Assembly: GCA_040755995.1 (NCBI GenBank)
Contig: JBFMAF010000030.1
Span: 1-62,007, forward strand
DNA: 62,007 bases
From: Acidobacteriota bacterium
GTDB lineage: Bacteria > Acidobacteriota > CAIWXX01
Direction of reading: 5' to 3'
Under the pieces are notes generated by a model. It saw only the letters and a list, made by a program, of their open reading frames with translations. It was not told the origin of the DNA and did no database searches. Position numbers and translations under genes: made by a program. Positions 1 to 62,007 of this stretch are shown piece by piece. How positions within the stretch are numbered: position 1 is the first letter of the stretch; each line of letters begins with the position of its first letter.

Positions 1-113
1 TCGGCGTCACCCACCTCGATCCCCCAACGCCGCCCGAAAACGCCGAAACCATCATGTAGTGACCAAATCGAAAACCCGACCCAGGCTTTTCAATGACTTA
101 TGGCAGCCTCCAG
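1..113 (+). mobile_element. Possible 3' end of an insertion sequence (transposase-like C-terminus plus subterminal region; IS1634-like by recollection)
   Basis: Frame 3 reads GVTHLDPPTPPENAETIM then TAG TGA (57-62), followed by TTTTCAATGACTTA. The sequence abuts a 5'-truncated helicase tail. No full transposase or second end is visible. Confidence 0.3.
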
Positions 114-390
114 CAAACATGCGCTAGAGACGGAACTGAAGGAACTGGACAGGGACGTTCGAACCAAGAACAAGGAAGCTCGCCAGGCGGCTGACCTCGA
201 AACCAAACTCCGTCTTCATCGTGAGGCAAGAGAGCTTGAACGTTGCAGAAAAGAGAAACGGCAGGGCCACTACGAAGCGCAAGACGAAATCGACGACCGA
301 AAGGAAGAGCTCATCACCAAGATCGAGGCAAAACTGAAGCAGAAGGCGGAGATCAGGGACCTCTTCACTTTCCATTGGAGGGTTGCATGA
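112..390 (+). pseudogene. C-terminal remnant of an SNF2/DEAD-like helicase of R-M/defence operons
   Basis: KHALETELKELD...EAQDEIDDRKEELITKIEAKLKQ...LFTFHWRV resembles the coiled-coil tail of these helicases. In-frame TGA at 94-96 just upstream, so the gene is 5'-truncated. Confidence 0.65.
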
Positions 391-578
391 CGGACTCCCC
401 CGATACGATCGTGGCCGCGAAGATCATTGAAGATGTTTCGAAGTTGAAGGGTGTTGACCCCAACAAGGTCGCGGAAATGGCCAAGAAACTCAAGGCGGGG
501 TCCATGACCCAGGACGACTGGCGGAGATTCGCCGATGGATCCCGCCCCAGGAAGGAGGTGAAGCCCGATGCCCACTAG
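387..578 (+). CDS. Small hypothetical protein (63 aa) translationally coupled to the helicase remnant and the ATPase
   Basis: ATGA overlap at 387-390 with GGAGG upstream. MTDSPDTIVAAKIIEDV...KLKAGSMTQDDWRRFA; its 3' end overlaps the next ATG (568). Confidence 0.7.
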   Translation: MTDSPDTIVAAKIIEDVSKLKGVDPNKVAEMAKKLKAGSMTQDDWRRFADGSRPRKEVKPDAH

Positions 579-2913
579 GATCTCCAAACTGGTGATCAAG
601 GATTTCAGAGGCGCGACATGCCCTGTCGAACTCGAATTCGACGTGACCAAACCAGCTGTGCTGATATTCGGTGAGAATGGTACGGGCAAATCGACCCTGG
701 TTGATGCCATAGATTTTGTGTGCAACCAGAAATTCGGGTCTTTGACGGAACGCAGTTCCATCAGCCCCAAATCGCACCTTCCTGCACTCGGGAGGAAGGC
801 AAACGATATCTCTATCACGCTTTCTTCAGAGGACAATTCATGGACTGGCGTCATGGGCAAGGACCACCCCCAGTACTCGGGAACTGCAATCCCGCCGCCG
901 AGAGCCAGGATTCTAAGACGGAGCCAGATTCTCACTCTCGTCAATGCACAACCGAAAGCCCGTTACGACGCTCTCCGCGGTTTCATCGAAGTCCCGGCGG
1001 TGGAGAAGTCGGAATGCGCATTAGGAGAGGCAGTCAATGAGGCCAAGCGGGACTACGACGAAGCGGTCCGCGCCAGAGCGCAAGCCGAAGAGGCGCTGCA
1101 CAAATACTGGTCGGCAGAAGGATCGCCGCCGCCAGGACATATCCCATGGGCCGAGGCGCGTGCAAGGGAAGACGCCGGCGCGCTTCAGGGAAGCGGCCAG
1201 AACGCAACCGCGATTCTGAACTTGGTTGCCGCCCTTGACCAAGCCAGTGCGAATCTGGATCGGTGCGCCTCAGAGTACGCGGCCACAACCCGGCAACTCG
1301 AGAGAGCGGCCGCAGAGTTGAAACGGGCAGAAGACGAGGGCTCAGAGCAAGACAGGGAGTTACTTGCAGTCCTCAAGGACGCGCGAACCTATCTCGCCAA
1401 GCACGCCTCAGCGAACACATGTCCGGTCTGCGAACAGCGGATCGTCACTGCCAACGTGCTGAACCGAATCGAACAACGGCTTTCATCAATGGCGGCGGTC
1501 ACGACGGCCAAGACTGGGATTGACACCGCTGAGAGAAACCACAAGGTTGCCGAAGGAGCACTTAACAGGAGTCGCCAGGCTTTCGTGGGGGCCGCGGCAC
1601 GCGCGGGGCGGGAACTTCGTGCCTCCTTGCTCGCACCGATCGCGGCCGAGAACCAGGCCTGGGATAAGTACCAAGCGTTACTGATGCCGGAAACGGTAGT
1701 CACTATGGAAACGATGGAGCAGTCGGTCAACATACTCGCAGTGGGCGCCAAGATAAGGACAGCATTGACGACACTGAGGGACGATGCTCAGAAACGAACC
1801 AGTCAACTCTCCGGGATAAAGACACAGCTTCAAACGATTGACGAGAAGACCAGGGCTTCCGAGGAGGCCAAAGACCTCTACGACCGCTTGGCGGAACTGA
1901 GCACGATTGTGGCAAGCCGACGCAAGGAGTACGTCGAAGGTGTCCTGACGGCCATATCCTCATCCGTGGAAGCCCTCTATGGCCGTCTACATCCTGGCGA
2001 AGGCATCGGACAGATCAAGTTGTACCTTCGGGCGAACGTGAAAGGGTCCCTCGAATTCGACGCCGCCTTTCAAGGGCAAACTGACGTACCGCCGCAGGCA
2101 TATTACAGCGAATCCCACCTCGACACGCTAGGCGTTTGCGTCTTTCTCGCACTGGCCAAGCACTTCAACGACGGCAACACGATCGTCGTACTAGACGATG
2201 TCGTTACCTCGGTGGACGAGGCGCACATGGATCGCTTCATTCAGGTTCTGCATGACGAAGCGACGAACTTCGGCCAACTGGTAGTCGCCACGCACTACAG
2301 ACCATGGCGTGACCGATATCGATTTGCCCTCGGGCCGGCGGGCAATGTGCAATTGATCGAACTGCTGCATTGGTCGCTGCCGCGCGGAATACGCCACACG
2401 CGAACCAAACTAGCTCTGGATGACCTCGAAGGGCATGTTGAGACGGAACCCATGGACAGACAGATCGTGGCGTCTAAGGCCGGCGTCCTCCTGGAGAGTC
2501 TTCTCGATCATCTCGCCCTCGTTTATCGCTGCAAGCTCCCGCGTCAACCTAGACCAGACTACACGCTGGGCGACCTACTGGGCTGCATCGGGAAGAAACT
2601 GAAGAAGGGCCTCAAGATAGAGAAACTCGCCAATGACGGGACCGTCGGCCTGACGCATGAACTTGAGAGCCCGCTTAATGAACTCAGAGGTACGGCGTGG
2701 GTAAGAAACCAAGTCGGGTGTCATTGGAGCTTCGACGGGTCTTCCGTCGCTGATCCAGAAGTAAAAGCATTCGGCACAAGAACGATCGCACTCGGCAGGG
2801 TGCTCATATGCGATCAATGTGGTCAACTACCGTTGAAGAACAAGACTGGTGGATACTGGCAGTGCGCTTGTGGCAGGACGCACCTGACGCCGGTGGATAA
2901 TCCTGACCTGTGA
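568..2913 (+). CDS. Rad50/SMC-type ABC ATPase with coiled coil, zinc hook and C-terminal HEPN-like domain plus Zn ribbon (RloC-like)
   Basis: Walker A GENGTGKST, CPVC hook, signature-like YSESHLDTLG, Walker B VVLDDVV, H-loop ATH, RNQVGCH (Rx5H), CDQC...CACG. RBS GGAGGT upstream. Confidence 0.8.
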   Translation: MPTRISKLVIKDFRGATCPVELEFDVTKPAVLIFGENGTGKSTLVDAIDFVCNQKFGSLTERSSISPKSHLPALGRKANDISITLSSEDNSWTGVMGKDHPQYSGTAIPPPRARILRRSQILTLVNAQPKARYDALRGFIEVPAVEKSECALGEAVNEAKRDYDEAVRARAQAEEALHKYWSAEGSPPPGHIPWAEARAREDAGALQGSGQNATAILNLVAALDQASANLDRCASEYAATTRQLERAAAELKRAEDEGSEQDRELLAVLKDARTYLAKHASANTCPVCEQRIVTANVLNRIEQRLSSMAAVTTAKTGIDTAERNHKVAEGALNRSRQAFVGAAARAGRELRASLLAPIAAENQAWDKYQALLMPETVVTMETMEQSVNILAVGAKIRTALTTLRDDAQKRTSQLSGIKTQLQTIDEKTRASEEAKDLYDRLAELSTIVASRRKEYVEGVLTAISSSVEALYGRLHPGEGIGQIKLYLRANVKGSLEFDAAFQGQTDVPPQAYYSESHLDTLGVCVFLALAKHFNDGNTIVVLDDVVTSVDEAHMDRFIQVLHDEATNFGQLVVATHYRPWRDRYRFALGPAGNVQLIELLHWSLPRGIRHTRTKLALDDLEGHVETEPMDRQIVASKAGVLLESLLDHLALVYRCKLPRQPRPDYTLGDLLGCIGKKLKKGLKIEKLANDGTVGLTHELESPLNELRGTAWVRNQVGCHWSFDGSSVADPEVKAFGTRTIALGRVLICDQCGQLPLKNKTGGYWQCACGRTHLTPVDNPDL

Positions 2914-3390
2914 GGAGAACATGGTGCCGGGGAAGCAAGAGCGGGAAATGACCCGGATCGGCAAGTGGAGGACCTCGGGACATACGAAAGATCATGGTCA
3001 ACCGGTCGTCCACCTCGGGGCATGAAAGTCGGCAGGAGGCCGATATGCTTGGGTTGGAGTGGTTAGTAGGAAGTAAGTACTCGTGAGCAGTTGGTGGCCC
3101 TTCTTGAATGGGGCCCCGTGTCGGAAAAGGACTGAAGGCTTTTCGAGATGAACCCCCGAGTGTTCCATCTGCTCCTGAGGGATTGTACGAACGGTGAACT
3201 GGCTCGTCCAGTCTGTGTTTCAGCGAGTGATTGTCTCCAGCTTCATCGCTACTGATCTGAACCGCCACCTGCGGCGGCGCAAAACATGCTCGCTCGGCTG
3301 GCAGCCACGCGTTCGATCCGAGGATCGACCACCCGAGGATGTCGTGGACTTGGCCGTCGTTGTTGACTGCCGGCGTCTGATCACGCGGGC

Positions 3391-5094
3391 TTACCGCCTC
3401 TCGCGCAAGGAGGCTGTACTCGCAACATCGAAGAACAGTCCTCTGAGAAACGACCGTGGCGTTTGGCCCTGCCGTTGAAGCTCCAGCATCGCGAGGAGGT
3501 CGGCGTCGCCCAACACGAGTATCATCTTCTTGTCTCCGCTGAATGTGTCAATCAGCTTTCTTTCTTTGGGCGTGCGTATTCCTCGCTTTACCAAGATGCC
3601 GAGCCCCCTCTGCGGCCCGTCCAGATAATGGCTGAGTTGCTCAAAATGCGCTTTGGTCAAGGTGTGCGTATTCTTGATCTCCACCACAACGATCGGTCCG
3701 TACGTGTTGGCTATGCGACTCCAAAAGCCCTTGTCCGCCTCCACTAGTGCCACCAAATCCGGTTTGTCTTGACCATCCAGCGTCTCTGCTTGCGGCGAGG
3801 TATGAACCCACTCCTCAAAGAGGAACGGGAGTATGGATGCCACCAGGTCCTGGTACCGCTTCCAGTCGCGCTCGCCAGGTACCAGACCCACAACCCCCGA
3901 GATGAACCTATTGGCTTCCACGGCGACATGCTGGTCGCGGGCCGCTTGTTTCGCAGGCCGGAGTAGACCATCAACAGCGGAGTGGCGTCGGCATACTTTT
4001 CCGAAATGGGGCGTGTCATAGGCTTTCAGCAGCGCCTGCAGGGTCTCCACCAAGTGAGTTCTCATCTCGATGATCTGCCTGTTCTTGTTGATCTCACTAG
4101 ACCTGCAGAAATCCGTAATCATCGCCGCCATCATCATGGCGTTCTTCATGTTGCTCAACCAACAGCTCGCCGGGAGGCCCTGCCTGGATGTCAATAGGAA
4201 GGTGCCATAGTTAAAGACCGTAACGCCGAAACTGTCGTCGGTGAACATCGGTGCGAACGGTTGCTCCGCGGTGGTGGGCTTCCGTCTGAGCAGGGTCAGA
4301 ATGGCCTCAATTTCTTCGCTCTCCAGGCGCAGAAAGTGCTCTGGTTGACCTGCGTACCTGACAGGCGACGCCACTAGGTAGGGCCTAAATTGACTGTAAT
4401 CCTTGTCTTGCAGCAACAGCGCCCCACTGATAGCTGCGGACATCCCTCGCAGGACGAACTCGAGAGAGGCGGGCTGGCTCTTGAACAAGAAGGGCTTTGC
4501 ATCGTGAGAGGTAAGCCGTGCCGACGAGGCCGCGATCTGCGAGAACTCGAGATCGCCCTCAAGATCCACATTTAGCCCAACGGACCAGCCGGTCGGGCAC
4601 AGATATGCACTTGGGAAGACACGAGCAGCCTGAAGGCCGTCAAGCCCCAAACTGGAGATATGGTCTTGGTTCATCCGGATCAGGTCGGCGTCCTGGAACA
4701 CGACACGATGGGGAGCCAGCCCGAACCAGTTCCCTTTGAGAGGCAACACCTGGGCGTAATAGCTCGCCCAGAACTGGTGAGGCTTCTTGACCCTCCCGCG
4801 GATCGTGCGAGACAGCCTGAAGCGACGGCCCATCGGGTCGAGGCCGATGGCATTCTGCCGTCCGCCTCGAGAACCGTAGGAATCCTTGTCCAAGACTTGG
4901 CGGCCAAACTCTGAGAGTGCCTCCGAATTGAGCAGATCGAGGCAGCTCTGCACCCAAAAGATGTCGAACCGGAATTTTCTCATCCTCAGGTTGAACATGG
5001 CGTCCAATGGTGCTAGGCTAATTATAATAGTTGGCTGAGCACCCCGAAAGGGGGTCTGATTGACGAAAGTCCCTCCGACTGGGAGGGCGTTCAC
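3391..5094 (-). CDS. Hypothetical protein with C-terminal PD-(D/E)xK (Mrr-like) restriction endonuclease domain
   Basis: C-terminus DWKRYQDLVASILPFLF...DGQDKPDLV...VVEIKN...EQLSHYL...ILVLGDADLLAM. The N-terminal ~380 aa were not recognised. Start uncertain. Confidence 0.7.
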   Translation of the reverse strand: MNALPVGGTFVNQTPFRGAQPTIIISLAPLDAMFNLRMRKFRFDIFWVQSCLDLLNSEALSEFGRQVLDKDSYGSRGGRQNAIGLDPMGRRFRLSRTIRGRVKKPHQFWASYYAQVLPLKGNWFGLAPHRVVFQDADLIRMNQDHISSLGLDGLQAARVFPSAYLCPTGWSVGLNVDLEGDLEFSQIAASSARLTSHDAKPFLFKSQPASLEFVLRGMSAAISGALLLQDKDYSQFRPYLVASPVRYAGQPEHFLRLESEEIEAILTLLRRKPTTAEQPFAPMFTDDSFGVTVFNYGTFLLTSRQGLPASCWLSNMKNAMMMAAMITDFCRSSEINKNRQIIEMRTHLVETLQALLKAYDTPHFGKVCRRHSAVDGLLRPAKQAARDQHVAVEANRFISGVVGLVPGERDWKRYQDLVASILPFLFEEWVHTSPQAETLDGQDKPDLVALVEADKGFWSRIANTYGPIVVVEIKNTHTLTKAHFEQLSHYLDGPQRGLGILVKRGIRTPKERKLIDTFSGDKKMILVLGDADLLAMLELQRQGQTPRSFLRGLFFDVASTASLRERR

Positions 5095-5168
5095 CGGCCC
5101 TAGGGCCGGGTCGCAAAGCAGTACCGGACCGTCCGTCGAGGCAACCTACGTGTTGCTCGAACAGGGCG

Positions 5169-5463
5169 GGCCACGGGGAGCAGCAAACCCTCGCCGACCC
5201 CCTGGAGGAGGCGTCCGGCTTCCATCGCCGGAAGCGATGGTGCTGTGCCGCAGAAGAAACTCATGCCTGTGAATATCAGCAGCCCACGATGTAGGTGCGG
5301 GTACGTCCCAGCATATCGCCCAACCACGACACAACGGTAATCGCAATGGCCGAGCCCATGAGGTACGAGATGATGACCCACTGAATCTCCTGCAGATCAG
5401 TCCTGGCATCATCTTGGGCAGAGTGAGGTCGGCGGTCGTGGTCACCAGCGGGGCGAAGAGGAG
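5169..5463 (-). pseudogene. Frameshifted N-terminal fragment of a DHA2 (EmrB/QacA) MFS transporter
   Basis: Joined across frames: LTLPKMM / DLQEIQWVIISYLMGSAIAITVVSWLGDMLGRTRTYIV / LLIFTGMSFFCGTAPSLPAMEAGRLLQGVGEGLLLPVA. Confidence 0.75.
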
Positions 5464-5495
5464 CGGAGATTCTCGAAGAAGGCCTTCTTGGAGGG

Positions 5496-6443
5496 TCAGG
5501 AGCCCGGTTCGAGAGGCGTCGGGCCGTTGAACCAGATCACGTGGTCCGGTTCCTCCGCAATCCACACTCGCGTTCCCCATGCCAGCTGCTCGATGAACCT
5601 GCGCATGGTGCTCCGGTCCGGAAAAGCGCTTACGTAGACCACGCTCCATCCCAACTTCACCGCAGGTGCCACCAGCGCGCCAAGCTCGACGATTCGGCTC
5701 GGCCTGACGGGGCCGGTCGTCGTCACAGCCTCGACAACGACCAGTCGGTGCTCGTGCATGTCCGCGGCCAACACGTCCGGCAGTGCCGCAGCGACATCTA
5801 TCGGCAGGCTCATCTCACGCATAGCCTGCCGATTCTGGTATCCGGTCTTGCGCGCAGTATCTCCCAGATACAGCAGCGTCGGCGAAGCCAGAATTCGCAC
5901 CACGAGCCCTTCAACTACTTCCTTCTCCAATTGGCTATGAGCCCCGCCGCTGAGTTGAACGATCCGGGACCCGACACGCAGCCGTGGGCCGCCCGTGGCA
6001 GATGGCCGGCGTCGAGCCGGCGATGCAAACGAGCTTAGCAGCTCATCGAGAAGCGCGCGTCGCTCTCCAGGAGGACAGGTAAGCAGGCGTTCAAGTGCCT
6101 CGGAGATCCGATAGAACGTGTTTGGATCGTTGGTACTCAACTGATGCCGCGTGACCAGCCCGATCTCGCACAGTGGGCTCAGACTCAGTTTTCGATAACT
6201 CTCCCGCGTATTCTCTGCGACCTTCTTCCGGAATTCGGATCGGGCAAATTGCAGAATGTCATGGATGCGGCACCCGTCCCTGAGACACACCTTGCCCGGC
6301 AGTAGTCCGCCACGAGGGGTGTCGTCCGTCATGGCGAAAAGACAGATCGCCGTCTGTTCGGTGGCCACCCCCCTGGGAAGATCGAGCATCTTCAGTAACG
6401 CCACCGCACGCTTGAGGTCCCTGGCGGTCCGCATGCGGATCAC
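5496..6443 (-). CDS. BsuBI/PstI family type II restriction endonuclease
   Basis: AENTRESYRK, STNDPNTFY, SGGAHSQLEKEVVE, LYLGDTARK, LPDV...VEAVTTTGP, YVSAFPDR, LAWGTRVWIAEEPDHVIWFNG. GTG at 6443 overlaps the MTase stop (alternative ATG 6434). Confidence 0.9.
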   Translation of the reverse strand: MIRMRTARDLKRAVALLKMLDLPRGVATEQTAICLFAMTDDTPRGGLLPGKVCLRDGCRIHDILQFARSEFRKKVAENTRESYRKLSLSPLCEIGLVTRHQLSTNDPNTFYRISEALERLLTCPPGERRALLDELLSSFASPARRRPSATGGPRLRVGSRIVQLSGGAHSQLEKEVVEGLVVRILASPTLLYLGDTARKTGYQNRQAMREMSLPIDVAAALPDVLAADMHEHRLVVVEAVTTTGPVRPSRIVELGALVAPAVKLGWSVVYVSAFPDRSTMRRFIEQLAWGTRVWIAEEPDHVIWFNGPTPLEPGS

Positions 6444-8158
6444 CCAGCCGATTGGATTCGGCCCGAGACACGTCGGGCCGAACGACGGAGCTCTGCGCAT
6501 GCGCTCCGGACACGACGTAGGAGATCCGAGGGGATATCGAGGACGGCCGCAAGCGCCTCGTCAATCTCTTCCCGTTCACCGGTTGTTTGGTACGTCGAGA
6601 GGGCTTCCAACAACCGCACTCGACTCGACGGGGGGAAGGCCCTGACATCAGGGACTCTGATGCCTGAGACTGACCCGGGACTCAGATCGAATACCCCCCC
6701 TCCGTACTGATGGGCCTGCACACGCAGGTTCAGCTCTCCAAATGACGATGCCAGCACGGCCACAAGGAGACGCGAGTCGATTCCCTGCCTCGGCTTGATC
6801 TCGATGAAGTTCTCGCTTGCCGGGACCAAGTCCTGATTCAGCCAGACACGATAGCGGACGTACTGGCGCCGTGGGACGAGGATGGGACATCCGCCCCTTT
6901 CCCCTATTTCGTCCTTCACGTTGTACCAGGGCTCTCGGCTGGCTCGGGCAATCCGCGGCCTCCGATGAACGCCCAGGACCTCTGCAGCCGCTCCGCGAGG
7001 TTTGTACTTCAGACCCTCTCCCCACTGAATGTAGCGACGCACGATCTCATCTCGCACGTCCTCAATCGGCGTGTTGCACGTGAAGAGATGCTGACGGGCA
7101 TCCGATCGTCTCAGCAGGTAATGCTCTGGGCAATCCCTGGGACTATACACATAGGACGTCAAGTACTCCCGCTTGAGTCCCATCTCACGAGCGCGGTCGG
7201 CGGACAGAATGAAGAAGTCCCTGGCAAATGACTGGAATCCGATCCGCGAGGAGGCCAGAGCCGAGAGTGGCACGAACCCCTTGTGGCCTGCGATACGGAA
7301 ATAGGCAGGAGGAGCATACAGCCACGTCGACCACGAGGAGTCAGCCGAGAGCGCCGACTGTCTGATTCGAAAGATACGTGGGGGACGATGTCCCCTCTTA
7401 GGCTCAATGGTAGGCGGCCGTGAGGCCAGAACAGCGAATGAGGTCAGTTCCTGATCGGCGCGCCGGTTCCTTTCCGCCTTGAGCAGCACAGGCCGCACAA
7501 GCACCCCATCGAAGACCCTGTCTGCAAACCCGACAATCGAGCAGATGCGGAAGTGTTCCAGCAGGAACTTCTTGAACGGCCTTCCATATCTGGTGTCGAG
7601 CCAGCTGTCCGTGATGATCATCGCGAGTCGGCCGGATTCCCCCAGGAATCCCGCGGCATGCATGGCGAAATGGCAGGCGAGGTCGGTCAGGCGAGGGAGG
7701 TTGGCATGATCCATCAATCGAAGGACGTCCGGACGGAGCCACCAGCGCCGCACATACGGTGGATTGCCGATCACCGCGTCCATGCGCGGCAGGGTCGGTC
7801 CAAAGAGACCGGAACCTATGTCGAATAGACTCTCCCGCAGCAGGTTGACTCTCGGAATGCCCTCCTTTTTCAGGCTCTGTTCCAGTACGCTCAGCGACGA
7901 TGCGTCCTCATCGACGGCGTACACATTGCGGCAGATATCCTCCGTCTCCGCGCCGAGCTCCCGCAACCGCCTGACGGCCTCAATCGTGAAGACCCCTTCT
8001 CCGGCCCCAGCGTCCAACACCACATCCTCCGGAGACCGTATCGCCCACTGTACGAGATCGGCAGCAATCTCAGGAGGCGTAGGGACTGCCCCCTGGGCCT
8101 TGTCGTTTCTGGGAGGAGCGCCACCCAGGTCCGCCTTCTCTGGGACAAGCACACCCAT
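6440..8158 (-). CDS. N6-adenine DNA methyltransferase (type II, Eco57I/N6_Mtase-like), cognate to the REase
   Basis: PTPPEIA, motif I VLDAGAGEGVF, motif IV IGNPPYVRR. ATG 8158 chosen over TTG 8173. Confidence 0.88.
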   Translation of the reverse strand: MGVLVPEKADLGGAPPRNDKAQGAVPTPPEIAADLVQWAIRSPEDVVLDAGAGEGVFTIEAVRRLRELGAETEDICRNVYAVDEDASSLSVLEQSLKKEGIPRVNLLRESLFDIGSGLFGPTLPRMDAVIGNPPYVRRWWLRPDVLRLMDHANLPRLTDLACHFAMHAAGFLGESGRLAMIITDSWLDTRYGRPFKKFLLEHFRICSIVGFADRVFDGVLVRPVLLKAERNRRADQELTSFAVLASRPPTIEPKRGHRPPRIFRIRQSALSADSSWSTWLYAPPAYFRIAGHKGFVPLSALASSRIGFQSFARDFFILSADRAREMGLKREYLTSYVYSPRDCPEHYLLRRSDARQHLFTCNTPIEDVRDEIVRRYIQWGEGLKYKPRGAAAEVLGVHRRPRIARASREPWYNVKDEIGERGGCPILVPRRQYVRYRVWLNQDLVPASENFIEIKPRQGIDSRLLVAVLASSFGELNLRVQAHQYGGGVFDLSPGSVSGIRVPDVRAFPPSSRVRLLEALSTYQTTGEREEIDEALAAVLDIPSDLLRRVRSACAELRRSARRVSGRIQSAG

Positions 8159-8223
8159 GGATCCAGCTCTCAAGGAAAGTCGGTCCGGCCGGTACGTGCG
8201 GCTTGCTGCTCATGCACGATTTC

Positions 8224-8253
8224 ATTATCAGCGTTGCCGAACAGCTCTGTCAA
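8224..8253 (-). promoter_or_regulatory. Putative sigma70 promoter of the R-M operon
   Basis: TTGACA (8253-8248)-N18-GATAAT (8229-8224). A GCCGAACAGC direct repeat (8236-8245, 8257-8266) flanks the -35. Confidence 0.5.
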
Positions 8254-8279
8254 GGCGCCGAACAGCGCATCAGATTTCG

Positions 8280-10295
8280 TCACTCTGCCGGATCGATTTC
8301 ACGCTCGGGGTGAGACCGGCCGTTGGTGCTCTTGAATACGCCTCCGCCATAGGTTCCAGCATAGATGGTGCTCGGATCTGAAGGGTTGATGGCCAGAGAC
8401 AACACAGTGTTCGCCGTGAGGCCCGAGTTCATCGGAGTCCAGCTCGCACCGCTGTTGGTGCTCTTGAATACGCCTCTGTCACGGGTGCCCGCATATAGAG
8501 TGTTCGGATCTGAGGGGTTGATGGCAAGAGACCGGATATCAGTGTCTGTGAGCCCAGAGTTGATCGGAGTCCAGCTCGCACCGCCGTTGGTGCTCTTGAA
8601 TACACCCCCGTAGGTCCCCGCATATAGCGTGTTCGGAGTCAACGGGTCAATGGCAAGAGAGTGGACAAGGGTCGCTGTGAGGCCCGAGTTCATCGAGCCC
8701 CAGCTCGCCCCGCCGTTGGTGCTCTTGAATACGCCTCCGCCCCAGCTCCCGGCATAGATCGTATTCGGAATTGAAGGGTTGATGACAAGAGTACGGATCT
8801 CAGTCGCTGTGAGGCCCGAGTTGATCGAGTCCCAGCTTGCCCCGCTGTTGGTGCTTTTGAACACACCTTCGTACCATGTTCCGGCATAGATAATCTTCGG
8901 TTTTGAGGGGTTGATGGCAAGAGACAAGATATGAGTGTCTGCGAGACCGGAGTTGATCGGAGTCCAACTTGCGCCGCCGTTCACGCTCTTGAACACGCCT
9001 GTGCCATCAGTTCCGGCAAGGATTGTGTTCGGTTTCGAGGGGTTGATGGCAAGAGCGTGGATCCGATCTAGCGTGAGGCCCGAGTTCTTCGGGGTCCAGC
9101 TCGCGCCCCCGTCGGTGCTCTTGTAGACCCCTCTACCCCAGGTGCCCGCATAGAGGGTGTTCGGATGTGAAGCGGCGGTGGCCAGAGACCGAACACTGGT
9201 GGCTGTGAGACCCGAGATCTTCGGAGTCCAGCTCGTTCCGCCGTCGATGCTCTTGAACACGCCTCCAGCGCCGGCTCCGGCATAGAGGGTGCCCGGCGTC
9301 GATGGGTTGATGGCAAGAGAACCGATGCCTGCCGTTTCCATGCCCGAGTTCTTGGGCGTCCAGCTCGCGCCGCCGTTCACACTCTTGAAAACGCCTTGGT
9401 TCCAGGTCCCGGCATAGACGATGTTTGGGTTTGAGGGGTCGATGACAAGCGTATAAGTATAAGTCGGACCGAGGCCCGAGTTCTCGGGCGTCCAGCTCAC
9501 GCCGCCGTTGGTGCTCTTGAATACACCTCCGCCGTAGGTTCCGGCATAGATGACGTTCGGATGAGCGTAGTCGATGGCAAGACAGTAGATATTGGTCGGA
9601 GTGAGGCCCGAGCTCTTCGGGGACCAGCTCGCCCCGCCGTTGATACTCTTGAACACGCCTCCGCCCCAGGTCCCGGCATAAATCGTGTTCGGATTCGAAG
9701 GCTTGATGGCAAGACACCGGATCTCCGTCTCCGTGAGACCCGAGTTGCGCGCGACCCAGCTCGCACCGCCATTGGTGCTCTTGAATACCCCTCCGCCCCA
9801 GGTCCCGGCATAAATCGTGTTCGGATTCGAAGGCTTGATGGCAAGAGACTGGATCCCCGTCGCTGTGAGGCCCGAGTTCTTTGCTGTCCAGCTCGCACCA
9901 CCGTTGGTACTCTTGAATACGCCTCCACCGGATGTTCCAGCATAGATGGTGTTCGGATTCATAGCGTCGATAGCAAGAGCTTGGACATAAGTGGCTGTGA
10001 GGCCCGAGCATTTCGGGGCCCAGCTCGCCCCGCCGTCGATGCTCTTGAATACGCCGCCGCCGTAAGCTCCAGCATAGATGGTGTTCGGCTCTGAAGGGTT
10101 GATTGCGAGAGCCTCGAGATAGCCACCATCCGGACCGATATTTGTCCACTGTGCACGGGCCGCAGTTGTCTCGCAGAAGCCAACCAGGGCCAGAACGAGC
10201 GGCAGAGACAGGAGAGGGTGACTATTGCCCAGCCTCTCTGCCGAAGCCCCTTCCAGGGTACACCTGGATCTTGCTGTTCGAAAACCAGTACTCAT
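8280..10295 (-). CDS. Secreted BNR/Asp-box repeat beta-propeller protein (VPS10/YCF48-like), 14 repeats of ~44 aa
   Basis: Repeats GGVFKSTNGGASWTPxNSGLTxTxIxSLAINPSxPNTIYAGT. Hydrophobic signal segment ending ARA-QW. RBS AGGAGG. Confidence 0.88.
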   Translation of the reverse strand: MSTGFRTARSRCTLEGASAERLGNSHPLLSLPLVLALVGFCETTAARAQWTNIGPDGGYLEALAINPSEPNTIYAGAYGGGVFKSIDGGASWAPKCSGLTATYVQALAIDAMNPNTIYAGTSGGGVFKSTNGGASWTAKNSGLTATGIQSLAIKPSNPNTIYAGTWGGGVFKSTNGGASWVARNSGLTETEIRCLAIKPSNPNTIYAGTWGGGVFKSINGGASWSPKSSGLTPTNIYCLAIDYAHPNVIYAGTYGGGVFKSTNGGVSWTPENSGLGPTYTYTLVIDPSNPNIVYAGTWNQGVFKSVNGGASWTPKNSGMETAGIGSLAINPSTPGTLYAGAGAGGVFKSIDGGTSWTPKISGLTATSVRSLATAASHPNTLYAGTWGRGVYKSTDGGASWTPKNSGLTLDRIHALAINPSKPNTILAGTDGTGVFKSVNGGASWTPINSGLADTHILSLAINPSKPKIIYAGTWYEGVFKSTNSGASWDSINSGLTATEIRTLVINPSIPNTIYAGSWGGGVFKSTNGGASWGSMNSGLTATLVHSLAIDPLTPNTLYAGTYGGVFKSTNGGASWTPINSGLTDTDIRSLAINPSDPNTLYAGTRDRGVFKSTNSGASWTPMNSGLTANTVLSLAINPSDPSTIYAGTYGGGVFKSTNGRSHPEREIDPAE
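8320..10110 (-). repeat. Coding tandem repeat, ~132-bp unit
   Basis: Recurrent ctcttgaa(t/c)acgcctccgcc...gcatag...gttcgg...gggttgatggcaaga at ~132-bp period. Confidence 0.9.
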
Positions 10296-10374
10296 GAATC
10301 ATCCTCCTTGATCAGGCGCGACCGGCGTCAGCCCGTCGGCCATATATACTCTCGTGCACAGGTTCCCGGATGGA

Positions 10375-10392
10375 CACCGCATGATCATGTGG
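10375..10392. promoter_or_regulatory. Palindromic box 1 (CCGCATGATCATGTGG), putative NarL/LuxR-type regulator site
   Basis: Same motif at 10780-10797 and 16678-16697; centre ~90 bp upstream of the ATG at 10295. Confidence 0.6.
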
Positions 10393-10548
10393 GAATCTGC
10401 TCGATGATGGCTGGCAACACAGTACACTCCAGGACCCCCACAAGGCCGCAGTGCCGTGTCTCCTTGAACGCGTCGGCATCGGTGAGCGGCTCCGGGCCCG
10501 CGTCTTCAACGGTTGGCCTTCACAGGTCCGGTCGACGCGCCAGAGGGT

Positions 10549-10772
10549 GCAACGGTACCCTGGCGTCCCGTCAAGAATCAGCCGCAGCCCTTCGCGTGGG
10601 ATTCGACGCGAACGAGCTGCGCGCTCTGGGGAACGTGCATCTCCCATGCGATGCCCTTCGCATCGAACACCTCCGAGGAGAACTTGCGAATTCGCGCGAT
10701 CAGGCCGCCGATGTCATCCTTCCTGGGATCGACGGCCCAGATGACCTCGGTCAGGGAGTCGACATGGCCCAC
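10549..10772 (-). pseudogene. Chimeric remnant of a paralogous histidine kinase (HisKA_3 region) fused to a response-regulator fragment
   Basis: DSLTEVIWAVDPRKDDIGGLIARIRKFSSEVFDA matches the kinase segment DSMSDVVWAVDPKMDDMGSLIARIRSFVSDVLDA. REGLRLILDGTPGYRC matches the regulator's REGLRLIINSTPGYRC. Confidence 0.75.
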
Positions 10773-10779
10773 AAGAATC

Positions 10780-10797
10780 TCGCATGAACATGCGGTG
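10780..10797. promoter_or_regulatory. Palindromic box 2 (TCGCATGAACATGCGGTG) upstream of the response regulator
   Basis: Matches boxes 1 and 3; -10-like TAGGAT at 10818-10823. Confidence 0.6.
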
Positions 10798-10833
10798 GCA
10801 GGGACGTCAAGGAGGCGCTAGGATATAGACGCG

Positions 10834-11499
10834 ATGAGCAAAGATCAGATCGTCGGCAAGGACAGGCCGCTGTGCGTGGCGGTGGTAGACGATGACCGCG
10901 TTACGCGTGAAGGGCTGCGACTGATAATCAACTCCACTCCGGGATACCGTTGCGAGCATGTGTTCGACTCTGTCGAGGCAGGCGTGGTCGGACTGGGATC
11001 TGACCCGCCCGATGTCCTCCTCCTAGATGTCCGCCTGCCGGGGATGGACGGATCCCAGGGCGTACGGCTTTTCCGGGAGAGGTACCCGGACCTGAAAGTG
11101 CTGATGTTGACCAACTATGCGGAAGACGATACCGTCTTCGAGTCCATCTGCAACGGCGCCTGCGGGTATCTGTTGAAGAAGACGCCTCCGGCGAAGCTGC
11201 TCGATGCAGTCTCTGAAGCGGCGTGCGGCGGGGCGCCCATGTCCCCACAGATCGCCGCGCGAGTCCTCGAGGTGTTTCGGAAGTCGAAGCCGGCATCCAA
11301 GGTCGGCCACAACTTGACTCCGCACGAGGTCCGCTTGCTGGGGCTGCTGTCCGAGGGGCACAGCTATCAGCGCGTTGCTGACGGGCTTTCGGTCACCATC
11401 AACACGATCCGGCACCACATCCGCTCGATCTACGAGAAGCTCCACGTCCACTCCAAGTCCGAAGCAGTCAGCAAGGCGCTGAAGCACGGCATCCTCTAG
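10834..11499 (+). CDS. NarL/FixJ (LuxR-HTH) family response regulator
   Basis: VVDDD, DVLLLDVRLPGMDG, GYLLK, LTPHEVRLLGLLSEGHSY...TINTIRHHIRSIYEKLHV. Confidence 0.95.
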   Translation: MSKDQIVGKDRPLCVAVVDDDRVTREGLRLIINSTPGYRCEHVFDSVEAGVVGLGSDPPDVLLLDVRLPGMDGSQGVRLFRERYPDLKVLMLTNYAEDDTVFESICNGACGYLLKKTPPAKLLDAVSEAACGGAPMSPQIAARVLEVFRKSKPASKVGHNLTPHEVRLLGLLSEGHSYQRVADGLSVTINTIRHHIRSIYEKLHVHSKSEAVSKALKHGIL

Positions 11500-11601
11500 A
11501 GACGCGCAGCCTCGATGCACCCCGCCATGAGAGCGCGCGAAGGCGTGCGTTTGACAACGCCTGAAATAGCAGTAGAGTGACGCCTGGAAGGCGGGCGGGA
11601 C

Positions 11602-14600
11602 TTGGCGGCTGGTCTCCTCTTCCGGTTGCAGTCTATGGGTGGCGGTGCAGTTCCGGAGCACCCCCGTACCGGGGATCAAGAATCGGGGCACTCTGTGTCT
11701 CGGTGCGTATTCATTCTGATTCTGATCATCGTCACTGTCTTCCGTGGACAGGCGGTCCATGCAGCGCGCCTTCCCGTCCGAGTCTTCACCACCAACGACG
11801 GACTGGCTCAAGATAGCGTCAATTGCATCATGGAGGATTCGCACGGGTATCTGTGGTTCTGCACGGGCGAGGGGCTTTCCAGGTTCGATGGGTATCAGTT
11901 CAAGAGCTACGGGTCAGGCGAGGGGTCCGGCACACTTTCGGTAACAGGAATCGCGGAGTCCGTGGATGGCAGGTACTGGATCGTCACGGCCAGGGATGGG
12001 GTCTTCTGCCTGGAGACGAGCCTGGGTCGCCTCGCCGGCACGGGATCGATTCCCGCGGGAGACGGTGGGAATCGGCCGTCTGCTACTCGATTGGTGAAAG
12101 TTCCCGGGGCAGACAGCGCAGGCGGGTATGGTTCGTCGATTTGTGTCGATCGTCGGGGTGTCGTCTGGTGTGGCAACAGCGGAGGGCTCTATCGGCTGGA
12201 GGAGGCCGGCGGGAGGAGGCGCTTCCAGCCCTTCGACGCGGGGATAGTGCCTGTTGCTGACACCGGCGGGAGGGGGCCGGAATGCATGACGCTCGATGGC
12301 GAGGGCCAGCTCTGGTTGGGAGCTCCCTCCGGCCTCTACCGCCTCAAGCCCGGCGGGGGCTCTGGCCGCTATTCGACTGCCAACGGCCTCCCGTGGGATG
12401 GGGTCTCCTGCGTTCTCGAGGATCGCAATGGACACCTATGGATCGGAAGTCTCCTTGGGCTCTGCTCAGGCGTGGTGGATGAGACGACCGGCCGCCTATC
12501 CATAGAACGGACCTACACAACGCGCGATGGTCTCGCGACGGACAAGGTCACGTCGCTCTGCGAGACGTCTGACGGCCGCATCTGGGTCGGCACGACAGAA
12601 GGAATCGCAGTGCATCTGGAGAACGCGTCCGCAGGAGGTCCGTGCTTCCGCTCGTTCGGACGCGAGCATGGGCTCAGCGACACCAGTATCAGGGCGCTGG
12701 CGGAGGATGGTTGCGGCAACCTCTGGGTCGGAACAGAGAGCTGCGGCGCCACACGCATCGAGCTCCAAGGACTGGTGAGCTACGGAGAATCCGACGGCCT
12801 GGGTGCGAGCCGCATCAAGAGCATTATACAGACGCGCTCAGGGGAGCTATGTGCCGTCGGTGGCAATTTCTTCCTGAATCGATACGACGGGGACGGGTTT
12901 CATGCCGTGAGGCCGGATGTACTCGGCCGACTACCGTATCTGGGCTGGGGCTGGCATCAGATCGTAGTGCAGGATCACCTGGGAGAATGGTGGTTTCCGA
13001 GCGGTGAAGGGCTCTATAGGTTCCCGGCAGTCGATCGAGTCGATGATCTGGCCCGCTGCGCTCCGATCGCGGTCTACACGATGCGCGAAGGGCTTGGAGG
13101 CGAAGATGTGTTCAGGCTCTTCGAGGATTCCCGCGGTGACTTGTGGATCAGTTGCATCACGAAGCTCGTGGCGGTGCTGACGCGGTGGGAGCGCTCGACG
13201 GGCATCTTCCACCGCTACCAAACGACCGACGGCGTCCCCTTTTCCGCGCCAACAGCATTCTGCGAGGACCGCCACGGAAGCCTCTGGATCGGTTTCTACG
13301 ACGGCGGTGTCGCACGCTACTGCGACGGCAAGTTCACCTTCTTCACCTCGTCAGACGGAATCCCGGCCGGGTTCGTCTGGTGCCTATTGACCGATCATGT
13401 CGGGCGTCTGTGGGTGGGAGGGGATCGAGGCGGGCTCGGGAGGATCGACGACCCAACCGCTTGGCGTCCGTCGGTCGTCCGCTACACGCTCGACCAGGGG
13501 CTCGCCAGCAACGCGGCAAGGGCAATCACCGAGGATCGATGGGGACGGATCTATGTCGGCTCCGGGCGGGGACTGGACTGCCTCGACCCGAAAACCGGTT
13601 CAGTCCGTCACTACACCACCGCTGACGGTCTGGCCAACAACGCAGTCAGCACCCTTTTCTGTGACCACGACGGCAGAATCTGGGCCGGCACACTCCAGGG
13701 CCTCTCCGTGCTCGATCCGTCGCCACCGTCTCCGGAATCGCCGCCCGAATGCCTCATAACGGGGATTCGCATCGGTGGGATACCCCACCCGATCTGCGAT
13801 TTGGGCGAGCCAAGTGTGTCGGGCATACGCACCCAATCGAGTGACTTCCAGATCGAGTTCGTCGGCTTCTGTCACATGCTCGGCGTGAGGATGCGATACC
13901 AGTATCGCCTGCAAGGTGCAGACGGAACCTGGAGCTCGCCAACCGATGTGCGCACTGTCAACTACGCGCACCTTGCGCCGGGCTCCTACCAGTTCGAAGT
14001 CAAGACTCTCACATCGACCGGGATATCCAGTTTCAAGCCGGCCACTGTCTCGTTTCTGATTCTCCCGCCCATCTGGAGAAGGTGGTGGTTCCTTGGTGCG
14101 GTCGGTCTCCTCGTTGCCGGGGGTGCCTATGGCGCCCATCGCTACCGCCTCGATAGGCTCAAGGAGCTACTGGGTGTGCGCGATCGAATCGCAACCGATC
14201 TTCATGACGAGGTGGGCTCGAGCCTGGCGAGAATCGCCGTGCTCAGCGAGGTCGTACAGCGCTCCCTAGGTGGCACCCATCCGGAATCCTTGGGGCTGCT
14301 GTCGTCAATCGCCGACAACGCTCGGAGTCTCCTGGACTCGATGAGCGACGTCGTCTGGGCGGTCGACCCCAAGATGGACGATATGGGCAGCCTGATCGCT
14401 CGCATCCGCAGCTTCGTCTCGGACGTCCTGGATGCCAGATCCGTCCAGTGGGAGTTCGTCACATCACCGGGCCTGCATCGCTCAAGGATCGACTCCGATC
14501 ACCGCCACCAGATCCTCCTCATCTACAAGGAAGCGATCAACAACGTCCTCCGCCACACATCCTGTTCCGCCCTTCGTCTCGCCCTGAGCGAGGTCGATGG

Positions 14601-14817
14601 GCGCCTGGAAGGGGAGATCTGCGACAACGGGCAGGGCTTTGACACAACGGATGTGAGACCCGGAAGGGGCGGGCGCGGGCTCGCGAGCATGCGAGCCAGG
14701 GCAGAGCGTCTTGGTGGATCGCTGACGATCTGCTCCGAGCGAGGACAGGGTTCACGCGTGGCATTCAACCTGCCGCTCGGCTCGCACCGACGCCGGACGA
14801 TGCGACGCCGGAGTTGA
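11602..14817 (+). CDS. Sensor histidine kinase with Reg_prop beta-propellers, Y_Y_Y domain, HisKA_3 and HATPase_c
   Basis: FTTNDGLAQDSVNCIMEDSHGYLWF repeats, YQYRLQG...YAHLAPGSYQFEV, PPIWRRWWF TM, RIATDLHDEVGSSL, EAINN, DNGQGF, GRGLASM. True start is probably GTG 11695. Confidence 0.93.
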   Translation: MAAGLLFRLQSMGGGAVPEHPRTGDQESGHSVSRCVFILILIIVTVFRGQAVHAARLPVRVFTTNDGLAQDSVNCIMEDSHGYLWFCTGEGLSRFDGYQFKSYGSGEGSGTLSVTGIAESVDGRYWIVTARDGVFCLETSLGRLAGTGSIPAGDGGNRPSATRLVKVPGADSAGGYGSSICVDRRGVVWCGNSGGLYRLEEAGGRRRFQPFDAGIVPVADTGGRGPECMTLDGEGQLWLGAPSGLYRLKPGGGSGRYSTANGLPWDGVSCVLEDRNGHLWIGSLLGLCSGVVDETTGRLSIERTYTTRDGLATDKVTSLCETSDGRIWVGTTEGIAVHLENASAGGPCFRSFGREHGLSDTSIRALAEDGCGNLWVGTESCGATRIELQGLVSYGESDGLGASRIKSIIQTRSGELCAVGGNFFLNRYDGDGFHAVRPDVLGRLPYLGWGWHQIVVQDHLGEWWFPSGEGLYRFPAVDRVDDLARCAPIAVYTMREGLGGEDVFRLFEDSRGDLWISCITKLVAVLTRWERSTGIFHRYQTTDGVPFSAPTAFCEDRHGSLWIGFYDGGVARYCDGKFTFFTSSDGIPAGFVWCLLTDHVGRLWVGGDRGGLGRIDDPTAWRPSVVRYTLDQGLASNAARAITEDRWGRIYVGSGRGLDCLDPKTGSVRHYTTADGLANNAVSTLFCDHDGRIWAGTLQGLSVLDPSPPSPESPPECLITGIRIGGIPHPICDLGEPSVSGIRTQSSDFQIEFVGFCHMLGVRMRYQYRLQGADGTWSSPTDVRTVNYAHLAPGSYQFEVKTLTSTGISSFKPATVSFLILPPIWRRWWFLGAVGLLVAGGAYGAHRYRLDRLKELLGVRDRIATDLHDEVGSSLARIAVLSEVVQRSLGGTHPESLGLLSSIADNARSLLDSMSDVVWAVDPKMDDMGSLIARIRSFVSDVLDARSVQWEFVTSPGLHRSRIDSDHRHQILLIYKEAINNVLRHTSCSALRLALSEVDGRLEGEICDNGQGFDTTDVRPGRGGRGLASMRARAERLGGSLTICSERGQGSRVAFNLPLGSHRRRTMRRRS

Positions 14818-14998
14818 CCGGGGTCGTCCAGCAGCGGCGGCGGATCCCGGGCGGTTAGGATCTAGAGCACTCTCGTATGACCCTCGACGCAGTGCTTCGA
14901 GACATCTCAGGAGGCGAGTGTCTTTGTGCGGGGACGGCGCGTGCGCAGCAGATATCGGCTCTCGCGACAGAGGAACGAAAGGGGTCGGGTCTGCCTGG

Positions 14999-16600
14999 TC
15001 ATTTGATCTCGAACTGAATCGTGTTGCTCTTCTGCCCGTTGACAACCACATAGACGTCGTACGTGCCCTTCTTCATCTTCGGGATGGTGAACGTGATCGA
15101 GGTCGTCTTCAGGCGGCTCAGTTTCTTCACCCGCCTATTGCCGATGTAGACCCTGACCTTCTTCTTATCCGTCGAGAAGCCGGTGCCCTTGATAGTGGCC
15201 TTCGTTCCCGGTTTGCCGGTCTTGGAGGCGATGGACGTAATTGTGGGTCCCGAAGCTCCACTGCAGAGCAGTGTGGTCGCCGCCGTGGAGTCCACGCCGA
15301 GGACGGCCGTCGGAGCACCCACGACGAAGGTCGGCGTGGTCGTCGACACCCACGCCGTTGCGACGGCGGAGGACGGCTTGACCACACCCGGCGCGTCCCG
15401 GCCAAGGTCGGGGCACGACGGATCGATGGTCCCCGTCGAGCTGATCTTGAGAGCCCATGAGCCGGTATTGCTGACGCCGAAACCGAACGTGCGACCTGCG
15501 AGGACGTAGCCACCGTCGGCTGCCGGGATCGCACCCAGTGCATAGTCTGCACTGGTTCCACCGTAGGTCCTCTGCCAGGTGACATTGCCGCCCGAGTCGA
15601 GCTTCACGCAATAGACATCCGAACTGCCTGCCCCCAAGCTGTTGCTGAACCCCGCCAGAAAGCAGCTTCCGCCGGATGTCACGCTTGGACCATCGAACCA
15701 GTCGTAACTCGTTCCGCCGAACGTGTTCTGCCACACGATGTTGCCTGCCGCGTCAAGCCTCAAGCACCATGCATCCGACATGCCCGCGCCCCAGGACGCC
15801 GTGCCGCCCGCCAGGATGCAACCACCGTCGGCGGTGGCGCCCGCGGAGTGGGCACTATCGTCATCGCTGCCTCCATATGCCCTGTGCGACACGACGTTGC
15901 CCGCGGCATCAACCTTCAGATACAAGGCATCATAGATGTCGGTGTTAAGAACGTCTACGCCGCCCGCCAGGATGAAACCTCCCTCCGCCGCTCCGCAAAC
16001 GGCACCGGCATACTCCGCGCCGCTGCCCCCGTAGGCATTCTGCCACACGACGTTGCCCGCGGCGTCGAGCTTCAGGTACCACGCGTCACCGTTGCCCCCG
16101 CCGAAGGAGTCCGTACCGCCCGCCAGAACGTAGCCGCCGCCGGCCGTCGCGACCACGGCACAGAGGTAGTCCAAGCCGGTGCCTCCATATGTCTTCTGCC
16201 AGATGATATTCCCGGAGGAGTCAAGTCTCAGGCACCACGCATCCGCACTGCCAGCACCGAATGAGTATGTCGTGGCGACGAGAAGGCAGCCGCCATCAGC
16301 CGTCATTTCCACCGCATTCGCGTACTCGTCCTTGACGCCCCCAAAGGTCTTCTGCCAGACGATGTCCCCGGAGGCGTCGAGCTTCAGGCACCAGGCGTCC
16401 TTCCCACCCGCGCCGAAGGATATCGCAGCCCCCGACACAACGTAGCCGCCGTCAGTCGTCTGATGAACCGCACGGAGGTCGCTGTTCAGCGCCGCGCCGT
16501 ACAGGCGCGCCCAATTCGTGCCTGCCTCAGCGAAATCGGCCAGGGATATCCACGTTGTCAGAATCGCCAGAAGCCATGTCGCTTGGCAGTTCCTGTTCAT
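14999..16600 (-). CDS. Secreted 7-repeat beta-propeller protein with C-terminal IPT/TIG domain
   Basis: Signal peptide; ~50-aa repeats DAWCLKLDASGxIVWQKTYGG; tail PTITSI...KPGTKATIKGTGF...VVVNGQKSN. RBS AGGAGG. Confidence 0.85.
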   Translation of the reverse strand: MNRNCQATWLLAILTTWISLADFAEAGTNWARLYGAALNSDLRAVHQTTDGGYVVSGAAISFGAGGKDAWCLKLDASGDIVWQKTFGGVKDEYANAVEMTADGGCLLVATTYSFGAGSADAWCLRLDSSGNIIWQKTYGGTGLDYLCAVVATAGGGYVLAGGTDSFGGGNGDAWYLKLDAAGNVVWQNAYGGSGAEYAGAVCGAAEGGFILAGGVDVLNTDIYDALYLKVDAAGNVVSHRAYGGSDDDSAHSAGATADGGCILAGGTASWGAGMSDAWCLRLDAAGNIVWQNTFGGTSYDWFDGPSVTSGGSCFLAGFSNSLGAGSSDVYCVKLDSGGNVTWQRTYGGTSADYALGAIPAADGGYVLAGRTFGFGVSNTGSWALKISSTGTIDPSCPDLGRDAPGVVKPSSAVATAWVSTTTPTFVVGAPTAVLGVDSTAATTLLCSGASGPTITSIASKTGKPGTKATIKGTGFSTDKKKVRVYIGNRRVKKLSRLKTTSITFTIPKMKKGTYDVYVVVNGQKSNTIQFEIK

Positions 16601-16677
16601 GATTCATCCTCCTTGTCGCCCAACGCTCCGGGCAACGATCTGCTCACATCCAATATCGCGCGCCGCCCCTTGTCCGT

Positions 16678-16697
16678 CACCACATGAACATGCGGTA
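16678..16697. promoter_or_regulatory. Palindromic box 3 (CACCACATGAACATGCGGTA)
   Basis: Matches boxes 1 and 2; centre ~88 bp upstream of the ATG at 16600. Confidence 0.6.
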
Positions 16698-16846
16698 ATT
16701 CCCTGGGGAATCCGTCGCCAGCGGATACGCTGTCCATTCGGGTTTCCTGTTCTTCCCCTCGGAGGACTCAGCCGACTGGGCAGCGACCCCGCTCCCGCCG
16801 CGTTGGACCGTTGGGGCAAGGGGGACCCGTCGTGAGCGCGGCCTCC

Positions 16847-17134
16847 GGTGTCCCCGTCGATGTCCTCCGGCGCTGCCCGGATATTCGAAGGGCGGAACGT
16901 CAGCTCGCAGCGCAGACAGCAAGGATCGGCGTATCGACGCCAGACCTACAGCCGAAGTGCTACTTGAGCGGTTCAGTCGGGCTGGCGTCGCTCACTCTAG
17001 GCAATCTCTTCTCCTCCGACATCGAGACGTCGAGCAGCGGCGCGATCATGAGTTGGCCGATCTTGAAAGGCGGTGCCATCCGCAAGAGCATGGAGGTTCA
17101 GCCGGCGCTCCAGGAGCAGTACGTCATCGCCTGG
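16847..17134 (+). pseudogene. Internal fragment of a NodT/TolC-family outer membrane efflux protein
   Basis: GVPVDVLRRCPDIRRAERQLAAQTARIGVS..DLQP...LSGSVG...SWPILKGGAIR. No signal peptide and no remainder of the gene. Confidence 0.75.
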
Positions 17135-17212
17135 GCAGGCGACCGTTGCGGCGCCCTGGCACAAAGGCTGACGCCGCAACGGCCACGAAGATGTTGTAGC
17201 CAGCCCGGAGAA

Positions 17213-17800
17213 TCAGAATCTCACGCCGAAACTTGCGATCGCATCAGTCCCTGCATCATCCATGAAGATGTGCCTGACCTCGAATTCAACGAACACATTC
17301 TCTGTGAACCTCACTCCCCCGAATGCCCGGAAGACTCCCTTGTTGGCGGAATCTGATTCCTGGAAAACGGGATAGGGCGGATCTGTAATGATCGCCTCGT
17401 CGAACTCGGCTGTGAGATGCACCAGTCCCATTCCCGCTCCGAAGTATGGCGCGATAGAGGCGTCCAGTTGAGGAGCGACGGAGAAGTTGCCAAGGAACTC
17501 GTACTCTCGCTCCTTGAGTTCATACTCGGCACCCGCCAGCGAGTAGTCGGCTGTGTACCCCTTCGCCCTGAACTCCGGTCCAAGCGAGATCAGTTTGTTG
17601 ATGACAATGTCCACGCCGCCACCGTACATCAGGCGGCTCCCGAATCCGAGATCCAGATCACTGTAGATGTCGCCGTTCGTATCGATTCCCAGTTTGAGGA
17701 ACGGCCTGATGTCTGCGGCGCTTGACATTGTGGCGCATGCCAGTGCGATTACCGCCACGAAGCATATCCCCCAAGCTCTCTGTGCCGATCTGATCACCAT
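17213..17800 (-). CDS. Outer membrane beta-barrel protein (OMP_b-brl/OmpA-like)
   Basis: Signal peptide, APYFGAGMG, FGGVRF, C-terminal SFGVRF with terminal Phe. Confidence 0.82.
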   Translation of the reverse strand: MVIRSAQRAWGICFVAVIALACATMSSAADIRPFLKLGIDTNGDIYSDLDLGFGSRLMYGGGVDIVINKLISLGPEFRAKGYTADYSLAGAEYELKEREYEFLGNFSVAPQLDASIAPYFGAGMGLVHLTAEFDEAIITDPPYPVFQESDSANKGVFRAFGGVRFTENVFVEFEVRHIFMDDAGTDAIASFGVRF

Positions 17801-18002
17801 TTCGCGTCTCCTTTTCCAGAAAGATTCCCTTGTTCATTACGTGTCCCTCACTGTCCGTGCGGCACGGCATCGCGATTATCAGCGCACGCGCCCGCCGGAG
17901 ATTGACGATTCGATCTTCTCAGTACCCTGTTCCATCCCCCTTTCATCATGGACGAACCAGATCACCTCCACTCTCCTTTCTTCTCAACTACATCACCGCA
18001 TG

Positions 18003-18065
18003 ATGATAGACAGAATCAGGTGATGAGTCTTCATGGTTGTGTAAAATGCATGTGAAGAATGTAAG
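18003..18065 (-). promoter_or_regulatory. OmpR/CpxR-type activated promoter, copy A
   Basis: Minus strand CTTACA-N3-TTCACA-N5-TTTACA-N5-ATG-AAGACT-N17-TATCAT; identical geometry at 20725 and 23440. Confidence 0.7.
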
Positions 18066-18182
18066 AAAGGAGAGGCTCCTCCGCCGGGGTGGACATCGCG
18101 GCGAGCCCGCCCGGCCGTGCTCAACCTTTCGGGAGCTCCGCGTTCAGCAGCGCGCGATCGGGCCCTCGATCACACCTCAACA

Positions 18183-18920
18183 TCAACCGACGAACTTGTA
18201 GCCCATGCCGTGCACGGTGAGAATGAACTTCGGATGCGCCGGTTGCCACTCGATCTTCTGCCTCAGTCCGGCCACGTGCACGTCGACCGTGCGGGAGTAG
18301 GGGACGGCATTGTATCCCCAGACGTGGTTCAGAACCTCGTCGCGCGAGAGTGTGGCGCCGCGATGCTCGATGAAGTAGCAGAGCAGCCTGAACTCCAGCG
18401 CCGACAGCTCCACCGGCCGCCCGCTTCGAGAGACCTCGGCTCGTCGGAAGTCCACCAGCACGTCCCCGAACACATAGCGCCCTTCTGTCGGGTGGTGCGG
18501 GGCAGGGGCGCGCCGCAGCAGCGCCTCTATCCTCGCCAACAGCTCCATCATTTCGAAAGGCTTCGTGAGATAGTCATCCGCTCCCAGCTTCAGCCCGACT
18601 ACCTTGTCCGTAACCTGCGTGCGCGCGGTCAGCATCAAGATCGGCTGCTGAAAGCCTCGCTGGCGTAGATCGCGGCAGACGTCGAAGCCGCTTTTGCGCG
18701 GGAGCATGACGTCAAGGATGACCAGGTCGAAGGAACGCCCGGACACAAGCTCGAGGCCGGATTCGCCGTCGGCCGCCGCCTCCACCGAATAGCCCTCGGC
18801 CACCAGCCGGTCGGATAGAGTCATCACAAGGGCGGCCGAATCTTCGATGAGCAGGATTCGCCTGCCGTTGGGCTCCGCGGGCCCGGCCGTTTCCGGCCCG
18901 GGGGAGGAGTTCGTCTTCAT
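18183..18920 (-). CDS. OmpR/PhoB family response regulator
   Basis: LLIEDS, DLVILDVMLP, GADDYLTKPF, SRTVDVHVAGLRQKIE, TVHGMGYKF. Confidence 0.96.
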   Translation of the reverse strand: MKTNSSPGPETAGPAEPNGRRILLIEDSAALVMTLSDRLVAEGYSVEAAADGESGLELVSGRSFDLVILDVMLPRKSGFDVCRDLRQRGFQQPILMLTARTQVTDKVVGLKLGADDYLTKPFEMMELLARIEALLRRAPAPHHPTEGRYVFGDVLVDFRRAEVSRSGRPVELSALEFRLLCYFIEHRGATLSRDEVLNHVWGYNAVPYSRTVDVHVAGLRQKIEWQPAHPKFILTVHGMGYKFVG

Positions 18921-20671
18921 CGACCGCCGTCCAGGGGCAGATGGAGCGAGAACGAGCAGCCGCCACCCGGATTACTCTCGACGCTCACGCGACCATGATG
19001 CGCCTCCGCCAGGCTATGCACAAGACTCAATCCCAGGCCGCTTCCACGAGTGCTCCGGCCGGCGTTCCGCCCGCGGTAGAACGGTTCGAAGATGTGAGGT
19101 AGATCGAGCGGAGAGATGCCTGGCCCGCGATCACGCACGGTGATCTGTACTTCGCGGCCTTTCGCTCCGTCGATCGCTCGGGCCTCTACTCCGACCCAAT
19201 GGGACTCCGATCCGTACTTGATCGCGTTGGCAATGAGGTTTCGGATCGCCCGCTGCAAGCCTGGGCGATCAGCGGTGATTTCGGGCAAGTCCGCAGCGAT
19301 CATCTTCTCGACTCGAATGTCGCGCTCTGCGACATCCGAACCGCAGTCGGCCAGAGCCGCCTCGATGACGTCGCCGACGGCGAGCCGCTGCATGGCGCGA
19401 GCACCGGCTGTGGACTGGAGCTCCGAAAACTCCATGACCTGCTCCACCAGCTCCGACAGCCGCTTCCCCTCGCTGTGGATTGCCGCCCCATACCGTTTCA
19501 CCTGTTCTCCGCCGGCCACCACTCCGTCGGCCAGGTTCTGCCCCGCCGAACATATGACGGCCAGCGGCGTCCGCAGCTCATGCGACACCCCCGCCACGAA
19601 CTCCATACGCTGCCTCGCCAGCTCTCTCGCGCGATGCGTGTAAACGAGCAGCATCACGATGCTCAGGAGGAGCAATAGCAGAGTGCCGAGGCTGATGGCA
19701 AGATTCCTGCGACGCGCCCCCGCTACGGCCGCTTCCAACGAGCCTGCGCGATGCCTGACGAGCAACTCCCATCCGCCATCCGGCTCGACCCGGCCCCACG
19801 GAGGTCCCATCCCTTCCGGGAATCGCGGCGGCGATGCAGGCCCAATGGCATCCCCGGGCGGCCTGGGCCCCTGTGGTCCACGCCGGTCTCCGAACGGAAC
19901 AGGAGCAAAGAGCGCGCAGCTCGCATCGGCCTTGTCGAAAGCAGACAGCTCGACGGAGGGGTCCGAACGGAACAGGACCCGGGGCCTGTCGTCCCGTTTC
20001 ACGACGATCACATCGTAATCCACGCCCAAGCCGCTCTGGAAGTAGCGCCGCGCCAGCTCGGGCAACACCTCCCGCTCGATGACCTCGGCATCGAGACGCA
20101 CGATGGCGAAATCGCGCGGGGGTAGATGCTCAGCGTCCCAGAATGCGTGTATCATCGTCAGGATGCGGGCATTGAATGGCATCCACGGAGGGCCCATATC
20201 TGCGGCCGGTTCCTGCGCTGGCGGAGGCGGCGCTGCCGGCGTGAGGCGAGCGCGAATCTCATCGAGCTCCGATGGCCATTCCGCGGCGCCGAATCGCCCC
20301 GACGCTGCGTCGACTCGCTCGAGAACCAGATCGCTCCCTACCTGGCGCCTGACGAAGTAGACGTCACGCACGAGGTGTGGAGACGGTGCGCTCAGCGCCC
20401 ACTGCTTGTACCGTTCCAGCAGAAAGTCCTCTCGCTCAGACGCAGGTATCAGGTGCGGCGGTCTGAAATACAGCATCACCCGGATCAGCTCCATGTTGAA
20501 GTCCTCTGCGAAACGGCCGGCGGACGCCTGGAGTCCGATCCTCATCCGGTCGAGCTCTGCACGGCTCAGTTCCCCGAGCCACCTGAATTGCAGAACGGCC
20601 AGCACCGTCACCAGAGCAACGAGAGCTGCCGCGATCGCGTAGTTGAGCATGCCGTATTTGCCGTGCTTCAT
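18917..20671 (-). CDS. Sensor histidine kinase (HisKA + HATPase_c), two TM helices
   Basis: VSHELRTPL, NLIANAIKY, DRGPGI, FEPFYRG, GSGLGLSL. ATGA overlap with the regulator. Confidence 0.95.
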   Translation of the reverse strand: MKHGKYGMLNYAIAAALVALVTVLAVLQFRWLGELSRAELDRMRIGLQASAGRFAEDFNMELIRVMLYFRPPHLIPASEREDFLLERYKQWALSAPSPHLVRDVYFVRRQVGSDLVLERVDAASGRFGAAEWPSELDEIRARLTPAAPPPPAQEPAADMGPPWMPFNARILTMIHAFWDAEHLPPRDFAIVRLDAEVIEREVLPELARRYFQSGLGVDYDVIVVKRDDRPRVLFRSDPSVELSAFDKADASCALFAPVPFGDRRGPQGPRPPGDAIGPASPPRFPEGMGPPWGRVEPDGGWELLVRHRAGSLEAAVAGARRRNLAISLGTLLLLLLSIVMLLVYTHRARELARQRMEFVAGVSHELRTPLAVICSAGQNLADGVVAGGEQVKRYGAAIHSEGKRLSELVEQVMEFSELQSTAGARAMQRLAVGDVIEAALADCGSDVAERDIRVEKMIAADLPEITADRPGLQRAIRNLIANAIKYGSESHWVGVEARAIDGAKGREVQITVRDRGPGISPLDLPHIFEPFYRGRNAGRSTRGSGLGLSLVHSLAEAHHGRVSVESNPGGGCSFSLHLPLDGGR

Positions 20672-20724
20672 CGACGATCATTGTATCAGCCCAATCTCGT
20701 GACACATACGGCTCTACGCGAGAA

Positions 20725-20787
20725 TTTACATCTCTAACAAACTCCTTTCCGAATCTTGAAGACTCGTGTGCCGCACGCGGCTAGATT
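20725..20787 (+). promoter_or_regulatory. OmpR/CpxR-type activated promoter, copy B
   Basis: TTTACA-N3-CTAACA-N5-CTTTCC-N5-TTG-AAGACT-N17-TAGATT. Confidence 0.65.
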
Positions 20788-20806
20788 CTCGGAGGAGGTA
20801 GAACAT

Positions 20807-21688
20807 ATGGGAAGAGGTCATTGGTGTTGCAGGGAAAGCGGTCGAAGAGTGTGTCTCGTTGCAGCGATGTCGCTGCTCGCCGCCGCGTTCGTGTGTCCGG
20901 CGGACGAGCCGGACCTCGAGAGCGGCTGGCTGGATCGCGCTGTGACCATAGATGGAGCCAGCGATGAATGGGAAGGTGTCCTCAAGGCGATCGAGAAGCC
21001 TGGTCTCATCGTCGGGATGCTCAACGACGAGGAGTATCTCTACATCACCGTGATTCCGCAAGGCCGGGATCTGCGAGCACAGATGCTCGGCCAGGGTTTC
21101 ATCCTGTGGCTGGATCCGGCAGGCGGCAAGAACAAGGTCTTTGGCATCAAGTTTCCTCTCGGCTTCAGCGGGCGTCCCGACATGGGCATGCCGCCGGGCG
21201 ATCCAGGCAGACTCGATCCCGCAGCCGTGGACGCCGGCTCGATGTTGGAGATCCTCGGACCCGGCAAGGACGATCGTCACCGGCTGCCGGTCGAGAACTC
21301 CGGCGGGATCGAGGTGAAGGTCACCGCGCAGGAGTGGAGGCTGGTCTACGAGATCAAGATACCTCTCGCGATGAGCGAGGAACATCAGTCTGCGATCCGC
21401 ACGCAGGCGGGTCGCCTGATCGGCGTCGGGATGGCGACCCCTGAGCTCGACCGGGAGAAGATGAAAGAGCAGATGGGTGGACGCGGCCCGGAGGGCGGTG
21501 GCACGGGCGGCCCCGGCGGTGGGTTTGGCGGGCCCGGTGGTGGCATGGGAGGCCCGCCCCCTGGCGGTGGTATGGGAGGTCCCCGGGGCGGCCCCATGGG
21601 CTCGGGCGGGCCGCCGTCCCCGCCAAAGCCGCTGAACTTCTGGATGAAGGTGCGGCTCGCATCCAGGAGTACCGCCTTGCCCGAGTGA
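20807..21688 (+). CDS. Secreted hypothetical protein with Gly/Pro-rich low-complexity tail (CBM9-like N-terminus possible)
   Basis: RBS GGAGGAGG before ATG 20807; signal-like segment; AVTIDGASDEW, NDEEYLYI, LVYEIKIPL; GGPGGG repeats. Confidence 0.75.
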   Translation: MGRGHWCCRESGRRVCLVAAMSLLAAAFVCPADEPDLESGWLDRAVTIDGASDEWEGVLKAIEKPGLIVGMLNDEEYLYITVIPQGRDLRAQMLGQGFILWLDPAGGKNKVFGIKFPLGFSGRPDMGMPPGDPGRLDPAAVDAGSMLEILGPGKDDRHRLPVENSGGIEVKVTAQEWRLVYEIKIPLAMSEEHQSAIRTQAGRLIGVGMATPELDREKMKEQMGGRGPEGGGTGGPGGGFGGPGGGMGGPPPGGGMGGPRGGPMGSGGPPSPPKPLNFWMKVRLASRSTALPE

Positions 21689-21805
21689 CCTCTGGGGCGA
21701 ATCTGTCCCCGAGGAAACACGGCGCTAGGACTCGCGGCCCGAACCCACGATCCGACGGCGTGCGCTGTATAGGCGTCGCCTCGGATCAGGTACGGAGAGT
21801 AAGTC

Positions 21806-22624
21806 ATTCAGATTCAACTGACCCGGCAGGAGAGGTTTCTCGCCCTCTCAGTGTTGATTCATGCACTGTTATTCGCAGTGCTGCTGCGAGTTCCGCCGCG
21901 CCCGGTGCACGAGCCGAAGGACACCGAGCCGAGCAAGACGCAGATGATGCTGAGACTGCAGAGAGCACCTGACGCAGATGCACCTCCCCTTCGGTTCCAG
22001 AAGCCGGGACCCGAAACCGGACGCAGACAGTCCGGCTTGCCGCCCAGTCCGCAGAGTGTCCCCGATTCCGCACCGCCCCCGGCTCCGCCGGCCGACCCGC
22101 CGGCCTCGGCCCCGATGCCCATGACAGATGAACCGCCGTCACTCTCAGTTGCCGCACCACAAGAAGAGGCTTCGCCGACTCCAGGCAATGCCAATCCATT
22201 CGCATCATCGCTTGATGATATAGCGAGGTATGTGCCGCGAGGGGCCCCTGGCGGCGGAGGGTACGGAGGGGCCTCGTCCTCGTCCCCGCGGCTCTCGGGC
22301 GACGCATCATTCGCCTTCGACAGCGGAGGGTTCGACCTGAGCGAGTGGGCTGAGTTAGTGAAGCTCAAGGTGCGCAGCAATTGGATCATTCCCACCGCAG
22401 CGCGAATGGGGATGAAGGGCATCGTCTCAATCGATCTCATCGTCGAGCGGGATGGGACAATCAGCTTCTGCGAAGAGACCGTGCCTTGCGGCGTCATCAG
22501 CATGGACTCGGCCGCCCTGAATGCGGTGCGAACCTCGAGCCCACTCCCTCCGCTCCCACAGGGCTTCCCGAAGGAGAACCTCCCTGCTCGCTTCACGTTC
22601 TACTACAACATGGACGTTGGCTAG
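21806..22624 (+). CDS. tonB: TonB family energy transducer
   Basis: TM with SVLIH, Pro-rich linker, C-terminal KVRSNWIIP...VERDGTI...MDSAALNAVRTSSPLPPLP. First canonical start is GTG 21851 inside the TM; ATT 21806 inferred. Confidence 0.8.
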   Translation: MQIQLTRQERFLALSVLIHALLFAVLLRVPPRPVHEPKDTEPSKTQMMLRLQRAPDADAPPLRFQKPGPETGRRQSGLPPSPQSVPDSAPPPAPPADPPASAPMPMTDEPPSLSVAAPQEEASPTPGNANPFASSLDDIARYVPRGAPGGGGYGGASSSSPRLSGDASFAFDSGGFDLSEWAELVKLKVRSNWIIPTAARMGMKGIVSIDLIVERDGTISFCEETVPCGVISMDSAALNAVRTSSPLPPLPQGFPKENLPARFTFYYNMDVG

Positions 22625-22820
22625 CCGCCTGCAGCCGAGCAGGTCGCTGCGGGTTGACCGTGTGTACCGAGCCGCTTCCGTGCGCCAGGGGTGCTCTATT
22701 TCGGAGGTTGGATTTCGGACACCCCGAACGGGCTGCATATCCACCCGAGAGGACAAACGGAGCCGGCAGCCAGCCCTGGGGGAGACAGGACTGGCTGCCG
22801 GTGTCGTGTGAGGGGTCTTG

Positions 22821-23330
22821 CTACCTCGGATGTGCTGGGGGGCCTGCGAGGCCGGGAGCGGGCCGCATCAACTCCATGATCTCCTCGAAGAGAGCGAGCT
22901 TCGCCCGCTGATCCTCGGTCAAGATGGCGGCGAAGGACTCCTTGCCCGCGTCCGTGGCGGAGCGGATCTGAGCTTCGATCGAATGCGCGTCGATCATGAG
23001 CTGCCCCACATCCGCGGGCTCCGCATTGCCGCTCTCGAGCTTGGTGCGGATCGACTCGTGAATACCTCTTAGCTGCGTAGCGAGCGGATCGATTGTCTTC
23101 TCGGTCTGCGTGCGTATCTGTTTCCAGGCCGACTGTTGCTTCTCAGTCAGCGAAAGAACACGTGTGAGCAACTCCACCATGTGGTCGCCAGGCCCTCCGC
23201 CAGGCGCGCCTGGCGGGCCAATGCCGGGGAATCCGCCTGGAGGCGGCTGCCCCGGAAACCCCGGTCCGGCCGACGCCATGGATGCCGCGAGAGCTATTGC
23301 AGCGAAGATCGCCGCGATTGGTTTCTTCAT
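22821..23330 (-). CDS. Spy/CpxP-like periplasmic protein (LTxxQ motifs)
   Basis: Signal MKKPIAAIFAAIALAASMASA; LSLTEKQQ and ILTEDQRAK. RBS AGGAG. Confidence 0.85.
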   Translation of the reverse strand: MKKPIAAIFAAIALAASMASAGPGFPGQPPPGGFPGIGPPGAPGGGPGDHMVELLTRVLSLTEKQQSAWKQIRTQTEKTIDPLATQLRGIHESIRTKLESGNAEPADVGQLMIDAHSIEAQIRSATDAGKESFAAILTEDQRAKLALFEEIMELMRPAPGLAGPPAHPR

Positions 23331-23439
23331 GTTTGGTGCTTCTCCTGTCAAGGCTATGTGTATCCGGTTGCAGGCAGTGACGAAAGCGATCTGTTTCTCC
23401 GATAGGCGCCCTCCTTTCCGTCGATCACATCCTGGTTCA

Positions 23440-23502
23440 AGCATAAGACCGGCGTCGCGAGATGTCTTCATCTGCGTGTAAAGGGACTGTAAGCGATGTA
23501 AA
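23440..23502 (-). promoter_or_regulatory. OmpR/CpxR-type activated promoter, copy C
   Basis: Minus strand TTTACA-N3-CTTACA-N5-TTTACA-N5-ATG-AAGACA-N17-TATGCT. Confidence 0.7.
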
Positions 23503-23634
23503 ACCTGCGGCCGGGCGCGCCGCCATGTCCGGGCGAGTGCCGGCGCAGTGTGCCGTGATCGCGCAAGAATTGATGATCTCATACTGCATGAGCTCCGTCA
23601 GGTGCACGCAGCGCGACGCTGAATGGACCCGGCC

Positions 23635-24951
23635 TCACAGGCCGAGCATCCACTGCCAGGCCGGGACCACATGCACGGGCCCGGACGGCGTCTCGAGCTC
23701 CTTGCGCGTGTGCAGTGTGATCAACGTCGCCTCCCTCACCGACAGCTCCGCCATCCCCTCGGCCAGCGCGCCGAGCTCTCGCTCCCTGGTCGCAGCTACC
23801 GATAGATCAGCGCAGACCTGGACCAGGCGAGCGGCAGCGAGATCTTCTGGAACGCCCAGCACAAAATCGATCTCTCGTCCCCCGGCCGTGACGTAGTGGG
23901 ATATCGATCCCTCGCGGCTGCCGCGCAGGCGGCGCCGCAGCTCGAGGTATACAGCCGTCTCCAGGCGCGATCCCACATCGACCACGCTGATGTGGGACAT
24001 GGCTCGGGCGAGACCCGGATCGATAGGGTAGATCTTCTTCGGGCTCATCTCCCGCACCCTTTGCGAGGCCGCGAATCGCGGGATCGCGAACGCAAGAAAC
24101 GCGTCCTCGACGTGTGCGAGGAGCGCGTGGAGCGTGTCCTTGCCCACCTCGATGCCCTGTGACCGGAACGCGTTGTATGTCTTGTTCACGGTGAAAAGCC
24201 GCCCGGTTGATTGCAGCAAGGCCCGCACGAAGCGTCGAGACGCCGCCACGTTCGAAATCCGGTGGCGTTCGACAATGTCGCGCAAGAGGACCAAGTCGAC
24301 GTAGTCCTGCAGCGTCTGAACGAGATCCGGCTCGGCCAGATTCTGCACTGCCGGGAAGCCTCCCACGTAGAGGTAGCGCAGAAACAGCGCCTCTAGCCGC
24401 GTACGGAGCCGGGCCCCAGGCAGTTGACGGGGCACCTCCACACCTGCGTGCCGCACAACCTCGCGGAAGCTGAAAGGGAGCAGCTCCACGGCGAATCCCC
24501 GCCCGCGAAACTCGGTCGACACTTCCGTCGACAGCAGCTTGGCCGACGACCCGGATGCATAGACGCGAGCGTTCTCGGTGTCGAGCACCCGGCGAAGGAA
24601 ACGCGACCAGCCATCCACCGCCTGGACCTCATCAAACAGGAGGTGCGCGCCGTCCACACGCGCGGATGGACTGAGGCGGTAGAATGTCTCGATCGCTTCC
24701 CCCAGCAGAGACACGTCGGCCGGCTGAAGGCGATCGTCCTCGAGATTGAGGTAGAGGATGCGCTGGGTCGGGACGCCCTCGGCTCGTAGACGCTGCATCT
24801 CCTGATAGAGCCGGTACGTCTTGCCGCACCGGCGGACGCCGACGACCAGATCCGCCATCCCCGGTATGACTGGCAGCTCAACATCGCGAGCCGTCAAGTC
24901 AGGGATTGATCGTTGCTGGAACTCCGCAATCAGGCTGGCAAGGCGTTCCAT
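23635..24951 (-). CDS. AAA_14 ATPase with C-terminal DUF4143 domain
   Basis: GVRRCGKT, LFDEVQ, SGSSAKLLS, GGFP, PKKIYPIDPGL, REIDFV...LVQVC. Confidence 0.9.
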   Translation of the reverse strand: MERLASLIAEFQQRSIPDLTARDVELPVIPGMADLVVGVRRCGKTYRLYQEMQRLRAEGVPTQRILYLNLEDDRLQPADVSLLGEAIETFYRLSPSARVDGAHLLFDEVQAVDGWSRFLRRVLDTENARVYASGSSAKLLSTEVSTEFRGRGFAVELLPFSFREVVRHAGVEVPRQLPGARLRTRLEALFLRYLYVGGFPAVQNLAEPDLVQTLQDYVDLVLLRDIVERHRISNVAASRRFVRALLQSTGRLFTVNKTYNAFRSQGIEVGKDTLHALLAHVEDAFLAFAIPRFAASQRVREMSPKKIYPIDPGLARAMSHISVVDVGSRLETAVYLELRRRLRGSREGSISHYVTAGGREIDFVLGVPEDLAAARLVQVCADLSVAATRERELGALAEGMAELSVREATLITLHTRKELETPSGPVHVVPAWQWMLGL

Positions 24952-25006
24952 GGTGTCCTCCTGCCAAGGACAGGTTAACGCACCGGTGTCCTTCTGTCAA
25001 GGACAG
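24952..25006 (-). promoter_or_regulatory. Sigma70 promoter overlapped by two palindromic operators TGTCCT-N7-AGGACA
   Basis: Operators at 24952-24973 and 24985-25006 (33-bp period). TTGACA (25000-24995)-N17-TAACCT (24977-24972). The proximal operator overlaps the RBS. Confidence 0.75.
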
Positions 25007-25114
25007 CAGTCCCTTGCCCCACGGCAACGCCCGTTCCGTCGCGCATAGCGAGCTGCTGCGAGGGGTGCCTGTCGCTACGGTCCCTACCCTCGGCCGCGGG
25101 CGCGTCGGGGCGCG

Positions 25115-26491
25115 CTACTTGAGAGCGTCGAGAACGTCGCCGGGGGTGATGACCGCCGCGTCGGAAGCTGCTTTCACGGACCTCTTGACCCACACGCAAC
25201 AGATCACCCTGCGCCCCTTCACGAATGGCGCTTTGACGACGCGGGCGCGCAGCTCCTGAGCGGTCGCGGCAAGCTTCGCCGCGCTGTCTGACCACTTCGC
25301 CTCGCCTATCAGCACCGCCCTGCGATCGAGGGATTCGGCGACCACGTCGAACTCTAGCGGCTTTCCATCCTCTCCTGCTCCCCACCATCGTCCAGCAGGT
25401 CCCCACTGGACCCGACCCGGCTTCAGGAACGGCACGGACATCCGAGCGAGATCCTCCCAGACTTGAGCGACGTGGCTTCTGAGAACCTCTCTCATCCCCG
25501 CTTCCACCGCATCCACTGCACCCAGCTCGAGCAGCGACTGATTGGGCGGCACCAGCCTGAAGAAGAAGGACAGAAACGGATCGTCTATCCTGTAGAACGT
25601 GTGCTTGCTGGAGCGGGCGTCTTCGCCGAAGGGCACCTCTTTCCGCACATAGCCGAGATCGATCAGGTTCGAAAGCGGCCGCGTGAGACTGCCTGCCGGC
25701 CTGCCAAGACGTCCGGCGATCTCCGAAAGGCGGCGGCAGCCGGCCCCGATCAGAGAGAGAAGCGAGTAGCTCAGTCCCGCGGTTCGCATCTCATCCAGCA
25801 ACAGGCGCGCAGGCTCTTCGTGGAGGACCCCGCGCCGGTCCAGTACCAGCTCGCGAATGGCGTTGCCCAACGAACCGCAGCTCCGGGCCAGCTCCCAGTA
25901 CCGAGGAACGCCGCCCCACACCGCGTAGCTCTGCACGGCGGCCTCCCCGCTCAATCCGAGCGCCGGCATGATCCAGCCCGGACGCAACGGTACGATCCTC
26001 AGGATTTCCTGGGCCCGGCCGTACAGCGGGGCGGTCCTGTCGAGCACGAGACCGTGCATCATCCTCTGCGATGAGCCGCACAGGAGGAGGTTTATCCCCT
26101 TGCGTCCAGGCATATCGAGCTGGCGCTGGATCAGGCTCGGGAGCTCGGGCGAAGCACCGGCCAGATACGGGAACTCATCGAGCAGCACATTCAGCCGGCG
26201 GTCCACCCGGGCGTGCAAAGAGTCGAGCAGCGAGATCCATGATCCATATTGCGCGCTGGCGAAGCCCTGGACGGCACGCCCAATCTCCTCAGCCAATGCG
26301 TGAACCTGAAGAGCGGGGTCGCGTTGGTCCGCGAGGAAGTAGACGTCATTCGCACCGGCCACCTCCTGGATGAGCCTGGACTTGCCGCAGCGACGACGGC
26401 CGTAGACGACAGCCAGGCCCCCGCCTCCTCCGCCGAGAAACCTCCTCAAGCGGCGCCTCTCGTCCTCGCGGTCCAGGAATGGAATCGTCAT
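25115..26491 (-). CDS. Archaeal-type ATPase (ATPase_2) with wHTH and DUF234 PD-(D/E)xK-like domain
   Basis: FLDREDE, YGRRRCGKS, LLDEFPYL, LCGSS, PLYGRA, GGVPRYW, GRWWG...EFDVVA...IGEAKW. Start moved to ATG 26491 from the promoter position. Confidence 0.9.
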   Translation of the reverse strand: MTIPFLDREDERRRLRRFLGGGGGGLAVVYGRRRCGKSRLIQEVAGANDVYFLADQRDPALQVHALAEEIGRAVQGFASAQYGSWISLLDSLHARVDRRLNVLLDEFPYLAGASPELPSLIQRQLDMPGRKGINLLLCGSSQRMMHGLVLDRTAPLYGRAQEILRIVPLRPGWIMPALGLSGEAAVQSYAVWGGVPRYWELARSCGSLGNAIRELVLDRRGVLHEEPARLLLDEMRTAGLSYSLLSLIGAGCRRLSEIAGRLGRPAGSLTRPLSNLIDLGYVRKEVPFGEDARSSKHTFYRIDDPFLSFFFRLVPPNQSLLELGAVDAVEAGMREVLRSHVAQVWEDLARMSVPFLKPGRVQWGPAGRWWGAGEDGKPLEFDVVAESLDRRAVLIGEAKWSDSAAKLAATAQELRARVVKAPFVKGRRVICCVWVKRSVKAASDAAVITPGDVLDALK

Positions 26492-26498
26492 GCGGAGA

Positions 26499-26528
26499 AT
26501 CATGCCACACGCACATCATGTTTGTCAA
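26499..26528 (-). promoter_or_regulatory. Putative sigma70 promoter giving a leaderless ATPase transcript
   Basis: TTGACA (26528-26523)-N18-CATGAT (26504-26499); ATG 7 nt downstream; no SD. Confidence 0.5.
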
Positions 26529-26601
26529 GCATGCTTGGCCTCCTTGATTCCACGCCGATCGGGGTGGGACCCGTGCGCCGTCGAATGTACGCGGAACCTC
26601 G

Positions 26602-27474
26602 TCAGGCTCGGCTACGGTCTCCTGCCGCTCGCGCCGCCTTGCTCAGGTGGATGTAAGCCGGCACGGACGCAATCCCGAACACCAGCACGATCGCGCAGCG
26701 GATCCAGAACCCGCGCGTCGGGCCGGTCTCCCAAAGCGAATGCGGAATGCCGAGTTGCCAGTAGCGAAGGAAGCCGATGACGTCGAATGCAGAGTGCAGA
26801 ATGATACCTGGAATGATCGAGTCCGTGATCGAGGCGAGCAGTCCCCACGCGACGGCTCCGGCAAGGTAGGCGGGGACGAAGACCAGCCAGGGCCGCGCGT
26901 CGGGCGCTCCGATCCGGTAGTGCGCGAGGGCGAAGACAACGCCGACGACCAGTATCGCGCGGGCGCGCCCGTATCGGCGCTCCAATCCGCGCTGCATATA
27001 GCCGCGCAGGGCCGCCTCTTCGACTATCCCCGCGGTGATACCGCTCAAGAGCAGCAGTCCCAGCACGGTGATGAACGGGTACCTCGCAAGCGCCTCGGCG
27101 CTCACCAGATCCTGACCGGGTCGCGGAGAGACGACGCGGGCGATGTCGGTGAGGGCACGGAGCGCCACGGTCGCAGAGCCCCCTGCGAGGAGTGCCCATG
27201 CCCACAGACGCGGAGTCAGTGCGTTTGAGCCAAGCGATTGCCGGCGCGAGTTGGATGTGGAGCGTGGCCAGCCCTTGCCATCGAGGTACTGCCAGTAGCC
27301 CCACAGGTACAGGGCGGCGATGGGAATGACCCACGGCCAGGCCGGCATGACCATCGCGTTGATTGCGACCAGCACGGTGATCGGAAGCTGGCCGAAGCCC
27401 AGCACGATGAGGCCTACGACGACGGCCCTGGTCAGGAACGGCAGCACCCGCCAGATATTCAGAAGTCGCTGCAT
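26602..27474 (-). CDS. CPBP (CAAX/Abi) family intramembrane metalloprotease
   Basis: Multiple TMs; GIVEEAALRG, FALAH, ILHSAFD. Confidence 0.9.
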   Translation of the reverse strand: MQRLLNIWRVLPFLTRAVVVGLIVLGFGQLPITVLVAINAMVMPAWPWVIPIAALYLWGYWQYLDGKGWPRSTSNSRRQSLGSNALTPRLWAWALLAGGSATVALRALTDIARVVSPRPGQDLVSAEALARYPFITVLGLLLLSGITAGIVEEAALRGYMQRGLERRYGRARAILVVGVVFALAHYRIGAPDARPWLVFVPAYLAGAVAWGLLASITDSIIPGIILHSAFDVIGFLRYWQLGIPHSLWETGPTRGFWIRCAIVLVFGIASVPAYIHLSKAARAAGDRSRA

Positions 27475-27610
27475 CTGGACCCCTCCATCAACGCCGAAGA
27501 TATCACAATTACACTCTACAGGAGGGCGCGGTGCTGCTTCGCCTGCATGACGGCCGTAGCGCGTAGATCTGCGCCGCCGGTGAGGATCGCCGTCTTGTCA
27601 GGTCCGTCGA

Positions 27611-27639
27611 TTGACAGTCTCCGGGTTTCGTCATATCTT
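27611..27639 (+). promoter_or_regulatory. Putative sigma70 promoter
   Basis: TTGACA-N17-TATCTT upstream of 27785. Confidence 0.5.
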
Positions 27640-27784
27640 CACCCACGTATACGGTACACACAAGCTGCGCGTTCCTCATATGACTATGTTTGGCACCACG
27701 CGTGCGAGCATTCGATGAACAATCGCGATCCCTCGTCGTCACATTGGCGCGGGGGGATAACATCATGATTCGACCAAAGGAGGC

Positions 27785-28213
27785 ATGACCATGAACCGCC
27801 GTTTCACGTTCTTCGCGAGCCTGTTTCTGTTTGCCCTGCTGGTGATGATGGCGTCCCCGTCCGTGGCGCAGGTGAGCCCGTCCGCCCCTGCGCAGGCACG
27901 TCCGTTCTCAGACGCGCTTGTCTCGATCCAAGAGACCGGAACAGGCCTGGGTTCGACTCCGAGCTCCGTGCATATGGCGGCGCTCCAAGCGGAGGAATCT
28001 CCCGATGCGGGCTCCACCGAGCGCCAGTGGACGAAAGGCGGAAAGATCATGACAGTGATCGGGCTCGCCGTTGCGGGAGCGGGCGCTGTGATGGTTGCCA
28101 CCTGGGATGAGCCCACGGAGGCGGGAACCCACATCGATTGGCAGACCACCGGCTACGTCTGGATAGGCGCCGGTGCGGTGCTGGCCATAATCGGGCTCAC
28201 CCGCAGGAGATAG
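27785..28213 (+). CDS. Hypothetical exported/membrane protein
   Basis: RBS AAGGAGG; signal peptide; two C-terminal hydrophobic helices ending TRRR. Confidence 0.7.
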   Translation: MTMNRRFTFFASLFLFALLVMMASPSVAQVSPSAPAQARPFSDALVSIQETGTGLGSTPSSVHMAALQAEESPDAGSTERQWTKGGKIMTVIGLAVAGAGAVMVATWDEPTEAGTHIDWQTTGYVWIGAGAVLAIIGLTRRR

Positions 28214-28354
28214 AGGATTACAGATTCCATGGGCCGGTTCGCGGCACCACGACTCCCACGGGCCGTGCCTGCTGCGAGCCGGCCGGCCTGATTTTTCGGG
28301 CGAAGCCGGGTGCCTGATGGCACATGACATGGCCCCCGCGGCCGCCGGCACGCG

Positions 28355-29098
28355 TCATCGCGCCGGTTGAGTCTCCGCTGCACCGATCTCAGTCAGTACA
28401 CCATCGACGAATCGGAGCGACGGCGGGAAGCCTGTAGCTGTGCTCGTCTGCTTGCGGCCGGGGCGCACGCCCTTGTCCTGCCGCGTGATCCAGATTTCGA
28501 CTTCCTTCGTGCCATCGGTCGAGCTTCTCTTTTCCACCGGCGTGCCGACGACACAGAACGCTTGCTCTCCTGTCATTCCACCCATCAGGCGATGCTCTGC
28601 AACGGCCTTCTTGATCTCCGAAGACCAGTCATCGTGTGCCTCCTGCAGAGGGACGCGCGAAAACGCCACGTTGAATGCGTCCTGGAAGTCCTTCAGGGTC
28701 TTGATTCCCACGAATCGAACGATGGTTTCGTCGTTGTTGTTATCTTCGCGAGCTTCGAACCAGACATCGACGGTCTCGCGAGCGAAGATCAGGGCTGCGT
28801 AACCGCAGCGCGTATTGGGGGGGATGCCCCAGGAGGTGCCTGAGGAGCGGAGCCTGCCTCCCTTGAAATCCTCCGTGGCGCCGATCTTGTATCCGGTGGG
28901 GCTCACTTCAACAATCGGCTTGTCCGCCCCCGATCCCCAGACGCCTGCGCTATAGGTGCAGGGGGCGTCGATCCTTGTGTAGAACACTCCCGAGACCAGC
29001 TTCTCCGCCTCCTTGCGCTCCTGCTTGCTCATCTCTGCCTGAGACGGGCAAGCGCAGAGAAGCGCGAAGATCATCGACAGGGTCATCTTGGTTTTCAC
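28355..29098 (-). CDS. Hypothetical secreted protein
   Basis: RBS AGGAGG before GTG 29098; signal peptide; GMTGEQAFCVVGTP (SmpA/BLIP-like element). Confidence 0.7.
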   Translation of the reverse strand: MKTKMTLSMIFALLCACPSQAEMSKQERKEAEKLVSGVFYTRIDAPCTYSAGVWGSGADKPIVEVSPTGYKIGATEDFKGGRLRSSGTSWGIPPNTRCGYAALIFARETVDVWFEAREDNNNDETIVRFVGIKTLKDFQDAFNVAFSRVPLQEAHDDWSSEIKKAVAEHRLMGGMTGEQAFCVVGTPVEKRSSTDGTKEVEIWITRQDKGVRPGRKQTSTATGFPPSLRFVDGVLTEIGAAETQPAR

Positions 29099-29412
29099 CT
29101 GTTGCCTCCTTTCCACTCCGTGAATCGGCGAGCCATGACCTCATGCGGGCTCCAGGGTCTCCGAGGCACCGAACAATGTGCGACATGTGGGGCTGTCAGA
29201 CCATGCCGTACAACTGATCACGCATGCTGACACATACACCAATATGCGCCGGCGAGCAAGCCGCACAGGCGCGACGGGCGATTCGATACCCGAGCCCGCG
29301 CCGTTCGGTTCCGGGACCGCCATCGCTCGTGTTCGGCCGCCAGAATGAGGCGACAGACATGGAGGCCGTCAGGAGCATCGTCCAGTTACTCGCCTCAAGC
29401 CGCATGACAGCC

Positions 29413-29441
29413 TTGACGTGCCGTTCGCCCGTACCTATCAT
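29413..29441 (+). promoter_or_regulatory. Putative sigma70 promoter of the A-domain/MMPL operon
   Basis: TTGACG-N17-TATCAT. Confidence 0.5.
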
Positions 29442-29503
29442 CTCCTCATGACAGGGCCGAGCGACTCGATCATGCGCGTCGGGGCTGCCTTCCGGCCCGA
29501 CAG

Positions 29504-31075
29504 GTGTCGGGCGTCGTGAGCTCGGTGAGCGCCCTCCCGTTGCTGCTCGAGACCACTGCGGCCGCCGTGCCCTATGGCATCGCAGTCGAGTACCCGCCGT
29601 CAGCGACGATCAGCTACTCCGGGCTGGACGCCCTCTCCGGCCGCGTTCGCGACCGGCTGCGCGCCATGGGAGTTCGCCCCGGCGACCGTGTTGGCCTGTA
29701 TGTGAAGAAATCGATCGACGCGGTGGCGGCAATTTTCGGCGTGATGAAGGCGGGCGCTGCCTACGTGCCCGTCGACATTGCTGCTCCGGTCTCACGTTGC
29801 GCGTACATCCTGAGCGACTGCTGGGTTTCCGCGGTGATCATTGAGCGAAGCGTGGCCGTGGAGTTCGCAGAGGAGACGCGCCGGCTGGGGCGGGACGCAA
29901 GACTGCTCGTGCTTGACGACTGCGGCTCGGGCTATCCACTGCGTGCCGAGCTCGACCGCCTCGACACTTCAACTCCCGCTCCACCCTCCGCCAGCGTGCC
30001 GCTGCGCCCGGATGACGTGGCCTACATCCTGTACACGTCCGGTTCGACGGGGAAGCCCAAAGGGGTCGTCCTGTCGCACCTGAACGCGCTGTCGTTTGTC
30101 GACTGGTGCTCGGAGACGTTCCAGCCGGAGGCGGACGAGCGATTCTCTTCGCACGCCCCTTTTCATTTCGACCTCTCGATCCTGGACATCTACCTCCCGC
30201 TGAAACACGGCGCCACGGTGGTGCTCATCGATGAGATGACCGCCAGGAATCCAGTCGCCTTGGCCGAGATCGTCGCCGAAAGAAGGATCTCGTCCTGGTA
30301 CTCGACGCCGTCCACCCTGACTCTGCTCGCGCAGTTCGGGAGGCTCGATCGCTGCGAGCTCTCGTCGCTGAAGCGCGTGCTCTTCGCCGGGGAAGTTTTT
30401 GCGCCCAAGTACCTCCGGCTGCTCAAGCGGGCGATCCCGCACGCACGATACTACAACCTGTACGGTCCGACCGAGACGAACGTCTGCACATGGTGCGAGA
30501 TCCCCGCAACGATCCCCGAGGACCGGACCGAACCGTTCGCAATCGGCTCTGTCTGCGCGCACCTGCGTGGGAAGGTGGTCGATGAGGCCGGGGGAGAGGT
30601 GCCCGCGGGGGTCGAGGGCGAACTGTGCATCACCGGAACGGGCGTGATGAAGGGCTACTGGAACCTCCCCGAGCGGACAGCCGAGGCGTTTTTTTTCGAT
30701 TCCGACGGCGTTCGCTGGTACAAGACCGGAGACATCGTGACCCAGTCACCGGACGGCACCTACACGTTCATCGGCCGCCGCGACCGAATGGTGAAACGGC
30801 ACGGCTACCGGATCGAGCTCGGCGAGATCGAGGCGGCGCTCCACAGCCATCCCAAGATAAGCGAGGCGGCGGTCGTGGCCACCAGCGACCCGGACGGCTG
30901 CGTGCGCATCCGGGCGCACGTGAGCGGCCGCGAGGGAGCCCGCCCTTCCATCATCGAGCTCAAGCGCTTCTGCGCCGAGGTGCTGCCCATCTTCATGGTG
31001 CCCGATGCCTTCGCAATCGAGCGGGAGCTGCCGAAGACGTCGACCGGCAAGGTAGACTATCAGCGCTTGGTGTGA
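29504..31075 (+). CDS. Stand-alone amino acid adenylation domain protein (DltA-like)
   Basis: YILYTSGSTGKPKG, FHFDLSILDIY, NLYGPTE, GELCI, YKTGD, RIELGEIE, LPKTSTGKVD. No C or T domain. Confidence 0.93.
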   Translation: MSGVVSSVSALPLLLETTAAAVPYGIAVEYPPSATISYSGLDALSGRVRDRLRAMGVRPGDRVGLYVKKSIDAVAAIFGVMKAGAAYVPVDIAAPVSRCAYILSDCWVSAVIIERSVAVEFAEETRRLGRDARLLVLDDCGSGYPLRAELDRLDTSTPAPPSASVPLRPDDVAYILYTSGSTGKPKGVVLSHLNALSFVDWCSETFQPEADERFSSHAPFHFDLSILDIYLPLKHGATVVLIDEMTARNPVALAEIVAERRISSWYSTPSTLTLLAQFGRLDRCELSSLKRVLFAGEVFAPKYLRLLKRAIPHARYYNLYGPTETNVCTWCEIPATIPEDRTEPFAIGSVCAHLRGKVVDEAGGEVPAGVEGELCITGTGVMKGYWNLPERTAEAFFFDSDGVRWYKTGDIVTQSPDGTYTFIGRRDRMVKRHGYRIELGEIEAALHSHPKISEAAVVATSDPDGCVRIRAHVSGREGARPSIIELKRFCAEVLPIFMVPDAFAIERELPKTSTGKVDYQRLV

Positions 31076-31079
31076 TCCG

Positions 31080-33632
31080 TTGATCGATCGGTTGACCCGC
31101 TTCCTGGCATGGTTGGCCACCAGGCACCCCGTCACGGTGCTCCTCGCAGTCCTCGCAGTCTCCGTTGTGATGTACCACAACACCAGATACCTGCAACTGG
31201 GCACCGATCTCACGGACAGCTTCGGAAGGAACGAGGCCAGATGGCGCGTGGTGACCGAGTACCTCCAGAACTTCCCCGTTGGGAACCAGCTCTTCGTGAT
31301 CATCCAGAGCGCGCAGACCGGCGACGAGGCTTTCGAGCAGATGGAGACCGCGGCAGATCGAATGGTGAACTCGATGAGGCACAGCGGCCGGTTCAAGTAC
31401 GCCCGCTGCCGTCTGACCCAGGAAGAGCTTCTGGGGTTCGCTCGGCTCTACGCGACCAGGTTCCCCAGCTACGCGCGCGAGGAGACCTGGGATGGACTGC
31501 GCGAACGCCTCGGCGAAACCGGCATCCGGGACTGGATCGCGCGCGCGCGCGCCGGGCTCGTGACATCCTTCTCGGGCCTCGGCTCGGACTACGTCGTCGC
31601 TGATCCGCTGGGGCTCAGCGAAGTGCTCATGCCGCGGAACGAAGATCTCTGGAGCCTGCTCGCGTTCGACATGGAATACGGGAGCGGAAACTACTTCTTC
31701 AGCAGAGATCACACTGCCCTGCTTGTGACCGCCGAGCCGAGACAACCGGGCACGGACTATCAGTTCGCCCTCGACGTCGTGAGATGGACCCGCGAGCAGT
31801 GCGACGCGCTCAGTGAAGATGAGGATTCCAGAGGCGCCGGCCTGCGGTTCACCGTCGCCGGAGCCTACGTCTTCGCCGAGCAGGACAGGCGTTTCATCGA
31901 ACGCAACATCACTGTCGTCTCTCTCGTCTCGATCCTCGGCAACCTCCTCTTCTGCCTGGCCGTCTACCGCCGGTTCTCGGTCTTCCTGATGTCGCTCGCT
32001 CCGACAACTCTGAGCCTTCTCTGGACGACGGGTGTCGTCAGCCTCTACCCCGGGCGCGTCAACCTGATCAGCCTGTCGTTCATCGCCATCCTGATGGGAA
32101 TCGGCGACGATCACGTAGTCCACCTGTTCAACAGGCTGGCGGAGGAACGCCGGAACGGCTCAACACTGGAGTCGGCCATGCAGAAGACGATCCGCGGGGT
32201 CGGCAGGAGCATAGTCTTCGGTGTCATCACGACCGGCACGGCAACTGCGGCCCTGGCTACCTCGGACTCGAAGTGGCTTTCCGAATTCGGCCTGATTCTC
32301 ACGATCGGCCTCGGGATGCTCGGCATCCACGTATTGTTCACCGTGCCATCGCTGGTCCACGTCTGGTGGCGCCTGGCTCCGCCGCGCGATCGGGATGAGA
32401 CCGCCTTCCGTCTCCTCCCTTCCGCCGCAGGCTCCACCGCGCGGCTGATCGGGGCCCATCCCGGTGCGCTGTTTGGCTTCTTCGCGATCGCGCTCGCTGC
32501 GAGCGCCTACGCTCTTCCAAGATTCTCCATCCAGCGGCCCATAGGGCTGGTGCGGGGCGAGGCGAACCCGGCGGTCGCGGGACAGAGACTCCTTGCGCAG
32601 AAGTTCGGCGGTAGCGGTGCGCCGGAGGTGCTTCTGATGGAGGGGAGCCAGGAGGAGGTGCTTCAGAGGGCTGAACGGCTCGGGTCTGCGTTGCGGAAAT
32701 TCCGCGAGCGCGGGATCATCGCATCGTACTTCTCCCCGAGCGAAATCGTCCCCTCGGGAAAGACCCAGGATTTGCGATCCGGTGTCTTGACGGGCGTCGA
32801 TCTCGAGCGTGTCGCCACCGAGCTCCAAGATGCCCTCGGAAAGAACGCCTTCCAACTGGAGTACTTCAAGGACTCCATAGACAACCTGCAGAAGATGGCC
32901 TCTGAGCAGCCACACCAGGTGACGGTGGAAGATGCGAGCCGGTTCCTTCCGGCCGGGTTCCTGGACGCCAGCATCCGGAGCATGGGTGGCGGGCGTTACA
33001 TGGCAGCGGTCTCGGTCTATCCCTCAGACCCCGAGGCGTCCGACGCGCTTCCCGACGAAACGCTCAACGCGCTGCAGCGGAGTTGCGGGCCGTTCTTCGT
33101 CTTCTCCTTCGCCCGGTTGAATCGCGACGTGCAGAGCCAGGTCGCCTCCGACGCGCGCCGGTCGCTCCAACTCACAATCGCCGGCATCGTGCTAATCGTC
33201 TTTCTTTGCTTCCGGAGCGTTCCAATATCGCTTGCCGTTCTCACCCCCACGGCCTTCTCCATCATCATCACCTTCGGCGCCTTGATCCTGCTCCACCACC
33301 CTTTCAGTCTCATGGCCGTCGCATCCCTCCCCCTCATCATCGGCATCGGGATCGACAACGGCATTCACATGACAAATCGATACCTCGAAGGCGGCGGCAA
33401 GGACATCATCGCAGTCGTCCGCGCTACGGGCGCCGCCCTCTTCCTGAGCAATCTCACGACACTGGTCGGCTTCGGAGCGCTGATGCTGTCGGACTTCCAT
33501 CCGCTCGCCGAGCTCGGGCTGGTCACGACCACCGGCATGGCGCTCACCATGAGCGCTTCACTGCTGTTCCTCCCCGCGGCCATTCTGCTTCTCGAACGCC
33601 GCCGCGCCGCGCGGGCGAAGCGGCCGGCGTAG
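31080..33632 (+). CDS. MMPL/RND family transporter (HpnN-like lipid exporter)
   Basis: Two 1+5 TM repeats; ILMGIGDDHVVH and LIIGIGIDNGIH. Confidence 0.9.
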   Translation: MIDRLTRFLAWLATRHPVTVLLAVLAVSVVMYHNTRYLQLGTDLTDSFGRNEARWRVVTEYLQNFPVGNQLFVIIQSAQTGDEAFEQMETAADRMVNSMRHSGRFKYARCRLTQEELLGFARLYATRFPSYAREETWDGLRERLGETGIRDWIARARAGLVTSFSGLGSDYVVADPLGLSEVLMPRNEDLWSLLAFDMEYGSGNYFFSRDHTALLVTAEPRQPGTDYQFALDVVRWTREQCDALSEDEDSRGAGLRFTVAGAYVFAEQDRRFIERNITVVSLVSILGNLLFCLAVYRRFSVFLMSLAPTTLSLLWTTGVVSLYPGRVNLISLSFIAILMGIGDDHVVHLFNRLAEERRNGSTLESAMQKTIRGVGRSIVFGVITTGTATAALATSDSKWLSEFGLILTIGLGMLGIHVLFTVPSLVHVWWRLAPPRDRDETAFRLLPSAAGSTARLIGAHPGALFGFFAIALAASAYALPRFSIQRPIGLVRGEANPAVAGQRLLAQKFGGSGAPEVLLMEGSQEEVLQRAERLGSALRKFRERGIIASYFSPSEIVPSGKTQDLRSGVLTGVDLERVATELQDALGKNAFQLEYFKDSIDNLQKMASEQPHQVTVEDASRFLPAGFLDASIRSMGGGRYMAAVSVYPSDPEASDALPDETLNALQRSCGPFFVFSFARLNRDVQSQVASDARRSLQLTIAGIVLIVFLCFRSVPISLAVLTPTAFSIIITFGALILLHHPFSLMAVASLPLIIGIGIDNGIHMTNRYLEGGGKDIIAVVRATGAALFLSNLTTLVGFGALMLSDFHPLAELGLVTTTGMALTMSASLLFLPAAILLLERRRAARAKRPA

Positions 33633-33639
33633 ATGTCAT

Positions 33640-33828
33640 GACAGGTAGGCACCGATTGACGAGTCGCGGCGCATGGAGCAGCGCCTGCGCGAGCTCGGCC
33701 GCGACGTGAGACTGGTCGAAGTCGACGGCGCCGGGCACGTGTTCAACTTCAAGGAGGGCGACGCCGGCCAGGCGCGCCGCGCGTGGGATGAGACACTCCG
33801 CTGGCTGGACGCGCACATGACCCAATAG
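33640..33828 (+). pseudogene. 3' fragment of the alpha/beta hydrolase, duplicate of 43466-43654
   Basis: Near-identical nucleotide match to the end of 42770-43654; TAG in place of TCG near its start. Confidence 0.9.
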
Positions 33829-34240
33829 CGCAGGGCGGTTATCGGGGACATACTCCGGCAGCCGATCACTCGCCGCGTTCCAACGTGGCTGCGCGCGAGT
33901 CCCGGCCGCGCTCCGCGTCGTGCATCTTTGACTGGACCGCGACGCCACCGGCGATGTCCCGCGAACGGATTCGGCGGGCTTGATCCCCGCCACGGATCCG
34001 TGCATGACGAAAACAGAGATTTCGATATACATGCATAAACGCATCCTGTCGTTCGATGCTTGGAAAGGCTATTCCTGTTCTAGGTCGATAAGCCCGCAGG
34101 GGACGGTCGCCAACCGCAAGGACTTCGAGCACTGATTGAACGATCGCCAGCGTCCAGGAGGTCACCGCCACGAGGCGCCGGCGAAGCGGTGGGCCCTAGT
34201 GCGGCCGAGGGCATGTGCTGCACGCGTCGGACCGAGACTC

Positions 34241-35011
34241 CTACTTGAATACTTGCGCCGCATCGAGCAGTTCGGCGGTGGGCGGCTGATTGTCGCGGTT
34301 GTACCGGGCGGCCTCGGCGATGATCGGGTCCGGGCTGGTCGCCAACTCGTCAAGGGCTCGACGAGCCAGTTCCTGCTGAGGCGGCGTCCCCCAGAAACGC
34401 ACAATCCCCAAGTTGACGATTGCTTCCCCGCGTAGGCGGCGGTCCAGGCTGGTCTTGGCAGCCTCGATTGCAGTGTTGATCTCGGCGTCATTCGCCGACA
34501 GTTGAAGCTGGTTCGATCCAATGGCCTCGATGTCGCCGAGGAGCGTGACCTCGGCAAGGCGTTCATGCGTCAGGAGCTTCTGCGGCGCCACCTCGGAAGC
34601 CACGGCGGCGGCAACCAGCGCGAGCCTGGTGTCTCCCATAGCGCGTGCGCGGTCGTAAATGGCCTCGGTGCCGACTCGGATGCGACAAAACCCAGCAAGG
34701 TCAGCGACGATTGTGACATCCTCTTGACGAAGCAGCCGGCCGAGCCGGATGGCGCGGCGGAAGTCCGAAAGCGCTGCGGCGTCGTCTGCGGCAGTCATAC
34801 AGCGTGCCAGCCACGACTTGGCGAGAGTAATGGGGACGATCAGATTGGGAATCGGCGTTGATAGGCCTTCGATTGGAAAGAACTCCGGATAGAAACGCAT
34901 CGTCGCCTGGTCGCACCACGGTTCGGCCTCGCGCAAGAGCGGGTCGTCGGCGGGCAAGATGTTTCCCAGTATGGGGTGGTCAACATAGCGCTTAATGGCA
35001 GTGATTGTCAC
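34241..35011 (-). pseudogene. 5'-truncated paralog of the 43798-44901 protein
   Basis: HPILGNILPADDPLLREAEPWCDQATMRFYPEFF...ELLDAAQVFK aligns with the paralog but lacks its N-terminal TM and PYWAGP region. Confidence 0.75.
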
Positions 35012-35154
35012 CAGGCCTTCAATAATTTGCGGCCCTTTTCGTCCTTGGGGGGTTGTTGGCGTTGCCAGCTATTTCATTTCACTGGAAAGGGGGGGGGCGA
35101 AGTGTGCCAAAATCGGTATCCCTTGGAACTCCGACACCCGTTGGCTGACGTGAG

Positions 35155-36081
35155 GTGTTCTTGATTCGCATCGCCCATGTCTCGGACCTGCACGTCCTCT
35201 CAAGCACTAGCGCACAGTGGCGCAGCATCATCTTCAACAAGCGACTTACCGGTTACGCCAACCTGGTCCTGCGACGCGGACGCGTGCACCGGCGCGAGTA
35301 CCTGGTCGCCGTGCTCTCGGCCGCTGTCGCGCAGGCGGATCACCTCGTCGTTACCGGGGACATCACCAATCTCGCCCTCGATCATGAGTACGAAGAAGCG
35401 CGTACCCTGCTTGATGAGGCCGCTGACCGGGCGGAGGTGACGGTGATCCCGGGCAACCACGATATCTATCTGCCGTCGACGCATCGCCGCCGGCGTTTTC
35501 CCCATCACTTCGACCGGTTTCTCCAGAGCGATCTCCCGCAACTCGCCCGGGATCTTCCTGCGGGTCGTTTTCCCTGCGTCAAGTTGCGCGGACGGGTTGC
35601 GATCATCGCGTTGTCTAGTGGTGTGCCCCGCCCGCCCTTTGTGGCCTCCGGTTACGTCGGTCATGCGCAACTTGAGGCATTCGAGACCGTGCTCGCACAC
35701 CCCGAGGTGCAGCGGCGGACATCGATTGTGCTGATTCATCATCCCCCGGTTGACACGCGGCCGCGAATCATGCGGCTGCGCGACGGGCTGGTGGACGCTG
35801 CGGCGTTTCGTAGTTCTCTTGCGCGACTCCCCCGCGGGCTCGTGCTCTTCGGTCACCTTCATGTACGGGTACGTTGTAGGCTCCCGACGCCGTCAGGTAA
35901 GCTCGATGTGATCGGCGCGAGTGGAGCGGCCCTCGATCATCCCGACTGGTCGGTCCGCGCAGGGTTCAACCTGTATGAGTTCGACAACGGCGGCCTCGCA
36001 TCCGTCGGGGCGCATGTGATAGATCCATGGACCGGCGGCTTGCAGGCCACGGCGATCGGCGGGGTAACCGGATGCGGGTGA
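35155..36081 (+). CDS. Calcineurin-like metallophosphoesterase
   Basis: HVSDLH, VTGDITN, PGNHD, IHHPP, FGHLH. Confidence 0.92.
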   Translation: MFLIRIAHVSDLHVLSSTSAQWRSIIFNKRLTGYANLVLRRGRVHRREYLVAVLSAAVAQADHLVVTGDITNLALDHEYEEARTLLDEAADRAEVTVIPGNHDIYLPSTHRRRRFPHHFDRFLQSDLPQLARDLPAGRFPCVKLRGRVAIIALSSGVPRPPFVASGYVGHAQLEAFETVLAHPEVQRRTSIVLIHHPPVDTRPRIMRLRDGLVDAAAFRSSLARLPRGLVLFGHLHVRVRCRLPTPSGKLDVIGASGAALDHPDWSVRAGFNLYEFDNGGLASVGAHVIDPWTGGLQATAIGGVTGCG

Positions 36082-36115
36082 CAATGGAATCTGTACTGAA
36101 CGGCCTCACAATCCA

Positions 36116-37204
36116 ATGAACTACCAGCACATCCTCGTGCTCACAAAACCTGGAGTGGATCCGCATATGACTTTCACTGCGATCCGCCGGTTCGCCCCTT
36201 CGGCCGCACAGCTAATCGTCATCGCCCGCCAGCCGGCGCTCCACTTCGGGCGGCGGCGCCCGGTCGATCTCGACGATTCAGCAGACCTCGAGCGGAAAGA
36301 ACTGCGCGTGGCCGCGCAGGGGGCGGCAGCGGTGGTCGACGTGGCCTTTGCACCCGAGCTGACGGCGGATGCTCTGTCCGATGCCGTAACCGCCGGGGCA
36401 ATCGATCTCCTAGTCGTCGGCTCCCCGACGTTGCGCGTGTCGCGGCTTGTTGCGGAAGTCCGCAAGCGAACTTCAGTCCCGGTGCTCGTCGTTCGGTCGC
36501 CCCTCAAGACATCGGCTCCTGATGCGGGCAACCGCCTGCTGTGTATAGGACTGAGCGAGCGGGGACGACGCGCGGTGGCGAAGTTCCTTCAGGAGCATGG
36601 GTCGCCGGCGGATCGGGCCGTGCTGCTGTCTACGAAAGCTCTGTCGTCCAAGGACCTGGACCGGATGCGCGTAGTCTTGGGTATCGCCGTCGAGGTGCAT
36701 CCGAGTGAGGGTCAGCGGATGCGCCAGCTGCTGGGCCCGCCGGCCCGACCGGACATCGATCTCGTCGTGCTCCCTCGCTTTCCGCCAATCGTCCTGCTCG
36801 GCGTGAAGTCGGGGCCTGCCCTGCTCATTCTTCCCCCGTTTGCGTCCCGGCCGAGCGAATGGCAACGGGCGATCGATGTTCCGGACCTGGTCGATAGCGG
36901 CGTGACGATTCGAGCGCGCTTGGAGTACGCGATAGGTATCGGACGACGCACGCCCATTTCCGACCAGGAGCTGGCGTTTGTGCACGAGGGAAAAGTCGTG
37001 GCTCACGCGGCCTCGCGTCACGGAGAGGTGCAGCTGCCTTCCGGTCTCGGGGATTGCCTCGGTTTGTTTCGGACGACTGGAAAGGAAGCAGCGGGTCCAC
37101 CGGCGCTCGTGGAGGCCGGGGTAGCGGTCCTGCGCGCCGGCTCGCGGCGCTCGCCGCGGCTCCAGCTGCCCCGCGGGGCCGCGCGTCACTGGAGGAACGG
37201 CTGA
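36116..37204 (+). CDS. Hypothetical protein with USP-like N-terminus; probably the 5' part of a frameshifted PLD gene
   Basis: YQHILVLT...IDLLVVGS...VPVLVVR; overlaps the next ORF by 151 nt in another frame. Confidence 0.6.
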   Translation: MNYQHILVLTKPGVDPHMTFTAIRRFAPSAAQLIVIARQPALHFGRRRPVDLDDSADLERKELRVAAQGAAAVVDVAFAPELTADALSDAVTAGAIDLLVVGSPTLRVSRLVAEVRKRTSVPVLVVRSPLKTSAPDAGNRLLCIGLSERGRRAVAKFLQEHGSPADRAVLLSTKALSSKDLDRMRVVLGIAVEVHPSEGQRMRQLLGPPARPDIDLVVLPRFPPIVLLGVKSGPALLILPPFASRPSEWQRAIDVPDLVDSGVTIRARLEYAIGIGRRTPISDQELAFVHEGKVVAHAASRHGEVQLPSGLGDCLGLFRTTGKEAAGPPALVEAGVAVLRAGSRRSPRLQLPRGAARHWRNG

Positions 37205-38436
37205 ATGCCACGACCGGCAGCGAGCCGATCGACGGCAACAGAGTCGAAGTCGAGCTGGACAACCCGAAGGCACGCGGTTGGCTCCTGTCGGCGATCAATG
37301 GCAGCCGGAAGCGCGTGCACTTTCAGGTTTACATGGCGCTCGATGATGATGTCGGAACTCAGGTCGAGGCGGCATTGGCCGCTGCCGGTGCGCGCGGTGT
37401 TACCGTTCGCGTGCTCGTCGATTCGCTGCACGGGCTGCACGGCTCATTCGGCGCGCGCAATCCACTTCTCGAGCGGCTCTCGTCTCGGCCGGGGGTTGAG
37501 CTCCGCGTGTCGAAACCGATTACGGGCCCGCCATCGCTCGAGGACCTGAAGCAACGCGACCACCGCAAGCTTGTCGTGGTGGATGGGGAGCTATCCCTGC
37601 TCGGTGGACGTAACCTGTCGCACGAGTACTACGCGGGTTTTGGCGAGGTCCCTCTGACCGCCGCAACGACGTGGCGTAGAGTCCCGTGGCTCGACGCCGG
37701 TGCACGCGTCGAAGGGCCCGCCGTGGCTGCGCTGGAACGCTCATTCTTGCAGGCGTGGACCGATGCTGGCGGGGAACCGTTTGAACTCTGCGTTCCCGCG
37801 CCGGCCGCTGCAACCAGGGCGCGTGTGGTGGTGCACCGTGGCCTGCGCGATGCACACACCCTCGAAGCCTACCTGGCGCTGATCGAGACCGCTCGCTCAC
37901 ACATATACGTGCTGAACACCTTTCCGCTGCTGCTCGAGATCCAGCATGCGTTGCTACGCGCGTTGCGCCGCGGGGTGCGTGTCCGAACGCTGTTCGGAAA
38001 CCTGACGCCCAAACACGGGGACGAGCTGTTCAAAGGGCCAATGGCGGCGGCGCGCAGCGCGGCGACGTCCTTCGTGCACTCCCGGATGGATCCGCTCGTT
38101 GCGGCGGGAGGCGAGTGCTACGAGTTCGTCGTGCCCAGGCAACCCGGCTGGGATCCGGCAGTCGGCCATGTGCGACCCCACGTGCACGCAAAGGCGATGA
38201 GCGCCGACGGGAGGGTCTGCGCGGTCGGCAGCGCGAACCTCGACGTCACTGCGGGATACTGGGAAAGCGAACTGCTGCTTGTCGTTGAGGACGAAGCGAT
38301 AGCACGTGCGGTCGAGGCCCGGTTCGACCAATTGATCGCCGGCTCCGATCGAGTCGACCCAAATGATCTTGAATGGCGCCGTCGAGCCGAGCGCCGCCGG
38401 TGGATGCGCTACTGGCCAGGAATGCTGTCGGCCTGA
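37054..38436 (+). CDS. Phospholipase D / cardiolipin synthase-like protein (two HKD motifs)
   Basis: GNRVEVELD, RDHRKLVVVDG, GGRNL, HVHAKAMSADG, GSANLD. No convincing independent start. Confidence 0.85.
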   Translation: MPRFVSDDWKGSSGSTGARGGRGSGPARRLAALAAAPAAPRGRASLEERLNATTGSEPIDGNRVEVELDNPKARGWLLSAINGSRKRVHFQVYMALDDDVGTQVEAALAAAGARGVTVRVLVDSLHGLHGSFGARNPLLERLSSRPGVELRVSKPITGPPSLEDLKQRDHRKLVVVDGELSLLGGRNLSHEYYAGFGEVPLTAATTWRRVPWLDAGARVEGPAVAALERSFLQAWTDAGGEPFELCVPAPAAATRARVVVHRGLRDAHTLEAYLALIETARSHIYVLNTFPLLLEIQHALLRALRRGVRVRTLFGNLTPKHGDELFKGPMAAARSAATSFVHSRMDPLVAAGGECYEFVVPRQPGWDPAVGHVRPHVHAKAMSADGRVCAVGSANLDVTAGYWESELLLVVEDEAIARAVEARFDQLIAGSDRVDPNDLEWRRRAERRRWMRYWPGMLSA

Positions 38437-38441
38437 TGAAT

Positions 38442-39446
38442 TCAGTCGCCGAACTCGGTCACCTGATCCTTTGGCCGAAGGGCGGCGATGTAGTGGTGAG
38501 GCGCATGCAGATCAACCATGTACCGCGAGGATGAACGGCGCTTCTCGGGCGCGAAGAAGGCCAAAACGGAGCGGGGGATTTCCTTCAGGCTGGCCAGCTG
38601 CGCAACAGGAGACTCGGCGCGCTGCCACTCGCCATCTGCATACCGATACTCCTGCCCGAAATGCACGAACGGTCCCCACTTCGCCGGGGGGAGCGCCGGT
38701 ATGGGATCCCGTGGGATGACGTAACGGAACAACTTCCGTTCGACCTCGTGCGTGGCCTGCGGCAAGGGTGCCGCCACGGCCATCGGCTGGCCGAATGTGT
38801 AGACCGCCCGCGACCGATCGGCGAGCGACCGATGCGCGCTATTAGCGGAGACGCTCAGTGCGAAGAGCGCGGCCATCGCGCCGCCAAGGCTATGTCCAGT
38901 CACGTACAGAGCCTCGAGGGGACGCTCGACTCTTTGGGCGTGATCGGCCAGCGATCTTCCTTCACCCGCGAAGGTCAACTCGCGCAGGACTCCCCACCAC
39001 GTCGCCCGGACATTCCGGTGGAATCCGGCATGCACTCTGACTTTCTCCGCCCCGTCGCAAACCGATAGCGTGCTCGACTCCGATCCGACCTCGACGTCCC
39101 CAAGCCAGTTGACAAAATTCCCCGTTTCGGTCCCGCGGTAACACAGTATAACTACCCGGCCGCAGCGGCTCTGCACCAGGTACGCGGTCGAGAAGATGAA
39201 CATCGCATCAACCGTCTGCGAGATGCGCACGCAGGCGTGGCGCTCGAAGCCGACCCTGACCATCATCGTGCTGATCGTATTGGTGTCGGCATAGCCGTAT
39301 CCCGCACACGTCCCGAGCACGTGAGCGACCGTCGCGTCGCGCTCAGCGGGCACCGTCATGTGTGCGGCCGCAAGGGTCTCGACAAGTTCAGGGTAGAGGG
39401 GAAAGGGATGGGCGCAGGTCCCACCGATGGTTCTCTCATCGATCAT
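38442..39446 (-). CDS. Lipase class 3 family protein
   Basis: LCYRGTE, VHAGFH, VTGHSLGGAMA, YTFGQP, DPIPALP, terminal His region. Confidence 0.9.
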   Translation of the reverse strand: MIDERTIGGTCAHPFPLYPELVETLAAAHMTVPAERDATVAHVLGTCAGYGYADTNTISTMMVRVGFERHACVRISQTVDAMFIFSTAYLVQSRCGRVVILCYRGTETGNFVNWLGDVEVGSESSTLSVCDGAEKVRVHAGFHRNVRATWWGVLRELTFAGEGRSLADHAQRVERPLEALYVTGHSLGGAMAALFALSVSANSAHRSLADRSRAVYTFGQPMAVAAPLPQATHEVERKLFRYVIPRDPIPALPPAKWGPFVHFGQEYRYADGEWQRAESPVAQLASLKEIPRSVLAFFAPEKRRSSSRYMVDLHAPHHYIAALRPKDQVTEFGD

Positions 39447-39544
39447 TGGAAACCTCGTCTTCTGAGCTTTTGCCCATAATATGCCGCCTCACAGGCTATT
39501 CACGTCACGATAGAAAACAGGAGTGGCTAGTTGCTCGTCAAAAA

Positions 39545-40594
39545 CTAGCGCGCGTTCTCAAGCCGTCGCTTCGTCGCGGCAAGCGCAGCGGCGGTTCCTT
39601 TCTCCACCTCGCTCCGGACCCGTCCTCGGATCACCCGCCCTTGGAAACCGCTCAGGCCGTCGGATCTGCTGCGATTCACTGTCACAAACCAGAAGCCCGG
39701 ACCGCGTGCCGGATCGGGAAGCAGGGTCTGCAACTCTAGCGCGGTCCAGAAGTAGTGACTCGCGTAAAGCATTTTCGACGCCACCACCGTATCTTCCGGG
39801 CCCTCACGGACGACCATGTGACTGATTCGAAGCGTCGGCTTGAGGCCGAACTGGGTTTCCTGCCAATACAGAAAGGAGCGGGCTCCTTCAAGGTGAGCCT
39901 TCGGGAAATCAAGAAGGTATTGCCGCATCCAGGGTATGAAAGCGGCAAGGTTTGGCATCTGGTCTATCATCGCCCGGAACTCTTCATCCACGAACGTCGG
40001 CCGGGACTTGTCACGGTACACGGCAAGCCTTTCGTTTCCCCCTTCCAGGTATCCCTTGACGTAATTCAGAGCGATCTCTCGTACTACCGCGTTTGCCTGC
40101 GCCTCAGGATTCGGGCCCTTCCAATCAACCTCAGCCCGCAGCCGCTCCAACGCATCCTGACTCAACTTGATCTCACAGTCCCCAACCTTACAAGTCCGGA
40201 GGTCCTCAAGATCCTCTTCGGGAAACCGCATTTGGGCAAAGTCCTCGATGCGGGGCGGACTGCTGATCCGCTTGGTCACTTTGAACCCGCCCCCAATTTC
40301 GAAGTTTTCGATGTCCCGGATTGCCTCGACGTACCGGGAGATAGGCGCGTTGATCCAGACTGCGCCGAACGCCACAGTCTCGACACTTGGGTCTGAATCG
40401 AGGAGTTTCGTGATCGGTCCACCGTCTCGAAGCAGCTGGTACTCGGCGGGCGCAGGATGCACTGTTGTGGCAAGAAAGCTTTCGAGTTTAGGTGGTAGTC
40501 GGCCTGACGACTGCTGAGAGGCGGGGGCCGCCCGAGCGACCACCAGGACAAATACCGCCAGCGCCGAACAACCGATCTTCGACTCGGTGCGCAT
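39545..40594 (-). CDS. Conserved-looking hypothetical secreted protein
   Basis: Signal peptide after ATG 40594; FLYWQETQFGLKPTLRISH, KMLYASHYF. Function not recognised. Confidence 0.7.
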   Translation of the reverse strand: MRTESKIGCSALAVFVLVVARAAPASQQSSGRLPPKLESFLATTVHPAPAEYQLLRDGGPITKLLDSDPSVETVAFGAVWINAPISRYVEAIRDIENFEIGGGFKVTKRISSPPRIEDFAQMRFPEEDLEDLRTCKVGDCEIKLSQDALERLRAEVDWKGPNPEAQANAVVREIALNYVKGYLEGGNERLAVYRDKSRPTFVDEEFRAMIDQMPNLAAFIPWMRQYLLDFPKAHLEGARSFLYWQETQFGLKPTLRISHMVVREGPEDTVVASKMLYASHYFWTALELQTLLPDPARGPGFWFVTVNRSRSDGLSGFQGRVIRGRVRSEVEKGTAAALAATKRRLENAR

Positions 40595-40664
40595 TTGAGA
40601 AATTGCTTTTCTCGTGTTTCGAGAAATGGATCTCATCACAGCCGGACAACAGCCGAGTGCACTC

Positions 40665-40692
40665 ATCGTCCTCCCCCCGGGGGGAGGACGAT
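40665..40692. repeat. 28-bp perfect palindrome with no spacer
   Basis: ATCGTCCTCCCCCC|GGGGGGAGGACGAT. Confidence 0.9.
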
Positions 40693-40796
40693 CGGCGTCG
40701 TCAACCGCTCTCCTGGCACGAGGATATAGGACTTTGCTTCTTGGCCTCGGCCGGAGGAATACCACGAACGTAGTAAGAGGCCACCGCTAGAACGAC

Positions 40797-40842
40797 CCCG
40801 AGCCCCATCGGGTATATGCGAATATACCCGATGGGGCTCGGG
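40797..40842. repeat. Perfect 21-bp inverted repeat with a 4-nt GCGA loop
   Basis: CCCGAGCCCCATCGGGTATAT-GCGA-ATATACCCGATGGGGCTCGGG. Confidence 0.9.
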
Positions 40843-40973
40843 AAGTTGTTGGCTGGGCGCGAGCGAGCAAATCATGGTCGAAACATTGGGCTGCGGAGGT
40901 GACTTGTCAAGTTTCAGAGAAGGCTCAGGCGGGGAAGGGCGGGAGGTCTGGACGGCTACTGGGCGCAGCAGGC

Positions 40974-41900
40974 GTCGGCAGCGTCTGCTCGCACCTGCGG
41001 GGGAAGGTAGTGGATGAGGTCGGCGGTGAGCCGCCTCGTGGCGCCGACGGTGAGTTGTGCATTGCCGGCCCGAGCGTGATGAGCGGCTACTGGAACGCAA
41101 CATCACAGTGGTCTCACTCGCCTCGATCCTCGGGAACCTCCTCTTCTGCATGGCCGTCTACCGCCGCTTCTCCGTCTTCCTACCTGGTGACGGTGGAAGA
41201 CGCCAGCCGGTTCCTTCCGGCGGGGTTCCTGGACGCCAGCATCCGGAAGATGGGCGACGGGCGTTACATGGCCGCAGTCTCGGTCTACGCCTCCGACCCA
41301 GATGCATCCGACGTACTCCCCGATGAAACGCTCGATGCCCTGCAGCGGACCTGCGGGCCGTTCTTCGTCTTCTCCTTCTCACGATTGAATCGCGACGTCC
41401 AGAGCCAGGTCGCCTCGGACGCACGTCGATCGCTTCAGCTCACCGTCGCCGGCATCGTGCTGATCGTCCTTCTCTGCTTCCGAAGCGTTCCAATCTCGCT
41501 CGCCGTTCTTACCCCCACGGCCTTCTCCATCATCATCACCTTCGGCCTCCTTATCCTGCTCCACCATCCGTTCAGCCTGATGGCCGTCGCATCCCTCCCC
41601 CTCATCATCGGCATCGGGATCGACAACGGCATTCACATGGCGAATCGGTACCTCGAAGGAGGCGGCAAGGACATCATCGCAGTCGTCCGCGCCACCGGGG
41701 CCGCTCTGTTCCTGAGCAACCTCACGACGCTGGTCGGCTTCGGAGCGCTCATGCTGTCAGACTTCTATCCGCTCGCCGAGCTCGGCCTGGTCACGACCAC
41801 CGGGATGGCGCTCACCATGAGCGCATCGATGCTGTTCCTGCCAGCGGCCATCCTGCTGCTGGAACGCCGCCGTGCCGCGCGGTCGAGGCGGCAGGCATAG
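40974..41900 (+). pseudogene. Mosaic remnant of the duplicated A-domain and MMPL genes (two internal deletions)
   Basis: 40974-41096 matches 30542-30664; 41093-41181 matches 31899-31987; 41182-41900 matches 32914-33632. Confidence 0.9.
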
Positions 41901-41917
41901 AAAGGTCCGAGCAGATC

Positions 41918-41950
41918 TTGCAGAACATCTATATGTGACTATAATAGTCA
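41918..41950 (+). promoter_or_regulatory. vapBC promoter with palindromic operator TGACTAT-A-ATAGTCA
   Basis: TTGCAG (41918)-N16-TATAAT (41940); palindrome 41936-41950 covers the -10. Confidence 0.75.
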
Positions 41951-41971
41951 GGAGATGCTTGGAGGACTGAG

Positions 41972-42262
41972 ATGAAGACGGCAGCGGTAGCTGAATTGAA
42001 AGCCTCGTTGAGCGAATACCTCGCGAGGGTGAAGTCAGGCGAGGAGGTCCTGGTCACGGACAGGGGCAGCCCGATCGCCAAGATCATCCCCGCCCCAAGA
42101 TCGGGGGCGGGCACCGCGCACCTGCGAGAATTGGAAAAAGCCGGATTGATCGCGATAGGCAGGGGGAAGCTCCCGAAAGACTTCTGGTCTCTTCCACGGC
42201 CGGCTGATCCTAAGGGGACCGTTCTGAGCGCCTTGCTGGAAGAGCGCCGGGAGACGCGGTGA
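41972..42262 (+). CDS. vapB: Phd/YefM family antitoxin
   Basis: MKTAAVAELKASLSEYLARVKSGEEVLVTDRGSPIAKIIP. Confidence 0.92.
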   Translation: MKTAAVAELKASLSEYLARVKSGEEVLVTDRGSPIAKIIPAPRSGAGTAHLRELEKAGLIAIGRGKLPKDFWSLPRPADPKGTVLSALLEERRETR

Positions 42263-42702
42263 GGTTCTGGGATGCCTCGGCCATGGTGCCGTTGTGCGTG
42301 ATCGAGGCGATGTCCCCCGTCATCACGCGCCTCCTCAAGGAGGACGAGGCGATGGTGGTCTGGTGGGGATCGAGGGTCGAATTAGTCTCTGCGCTGGCAC
42401 GGCGACACCGCGCTGGCGCGCTCGATAGCACAGCGCTGGGCAAGGCGATCGCCGTCCTCGACTCAATGGCGGGGAAATGGAGTGAGATCCAGCCGGTCTC
42501 CGTGGTGCGAGATGCGGCGGAGCGCCTGCTGCGAGTGCATCCGCTCCGGGCCGCCGACGCACTCCAGGTGGCGGCAGCCCTGCTTTGGTCAGGTCCCTCC
42601 CCCCGCGGCCATGTCCTGATCTGTCTGGATCGCAACATGCGCAACGCGGCCGAGAAGGAGGGATTCACCGTGCTGCCCCCGAGCGACAGGATCCCCTCGT
42701 GA
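42259..42702 (+). CDS. vapC: PIN-domain toxin
   Basis: FWDASAMVPL, RVELVSAL, LRAADALQVAAAL, CLDRNM; GTGA overlap with the antitoxin. Confidence 0.92.
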   Translation: MRFWDASAMVPLCVIEAMSPVITRLLKEDEAMVVWWGSRVELVSALARRHRAGALDSTALGKAIAVLDSMAGKWSEIQPVSVVRDAAERLLRVHPLRAADALQVAAALLWSGPSPRGHVLICLDRNMRNAAEKEGFTVLPPSDRIPS

Positions 42703-42769
42703 CGAACCCGGCAAGATTGGGATTCGATCGTGAAAACCCCGCCTCAGCCGTCGCGGCCTCACGGTTGAG

Positions 42770-43654
42770 ATGACGCGCACGCGCCATACAACGGCAGTCG
42801 CGCTGGCCGCCTGCATGACGGCCTGCACGAGTCACTACGTGATCCACCCGAGCGCGCCGCCGGGTGGAATCGCGACGCAACGCGAAGTTGTGACGAGAGG
42901 CCCGTTGCGGATGCACGTGGAATGGGCAAGGCCGGTTGGCGAGGGACCCTTTGCCACCGTGGTGGTCCACCCCGAGGCCGGCGCGCGCGCCGTCGACATG
43001 CGCGGGGTCGCATGGGACCTGGCGCGGCACGGATACCTCTCGGCCGCTATCGACTACGAGCGGCTCGAGAACGGCCGGTACCGGCACACGCTGTTCCCGT
43101 GGAGAGAAGAGGGCGACCCCGTAGTCTGCCTCGATGTCGTGCGGGCCGCAGCTCTGGTGGACCGCGGCCGGATCGCCCTGCTCGGCTTTTCTCAGGGTGG
43201 TGTATTCAGCCTCCTGATCGCCGCACAGACGCCGGACATACGGGCCGTCGTCGCCTACTACCCGGTCACCGACTTCGAGCATTGGCTGAACGACCCGAGC
43301 TACGGGACGTTCCGGCGCATGGTGTTCTGGTTCATCAGGCGGCACTTCAAGAAGGTGTCCGGAGCCTCGAGCGACGAGGATTTTTCCCGCATCCTCGAGA
43401 TGGCTTCGCCGCTGGCCCAGGCCGAGTCCATAAGTGCGCCCGTGCTGCTCATCCACGGGACCAGGGACAGGTCGGCACCGATTGAGGAGTCGCGGCGCAT
43501 GGAGCGGCGCCTGCGCGAGCTCGGCCGCGACGTGAGACTGCTGGAAGTCGACGGCGCCGGGCACGTGTTCAACTTCAAGGAGGGCGACGCCGACCAGGCG
43601 CGCCGCGCCTGGGACGAGACGCTCCGCTGGCTGGACGCGCACATGAGCCGGTAG
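42770..43654 (+). CDS. Alpha/beta hydrolase (dienelactone hydrolase/peptidase S9-like), probable lipoprotein
   Basis: LAACMTAC, LGFSQGG, VLLIHGTRD, GAGHVF. Confidence 0.88.
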   Translation: MTRTRHTTAVALAACMTACTSHYVIHPSAPPGGIATQREVVTRGPLRMHVEWARPVGEGPFATVVVHPEAGARAVDMRGVAWDLARHGYLSAAIDYERLENGRYRHTLFPWREEGDPVVCLDVVRAAALVDRGRIALLGFSQGGVFSLLIAAQTPDIRAVVAYYPVTDFEHWLNDPSYGTFRRMVFWFIRRHFKKVSGASSDEDFSRILEMASPLAQAESISAPVLLIHGTRDRSAPIEESRRMERRLRELGRDVRLLEVDGAGHVFNFKEGDADQARRAWDETLRWLDAHMSR

Positions 43655-43797
43655 CGCGGTTTCGCGCGGGCGGGCGGCTTGACCTGCGTGAAAGTACTAT
43701 GCATACGTAAAGGGGCGCTTTCGATATGCATGCATGAGCAAAGGTCACATTTCGATTCCCACGGACGCTGTACCTGGTTCCTCCAGCCCCGCGACTG

Positions 43798-44901
43798 CTA
43801 CTTCATGACTTGCGCCGCTTCGAGCAGCTCGGCGGTTGGCGTCCGATTGTCCCGGCAGTATCGGGCTAGCTCGGCGAAAAGCAGGTCCTTGTCGGATGCC
43901 AGTTCATCAAGGGCTCGGCGAGCCAGCTCCTGCTGAGGCGGCGTCCCCCAGAAGCGGGCTACCCCAAGGTTGATGACGGCCTCGCCGCGGAAGCGACGGT
44001 CTGGGCCGGTCCTGGCAGTCTGGATGACCGTTTCGATCTCAGTGTCACCGGCCGACAGTTCGATCTGATCTGATCCGACGGCGTTAATGCGACCGAAGAG
44101 ATTGATCTCGGTCAGACGTACGCGCGTCAGCAGCTTCTGCGGCCCCGCCTCCGAAGCGATGACGGCAGCAACCAGGGCGAGCCTGGTGTCACCTATTGCA
44201 CGTGCACGGTCGTAAATCGCCTCGGTGCCGATCCGGATACAAGCCAGCCCGACGAGATCCGCCACGATCGTGAAATCCTCCTGACGGAGAAGCCGGCCGA
44301 GCCGGATGGCGCGACGGAAGTCCGCAAGAGCTGCCGCATCGTCTGCGGCTGTCATGCCGCGCGCCACGTAGGACTTGGCAAGCGTGATCGGAAGGATGAG
44401 ATTCGGAATCCCAGTAGATAGACCCTGGATCTTGAAGAACTCTGGATAGAACCGCATCGTGGCCTGCTCGCACCAGGGTTCGGCCTCGCGCACGAGCGGG
44501 TCGTCGGCGGGCAGGGTGTTTCCCAGTGTGGGGTGCACAATAAAGCGCTTCTTGGCCGCTTCGAATTCAGCCAACCGCGCGCCCGCGGGGACCTTCGTGA
44601 AATCCTTGAACCAGATAGCAGCGTTGGCTGGTCCCGTGCCCAAAGGCGCAAGGGCGTCAAGGTCGGTGCGGAAGCGCAGCGGCCACTTTTCCGCCTCGGG
44701 GCCCGCCCAGTACGGGATTCCGAGGTTCTTGAGCTCGATCGCACGGGGATCTGGGACGTTAGCGGCTGCCGCCTTGGGACTCGATGTCGTACCCTGATCG
44801 CGAGAAAACAGCCGAACGGCCAGCGACCCGGCTAGTAAGACCAGGAAGGTCGCTGCGAGCATAACAGGAACGGCTTTTCGAGAGCTGAGCGGATCATTCA
44901 T
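43798..44901 (-). CDS. Hypothetical membrane-anchored helical protein, third gene of the ECF operon
   Basis: RBS GGAAGGAG before ATG 44901; N-terminal TM; start overlaps the anti-sigma stop region; paralog at 34241. Confidence 0.75.
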   Translation of the reverse strand: MNDPLSSRKAVPVMLAATFLVLLAGSLAVRLFSRDQGTTSSPKAAAANVPDPRAIELKNLGIPYWAGPEAEKWPLRFRTDLDALAPLGTGPANAAIWFKDFTKVPAGARLAEFEAAKKRFIVHPTLGNTLPADDPLVREAEPWCEQATMRFYPEFFKIQGLSTGIPNLILPITLAKSYVARGMTAADDAAALADFRRAIRLGRLLRQEDFTIVADLVGLACIRIGTEAIYDRARAIGDTRLALVAAVIASEAGPQKLLTRVRLTEINLFGRINAVGSDQIELSAGDTEIETVIQTARTGPDRRFRGEAVINLGVARFWGTPPQQELARRALDELASDKDLLFAELARYCRDNRTPTAELLEAAQVMK

Positions 44902-45307
44902 CGTTGTTACTCCTTCCGATCGTCGTGTGAATGGCAGGGTAAATGCTGCGGGCAGCCTCGTCGTCGTGGATTGCGAGCGCGCCAATGAGGGGCCGGGCGT
45001 CCAGACGTATGGGCCGCATGTCCGCAGTGACGACTAGGTCGTCACGTTCACGGGGGCTGATGGCCAGTGTTTTGTTCGGCTTGCGAGGTTGCAGTGAGAT
45101 CGCCAGGTGACAGACAAGAAGGGCAACGACGCAGCCCAACCAAGCAAGTCGGAGGATCGGGTTGCCCCATATGCCGGCCCAACGGTCGCGGATAGCTGCC
45201 TGTGCAAGAGCCCGCCTGGCTGGCGTGAGAACCAGTCGGCGCAGCTCAGGGGGTGGCTCGGCTGGTTCGAGCCCGTTCAGGAAAGGAGAGAGCTGTTCGT
45301 CTTTCAT
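44894..45307 (-). CDS. Putative membrane-bound anti-sigma factor
   Basis: PAEPPPELRRLVL followed by a single TM; ATGA overlap with the ECF sigma. Confidence 0.65.
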   Translation of the reverse strand: MKDEQLSPFLNGLEPAEPPPELRRLVLTPARRALAQAAIRDRWAGIWGNPILRLAWLGCVVALLVCHLAISLQPRKPNKTLAISPRERDDLVVTADMRPIRLDARPLIGALAIHDDEAARSIYPAIHTTIGRSNNDE

Positions 45308-45894
45308 CGTTTCCCCTCCAAGAGCTCCCGGAGCTTCTTGACGCCCTGCCGGTACCGGCTGGCAGCGGTGAACTGTGGGATTCCGAGAGCCTTGCCCACT
45401 TCTTCAAACGTGTTGCCGGCGTAGTGATGCAGGTAGATCACGCTGCGTTGCTCAGCCGAGAGCTCTTCCAATAGCCGCGAGGCACGCCGCGCATCCATCT
45501 CGCGGTCAGGGTCCTCCGCGGGAGCCGTGAGATACGCACAAACATCGAGAGACTCCGTTCTCCGAACTGATCGCCGGCGACAGAAATCGACCGCCGCTCT
45601 GTGCGTGACGGCAAGCAACCAGGCGCGCGGATCTTCTACATTTATGAGCCGGTTGCGCCGCTCGGCCAGACGCAAGAAGACTCCCTGGACGACGTCTGCC
45701 GCGTCTTCCTTCGAGCCTGTCCGCCAGAGGGCGAGACCGTACAGGGTTCGCGCGCTCACGTCGTAGAGCGTCTCGAGCGCCTCCGGGTCCCCGTCGGCAA
45801 GGCGGGCAAACAACGACCGCCACCCCGCCAGGGGCATCTCGAAGTCCGCGTTCACCGATCGCTCGACGCGAGATCGCTCGGCCATGACCCCCAT
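45304..45894 (-). CDS. ECF RNA polymerase sigma factor
   Basis: GDPEALETLYD, DAADVVQGVFL, AWLLAVTHRAAVD, LSAEQRSVIYL...TFEEVGKALGIP. Confidence 0.93.
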   Translation of the reverse strand: MGVMAERSRVERSVNADFEMPLAGWRSLFARLADGDPEALETLYDVSARTLYGLALWRTGSKEDAADVVQGVFLRLAERRNRLINVEDPRAWLLAVTHRAAVDFCRRRSVRRTESLDVCAYLTAPAEDPDREMDARRASRLLEELSAEQRSVIYLHHYAGNTFEEVGKALGIPQFTAASRYRQGVKKLRELLEGKR

Positions 45895-46139
45895 ATTCTA
45901 TCGACGCACGAGCAGCGGCGACTTGTCAATCCTCCGGTGCGAGTCGAGTGAGTGAGAGGGGTCGGCCGCAGAAGGATCACGCGTTGATGGTGGAGTCGGG
46001 ACAACGCGATCGTCCAGCTGCCGGCACGTACGTCCTCGCGCCTGCGCACCGACCATTGTGGCCGATCGCGCATACCAATAGAATAGCCGCCTGGTGGATC
46101 ATGCACCGGCCGAGAGCCGATGAGCACATGGAGGGACTG

Positions 46140-47732
46140 ATGACCAGGACGGGCTACTATTCGATGATCTTGTTGTTCGCCGTCGCAACGACCGCCGCCG
46201 CGGCCGTCCCGGCTTTCGAGCAGCTGCGCGTCACGGTGCAGGGCGAGATCAACGATCTGGCCGTGGGGGATCTCAACGGGGATGGGCGCGGTGACGTCGT
46301 CACAATAGATCACGACGGAAAGAAGATTCGTACGTTCATGAGCGACTCCGCGCTGGCATTCTCCAAGCAGTACGCGAAGACGTTCAAGTACATGGGAGAG
46401 TTGATCATCGGCGTCGCAGATTTCACCGGCGATGGGAAACTCGATGTGGCCGTCGACACCATATACTACAAGACATATTTCTCGATCTTTCCCGGAAAGG
46501 GAGACGGGAGCCTGCTGAACCCCAAAGCGGTCAACGTCGCTGGATCCGATGCTACCGAAATCCCTTACGCCGCCGTCGGCGATTTCAACGGCGATGGCAG
46601 GCCTGACGTTGCGGCGATTCTGGACGGCACACCCGACTCCATCTCGGTTTTCCTGAATAAGGGAGGGAGCAAGTTCCAACCTGTCAGGGTCGAAGAGGCC
46701 GATTACCATGGCCTGGCAGCCGCGGACTTCGATGGGGACGGCGACATCGATCTCCTCGCGGGCAATCTCTTCTCCGATAATCTGACCTTCTTCCAGAACC
46801 AGGGAGACGGCAGCTTCGTGAAGGGTCCCACGACCAGTGTGGGAAACACGGGATCGCATCTTCGAGCCGGTGACCTCAACGATGATTCGCGTCCGGATGC
46901 CGTAGGCAGCGGCAACTCGGCGTTCGACGGCGGCTGGAGCATGCTCGGAAAGGGCGACGGGCAGTTCACCAAGAAGAAGACGCTCCCCAAGTATCACTGG
47001 CTGGGAGATGGGTTTGCTCTGGTGGATTTCACTGGCGACGGGAAGCTGGACGTCGCCGAAGCAGACCTGGGCGGGATCGCCTTGCATGGCGGCAAGGGCA
47101 CCGGCGCTTTCTCGTCGCTCGGCGAGATCGGCGACGGTCTCTACTTCGGCCACAACGGGTTTCTCAGCGACAGCGCCAACATCGCCGCAGGCGATCTGAA
47201 CGGGGACGGAAAAGTCGACATCGCAGGGGCGCATTGGGACGGATACAACGGCCGGGAGCCCGACATGACGGACCTGGTGGTTTTCATCAATGGGCGCGCG
47301 CCCGTCAAGATGTCGATCTCAGGGCTGTCCGTCACGACGCTCAGCTTCACGGCCGCCGTCGTCAACTTCGCCGGCTCGGTCTCCTTCCAGAACTCCGGCG
47401 GCGACCTGCGATACGCCGGGGCGCCGGTCGTGACCGACAACGCCTTCCTGCAATTCGAAGTCGAATTGGACTTCCCGTATCCGATGAACGACTATCTCTA
47501 CACGTACTGGACGACTGGCAGCTACCTGAATCACCCAGGCGAGACCAGCGGCACGATCGCATTCAGCCTGACGCTCCCCACCACCGTGATCACCACCGCC
47601 ACGCCACAGGTGACGTTGAGCAATTTCTCAGTGTGGGACCTGAATCTGGTTCACAGTAACGTGCTGCTGGAGGACAGGAGCAGACGGTCCCAGCCGCCCG
47701 TGTGCCTGACCAACGTGACTACCGGGAGGTGA
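46140..47732 (+). CDS. Secreted FG-GAP/VCBS repeat protein
   Basis: RBS GGAGGG before ATG 46140; signal peptide; repeats GDLNGDGRGDV, ADFTGDGKLDV, GDFNGDGRPDV. Confidence 0.88.
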   Translation: MTRTGYYSMILLFAVATTAAAAVPAFEQLRVTVQGEINDLAVGDLNGDGRGDVVTIDHDGKKIRTFMSDSALAFSKQYAKTFKYMGELIIGVADFTGDGKLDVAVDTIYYKTYFSIFPGKGDGSLLNPKAVNVAGSDATEIPYAAVGDFNGDGRPDVAAILDGTPDSISVFLNKGGSKFQPVRVEEADYHGLAAADFDGDGDIDLLAGNLFSDNLTFFQNQGDGSFVKGPTTSVGNTGSHLRAGDLNDDSRPDAVGSGNSAFDGGWSMLGKGDGQFTKKKTLPKYHWLGDGFALVDFTGDGKLDVAEADLGGIALHGGKGTGAFSSLGEIGDGLYFGHNGFLSDSANIAAGDLNGDGKVDIAGAHWDGYNGREPDMTDLVVFINGRAPVKMSISGLSVTTLSFTAAVVNFAGSVSFQNSGGDLRYAGAPVVTDNAFLQFEVELDFPYPMNDYLYTYWTTGSYLNHPGETSGTIAFSLTLPTTVITTATPQVTLSNFSVWDLNLVHSNVLLEDRSRRSQPPVCLTNVTTGR

Positions 47733-47762
47733 CCGACTTCAGCAAGGCAAGCACATCCGGCG

Positions 47763-48464
47763 TCATGGTAATGTCTGGAGGAACTCTGTGGAGAAACGTT
47801 CCGCCTCGGTGCATCGACGCCGCACATGAGGCCAGGCGACGGAGAAGTGGCCTGACTTGTCGCGGTAGACCTCAGTCGTCTTCGGGACCCTATTCGCGCG
47901 CGACTGAGCGGCGGTCAGCTGCTTCTCCGGCGCGCGCCTGCACTCCAGGGTGCCGTCTCTGATCCACTTGTGATCTGGGCGAAGAGCTGCCAGCACCCAA
48001 GCCTCGATCGACTTGGATGGGGTACAGAACACGACCCTGGGAGGAACCGCAGCCTCGCCAATCCACCGCAGGACAACCTTCCTCAACGCGTCCGTTGTTG
48101 CGTGGGCAGGAGGGCACGCTCGTTCGCACGGGAGATCGTGAATTCTCTCACGAAGGCCTGCCTTCCTGTAGCCTTCTCCGGCCACGTCGGCGTCCACGTG
48201 TATGAGCAGCACATCATGGAACAGGAAGAGGGGGTTCCCGGCGATGTGGCCGAGGCTTTGACCGGCTGTTTGCCTGCATCACCGATAAACACCCGGCCAT
48301 CCGCCAGCAGTACCGGGTAGTTGCTGGAAGGCTTCGGAGACCTCGGGTTGAAGCGCCTGGATCACGAGTTCGCGGCCTCGAACGAGCTGCCTCACAGCGG
48401 CTGTCAACATGATCAGATCTGTCGGCCCCTCTGCGACGAAGGCTACTCGGACAGGTTCAGACAT
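47763..48464 (-). pseudogene. TOPRIM-like (DUF4276/RloB/AriB-like) partner of the ATPase, interrupted by one in-frame TGA at 48279-48281
   Basis: VAEGPTD...GGWPGVYR*CRQ...LIHVDADVA...SKSIEAWVLAAL; both halves are in the same frame. Confidence 0.8.
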
Positions 48465-49638
48465 TCGCGACTCCACCGAGGTGCCCCATCACCCAAAGCC
48501 GTGACAGAGTCCAGCCCTGGTCAGCCATCTTCCTGAGCTTCTCGGTGAGCCCTATCCGCTGCACAGCGGTCCTGCCGGTTTCGGTCCTCGATACCGTGAA
48601 AAGGCGAACTCGGTCGTCCTGCAGCGGTAGTCCATCCAGCACCAAAGGGTTGTGTGTGGTGAGGAGGACTTGGCGATGCTGCGGCCCTCCCATGTACCAA
48701 CCACAGAACCGCAGCATCAGACTCCGGGCGAGCCGCGGATTGAGGCCGTGATCCGCATTGTCCACTGCACAGAATGCAGGAGTCAGCGGGTGAGCGGCCA
48801 GCGCGGCCATGAAGAGCACGTACAATGCGCCTTCGCTTGCGTCGTAACCCGACAATACATTGCGCTTCTCGCGCATGAACCGATCCTTGAATCGAATCAC
48901 ACGCGGGGATGCAGCTGCGGACGGTGACAGCGGCATCTGGCCGGCGGGCGCTGCCCCGAAGGACGCTGCCCAGTCCACCAGGCGGAGTGCTTCGCCACAC
49001 ACACGCCGGGTATGGTCGTCCCTGTTGCGACGCCGGAGGATTTCGAGAATCGCGTCGGGCAGTCGCCCGCCCGAGAGCCCTATCGGCTGGCGCGGCTGAG
49101 GTTCGGACGCAGTCCCACGAAGCACGGCTGTGTTGGGGGAGAATATGACGAAGTCCTGCAGAAGCTTGAGAAGCTTCAATGCTGGATCGCTGGGGTCGAG
49201 CTCCACAGCCCTGAGCGCGGCGATGCCCTGCTCGGGGTTGGGCGGTTTGTGCATGTGCGGCCCGCGACTCGCAATCTGCTCGCTGCCTTTCCGCCAGTCC
49301 TCAGTCTTGTACCGCCAGCCAGGGGCAGGGTCCTTGAGGGGGTTGTGCAGCGAAACCGCATAGCTTGCCTCGTGATTCGCGGCTTCGAAGAAGATGTGGG
49401 GCGAGCCTCTGGTCGGAAACGCGGATTTGTACAGACTCGGTACGCCGGGGCGGACGCCGTGTTGAAGCAGCGACTGGTCGTTGACCTTTCCCTCGGCGGC
49501 TGCGGACAGCACGCCGACACCCTCGAGAAGGTTACTCTTCCCACTGCCATTGGCGCCGACGAATACGTTGACCTGGCCCAGGCCGACTTCGACTGCCTCA
49601 AGCGACTTGAACCGTCGAATAGTCACTGTCTCAATCAT
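48457..49638 (-). CDS. AAA_21/AAA_15 ABC-type ATPase (defence/TA associated)
   Basis: FKSL, GANGSGKSNLLE, ASEGAL, AVDNADHGLNP, LLTTHNP, LSRLWVMGHLGG. Confidence 0.88.
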   Translation of the reverse strand: MIETVTIRRFKSLEAVEVGLGQVNVFVGANGSGKSNLLEGVGVLSAAAEGKVNDQSLLQHGVRPGVPSLYKSAFPTRGSPHIFFEAANHEASYAVSLHNPLKDPAPGWRYKTEDWRKGSEQIASRGPHMHKPPNPEQGIAALRAVELDPSDPALKLLKLLQDFVIFSPNTAVLRGTASEPQPRQPIGLSGGRLPDAILEILRRRNRDDHTRRVCGEALRLVDWAASFGAAPAGQMPLSPSAAASPRVIRFKDRFMREKRNVLSGYDASEGALYVLFMAALAAHPLTPAFCAVDNADHGLNPRLARSLMLRFCGWYMGGPQHRQVLLTTHNPLVLDGLPLQDDRVRLFTVSRTETGRTAVQRIGLTEKLRKMADQGWTLSRLWVMGHLGGVANV

Positions 49639-49737
49639 CGGCTGCCTCCAACTGGCACCATCTTATCACGAAGGCTGCGTGGCCCTGCCAATCGCGCGCA
49701 GCTTGACCAGCCAGAGTTACGCGGGCGGTTAGCTGCG

Positions 49738-50199
49738 TCACTCAGCTTCGATGAAACGTTCGCGAAGGTCCGACGCCGGAACCAGGCAGGTGTCGTACTT
49801 GCCGAAGACGCGATATCGAGCTCGCGCAAGAACGTCGTAGGCCATGTCGAGCAGCGATGCCGGCAGGACCCGCAAGACGCACGCCGCTTTCCAGCCGCCG
49901 CCCAACTGCTCGATGACGAGCAGCAAAGCACGTGTCTTCATGAGGAGCCTCTCTGAGGGCGAGCCGGCGTCGATGACGAGGTAGAGGGTGTCGAGACCCT
50001 CCGGGTCGCGAGAGTGGCGCCGGAGAAGGCCGCGCGCGAAGCTGCTCTGCAGGGCGGCGAAGCGGAACCTGCGACGCTGGTCCCGCTTCGCCACGAACTG
50101 AATCAGGTGGCTGCAGAGCCCGCAGACGCCGTCGTAGAGTACGATGAAGTTGTCGTTCAATTCATACCTTTGCACTGCGCGCAAGGCCTGCCACATCAA
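49738..50199 (-). CDS. DCC1-like thiol-disulfide oxidoreductase (DUF393)
   Basis: VLYDGVCGLCS, RFRFAALQS, YDVLARARYRVFGKYDTC. Start uncertain. Confidence 0.9.
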   Translation of the reverse strand: MMWQALRAVQRYELNDNFIVLYDGVCGLCSHLIQFVAKRDQRRRFRFAALQSSFARGLLRRHSRDPEGLDTLYLVIDAGSPSERLLMKTRALLLVIEQLGGGWKAACVLRVLPASLLDMAYDVLARARYRVFGKYDTCLVPASDLRERFIEAE

Positions 50200-50225
50200 C
50201 CGCGTTCAGACGTTGGGCGCAGTTG

Positions 50226-53200
50226 TCAGCCCTCATAACGGCTCCCGCTAGGCCTCGGAACAGCCACGGGCACCAGGCCGGGCACTGTCGTCACCGTCTG
50301 GGGCTCGTCGACGGCAGTTGCCGTCCGGGCTTGGGCGACGAGGACGTAGATCGACGGCACGACGAAGAGCGTGAAGAATGTGCCGACGAACATCCCGGTC
50401 ACGAGCGTGATGCCGATGCTGTTGCGTGCGCCGGCCCCCGGACCGGTGGCGAAGACCAGCGGGAGGTGGCCCATGATGGTGGCAGCGCTCGTCATCAGGA
50501 TCGGCCGCAAGCGCGTTCCGGCGGCTTCGATGACGGCATCCAGCTTCTCCTTTCCGGCCTCCTGCAGGCGATTGGCGAACTCGACGATCAGAATCCCGTT
50601 CTTCGACACCAGCCCCACGAGCGTGATCAGGCCGACCTGGCTGTAGATGTTCAACGTCGTGAAGCCGAGGAACGGGAAGATCAACGCGCCCGAAAGCGCC
50701 AGCGGCACCGAGCCCGCCAGAATGATGAACGGATCGCGGAAGCTCTCGAACTGGGCCGCGAGCACCAGGTAGATCAGGATGGCCGACAGCAAGAACGTCG
50801 CCAAGAACTTGCTGCCTTCGGCGCGAAGCTGCCGCGACTCGCCGGCGTAGTCGACGACGAAGCCCGGCGGTAGAATCGCCCCGGCCTCTTCCTCGAGGAA
50901 GTGCAACGCCCGGTCCAGGGCGACGTTCGGCGGGATCACGCCCTGAATCCGCACGGCATTGAGCTGCTGGAACCGCTTGAGCTCGCGCGGCTCCGTCGTA
51001 GTCTTCAACGTAGCGAATGTCGACAGCGGCACGAGCCGGTTGCCAGAGCCGGTCACGTAGATCTCGGCCAGCTGGTCCGGCGTCAGCCGCTCGCTCCTCT
51101 TCACCTGCGGAATCACCTTGTAGCTCCGCCCCTGGATGCTGAAACGATTGACGTAGTCGCCGCTCAGGAGTGTGGAGAGATCCTGCCCGGCGCGACTCAT
51201 GTCGACCCCCTGCGACCGAACCTTGTCACGGTCGAACACAACCTCCACCTGCGGCTGGTCGAATTTCAGATCGGCGTCTGCGAAGATGAACATGCCGCTT
51301 GCGAAGGCCTTTTGCACCAGCTGGTTGGCAAACTCGATCAGCTGCGTCGGCTCGGCCGTGGACGCGACGACGAAGTCGACCGGGAAGCTGCCGCCCCCGG
51401 GCAGCGCCGGCGGGACCAGAGGTATGATGCGCACCCCCGGGATCTTCGAAAGCTCCGCCGCGGCAGCTACCTGGAGCTGCGCGGTGCTCCTCTTCCGCTC
51501 ACTCCATGGTTTGGTAACCATGCCGCCAAAGCCGCCGGTCGGGAACGTGATCTGGAAGATGCTCTCGCTCTCCGGGAACGAGTGGTAGACGTCGTACATC
51601 TTGTCGGCGAAGAGCTTGGTCTGGTCAAGCGTGGACGGGGCCGCCGCCTGAACGATGCCGAAGACAACCCCCTGGTCCTCGTTCGGCGCCAGCTCCTGCT
51701 GCGAGAACATGTAGAACGGCACCATGAGTGCCACAGCGATCCCCCAGAGCACCAGAACAACCGGCCGGAATTGGAGGGTCCCGGCGAGAATCCGCATGTA
51801 GAGCTGCCGCACGACGCCGAAGTGCCGGTTGATCATTCCAGCGAAGCCGCGCTGAGTGTCTGCGGCCCGCAGCAGTCTCGAGCCCATCATCGGCGACAAG
51901 GTGAGCGCAACCACCCCTGACACGATCACCGCGCCGGCTAGAGTGAAGGCGAACTCACGGAAGAGGGCCCCGGTGAGCCCGCCCTGGACGGCCACCGGAG
52001 TGTAGACGGCCGCGAGCGTGATGGTCATCGCAATGATCGGCCCGACCAGCTCGCGCGCTGCCTCGATCGCCGCCTGGATCGAGCTCGCCCCGGCGTGCAG
52101 ATGCCGCTCGACGTTCTCGACGACGATGATTGCGTCGTCGACGACGAGGCCGACGGAGAGCACGATGGCGAGCAGCGTCAAGAGGTTGATCGAGAAGCCG
52201 GCGACAAGCATGAGGAACACCGCGCCGACGAGCGAGATCGGGATGGCGACAACCGGGATGATCACGGAGCGCATCGAACCGAGGAACAAGAAGATGACGA
52301 TGACCACAATCAGGAGCGTCTCGCTCAGGGTCTTCAACACCTCGCGGATCGCGTCCCGGATGTAGGCGGTCGAATCGTAAGGAATACCCACCCTCATCCC
52401 CGCGGGCAGCTGCGCCTGGATCTCGGGGATGGCCGCGCGCACGCTGCCGATCACATCGAGCGCGTTGGCCGTCGGGAGCACCCAGACGCCCATGAACGTG
52501 GCGCTCTGGCCGTCGAACCGCACGTCCTGTTCGTAGTTCTCGGCGCCGAGCACGACGTCGGCGATCTCGCCGAGTCGCACCACGACGCCGTCGCTCTCCT
52601 TGACCACGAGCTGCCGAAACTCTTCGGCGTTCTTCAGGTCGGTGTTGGCGACGAGGTTCACCGAAACCATCGATCCCTTGGTTCTGCCCAGTGTCGACAG
52701 GTAGTTGTTCTTGGCCAGGGCGTCCCGCACCTCGGAGGGTGCGATGCCGAGAGCCGCCATCTTGGCGGGCTTGAGCCAGACCCGCATGGCGAATGTGCGG
52801 TCGCCGAGGATCTCGGCGCGCTGCACGCCGCTGATCGAGCTCAGCTTCGGCTGTACCACGCGCGTCAGGTAGTCCGTGATTTGATTCTGATCGAGCTCCT
52901 TGGACGAGAACCCGAGGTACATTGCCGCAAACTGGTTGTCCGCTGTCTGCATTTCGATCACCGGCGCCTCGGCTTCCGGCGGCAGGTCGTTGCGCACCTG
53001 CGCGACCTTCGCCTGAATCTGCGTCAGGGCCGCATTCGTGTCGTAGTTGAGCTTCAGGTGCACGGTGATCGTGCTGAGCCCCTGCGCGCTCGACGATTCC
53101 AGGTAGTCGATCCCATCGGCGCTGGCGATCACACGCTCGAGCGGCGTCGTGATGAAGCCCCGCACCAAATCGGCGTTGGCGCCCACATAGGCGGTGCTCA

Positions 53201-53342
53201 CATTGATCACCGCTATGTCGGTCCGTGGGTACTGCCGCACACTCAACGATCGTATCGACTGCAGCCCCGCGATCAGGATGACGAGATTGACAACCGCGGC
53301 GAGAACAGGTTTCCGGATGAACAGGTCGGTGAGCTTCATCAA
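50226..53342 (-). CDS. RND efflux transporter permease (AcrB/AcrD/AcrF family)
   Basis: FIRKPV, GLVVDDAIIVVEN, GLVSKNGILIVEFAN, RLRPILMTS. Confidence 0.96.
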   Translation of the reverse strand: MMKLTDLFIRKPVLAAVVNLVILIAGLQSIRSLSVRQYPRTDIAVINVSTAYVGANADLVRGFITTPLERVIASADGIDYLESSSAQGLSTITVHLKLNYDTNAALTQIQAKVAQVRNDLPPEAEAPVIEMQTADNQFAAMYLGFSSKELDQNQITDYLTRVVQPKLSSISGVQRAEILGDRTFAMRVWLKPAKMAALGIAPSEVRDALAKNNYLSTLGRTKGSMVSVNLVANTDLKNAEEFRQLVVKESDGVVVRLGEIADVVLGAENYEQDVRFDGQSATFMGVWVLPTANALDVIGSVRAAIPEIQAQLPAGMRVGIPYDSTAYIRDAIREVLKTLSETLLIVVIVIFLFLGSMRSVIIPVVAIPISLVGAVFLMLVAGFSINLLTLLAIVLSVGLVVDDAIIVVENVERHLHAGASSIQAAIEAARELVGPIIAMTITLAAVYTPVAVQGGLTGALFREFAFTLAGAVIVSGVVALTLSPMMGSRLLRAADTQRGFAGMINRHFGVVRQLYMRILAGTLQFRPVVLVLWGIAVALMVPFYMFSQQELAPNEDQGVVFGIVQAAAPSTLDQTKLFADKMYDVYHSFPESESIFQITFPTGGFGGMVTKPWSERKRSTAQLQVAAAAELSKIPGVRIIPLVPPALPGGGSFPVDFVVASTAEPTQLIEFANQLVQKAFASGMFIFADADLKFDQPQVEVVFDRDKVRSQGVDMSRAGQDLSTLLSGDYVNRFSIQGRSYKVIPQVKRSERLTPDQLAEIYVTGSGNRLVPLSTFATLKTTTEPRELKRFQQLNAVRIQGVIPPNVALDRALHFLEEEAGAILPPGFVVDYAGESRQLRAEGSKFLATFLLSAILIYLVLAAQFESFRDPFIILAGSVPLALSGALIFPFLGFTTLNIYSQVGLITLVGLVSKNGILIVEFANRLQEAGKEKLDAVIEAAGTRLRPILMTSAATIMGHLPLVFATGPGAGARNSIGITLVTGMFVGTFFTLFVVPSIYVLVAQARTATAVDEPQTVTTVPGLVPVAVPRPSGSRYEG

Positions 53343-54466
53343 CTGTCCTCCGGATTGGGCCTCAGTTCGTTGCTGGGCTGGACCTTGTTGTCGACGAGCA
53401 CACCGGCTCCGTTCCGCAGCTTGAAGACGCCCGACGTCACGATCTCCTCGCCGGCGGCAACGCCCTCGAGGATCGCTATCTGGTCGCCGCGCCCACGCCC
53501 CAACTTGACGAACTGCTGGCGCACGCCGCGGTAGGTCTGCCCCGCCGGACCTTTCATGTCCTCAACGATGAAGACCGAATCGCCGTACGGAGCGTAGTTG
53601 ATGGCGGAGGCCGGCAGCGGGATGACTTGCGCCGACGTGTCGAGCAGAACGCGCGTCTCGACGAACATGCCGGAGCGCAGGCGGTTGCCGGGATTGTCGA
53701 GCGTTGCCTGCACACGTATGTTCCGCGTGGCCTCGTCCACGACAGAGTCGATCGCGGTGATCCGGCCCGCGAGCTCGACCGCGTCGATGCCCTCGGCCTC
53801 CACACGCACCTCAGCTCCGAGGCGCAACTTGTCGACGTCCTGCTGAGGCACACCGAAGTTGACGTAGATCGGATTCAGACATTGCAGCTGCACGACCGGC
53901 TGGCCGCTAGTCAGATACTGCCCGACGTCGACCTGGCGGATGCCCAGTATCCCCGAGAACGGGGCACGAATCGTCTTCCGTTCAATCGTGGCCTTGATCT
54001 CGCCTACGCTCGCTTCCGCCTGCTCGAACTCCGCCGCCGCCGTGTCGTAGTCCGCTTGGGACACGACGCCGTCCTGTGCGAGCCCGCGAGCCCGGTCGAA
54101 GTTGAGCCGGGCCAGCTTGAGCCGGGCCTCCGCGGCCGCCAGCTGAGCCAGCTCCTGGCGCGTATCCAGTTCCACCAGCACGTCCCCGGCCTGGACGGCT
54201 CTGCCGGAATCGAACGATATCGTCTCGATGATCCCCGGGAGGTCAGCGCTGACAGTGACCCCGCGGATGGCGGTGACCGTCCCTATCGAGCGCAGGGTCG
54301 CCCGCCAAACCTCCTGCCGCGCTACGATCGTCGTCACCGCCTCCGGGGGAGGCTGGAACGAAGATGCCTCCGCGATGGCGGACTTGATCTGCCGGTACTT
54401 TATCGAAGCTATGCCTGCGATGATAAGGCTCACCACAAGCAGCATCAGAATCATTCGTTTTGCCAT
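53339..54466 (-). CDS. RND efflux periplasmic adaptor (MFP)
   Basis: ATG 54466 with GGAGG; TM anchor; TIRAPFSGILG, LRSGMFV, VTSGVFKLRNG. Confidence 0.94.
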   Translation of the reverse strand: MAKRMILMLLVVSLIIAGIASIKYRQIKSAIAEASSFQPPPEAVTTIVARQEVWRATLRSIGTVTAIRGVTVSADLPGIIETISFDSGRAVQAGDVLVELDTRQELAQLAAAEARLKLARLNFDRARGLAQDGVVSQADYDTAAAEFEQAEASVGEIKATIERKTIRAPFSGILGIRQVDVGQYLTSGQPVVQLQCLNPIYVNFGVPQQDVDKLRLGAEVRVEAEGIDAVELAGRITAIDSVVDEATRNIRVQATLDNPGNRLRSGMFVETRVLLDTSAQVIPLPASAINYAPYGDSVFIVEDMKGPAGQTYRGVRQQFVKLGRGRGDQIAILEGVAAGEEIVTSGVFKLRNGAGVLVDNKVQPSNELRPNPEDS

Positions 54467-54851
54467 GAACGAGATCCTCCCCGACGACGCGCCGGTCGCG
54501 GCACGTCGACTCGGTGTCCGTATGGGAGGGAGCCGGTCGCGAGCGGCGAACGCCACCGCCCTTCGAGCGTTCGCAGGTCCACTGCGCGGACGAGGTCGCG
54601 GAGCGGGTCGGAGCCCGAACGGGCACCGGCCCGGCCGGAACCACCCACACGACTGGTCGTCTGCCCATAAGCAAGGTATTATAACCGACGCCAATCTCGT
54701 TTTGGGCAAGGGAGCCTGGAGGGGCGCGCGCTACCTCATGAGTCCGATTGATTCCGAAGGCGGGCGCGAGGCTCGAATGGTGATCCACCCGTCGCGGTCG
54801 TACTACGCAAAGGCGATGCCGCCGGCTTGGCGGGATTGATGTCGCTTCTAC

Positions 54852-54880
54852 TTGACATCGGCTCACCTCGATCCTATGTT
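54852..54880 (+). promoter_or_regulatory. Putative sigma70 promoter of the kinase-HK-REC/GcvH operon
   Basis: TTGACA-N17-TATGTT; in-frame GTG 6 nt downstream (leaderless candidate). Confidence 0.55.
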
Positions 54881-54886
54881 GTGACG

Positions 54887-55882
54887 GTGGGCAACAGACC
54901 GGCGCCGCCGATGGATGGGGAATCTCTGTGCGACTGGATTGCCGAACAGGTGCGCAGTTTCACGGATCGAAGTCTCGACGGGCGTCCGGTAGTGTTCGAA
55001 GACACGACCAACTTCATGGCCATCGATCGAGACCACGTTGTGAATCTCCAGGGGGAGTTCTTTCTGGTTCGATGCAACGAGCACGAGTTGCGATTCGGGC
55101 TCGAGGATCAACCCAAGTTCTGGGTGAAACGCGCCATGTCTCTGCACACAGGCCGCCTCCACATTCTGAAGCTGGTCATCAGGGAGGAGTTCAAGACGCG
55201 AATCGGCTCGGTCGAAATCAGGTGCTATCGGAGCGAAGAGAAGGAGGGCAGGGTGCTCGAGTACGTGCGAGGCGATGGGCGTTTCATGCAGGGTCGCACG
55301 GTGAGAGACGTCCGCGGCAACCTCGTGCGTGTGATCGACTTCATCCGTGGTCCGAGCCTGATCAACTACCTGCATGCCATCCCGCTCAGTCACGAGGAGT
55401 ACTTTCACGAGAGGCTTCCAGGAATCATGCCCCACGTCATCTCGTGCCTTCGTGCAATCCAATACCTGCACGACGGCGGTCTCTGTCACGGCGACATCCG
55501 AAACGATCATATTCTGATCGAGGAGGAGACCGGGAGCTACCGCTGGATCGATTTCGACTTGACGCAGGATTTCTCGGATTACGATGTGGCGAGCATCGGG
55601 AATATCCTGCACATGGTAGTTGGGAAACAGCTCACGGCGATGCGGCAGCTGATCGCCGCGGAGCCCGGGCTGGCGGACTGCCTCTCGCACGAGGACGGCT
55701 CGTCGTTCTTCCCCCACCGCCTGATGAACTTCCGCAAGGTCTATCCCTATATTCCAAAGAAACTCAACGACGTGTTGATGCGATTCTCCATCGGAACGGA
55801 GGTCTTCTACGATTCGGTCGGGCAGGTGGTCGCGGACATCGAGGACAGTTGTGTCTCTATGGGGTGGCCCTGTGCCGTGTGA
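54887..55882 (+). CDS. Atypical protein kinase-like protein
   Basis: HILKLV (VAIK-like), EEKE helix, catalytic loop HGDIRNDHIL, WIDFD (DFG-like), YDVASIGNIL. Start GTG 54887 or ATG 54911. Confidence 0.8.
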   Translation: MGNRPAPPMDGESLCDWIAEQVRSFTDRSLDGRPVVFEDTTNFMAIDRDHVVNLQGEFFLVRCNEHELRFGLEDQPKFWVKRAMSLHTGRLHILKLVIREEFKTRIGSVEIRCYRSEEKEGRVLEYVRGDGRFMQGRTVRDVRGNLVRVIDFIRGPSLINYLHAIPLSHEEYFHERLPGIMPHVISCLRAIQYLHDGGLCHGDIRNDHILIEEETGSYRWIDFDLTQDFSDYDVASIGNILHMVVGKQLTAMRQLIAAEPGLADCLSHEDGSSFFPHRLMNFRKVYPYIPKKLNDVLMRFSIGTEVFYDSVGQVVADIEDSCVSMGWPCAV

Positions 55883-55891
55883 GAGTGGGGG

Positions 55892-57391
55892 ATGAGGCGC
55901 AGGAGCGCGTCGTTGGAGCTCACCCTGTGGACGGCTGTCGTCATGACGGCGATCCTGGGGGGCTACGCGTGGTTCAGCCTCAGGTTGCAACGATCGTGGA
56001 TGTTGGAGGAGGTGCGGCGAGGCCTCCTGTTGGCCAGCGACACCCTCAACAACGGGTTGCGTTACGGGATGCAGGAGAACCGGCCGGAGGAGATCCTTGC
56101 GAGTATCCAGCGCGTGGCCCGGGAAACCCACATCCATCGCATTCGGATAATTGGGCACGGGGGTCAGCATATTCTGTCCACCAGCGGCGAGGAAAAGGGA
56201 GAGCGCCTCAACCCGGGATCTCCGGGTTGCATCATCTGCCACAGCAGCGCAGGCACGGTCACGCCGGCGAGCGCACTTGGCGCATCGGCACTCACAGTGC
56301 TCGACGGGAACACGCTGCGCGCGTTCAAGCCGGTTCCGAGCGAGCCCGGGTGCTTCACCGGCGGTTGTCACGCGCAGGATGTGCGCTGCGGCGTGCTCGG
56401 GCTCATCGAGTTGAGCCTGGACCTGGATGTCGTCGAGGAATCGATGGCGCGCCGGGAGCGACAACTTGGCGCGCTGGCGCTGGCAGCGAGCATCATCGGC
56501 GGCTGCGCTCTCTGGTTCGCCCTGTCCCGCCGGTTCCGTAAGCCCCTGCGGGAACTGCTTGCCGGGATCAGGCGGATCTCCGCGGGCGATCTCGAATATC
56601 GTATCCCGCTGCGCCGCCGGGATGAGCTGGGAGAGGTCGCCGAGTCCTTCAACAGTATGGGCGGGCAACTCGCAGCGGCGCAGCGAGGTCTGATCCAGTC
56701 CGAGCGCCTGATCTCGATGGGGAAGCTCGCCGCGGGAGTTGCACACGAGATCAACAACCCGCTCACCGGCATCCTCTCCTATGGCGAGGCGCTGCTCGAG
56801 GATACCGATCCAACCGATCCGCGGCACAAAGGATGCGAGATCGTCGTCCGGGAATCGCTTCGCTGCCGGGAAATCGTCCGCAAGCTGCTCGACTTCGCCC
56901 GCCAGAAGCCGTCCGAACGCGCCAACGTCAGGCCTGAGGATCTGATCCAGCGATCCATCGACGTCATCGTTCGCACGGCGGATTTCAGGAACATCCGCGT
57001 GGAGCAGTCGGTCGAAGAGGATCTTCCGCAGCTGCATGTGGATCCGGTCCAGATCCAGCAGGTACTTCTCAATCTCCTGGTGAACGCCCAGCAGGCGATG
57101 CCGCAAGGCGGCACGATCAGCGTGCAAGCGGCACGTTCGGACGGCGGCAGGCGCGTCGTCTTCGCTGTGAAGGACCAGGGCATTGGAATACCAGAGGAGA
57201 TCCGGACGAGGGTGTTCGAGCCCTTTTTCACCACCAAGGAGGGGAAATCTAGCGGCCTGGGACTCGCCGTCTGCCTCGGCATTGTCCAGCAACACGGCGG
57301 GAGCATCGAGGTGGAGAGCGGGGTGGGCAAGGGCACTACATTTCGCGTGTCACTGCCTGTCGCAGAAGCCCCGGGCAATTCGGCAGACTGA
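55892..57391 (+). CDS. NtrB-like sensor histidine kinase with periplasmic c-heme-binding motifs and HAMP
   Basis: CIICH (56228-56242) and CFTGGCH (56351-56371) between two TMs; RRDELGEVAESFN; AHEINNPL; NLLVNA; FEPFFTTK; GLGL. Confidence 0.92.
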   Translation: MRRRSASLELTLWTAVVMTAILGGYAWFSLRLQRSWMLEEVRRGLLLASDTLNNGLRYGMQENRPEEILASIQRVARETHIHRIRIIGHGGQHILSTSGEEKGERLNPGSPGCIICHSSAGTVTPASALGASALTVLDGNTLRAFKPVPSEPGCFTGGCHAQDVRCGVLGLIELSLDLDVVEESMARRERQLGALALAASIIGGCALWFALSRRFRKPLRELLAGIRRISAGDLEYRIPLRRRDELGEVAESFNSMGGQLAAAQRGLIQSERLISMGKLAAGVAHEINNPLTGILSYGEALLEDTDPTDPRHKGCEIVVRESLRCREIVRKLLDFARQKPSERANVRPEDLIQRSIDVIVRTADFRNIRVEQSVEEDLPQLHVDPVQIQQVLLNLLVNAQQAMPQGGTISVQAARSDGGRRVVFAVKDQGIGIPEEIRTRVFEPFFTTKEGKSSGLGLAVCLGIVQQHGGSIEVESGVGKGTTFRVSLPVAEAPGNSAD

Positions 57392-57402
57392 AGGAGAGTC
57401 GC

Positions 57403-58179
57403 ATGAGGCATCGTGTACTGGTCGTTGATGACGAAGAGGTGGTTCTGGGCGCCGTCAGCACGGCTCTCAGACACGACGATCTCCAGATAGAGACGTCGCA
57501 GAGTGCCGGCGAGGCGCTGGAACTGCTCGGCCGCCACTCCTACGACCTGGTCATCACCGACCTCATGATGCCGGGGATCGACGGCCTGGAGCTCCTGCAG
57601 CGCATTCGGGACGCGCGTGGGGGAACGCGGGCCATCATGATCACAGGATACCCTACGATCCGGACGGCGTTGATGGCGAAGCGTCTCGGCGCGAGCGAGT
57701 ACGTGACGAAGCCGTTCACACAGCAGGAGCTGCGGAGCGTGGTCGTGCGCGTGCTCCGCCAGGCACCCGAGAACACGGACGCGAACGAGAGGTCCTCGAC
57801 TCCGAGGGCAACGCGCCTCACCTACCAGATCCCTGGCCATTCGTGGCTTGCCATCGATTCGGCCAAGGTCGTCACTGTGGGTATGACTGCGCAGTTCGCC
57901 GCCTCGCTGGGCGTGATCGAGGGGCTGGGAATGCCGCGCGTTGGGACGGTCGTCGAGCAAGGGCGAGTGTGCCTGACGATTCGGGCGAAGGACGGCATCG
58001 AGCACAGCCTTCATTCCCCCGCCAGTGGACGAGTCCTGGAGGTCAACGATGCGGTCATCCGAGATCCCGGGATCGCGGAACGTGAGCCCGAAGGAGCCGG
58101 TTGGCTCCTCCGGCTACAGCCCGCATATCTCGACAGGGAACTCCAACGCCTGATGCCGATCGATCCCCAGATCCCGTGA
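57403..58179 (+). CDS. Response regulator: receiver domain fused to a glycine-cleavage-H-like domain
   Basis: LVVDDE, ITDLMMPGIDG, MITGY, TKPF; then HSWLAID...VTVGMT...LHSPASGRVLEVND...EPEGAGWLLRL. Confidence 0.88.
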   Translation: MRHRVLVVDDEEVVLGAVSTALRHDDLQIETSQSAGEALELLGRHSYDLVITDLMMPGIDGLELLQRIRDARGGTRAIMITGYPTIRTALMAKRLGASEYVTKPFTQQELRSVVVRVLRQAPENTDANERSSTPRATRLTYQIPGHSWLAIDSAKVVTVGMTAQFAASLGVIEGLGMPRVGTVVEQGRVCLTIRAKDGIEHSLHSPASGRVLEVNDAVIRDPGIAEREPEGAGWLLRLQPAYLDRELQRLMPIDPQIP

Positions 58180-58240
58180 CCCGTATTCGACATGGGTGCG
58201 CTTCACAGATGAGAAGATGCCGCCGCCGCTTTGTGGTCCC

Positions 58241-58269
58241 TTGATATGCGGCTTGTGCGCGTCGATAAT
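58241..58269 (+). promoter_or_regulatory. Putative sigma70 promoter of the SBP gene
   Basis: TTGATA-N17-GATAAT. Confidence 0.45.
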
Positions 58270-58408
58270 AGGCACGTGGTGGCCCTGCCGGAATCGAGCG
58301 CGCCGTGCTGCGCCGAGGAGCCTCGGGCTTGCGTCAGGCCAACGTCCCGGCTGTCATCACTTCCGCCACAGGAAAGGTGAGATGCCGATGCCTCCGGAAA
58401 GGAACGGT

Positions 58409-59953
58409 ATGGTCCATTCGATGGGGGTGCGGCTGCTGCGAATGGCTGCGCTCGCGGGGGCTGTGTGGCTTCCGCTTGCGGGCTGCCGAAGCTGCGGGCC
58501 CGTGCCGCGCGAGCTCGCCGTCATCCGGATCGGGATGGAGTCCGAGCCATTATCCCTCGACCCCGCCGCGCAGCAGGAGGCGGCGACGCACTCGATCCTC
58601 TCTAACATGTACGAGCCTCTCGTCGCGTTCGACAAGGACGAGCGGCTGGTCGCCGCCCTGGCGGCGTCCTGGGACAGCATCGGTGACCGCACGTGGCTCG
58701 TCCACCTCAGGAAGGACGTGCTATTCCACAATGGCGCGCCCTTCACCGCCGCAGACGTGAAGTACACGATCGAGCGCTACCGGGACGATCCCATCTCGGT
58801 CTTGCGCGGCCATCTTTCCAACATAGAGCGTGTCGACGTCGTCGACCGCATGACGGTCGCCCTCACCACACGCGAGCCGGAGCCGCTCCTCATGAACCGG
58901 CTCACCTACATCCTGATCCTGCCGGATTCGGGTCTGCCCGCCGTGCTCACCCACCCCGTCGGCACCGGACCCTACCGTTTCGTCAGCTGGCGGCGAGGAG
59001 GGTCGTTCGAGACCGAGGCCTACGCGGCCTACTGGGGAGGCAGGCCCGCCTTTGGTCGGGCCGTGTTCGTGACGGTGAAGGAAGGGCCGGACAGCCTGTC
59101 GGCCCTGCAAAGGGGCGAGGTGGATGTGCTCCGCTTCGTCCCCGAGACGATGATCGGGGCGGTGGAAACGACGCCTGGCCTCCGTCTGCTGTCCCGGCCG
59201 GGGCTGCTGTCGTACTACCTCTGGTTCAATCCGGCGCAGCAGCCCGGCGCGCCGCGCAACCCGTTCGCCGATCGGCGCGTGCGGAGGGCCATCTCGATGG
59301 CCGTCGACCGGACTGAGATCGTCGAGGCCCTGGGGGGGCGAGCTCTCCCTGCCAACCAGCTCGCCCAGAAGGGCGTGTTCGGTTACGTCGCGGGCCTGCC
59401 GGATCTCACCTTCGATCCCGACGAGGCTCGCCGGCTTCTCAGAGAGGCGGGCTACGAGGGCGGCTTCGAGACGAGGCTGACCCATCGTTCCCAGGCGATC
59501 ATTGATCTGGTGGCCCGCTTGCTGCGCGACATGCTGGGCAAGGTCGGCATCCGGGCCGCTATCGAGACGCCCGACTGGCCGACCGCCCTCACACGCTGGA
59601 GATCGGGCGACATCCCGTTCTTCCTGGCTGGATGGCGCTTCGAGGATGGCGAGGTGGAGAACTTCCTCCGGGACTGCCTGTTCACTCGCGAGCCGAGTCG
59701 GAACCTCGGCAGCTTCAACCCGGGCTACTCGAACCCCGAGCTGGACCGCTTGATCGCGCAGAGCGCCCACATGCTCGGGGAGAACGAACGTCTCGCACAC
59801 TACGAGACGCTGACGAGGCTCGCCCTGGACGACATGCCGCTGGTGCCTCTGTTCCACCGCTTCAACTTCTACGCCGCCGCGGCGGACATCCAGTGGGAGC
59901 CGCGGTTGGACGGCAAGCTGCTGGCCGCGGAGATGACTCGAAAGCGGCCCTGA
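58409..59953 (+). CDS. ABC transporter substrate-binding lipoprotein, family 5 (peptide/nickel)
   Basis: Lipobox LAGC; SLDP, FHNGAPFTAADVKYT, PVGTGPYRF, DRRVRRAISMAVDR, YSNPELDRLI. Start uncertain (58388-58442). Confidence 0.9.
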   Translation: MVHSMGVRLLRMAALAGAVWLPLAGCRSCGPVPRELAVIRIGMESEPLSLDPAAQQEAATHSILSNMYEPLVAFDKDERLVAALAASWDSIGDRTWLVHLRKDVLFHNGAPFTAADVKYTIERYRDDPISVLRGHLSNIERVDVVDRMTVALTTREPEPLLMNRLTYILILPDSGLPAVLTHPVGTGPYRFVSWRRGGSFETEAYAAYWGGRPAFGRAVFVTVKEGPDSLSALQRGEVDVLRFVPETMIGAVETTPGLRLLSRPGLLSYYLWFNPAQQPGAPRNPFADRRVRRAISMAVDRTEIVEALGGRALPANQLAQKGVFGYVAGLPDLTFDPDEARRLLREAGYEGGFETRLTHRSQAIIDLVARLLRDMLGKVGIRAAIETPDWPTALTRWRSGDIPFFLAGWRFEDGEVENFLRDCLFTREPSRNLGSFNPGYSNPELDRLIAQSAHMLGENERLAHYETLTRLALDDMPLVPLFHRFNFYAAAADIQWEPRLDGKLLAAEMTRKRP

Positions 59954-60029
59954 GCCGTGGTACTCCGGCAGCCTCACCGGCCGGCTCGGGCCCGCCGCTG
60001 GGCCACCTTCCTCCTGGCCAGGCGGACCC

Positions 60030-60038
60030 TGATATAAT
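60030..60038 (+). promoter_or_regulatory. Extended -10 promoter element upstream of sat
   Basis: TG-A-TATAAT. Confidence 0.45.
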
Positions 60039-60123
60039 CTGCGACCGGCAGTGTACGGGGATTTGACGAGACACGCCTTCCTGGCGGGGTCGCAGGTGGG
60101 GTGTCGAAGGAGGAGACGTAGCT

Positions 60124-61866
60124 GTGATTTCACATCTGGTGCAGCCGCACGGCGGTTCACTTGTGCAGCTTGTTGTGCCGGAAGGGCGAGCCGAGGAGCT
60201 CAGGGACCTACGCCGGATTCCGTCGTGGGATTTGACTCCCCGTCAACTCTGCGACCTGGACCTGCTCATGAACGGAGGATTTTCCCCTCTTCGGGGATTC
60301 GTGTGCCGCAAGGACTATGATTCGGTCTGCGCCCAAATGCGGCTTGCCAGCGGCGTCTTCTGGCCAATCCCCGTCACCCTCGACGTGACCAGGGAGGTGG
60401 CCGCGACCCTCAAGCCTGGCTCCATTCTCGCGTTGCGCGATCCCGACGGCCCGATGCTGGCCGCGTTGCATGTCGAGGACATCTGGGAACCCGACCTGAC
60501 GCGCGAGGCAGAGGAAATCTTCGGAACGAACAGCCTCGAACATCCGGGTGTCGCCTATCTGATGCAGAAGACAAACCCTTATTACGTGGGCGGCCGCATC
60601 GAAGGGGTGGCATCTCCCGACTTCTACGATTTTGTTCAGCTCCGCCTGACTCCGCTCGAGCTCCGGCAGCGATTCGCCTCGATGGGCTGGCACCGCATTA
60701 TCGCCTTCCAGACGCGAAACCCGATCCACCGGGCGCATCAGGAGTTGACCTTCCGCGCGGCGCGGGAGCTCGAAGCCAACCTGCTCATTCATCCCGTGGT
60801 CGGACAGACCAAGCCCGGCGACGTGGATCATTACACCCGCGTCCGATGCTACCAGGCGGTGACCAAGTACTACCAGCGCAACACGGTGATGCTCAGCCTC
60901 TTGCCGCTGGCGATGCGCATGGCCGGCCCAAGAGAAGCCTGCTGGCATGCGATCATTCGCAAGAACTACGGCTGCACGCATCTTATAGTAGGTAGAGATC
61001 ACGCGGGGCCGGGCGCTGATTCCAGCGGCAAGCCGTTCTACGGGCCGTACGAGGCCCAGGAGCTCTTCCGCCGCTACCAGAATGAAATAGGCGTGCAGAT
61101 GGTCGACTTCAAGAACATGGTCTACCTGGCGGACCTGGATACCTACGTGCCGGATAACGAAGTGCCGCCCGGCGTCCAGGTGAGGTCGCTCTCCGGCACA
61201 GAGCTGCGCGAACGGCTCGCCGCAGGCAGAGACATACCCTCGTGGTTCTCCTTCCCGGAGGTGGTGAGAGAGCTCTGGAGATCCTACCCGCCCCGCGCGC
61301 AACGCGGGTTCACAGTGTTCTTTACGGGCTTGCCGAGAAGCGGGAAGTCGACTCTCGCGAAGGTGCTGCTGGCTCGCCTGCTGGAACTTGGCGACCGGCC
61401 CGTCACGCTTCTGGACGGGGACATCGTGCGGAAGCAGCTTTCCTCCGAGCTGGGGTTTTCCAAAGAACACCGCGATCTCAATATCCGGCGCATCGGCTTC
61501 GTTGCCTCGGAGATCACCAAGAACCGCGGCGTGGCCATCTGCGCTCCCATTGCGCCGTATGATCAGACGAGGCGAGACGTCCGTGCAATGATCGAGGCAA
61601 CCAATGGAGGCTTCGTTCTCATATACGTGTCTACGCCAGTAGAGGTCTGCGAGAAACGAGACCGCACCGGCGTCTACTCGAGAGCCAGGGACGGGATCGT
61701 CAAGGATTTCACCGGTGTGTCCGGACCGTACGAGATCCCCAAAGATGCCGACCTCACCATCGACACCACCGACATGAACCCGGAGGAGTGCACGGAAGAA
61801 ATCATTCTCTATCTTCGGAAGCAGGGGTATGTGGATGCCGGGCGTGGAGCCCTGATCCCGCGCTAA
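60124..61866 (+). CDS. sat: Bifunctional sulfate adenylyltransferase / adenylylsulfate kinase
   Basis: PHGGSL, GGFSPLRGF, FQTRNPIHRAH, VGRDHAG; C-terminal FTGLPRSGKST, LLDGDIVR, FTGVSGPYE. RBS AGGAGG. Confidence 0.95.
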   Translation: MISHLVQPHGGSLVQLVVPEGRAEELRDLRRIPSWDLTPRQLCDLDLLMNGGFSPLRGFVCRKDYDSVCAQMRLASGVFWPIPVTLDVTREVAATLKPGSILALRDPDGPMLAALHVEDIWEPDLTREAEEIFGTNSLEHPGVAYLMQKTNPYYVGGRIEGVASPDFYDFVQLRLTPLELRQRFASMGWHRIIAFQTRNPIHRAHQELTFRAARELEANLLIHPVVGQTKPGDVDHYTRVRCYQAVTKYYQRNTVMLSLLPLAMRMAGPREACWHAIIRKNYGCTHLIVGRDHAGPGADSSGKPFYGPYEAQELFRRYQNEIGVQMVDFKNMVYLADLDTYVPDNEVPPGVQVRSLSGTELRERLAAGRDIPSWFSFPEVVRELWRSYPPRAQRGFTVFFTGLPRSGKSTLAKVLLARLLELGDRPVTLLDGDIVRKQLSSELGFSKEHRDLNIRRIGFVASEITKNRGVAICAPIAPYDQTRRDVRAMIEATNGGFVLIYVSTPVEVCEKRDRTGVYSRARDGIVKDFTGVSGPYEIPKDADLTIDTTDMNPEECTEEIILYLRKQGYVDAGRGALIPR

Positions 61867-61970
61867 GGCCGCATCTGCTGCGTTGCCTTCGTCGCTGCGG
61901 TGCTCACGTACCAGGGTGTACGCTGCGCTCCTCGCTCCTCGGCGCCTTGCACCTGCGGCCTTATCGCGGG
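61857..61970. repeat. MITE/REP-like structured element with terminal inverted repeats
   Basis: CCCGCG(c)TAAGGCCGCA...TGCGGCCTTA(t)CGCGGG with an internal CGTAC...GTACG palindrome; overlaps the sat stop codon. Confidence 0.6.
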
Positions 61971-62007
61971 CCAGGGCCCTCAGCGGTTTGCGCCGTTGGC
62001 GCTGATT

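Follow-up and report, generated by a model that had tools for sequence, protein, structure and literature searches.

A kinase-fold protein family without a name tracks the Dsr pathway and is encoded beside exchangeable signalling partners

Introduction

Bud32/PRPK and OspG are minimal kinases that lack an activation segment and are switched on by a partner. Among sensors, a CxxCH motif serves as a heme c binding site when it lies in a periplasmic Cache domain, DcrA is a periplasmic c-heme PAS/Cache sensor, and a HisKA kinase and an intact receiver encoded side by side are normally a His-to-Asp pair. The GcvH-like protein LbpA requires a strictly conserved lysine, and two cysteines are mostly present as well (PMC6067878). 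Dissimilatory sulfate reduction is a driver of the sulfur cycle, and how it is switched when oxygen, sulfate or energy change is an open question. The Dsr pathway has known or proposed regulators in DsrD and DsrT (PMC8794893, PMC10504309), and Acidobacteriota have been postulated to switch between sulfate and oxygen respiration (PMC10591310).

Here we describe three genes in a 62,007-nucleotide stretch of DNA from an Acidobacteriota bacterium, referred to as the window. They encode a kinase-fold protein, a membrane histidine kinase and a response regulator in which a receiver is fused to a GcvH-like domain. Like DsrD and DsrT, the kinase is an accessory gene co-distributed with dsrAB, and DsrD works at the protein level; the kinase differs in being unrelated to both proteins, in occurring in about a quarter of the dsrA genomes sampled and in having signal inputs. 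The word "kinase" is absent from the main text of two large comparative dsr-gene surveys, whose supplementary gene tables may list the family as a hypothetical protein. Our literature searches, which covered main texts of mainly open-access papers, found no publication on a receiver with GcvH as its output domain, none tying such response regulators to sulfate reduction or dsrMKJOP, none on a Ser/Thr kinase with a universal stress protein (Usp) in sulfate reducers, Desulfovibrio included, and none on protein-kinase control of DsrC or dissimilatory sulfate reduction or on a dsr-linked threonine kinase in Acidobacteriota.

Results and Discussion

Organisation of the locus

The three genes lie on the forward strand, with 9 nt between kinase and histidine kinase and 11 nt between histidine kinase and receiver-GcvH gene (Table 1). 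The open reading frames thus bear out the tight spacing noted in a preliminary description of the locus, and every motif that it listed (HGDIRNDH, DFD, CIICH, CFTGGCH and TIRAKDG) is present in the translations. The single promoter that it placed ahead of the trio can be seen as a consensus match, and with two sigma-70-like sites found against 0.9 ± 0.8 in shuffled sequence the promoter call is weak by itself. Position 54852, which it gave as the start, falls on the −35 box and carries no codon; we favour the ATG at 54911 as the kinase start because homologues are about 320–330 residues long.

Table 1. Features of the three-gene locus (window positions)
Feature	Position	Strand	Remarks
Sigma-70-like promoter site TTGACA-17-TATGTT	54852..54880	+	10/12 matches; consensus match only
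Kinase-fold gene	54911..55882	+	323 aa from likely ATG 54911; ORF 54827-55882, open from 54827
Catalytic loop HGDIRNDH	55487..55510	+	His200 in place of metal-binding Asn
DFD motif, 8 residues before alphaF Asp225 (activation segment missing)	55550..55585	+	From linker counts and model
Membrane histidine kinase gene	55892..57391	+	499 aa; TM, periplasmic single Cache/PDC-type domain, TM, HAMP, HisKA (His285), HATPase
CxxCH (C113, C116, H117), predicted heme c site 1	56228..56242	+	Invariant in 15/15 sensors
Cx4CH (C154, C159, H160), predicted heme c site 2	56351..56371	+	Invariant in 15/15 sensors
Response regulator gene (receiver-GcvH)	57403..58179	+	258 aa; receiver Asp53, Thr81, Lys103 and GcvH-like domain
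GcvH-like output domain	57835..58155	+	No conserved lipoyl lysine; Asp197 aligns with GcvH lysine

Recurrence of the trio in other genomes had been named as a check on its significance. The complete trio is present in 13 of 28 genome loci and in 15 of 80 metagenome loci, the latter mostly short, so the arrangement is not due to chance. In 19/28 genome loci a receiver-GcvH gene is found no more than 4 kb from the kinase.

A kinase fold with a substituted active site

The window kinase matches Pfam Pkinase below the cut-off (E 1.2e-5), and a sequence search of solved structures returned weak kinase matches alone (best E 5e-4). Its predicted model (pLDDT 95.4) has the bilobal ePK fold, with a Foldseek match at E 1e-8 and, against PknB, Z 17.1 and rmsd 4.2 over 231 aligned residues. 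Hanks-type Ser/Thr kinases as a group (PknB 4eqm/1mru, YabT 6g4j, PknG 7mxk) superpose on the model at Z 16–17 and rmsd 3.3–4.2 over about 230 residues, at 14–18% identity. The residues expected of a kinase core are retained, namely the beta3 Lys (Lys87, 138/139 homologues), the alphaC Glu (Glu112), the catalytic Asp (Asp195) and the metal-binding Asp (Asp214), the last three in 139/139.

Elsewhere the family departs from Hanks-type kinases. The catalytic-loop Asn is replaced by His200 in all 139 sequences, with H193, G194, D195, R197 and D199 equally invariant, whereas both outgroup kinases have Asn at position 200. DFG reads DFD, and the link from there to alphaF is 8 residues in 107, 12 in 26 and 16 in one of the 134 matched rows of the 139, so that 133/134 have an 8- or 12-residue link where the activation segment and APE would be; in the model, strand 217–219 is followed by helix 223–238. 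The protein also lacks a sensor or membrane domain, and the family is almost confined to Dsr genomes.

The absence of the activation segment suggests that the kinase would need a bound partner for its control, by analogy with Bud32/PRPK and OspG, which share the short DFG-to-alphaF link. An identity with Bud32 was rejected: the NCBIfam Bud32 model gives E 0.0012 and 18.7 bits against a cut-off of 246, the window kinase has C-lobe inserts of its own, and no KEOPS gene families are among the recurring neighbours of kinase loci.

The invariant His for Asn, unlike ordinary kinases, may mean that the chemistry differs. SelO, SidJ and Bud32 are kinase-fold enzymes with other chemistry, and the family could likewise perform nucleotidyl transfer, act as an ATPase switch or phosphorylate a small molecule or cofactor, still under partner control and needed by Dsr organisms. 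The His200 and DFD substitutions, the missing activation segment, the lack of a Gly-rich loop consensus, the sub-threshold Pkinase score and further invariant basic residues (among them R61, K69, R107, K111, R197 and R270) speak for this. We nevertheless consider it unlikely, since all four core catalytic residues stand in their usual order and the top structural matches are protein kinases of the Hanks type; the 50 matches listed include no small-molecule kinase.

The kinase family follows the Dsr pathway

The preliminary description had suggested a tuning of sulfur metabolism and named linkage to dsr or sat as a check. This link is real and much stronger than could be seen from the window. 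In two phylum samples combined, the kinase was found in 36/136 dsrA-positive and 0/366 dsrA-negative genomes (5/34 against 0/267 in the window's phylum; 31/102 against 0/99 in that of G326, Desulfarculia), and in the phylum of G319 dsrA was present in 7/7 kinase genomes compared to 2 of 10 kinase-negative genomes checked out of 254. Since the sampled genomes are kin, these counts overstate independence. Dsr genes are present in 65 of the 66 kinase genomes, with dsrA above cut-off in 58 and a split dsrA or dsrB/dsrK/dsrC-MKJOP in seven more; the sole exception is a genome of 2.3 Mb (G304). With only 36 of 136 dsrA genomes carrying it, the kinase is dispensable.

Gene neighbourhoods point the same way. 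Where at least 5 kb of flank was available, a Dsr, Sat or Apr gene lies near the kinase in 9/26 genome and 11/33 metagenome loci, against a baseline of 2.0% of positions in the window's genome; DsrO/P-like matches in L013, L051, L099 and L101 fell below identity thresholds and are excluded from the Dsr counts. About two thirds of loci (17/26 and 22/33) have no sulfur gene nearby. In Desulfobacterota, sat lies within 1.5 kb in 6/30 loci (baseline 0.8%). The kinase is often inside dsr or sat-apr-qmo clusters, as in L178 (sat-kinase-Usp-X-aprBA-qmoAB), and the trio directly follows dsrMKJOP in L004, L005, L007, L008, L009 and L014. The kinase belongs to a family without a name that tracks the Dsr pathway. 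This co-occurrence could stem from a common anaerobic lifestyle; given Dsr genes in 65/66 kinase genomes, often with the kinase inside dsr clusters, the family is a concrete candidate regulator of Dsr respiration, and would be a previously unnoticed way of controlling it at the protein level.

A predicted two-heme sensor

The histidine kinase carries Pfam HAMP, HisKA and HATPase_c domains and a periplasmic PDC fold whose conserved CxxCH predicts heme binding. Both heme motifs are invariant in the sensors compared (Table 1), which answers the earlier question of CxxCH conservation. A homologue search with the periplasmic region matched only the query itself, so these counts rest on 14 locus sensors and the window sensor. 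Two cytochrome c assembly genes are present in the window's genome. The fold resembles GSU0935 (3b42; E 4e-3), which has a single Cache/PDC domain between two TM helices and a Cys/His heme motif, as well as Tll0287 (5b82; Z 8.9) and WalK (Z 12.7). Unlike the c-heme PAS/Cache sensors GSU0935, Tll0287 and DcrA, the window sensor has two motifs, CxxCH and Cx4CH, of predicted heme binding, and is coupled to HisKA and a receiver lacking a DNA-binding domain. A sensor paralogue on C34 has a plain CxxCH where the window sensor has Cx4CH.

A GcvH-like output without its lysine

An intact receiver with a GcvH-like output, as first described, is confirmed at the profile level (Response_reg 4.8e-28; GCV_H 6.8e-15; matches to GcvH structures at 3e-20). 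D53, T81 and K103 of the receiver are invariant in 128 sequences, and together with the sensor's HisKA His and HATPase_c they complete the residues of a class I histidine kinase/receiver pair.

The preliminary description cited the lipoate-binding LbpA and a "sat" about 2 kb downstream; on that lead, the output domain would be a carrier like LbpA and the module would serve the adjacent gene. The domain does belong by sequence profile to the GcvH fold family of GcvH and LbpA, the window copy has a hairpin Lys196, and the gene 2 kb downstream has a 64% identical counterpart nearby in one close relative, L051. A lipoylated sulfur or electron carrier is nonetheless very improbable. A hairpin Lys at any position occurs in 11/138 homologues and at 196 in 5/138, the window domain has Asp197 at the position of the GcvH lysine, one extra hairpin residue and a fused receiver, whereas LbpA cannot do without its strictly conserved lysine and in most cases has two cysteines (PMC6067878). 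No hdr-like genes or lipoate ligases appear in the list of recurring neighbour families of kinase loci. The supposed sat is in fact a bifunctional Sat-CysC (PRK05537). Ahead of it lies a gene for a periplasmic binding protein that has a promoter-like site of its own (58241-58269); that intervening gene is found in no other locus and was rejected as part of the module, as were the RND efflux genes upstream, also present in no other locus. The dissimilatory sat genes of the window's genome are on another contig. With L051 the only other locus to share it, Sat-CysC is probably incidental, and the sulfur link stands on other grounds.

A constant kinase with exchangeable partners

The preliminary interpretation did not include the point that the kinase is the constant member and its partners are exchangeable. 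In Desulfobacterota a Usp gene lies within 1.5 kb of the kinase in 28/30 loci, and 29/30 Desulfobacterota genomes other than G326 have no GcvH-like match. In 5/28 loci the heme sensor gives way to a Rossmann-like/PAS sensor.

If kinase and sensor-receiver pair were independent units sharing an operon for anaerobic respiration without functional contact, one would expect to meet each apart, as we do, and to find them convergent in some loci (L012, L017, L024, L041-043 and L271-273). We regard this as quite unlikely, since their adjacency is kept through three gene orders and complete sensor replacement across many phyla, and in P0246 the kinase is fused to a receiver.

Usp proteins are known Ser/Thr phosphoproteins, and the partner could instead be the substrate: the kinase would phosphorylate receiver-GcvH or Usp, and this effector would dock on DsrMK(JOP) or an NrfD-type membrane complex. 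In line with this, the sulfur genes most often found nearby are those for DsrK or DsrK-like proteins, receiver-GcvH genes lie near NrfD/multiheme genes in L013, L051, L099 and L101, and of 14 genomes lacking both kinase and dsrA, 10 encode receiver-GcvH, so that the GcvH output has other partners. Yet the homologue alignment shows no family-specific conserved Ser/Thr in the GcvH-like domain, one well-conserved active site would have to accept two unrelated folds, and many kinases persist in sulfur clusters with neither partner alongside (for example L006, L063, L078 and L087). We therefore judge it improbable.

Proposed mechanism

Our main reading, to which we assign a probability of roughly 0.45, is a circuit running from sensor through receiver-GcvH and kinase to a Dsr-pathway protein, giving protein-level control of dissimilatory sulfur respiration. 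The sensor, with its two predicted heme sites, would bind heme, respond to redox state or a gas ligand (O2, NO or sulfide) and, as their adjacency suggests, phosphorylate the receiver. The lysine-less GcvH-like domain of the phosphorylated receiver would then bind the kinase and switch it; the kinase itself would be active and modify a Dsr/Sat/Apr pathway protein; in Desulfobacterota Usp would play the partner role. A complex prediction for kinase and receiver-GcvH scored 0.00 in a run whose controls were not folded.

We propose more tentatively a broader reading, in which a dedicated, overlooked enzyme with a kinase fold and a His substitution in its active site covalently switches core sulfate/sulfite respiration in many phyla. 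Its exchangeable inputs would be a two-heme periplasmic or cytoplasmic PAS sensor acting via a receiver with a disarmed GcvH output, or a universal stress protein. If true, dissimilatory sulfate reduction would have a signal-controlled covalent switch, and the GcvH fold a new use as an enzyme-regulating output. Both the GcvH-type output and the kinase active site, with its His in place of Asn and its missing activation segment, are structurally interesting in their own right.

As to the substrate, no Ser, Thr, Tyr or His column of DsrA, DsrB, DsrC, DsrD or Sat split kinase-positive from kinase-negative genomes (21 v 20 for DsrA and DsrB, 25 v 20 for DsrC and Sat, 5 v 8 for DsrD). The best column differences (0.15–0.40) were reached by 25–53 of 60 label shuffles, and the comparison is uninformative where the modified site is universal. 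DsrD was also considered as a candidate substrate. Its motif YWSSGSTT, which has no assigned function (PMC8794893), reads YTYFGGSF in the DsrD-like gene of the window's genome; the Pfam DsrD profile, found in 36/56 kinase genomes, missed this gene.

Operon and kinase family

All three ORFs of the preliminary description, their 9- and 11-nt gaps and every motif it quoted are present in the sequence. The first gene most likely starts at ATG 54911, giving 323 aa (kinase residue numbers count from it), 31 nt after a TTGACA-17-TATGTT site that is promoter-like by consensus match. By Pfam, the first ORF matches Pkinase below threshold, the second is a HAMP-HisKA-HATPase kinase and the third a receiver with GCV_H. 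Two further genes lie 3' of the trio: one for a family 5 binding protein, which has a promoter-like site of its own, and one for a bifunctional Sat-CysC. The latter had been proposed as its sulfur link, but it is of the fused type, differing from dissimilatory sat and shared in our locus comparison only by locus L051, and is probably incidental to the module.

The kinase model (pLDDT 95.4) shares the fold of Hanks kinases (Z 17.1 to PknB), and K87, E112, D195 and D214 are retained in the family (139 near-full-length members). However, the catalytic loop reads HGD[IV]RxDH, with His200 at the Asn of two outgroup kinases, DFG reads DFD, and the activation segment is absent, as just 8 or 12 residues link DFD to the alphaF Asp. 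The family departs from strict Hanks membership in two features, the catalytic-loop Asn and the activation segment, despite which it probably works like a Hanks kinase. We consider it unlikely that the fold serves non-kinase ATP chemistry instead. Searches returned 1595 proteins (E <= 0.001) out of 2913 candidates and, in a set of 1.8 billion representatives, 65 clusters with E <= 1e-30; the Atlas clusters are labelled 'hypothetical protein' and their known phyla are mostly Thermodesulfobacteriota. This is a compact family without a name.

Association with sulfur genes

The window's genome carries dsrAB, dsrL, a dsrD-like gene, dsrN, dsrC, aprBA, qmo and sat on contig C34 and dsrTMKJOP on C37. 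Every kinase-bearing genome is dsrA-positive in the window's phylum sample (5 of 301 genomes, 34 with dsrA), in the phylum of genome G326 (31 of 201, 102 with dsrA) and in that of G319 (7 of 261; dsrA in 2 of 10 kinase-negative genomes spot-checked), and the pattern recurs in three phyla, in an informal comparison of genomes that are kin and often incomplete. Among 66 kinase genomes in all, dsrA scored above cut-off in 58 and was split in two pieces in two (G307, G503); five had other Dsr genes instead (G310, G312, G313, G327, G328), and a search of G304 (2.3 Mb) for dsrA, dsrB, dsrK and aprA gave no match.

The suspected linkage to sat/dsr is seen more widely: with at least 5 kb of flank, a Dsr/Sat/Apr gene lies near the kinase in 9/26 genome and 11/33 metagenome loci (24/80 unfiltered, among the best 80 of 413), against a background of 2.0% of positions in the window's genome. 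The flank filter removed 2 genome and 47 metagenome loci. Which sulfur gene is the neighbour varies with lineage. In five loci a tandem DsrC-like gene stands beside the kinase, alone or as part of the trio, which makes its product a candidate substrate.

Table. Features of the kinase loci and of the window (G, genome, G000 being the window's; C, contig; L, locus; P, protein)
Feature	Location	Remark
Kinase-fold ORF	window 54827-55882 (+)	
Histidine kinase	window 55892-57391 (+)	499 aa
Receiver-GcvH	window 57403-58179 (+)	258 aa
dsrMKJOP beside kinase	L004, L005, L007-L009, L014	
sat beside kinase	L003, L006, L022, L089, L135, L136, L146, L148-L150	
DsrMK-like pairs beside kinase	L056, L062, L063, L081	
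Tandem DsrC-like gene beside kinase	L074, L087, L115	
aprBA beside kinase	L115, L178	
Tandem two-domain DsrC-like proteins	G000 C25:2984-3640; L074:1691-2407; L087:6008-6724; L115:8697-9362	no C-terminal cysteine tail
Sulfur cluster, ~10 kb	L115:1506-11650	aprAB, Rex-type repressor, kinase + PAS sensor + receiver-GcvH, tandem DsrC, DsrMK-like pair
Cytidylate-kinase-like gene (PF13189) near kinase	L023:7416-8222; L056, L062, L063, L075, L082, L094	7 loci; in G000 a shorter relative adjoins aprB
Likely DsrD, 82 aa, between dsrB and dsrN	G000 C34:53785-54033	unmatched by Pfam DsrD; YTYFGGSF where DsrD has YWSSGSTT
Two dsrAB-dsrD copies per genome	G311 C5; G317 C8	identical score, ~14 kb apart
Giant proteins with nearest outgroup kinase domain	P0377 (6938 aa); P0388 (1789 aa)	canonical Asn
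Paralogous periplasmic sensor kinase, one CxxCH	G000 C34:113716-116584	then 445-aa response regulator
~190-aa stand-alone gene 5' of kinase-Usp	L135, L136, L139, L145, L151, L152	GAF (Pfam, L136)
RACo/ASKHA activator-like gene	L134, L137, L138, L142, L143	immediately 5' of kinase-Usp; Pfam, L142
Sensor kinase + receiver-GcvH, then HEAT-repeat protein	L155, L158 (L169, L170)	genomes without this kinase or dsrA
Defence-like genes	window 568-8173	SMC/AAA protein, PD-(D/E)XK-like ORF, BsuBI/PstI endonuclease + methylase (Pfam)
Defence-like genes	window 47763-49638	AAA_21 ATPase, then 149-aa ORF without Pfam match
Single ORF	window 40899-41900	AMP-binding domain end + MMPL fragment (Pfam)

Sensor, receiver and exchangeable partners

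The three genes co-occur in other genomes, as had been anticipated. Among 28 genome loci with the kinase, 13 hold the full trio, 14 a heme-type sensor (with CxxCH and Cx4CH) and 5 another sensor, ~605 aa long, that combines PAS domains with a Rossmann-like motif at its N terminus; receiver-GcvH lies within 4 kb of the kinase in 19. The best 80 of 413 metagenome loci, many of them short, include 24 with receiver-GcvH and 15 with the complete heme-type trio. The kinase may be first, last or convergent, and by record titles the genome loci come from Acidobacteriota, NC10, Abyssobacteria, Myxococcota, Zixibacteriota, Planctomycetia, Fibrobacteraceae, Riflebacteria, Dehalococcoidia and Desulfarculia. 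As a unit, the trio is conserved.

Both motifs, CxxCH and Cx4CH, are invariant across the heme-type sensors (15/15, at 20-48% identity). The sensor model (pLDDT 78.9, alignment of 15 rows) has one Cache/PDC domain flanked by two long helices, which matches WalK (Z 12.7, rmsd 2.3, 132 aligned), CitA and, more weakly, the heme proteins GSU0935 and Tll0287. With the C34 paralogue's plain CxxCH at the Cx4CH position and the genome's two cytochrome c assembly genes, these features predict that the sensor carries two c-type hemes.

The receiver is intact (D53, T81 and K103 invariant in 128 sequences), and the assignment of a GcvH-like output domain holds (profile match to GcvH structures, 3e-20). 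The lead to LbpA and lipoate does not: in the alignment, Asp197 takes the place of the lipoyl lysine found in the genome's true GcvH, and a hairpin lysine of any kind occurs in just 11/138 homologues, whereas LbpA proteins have a lysine that is strictly conserved (PMC6067878). The domain is therefore no LbpA and, for all its fold, very improbable as a lipoate carrier. It was matched in 14/301 genomes of the window's phylum sample, 10 of them with neither kinase nor dsrA; receiver-GcvH fusions also occur outside the trio.

In the phylum of G326, a single-domain universal stress protein (Usp) gene lies within 1.5 kb of the kinase in 28/30 loci (profile built from 8 Usp genes confirmed by Pfam), and a search for the GcvH-like domain in the 30 kinase genomes other than G326 gave no match in 29. 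A FastTree phylogeny of 141 rows, with 5 partial kinases omitted, puts the Usp-linked kinases into a single group (support 0.99); kinases with heme and PAS sensors interleave, and partner-less kinases of sulfur clusters nest among those with heme sensors. One kinase, P0246, is fused to a receiver just 36% identical to the window's. The kinase is the constant element; the signal input is what varies. The ~190-aa stand-alone gene is a possible additional input to kinase-Usp.

Proposed relay

The simplest reading, to which we give a probability of about 45%, is a relay from sensor through receiver-GcvH and kinase to a Dsr-pathway protein. Phosphotransfer from sensor to receiver would follow an established type of pair. 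Adjacency through rearrangements, partner swap, fusion and the missing activation segment suggest that receiver-GcvH would control the kinase; it is improbable that kinase and sensor-receiver pair are independent units. Distribution over genomes and placement in loci point to a Dsr-pathway protein as what the kinase may modify. No substrate emerged: covariation in DsrA, DsrB, DsrC, DsrD and Sat gave no signal beyond shuffles. That the exchangeable partner protein is itself the substrate we consider unlikely.

Every part of the system comes from a known superfamily. We found no paper on these gene combinations (supplements and most subscription papers were outside reach), and the word 'kinase' is absent from the main texts of PMC10591310, PMC10504309 and PMC8794893. 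An atypical kinase that is restricted to Dsr genomes and has exchangeable sensory partners seems not to have been described before, and it is directly testable.

Elsewhere in the window, the ORF combining AMP-binding and MMPL fragments resembles a remnant of the AMP-binding + MMPL pair at 29504-33632.
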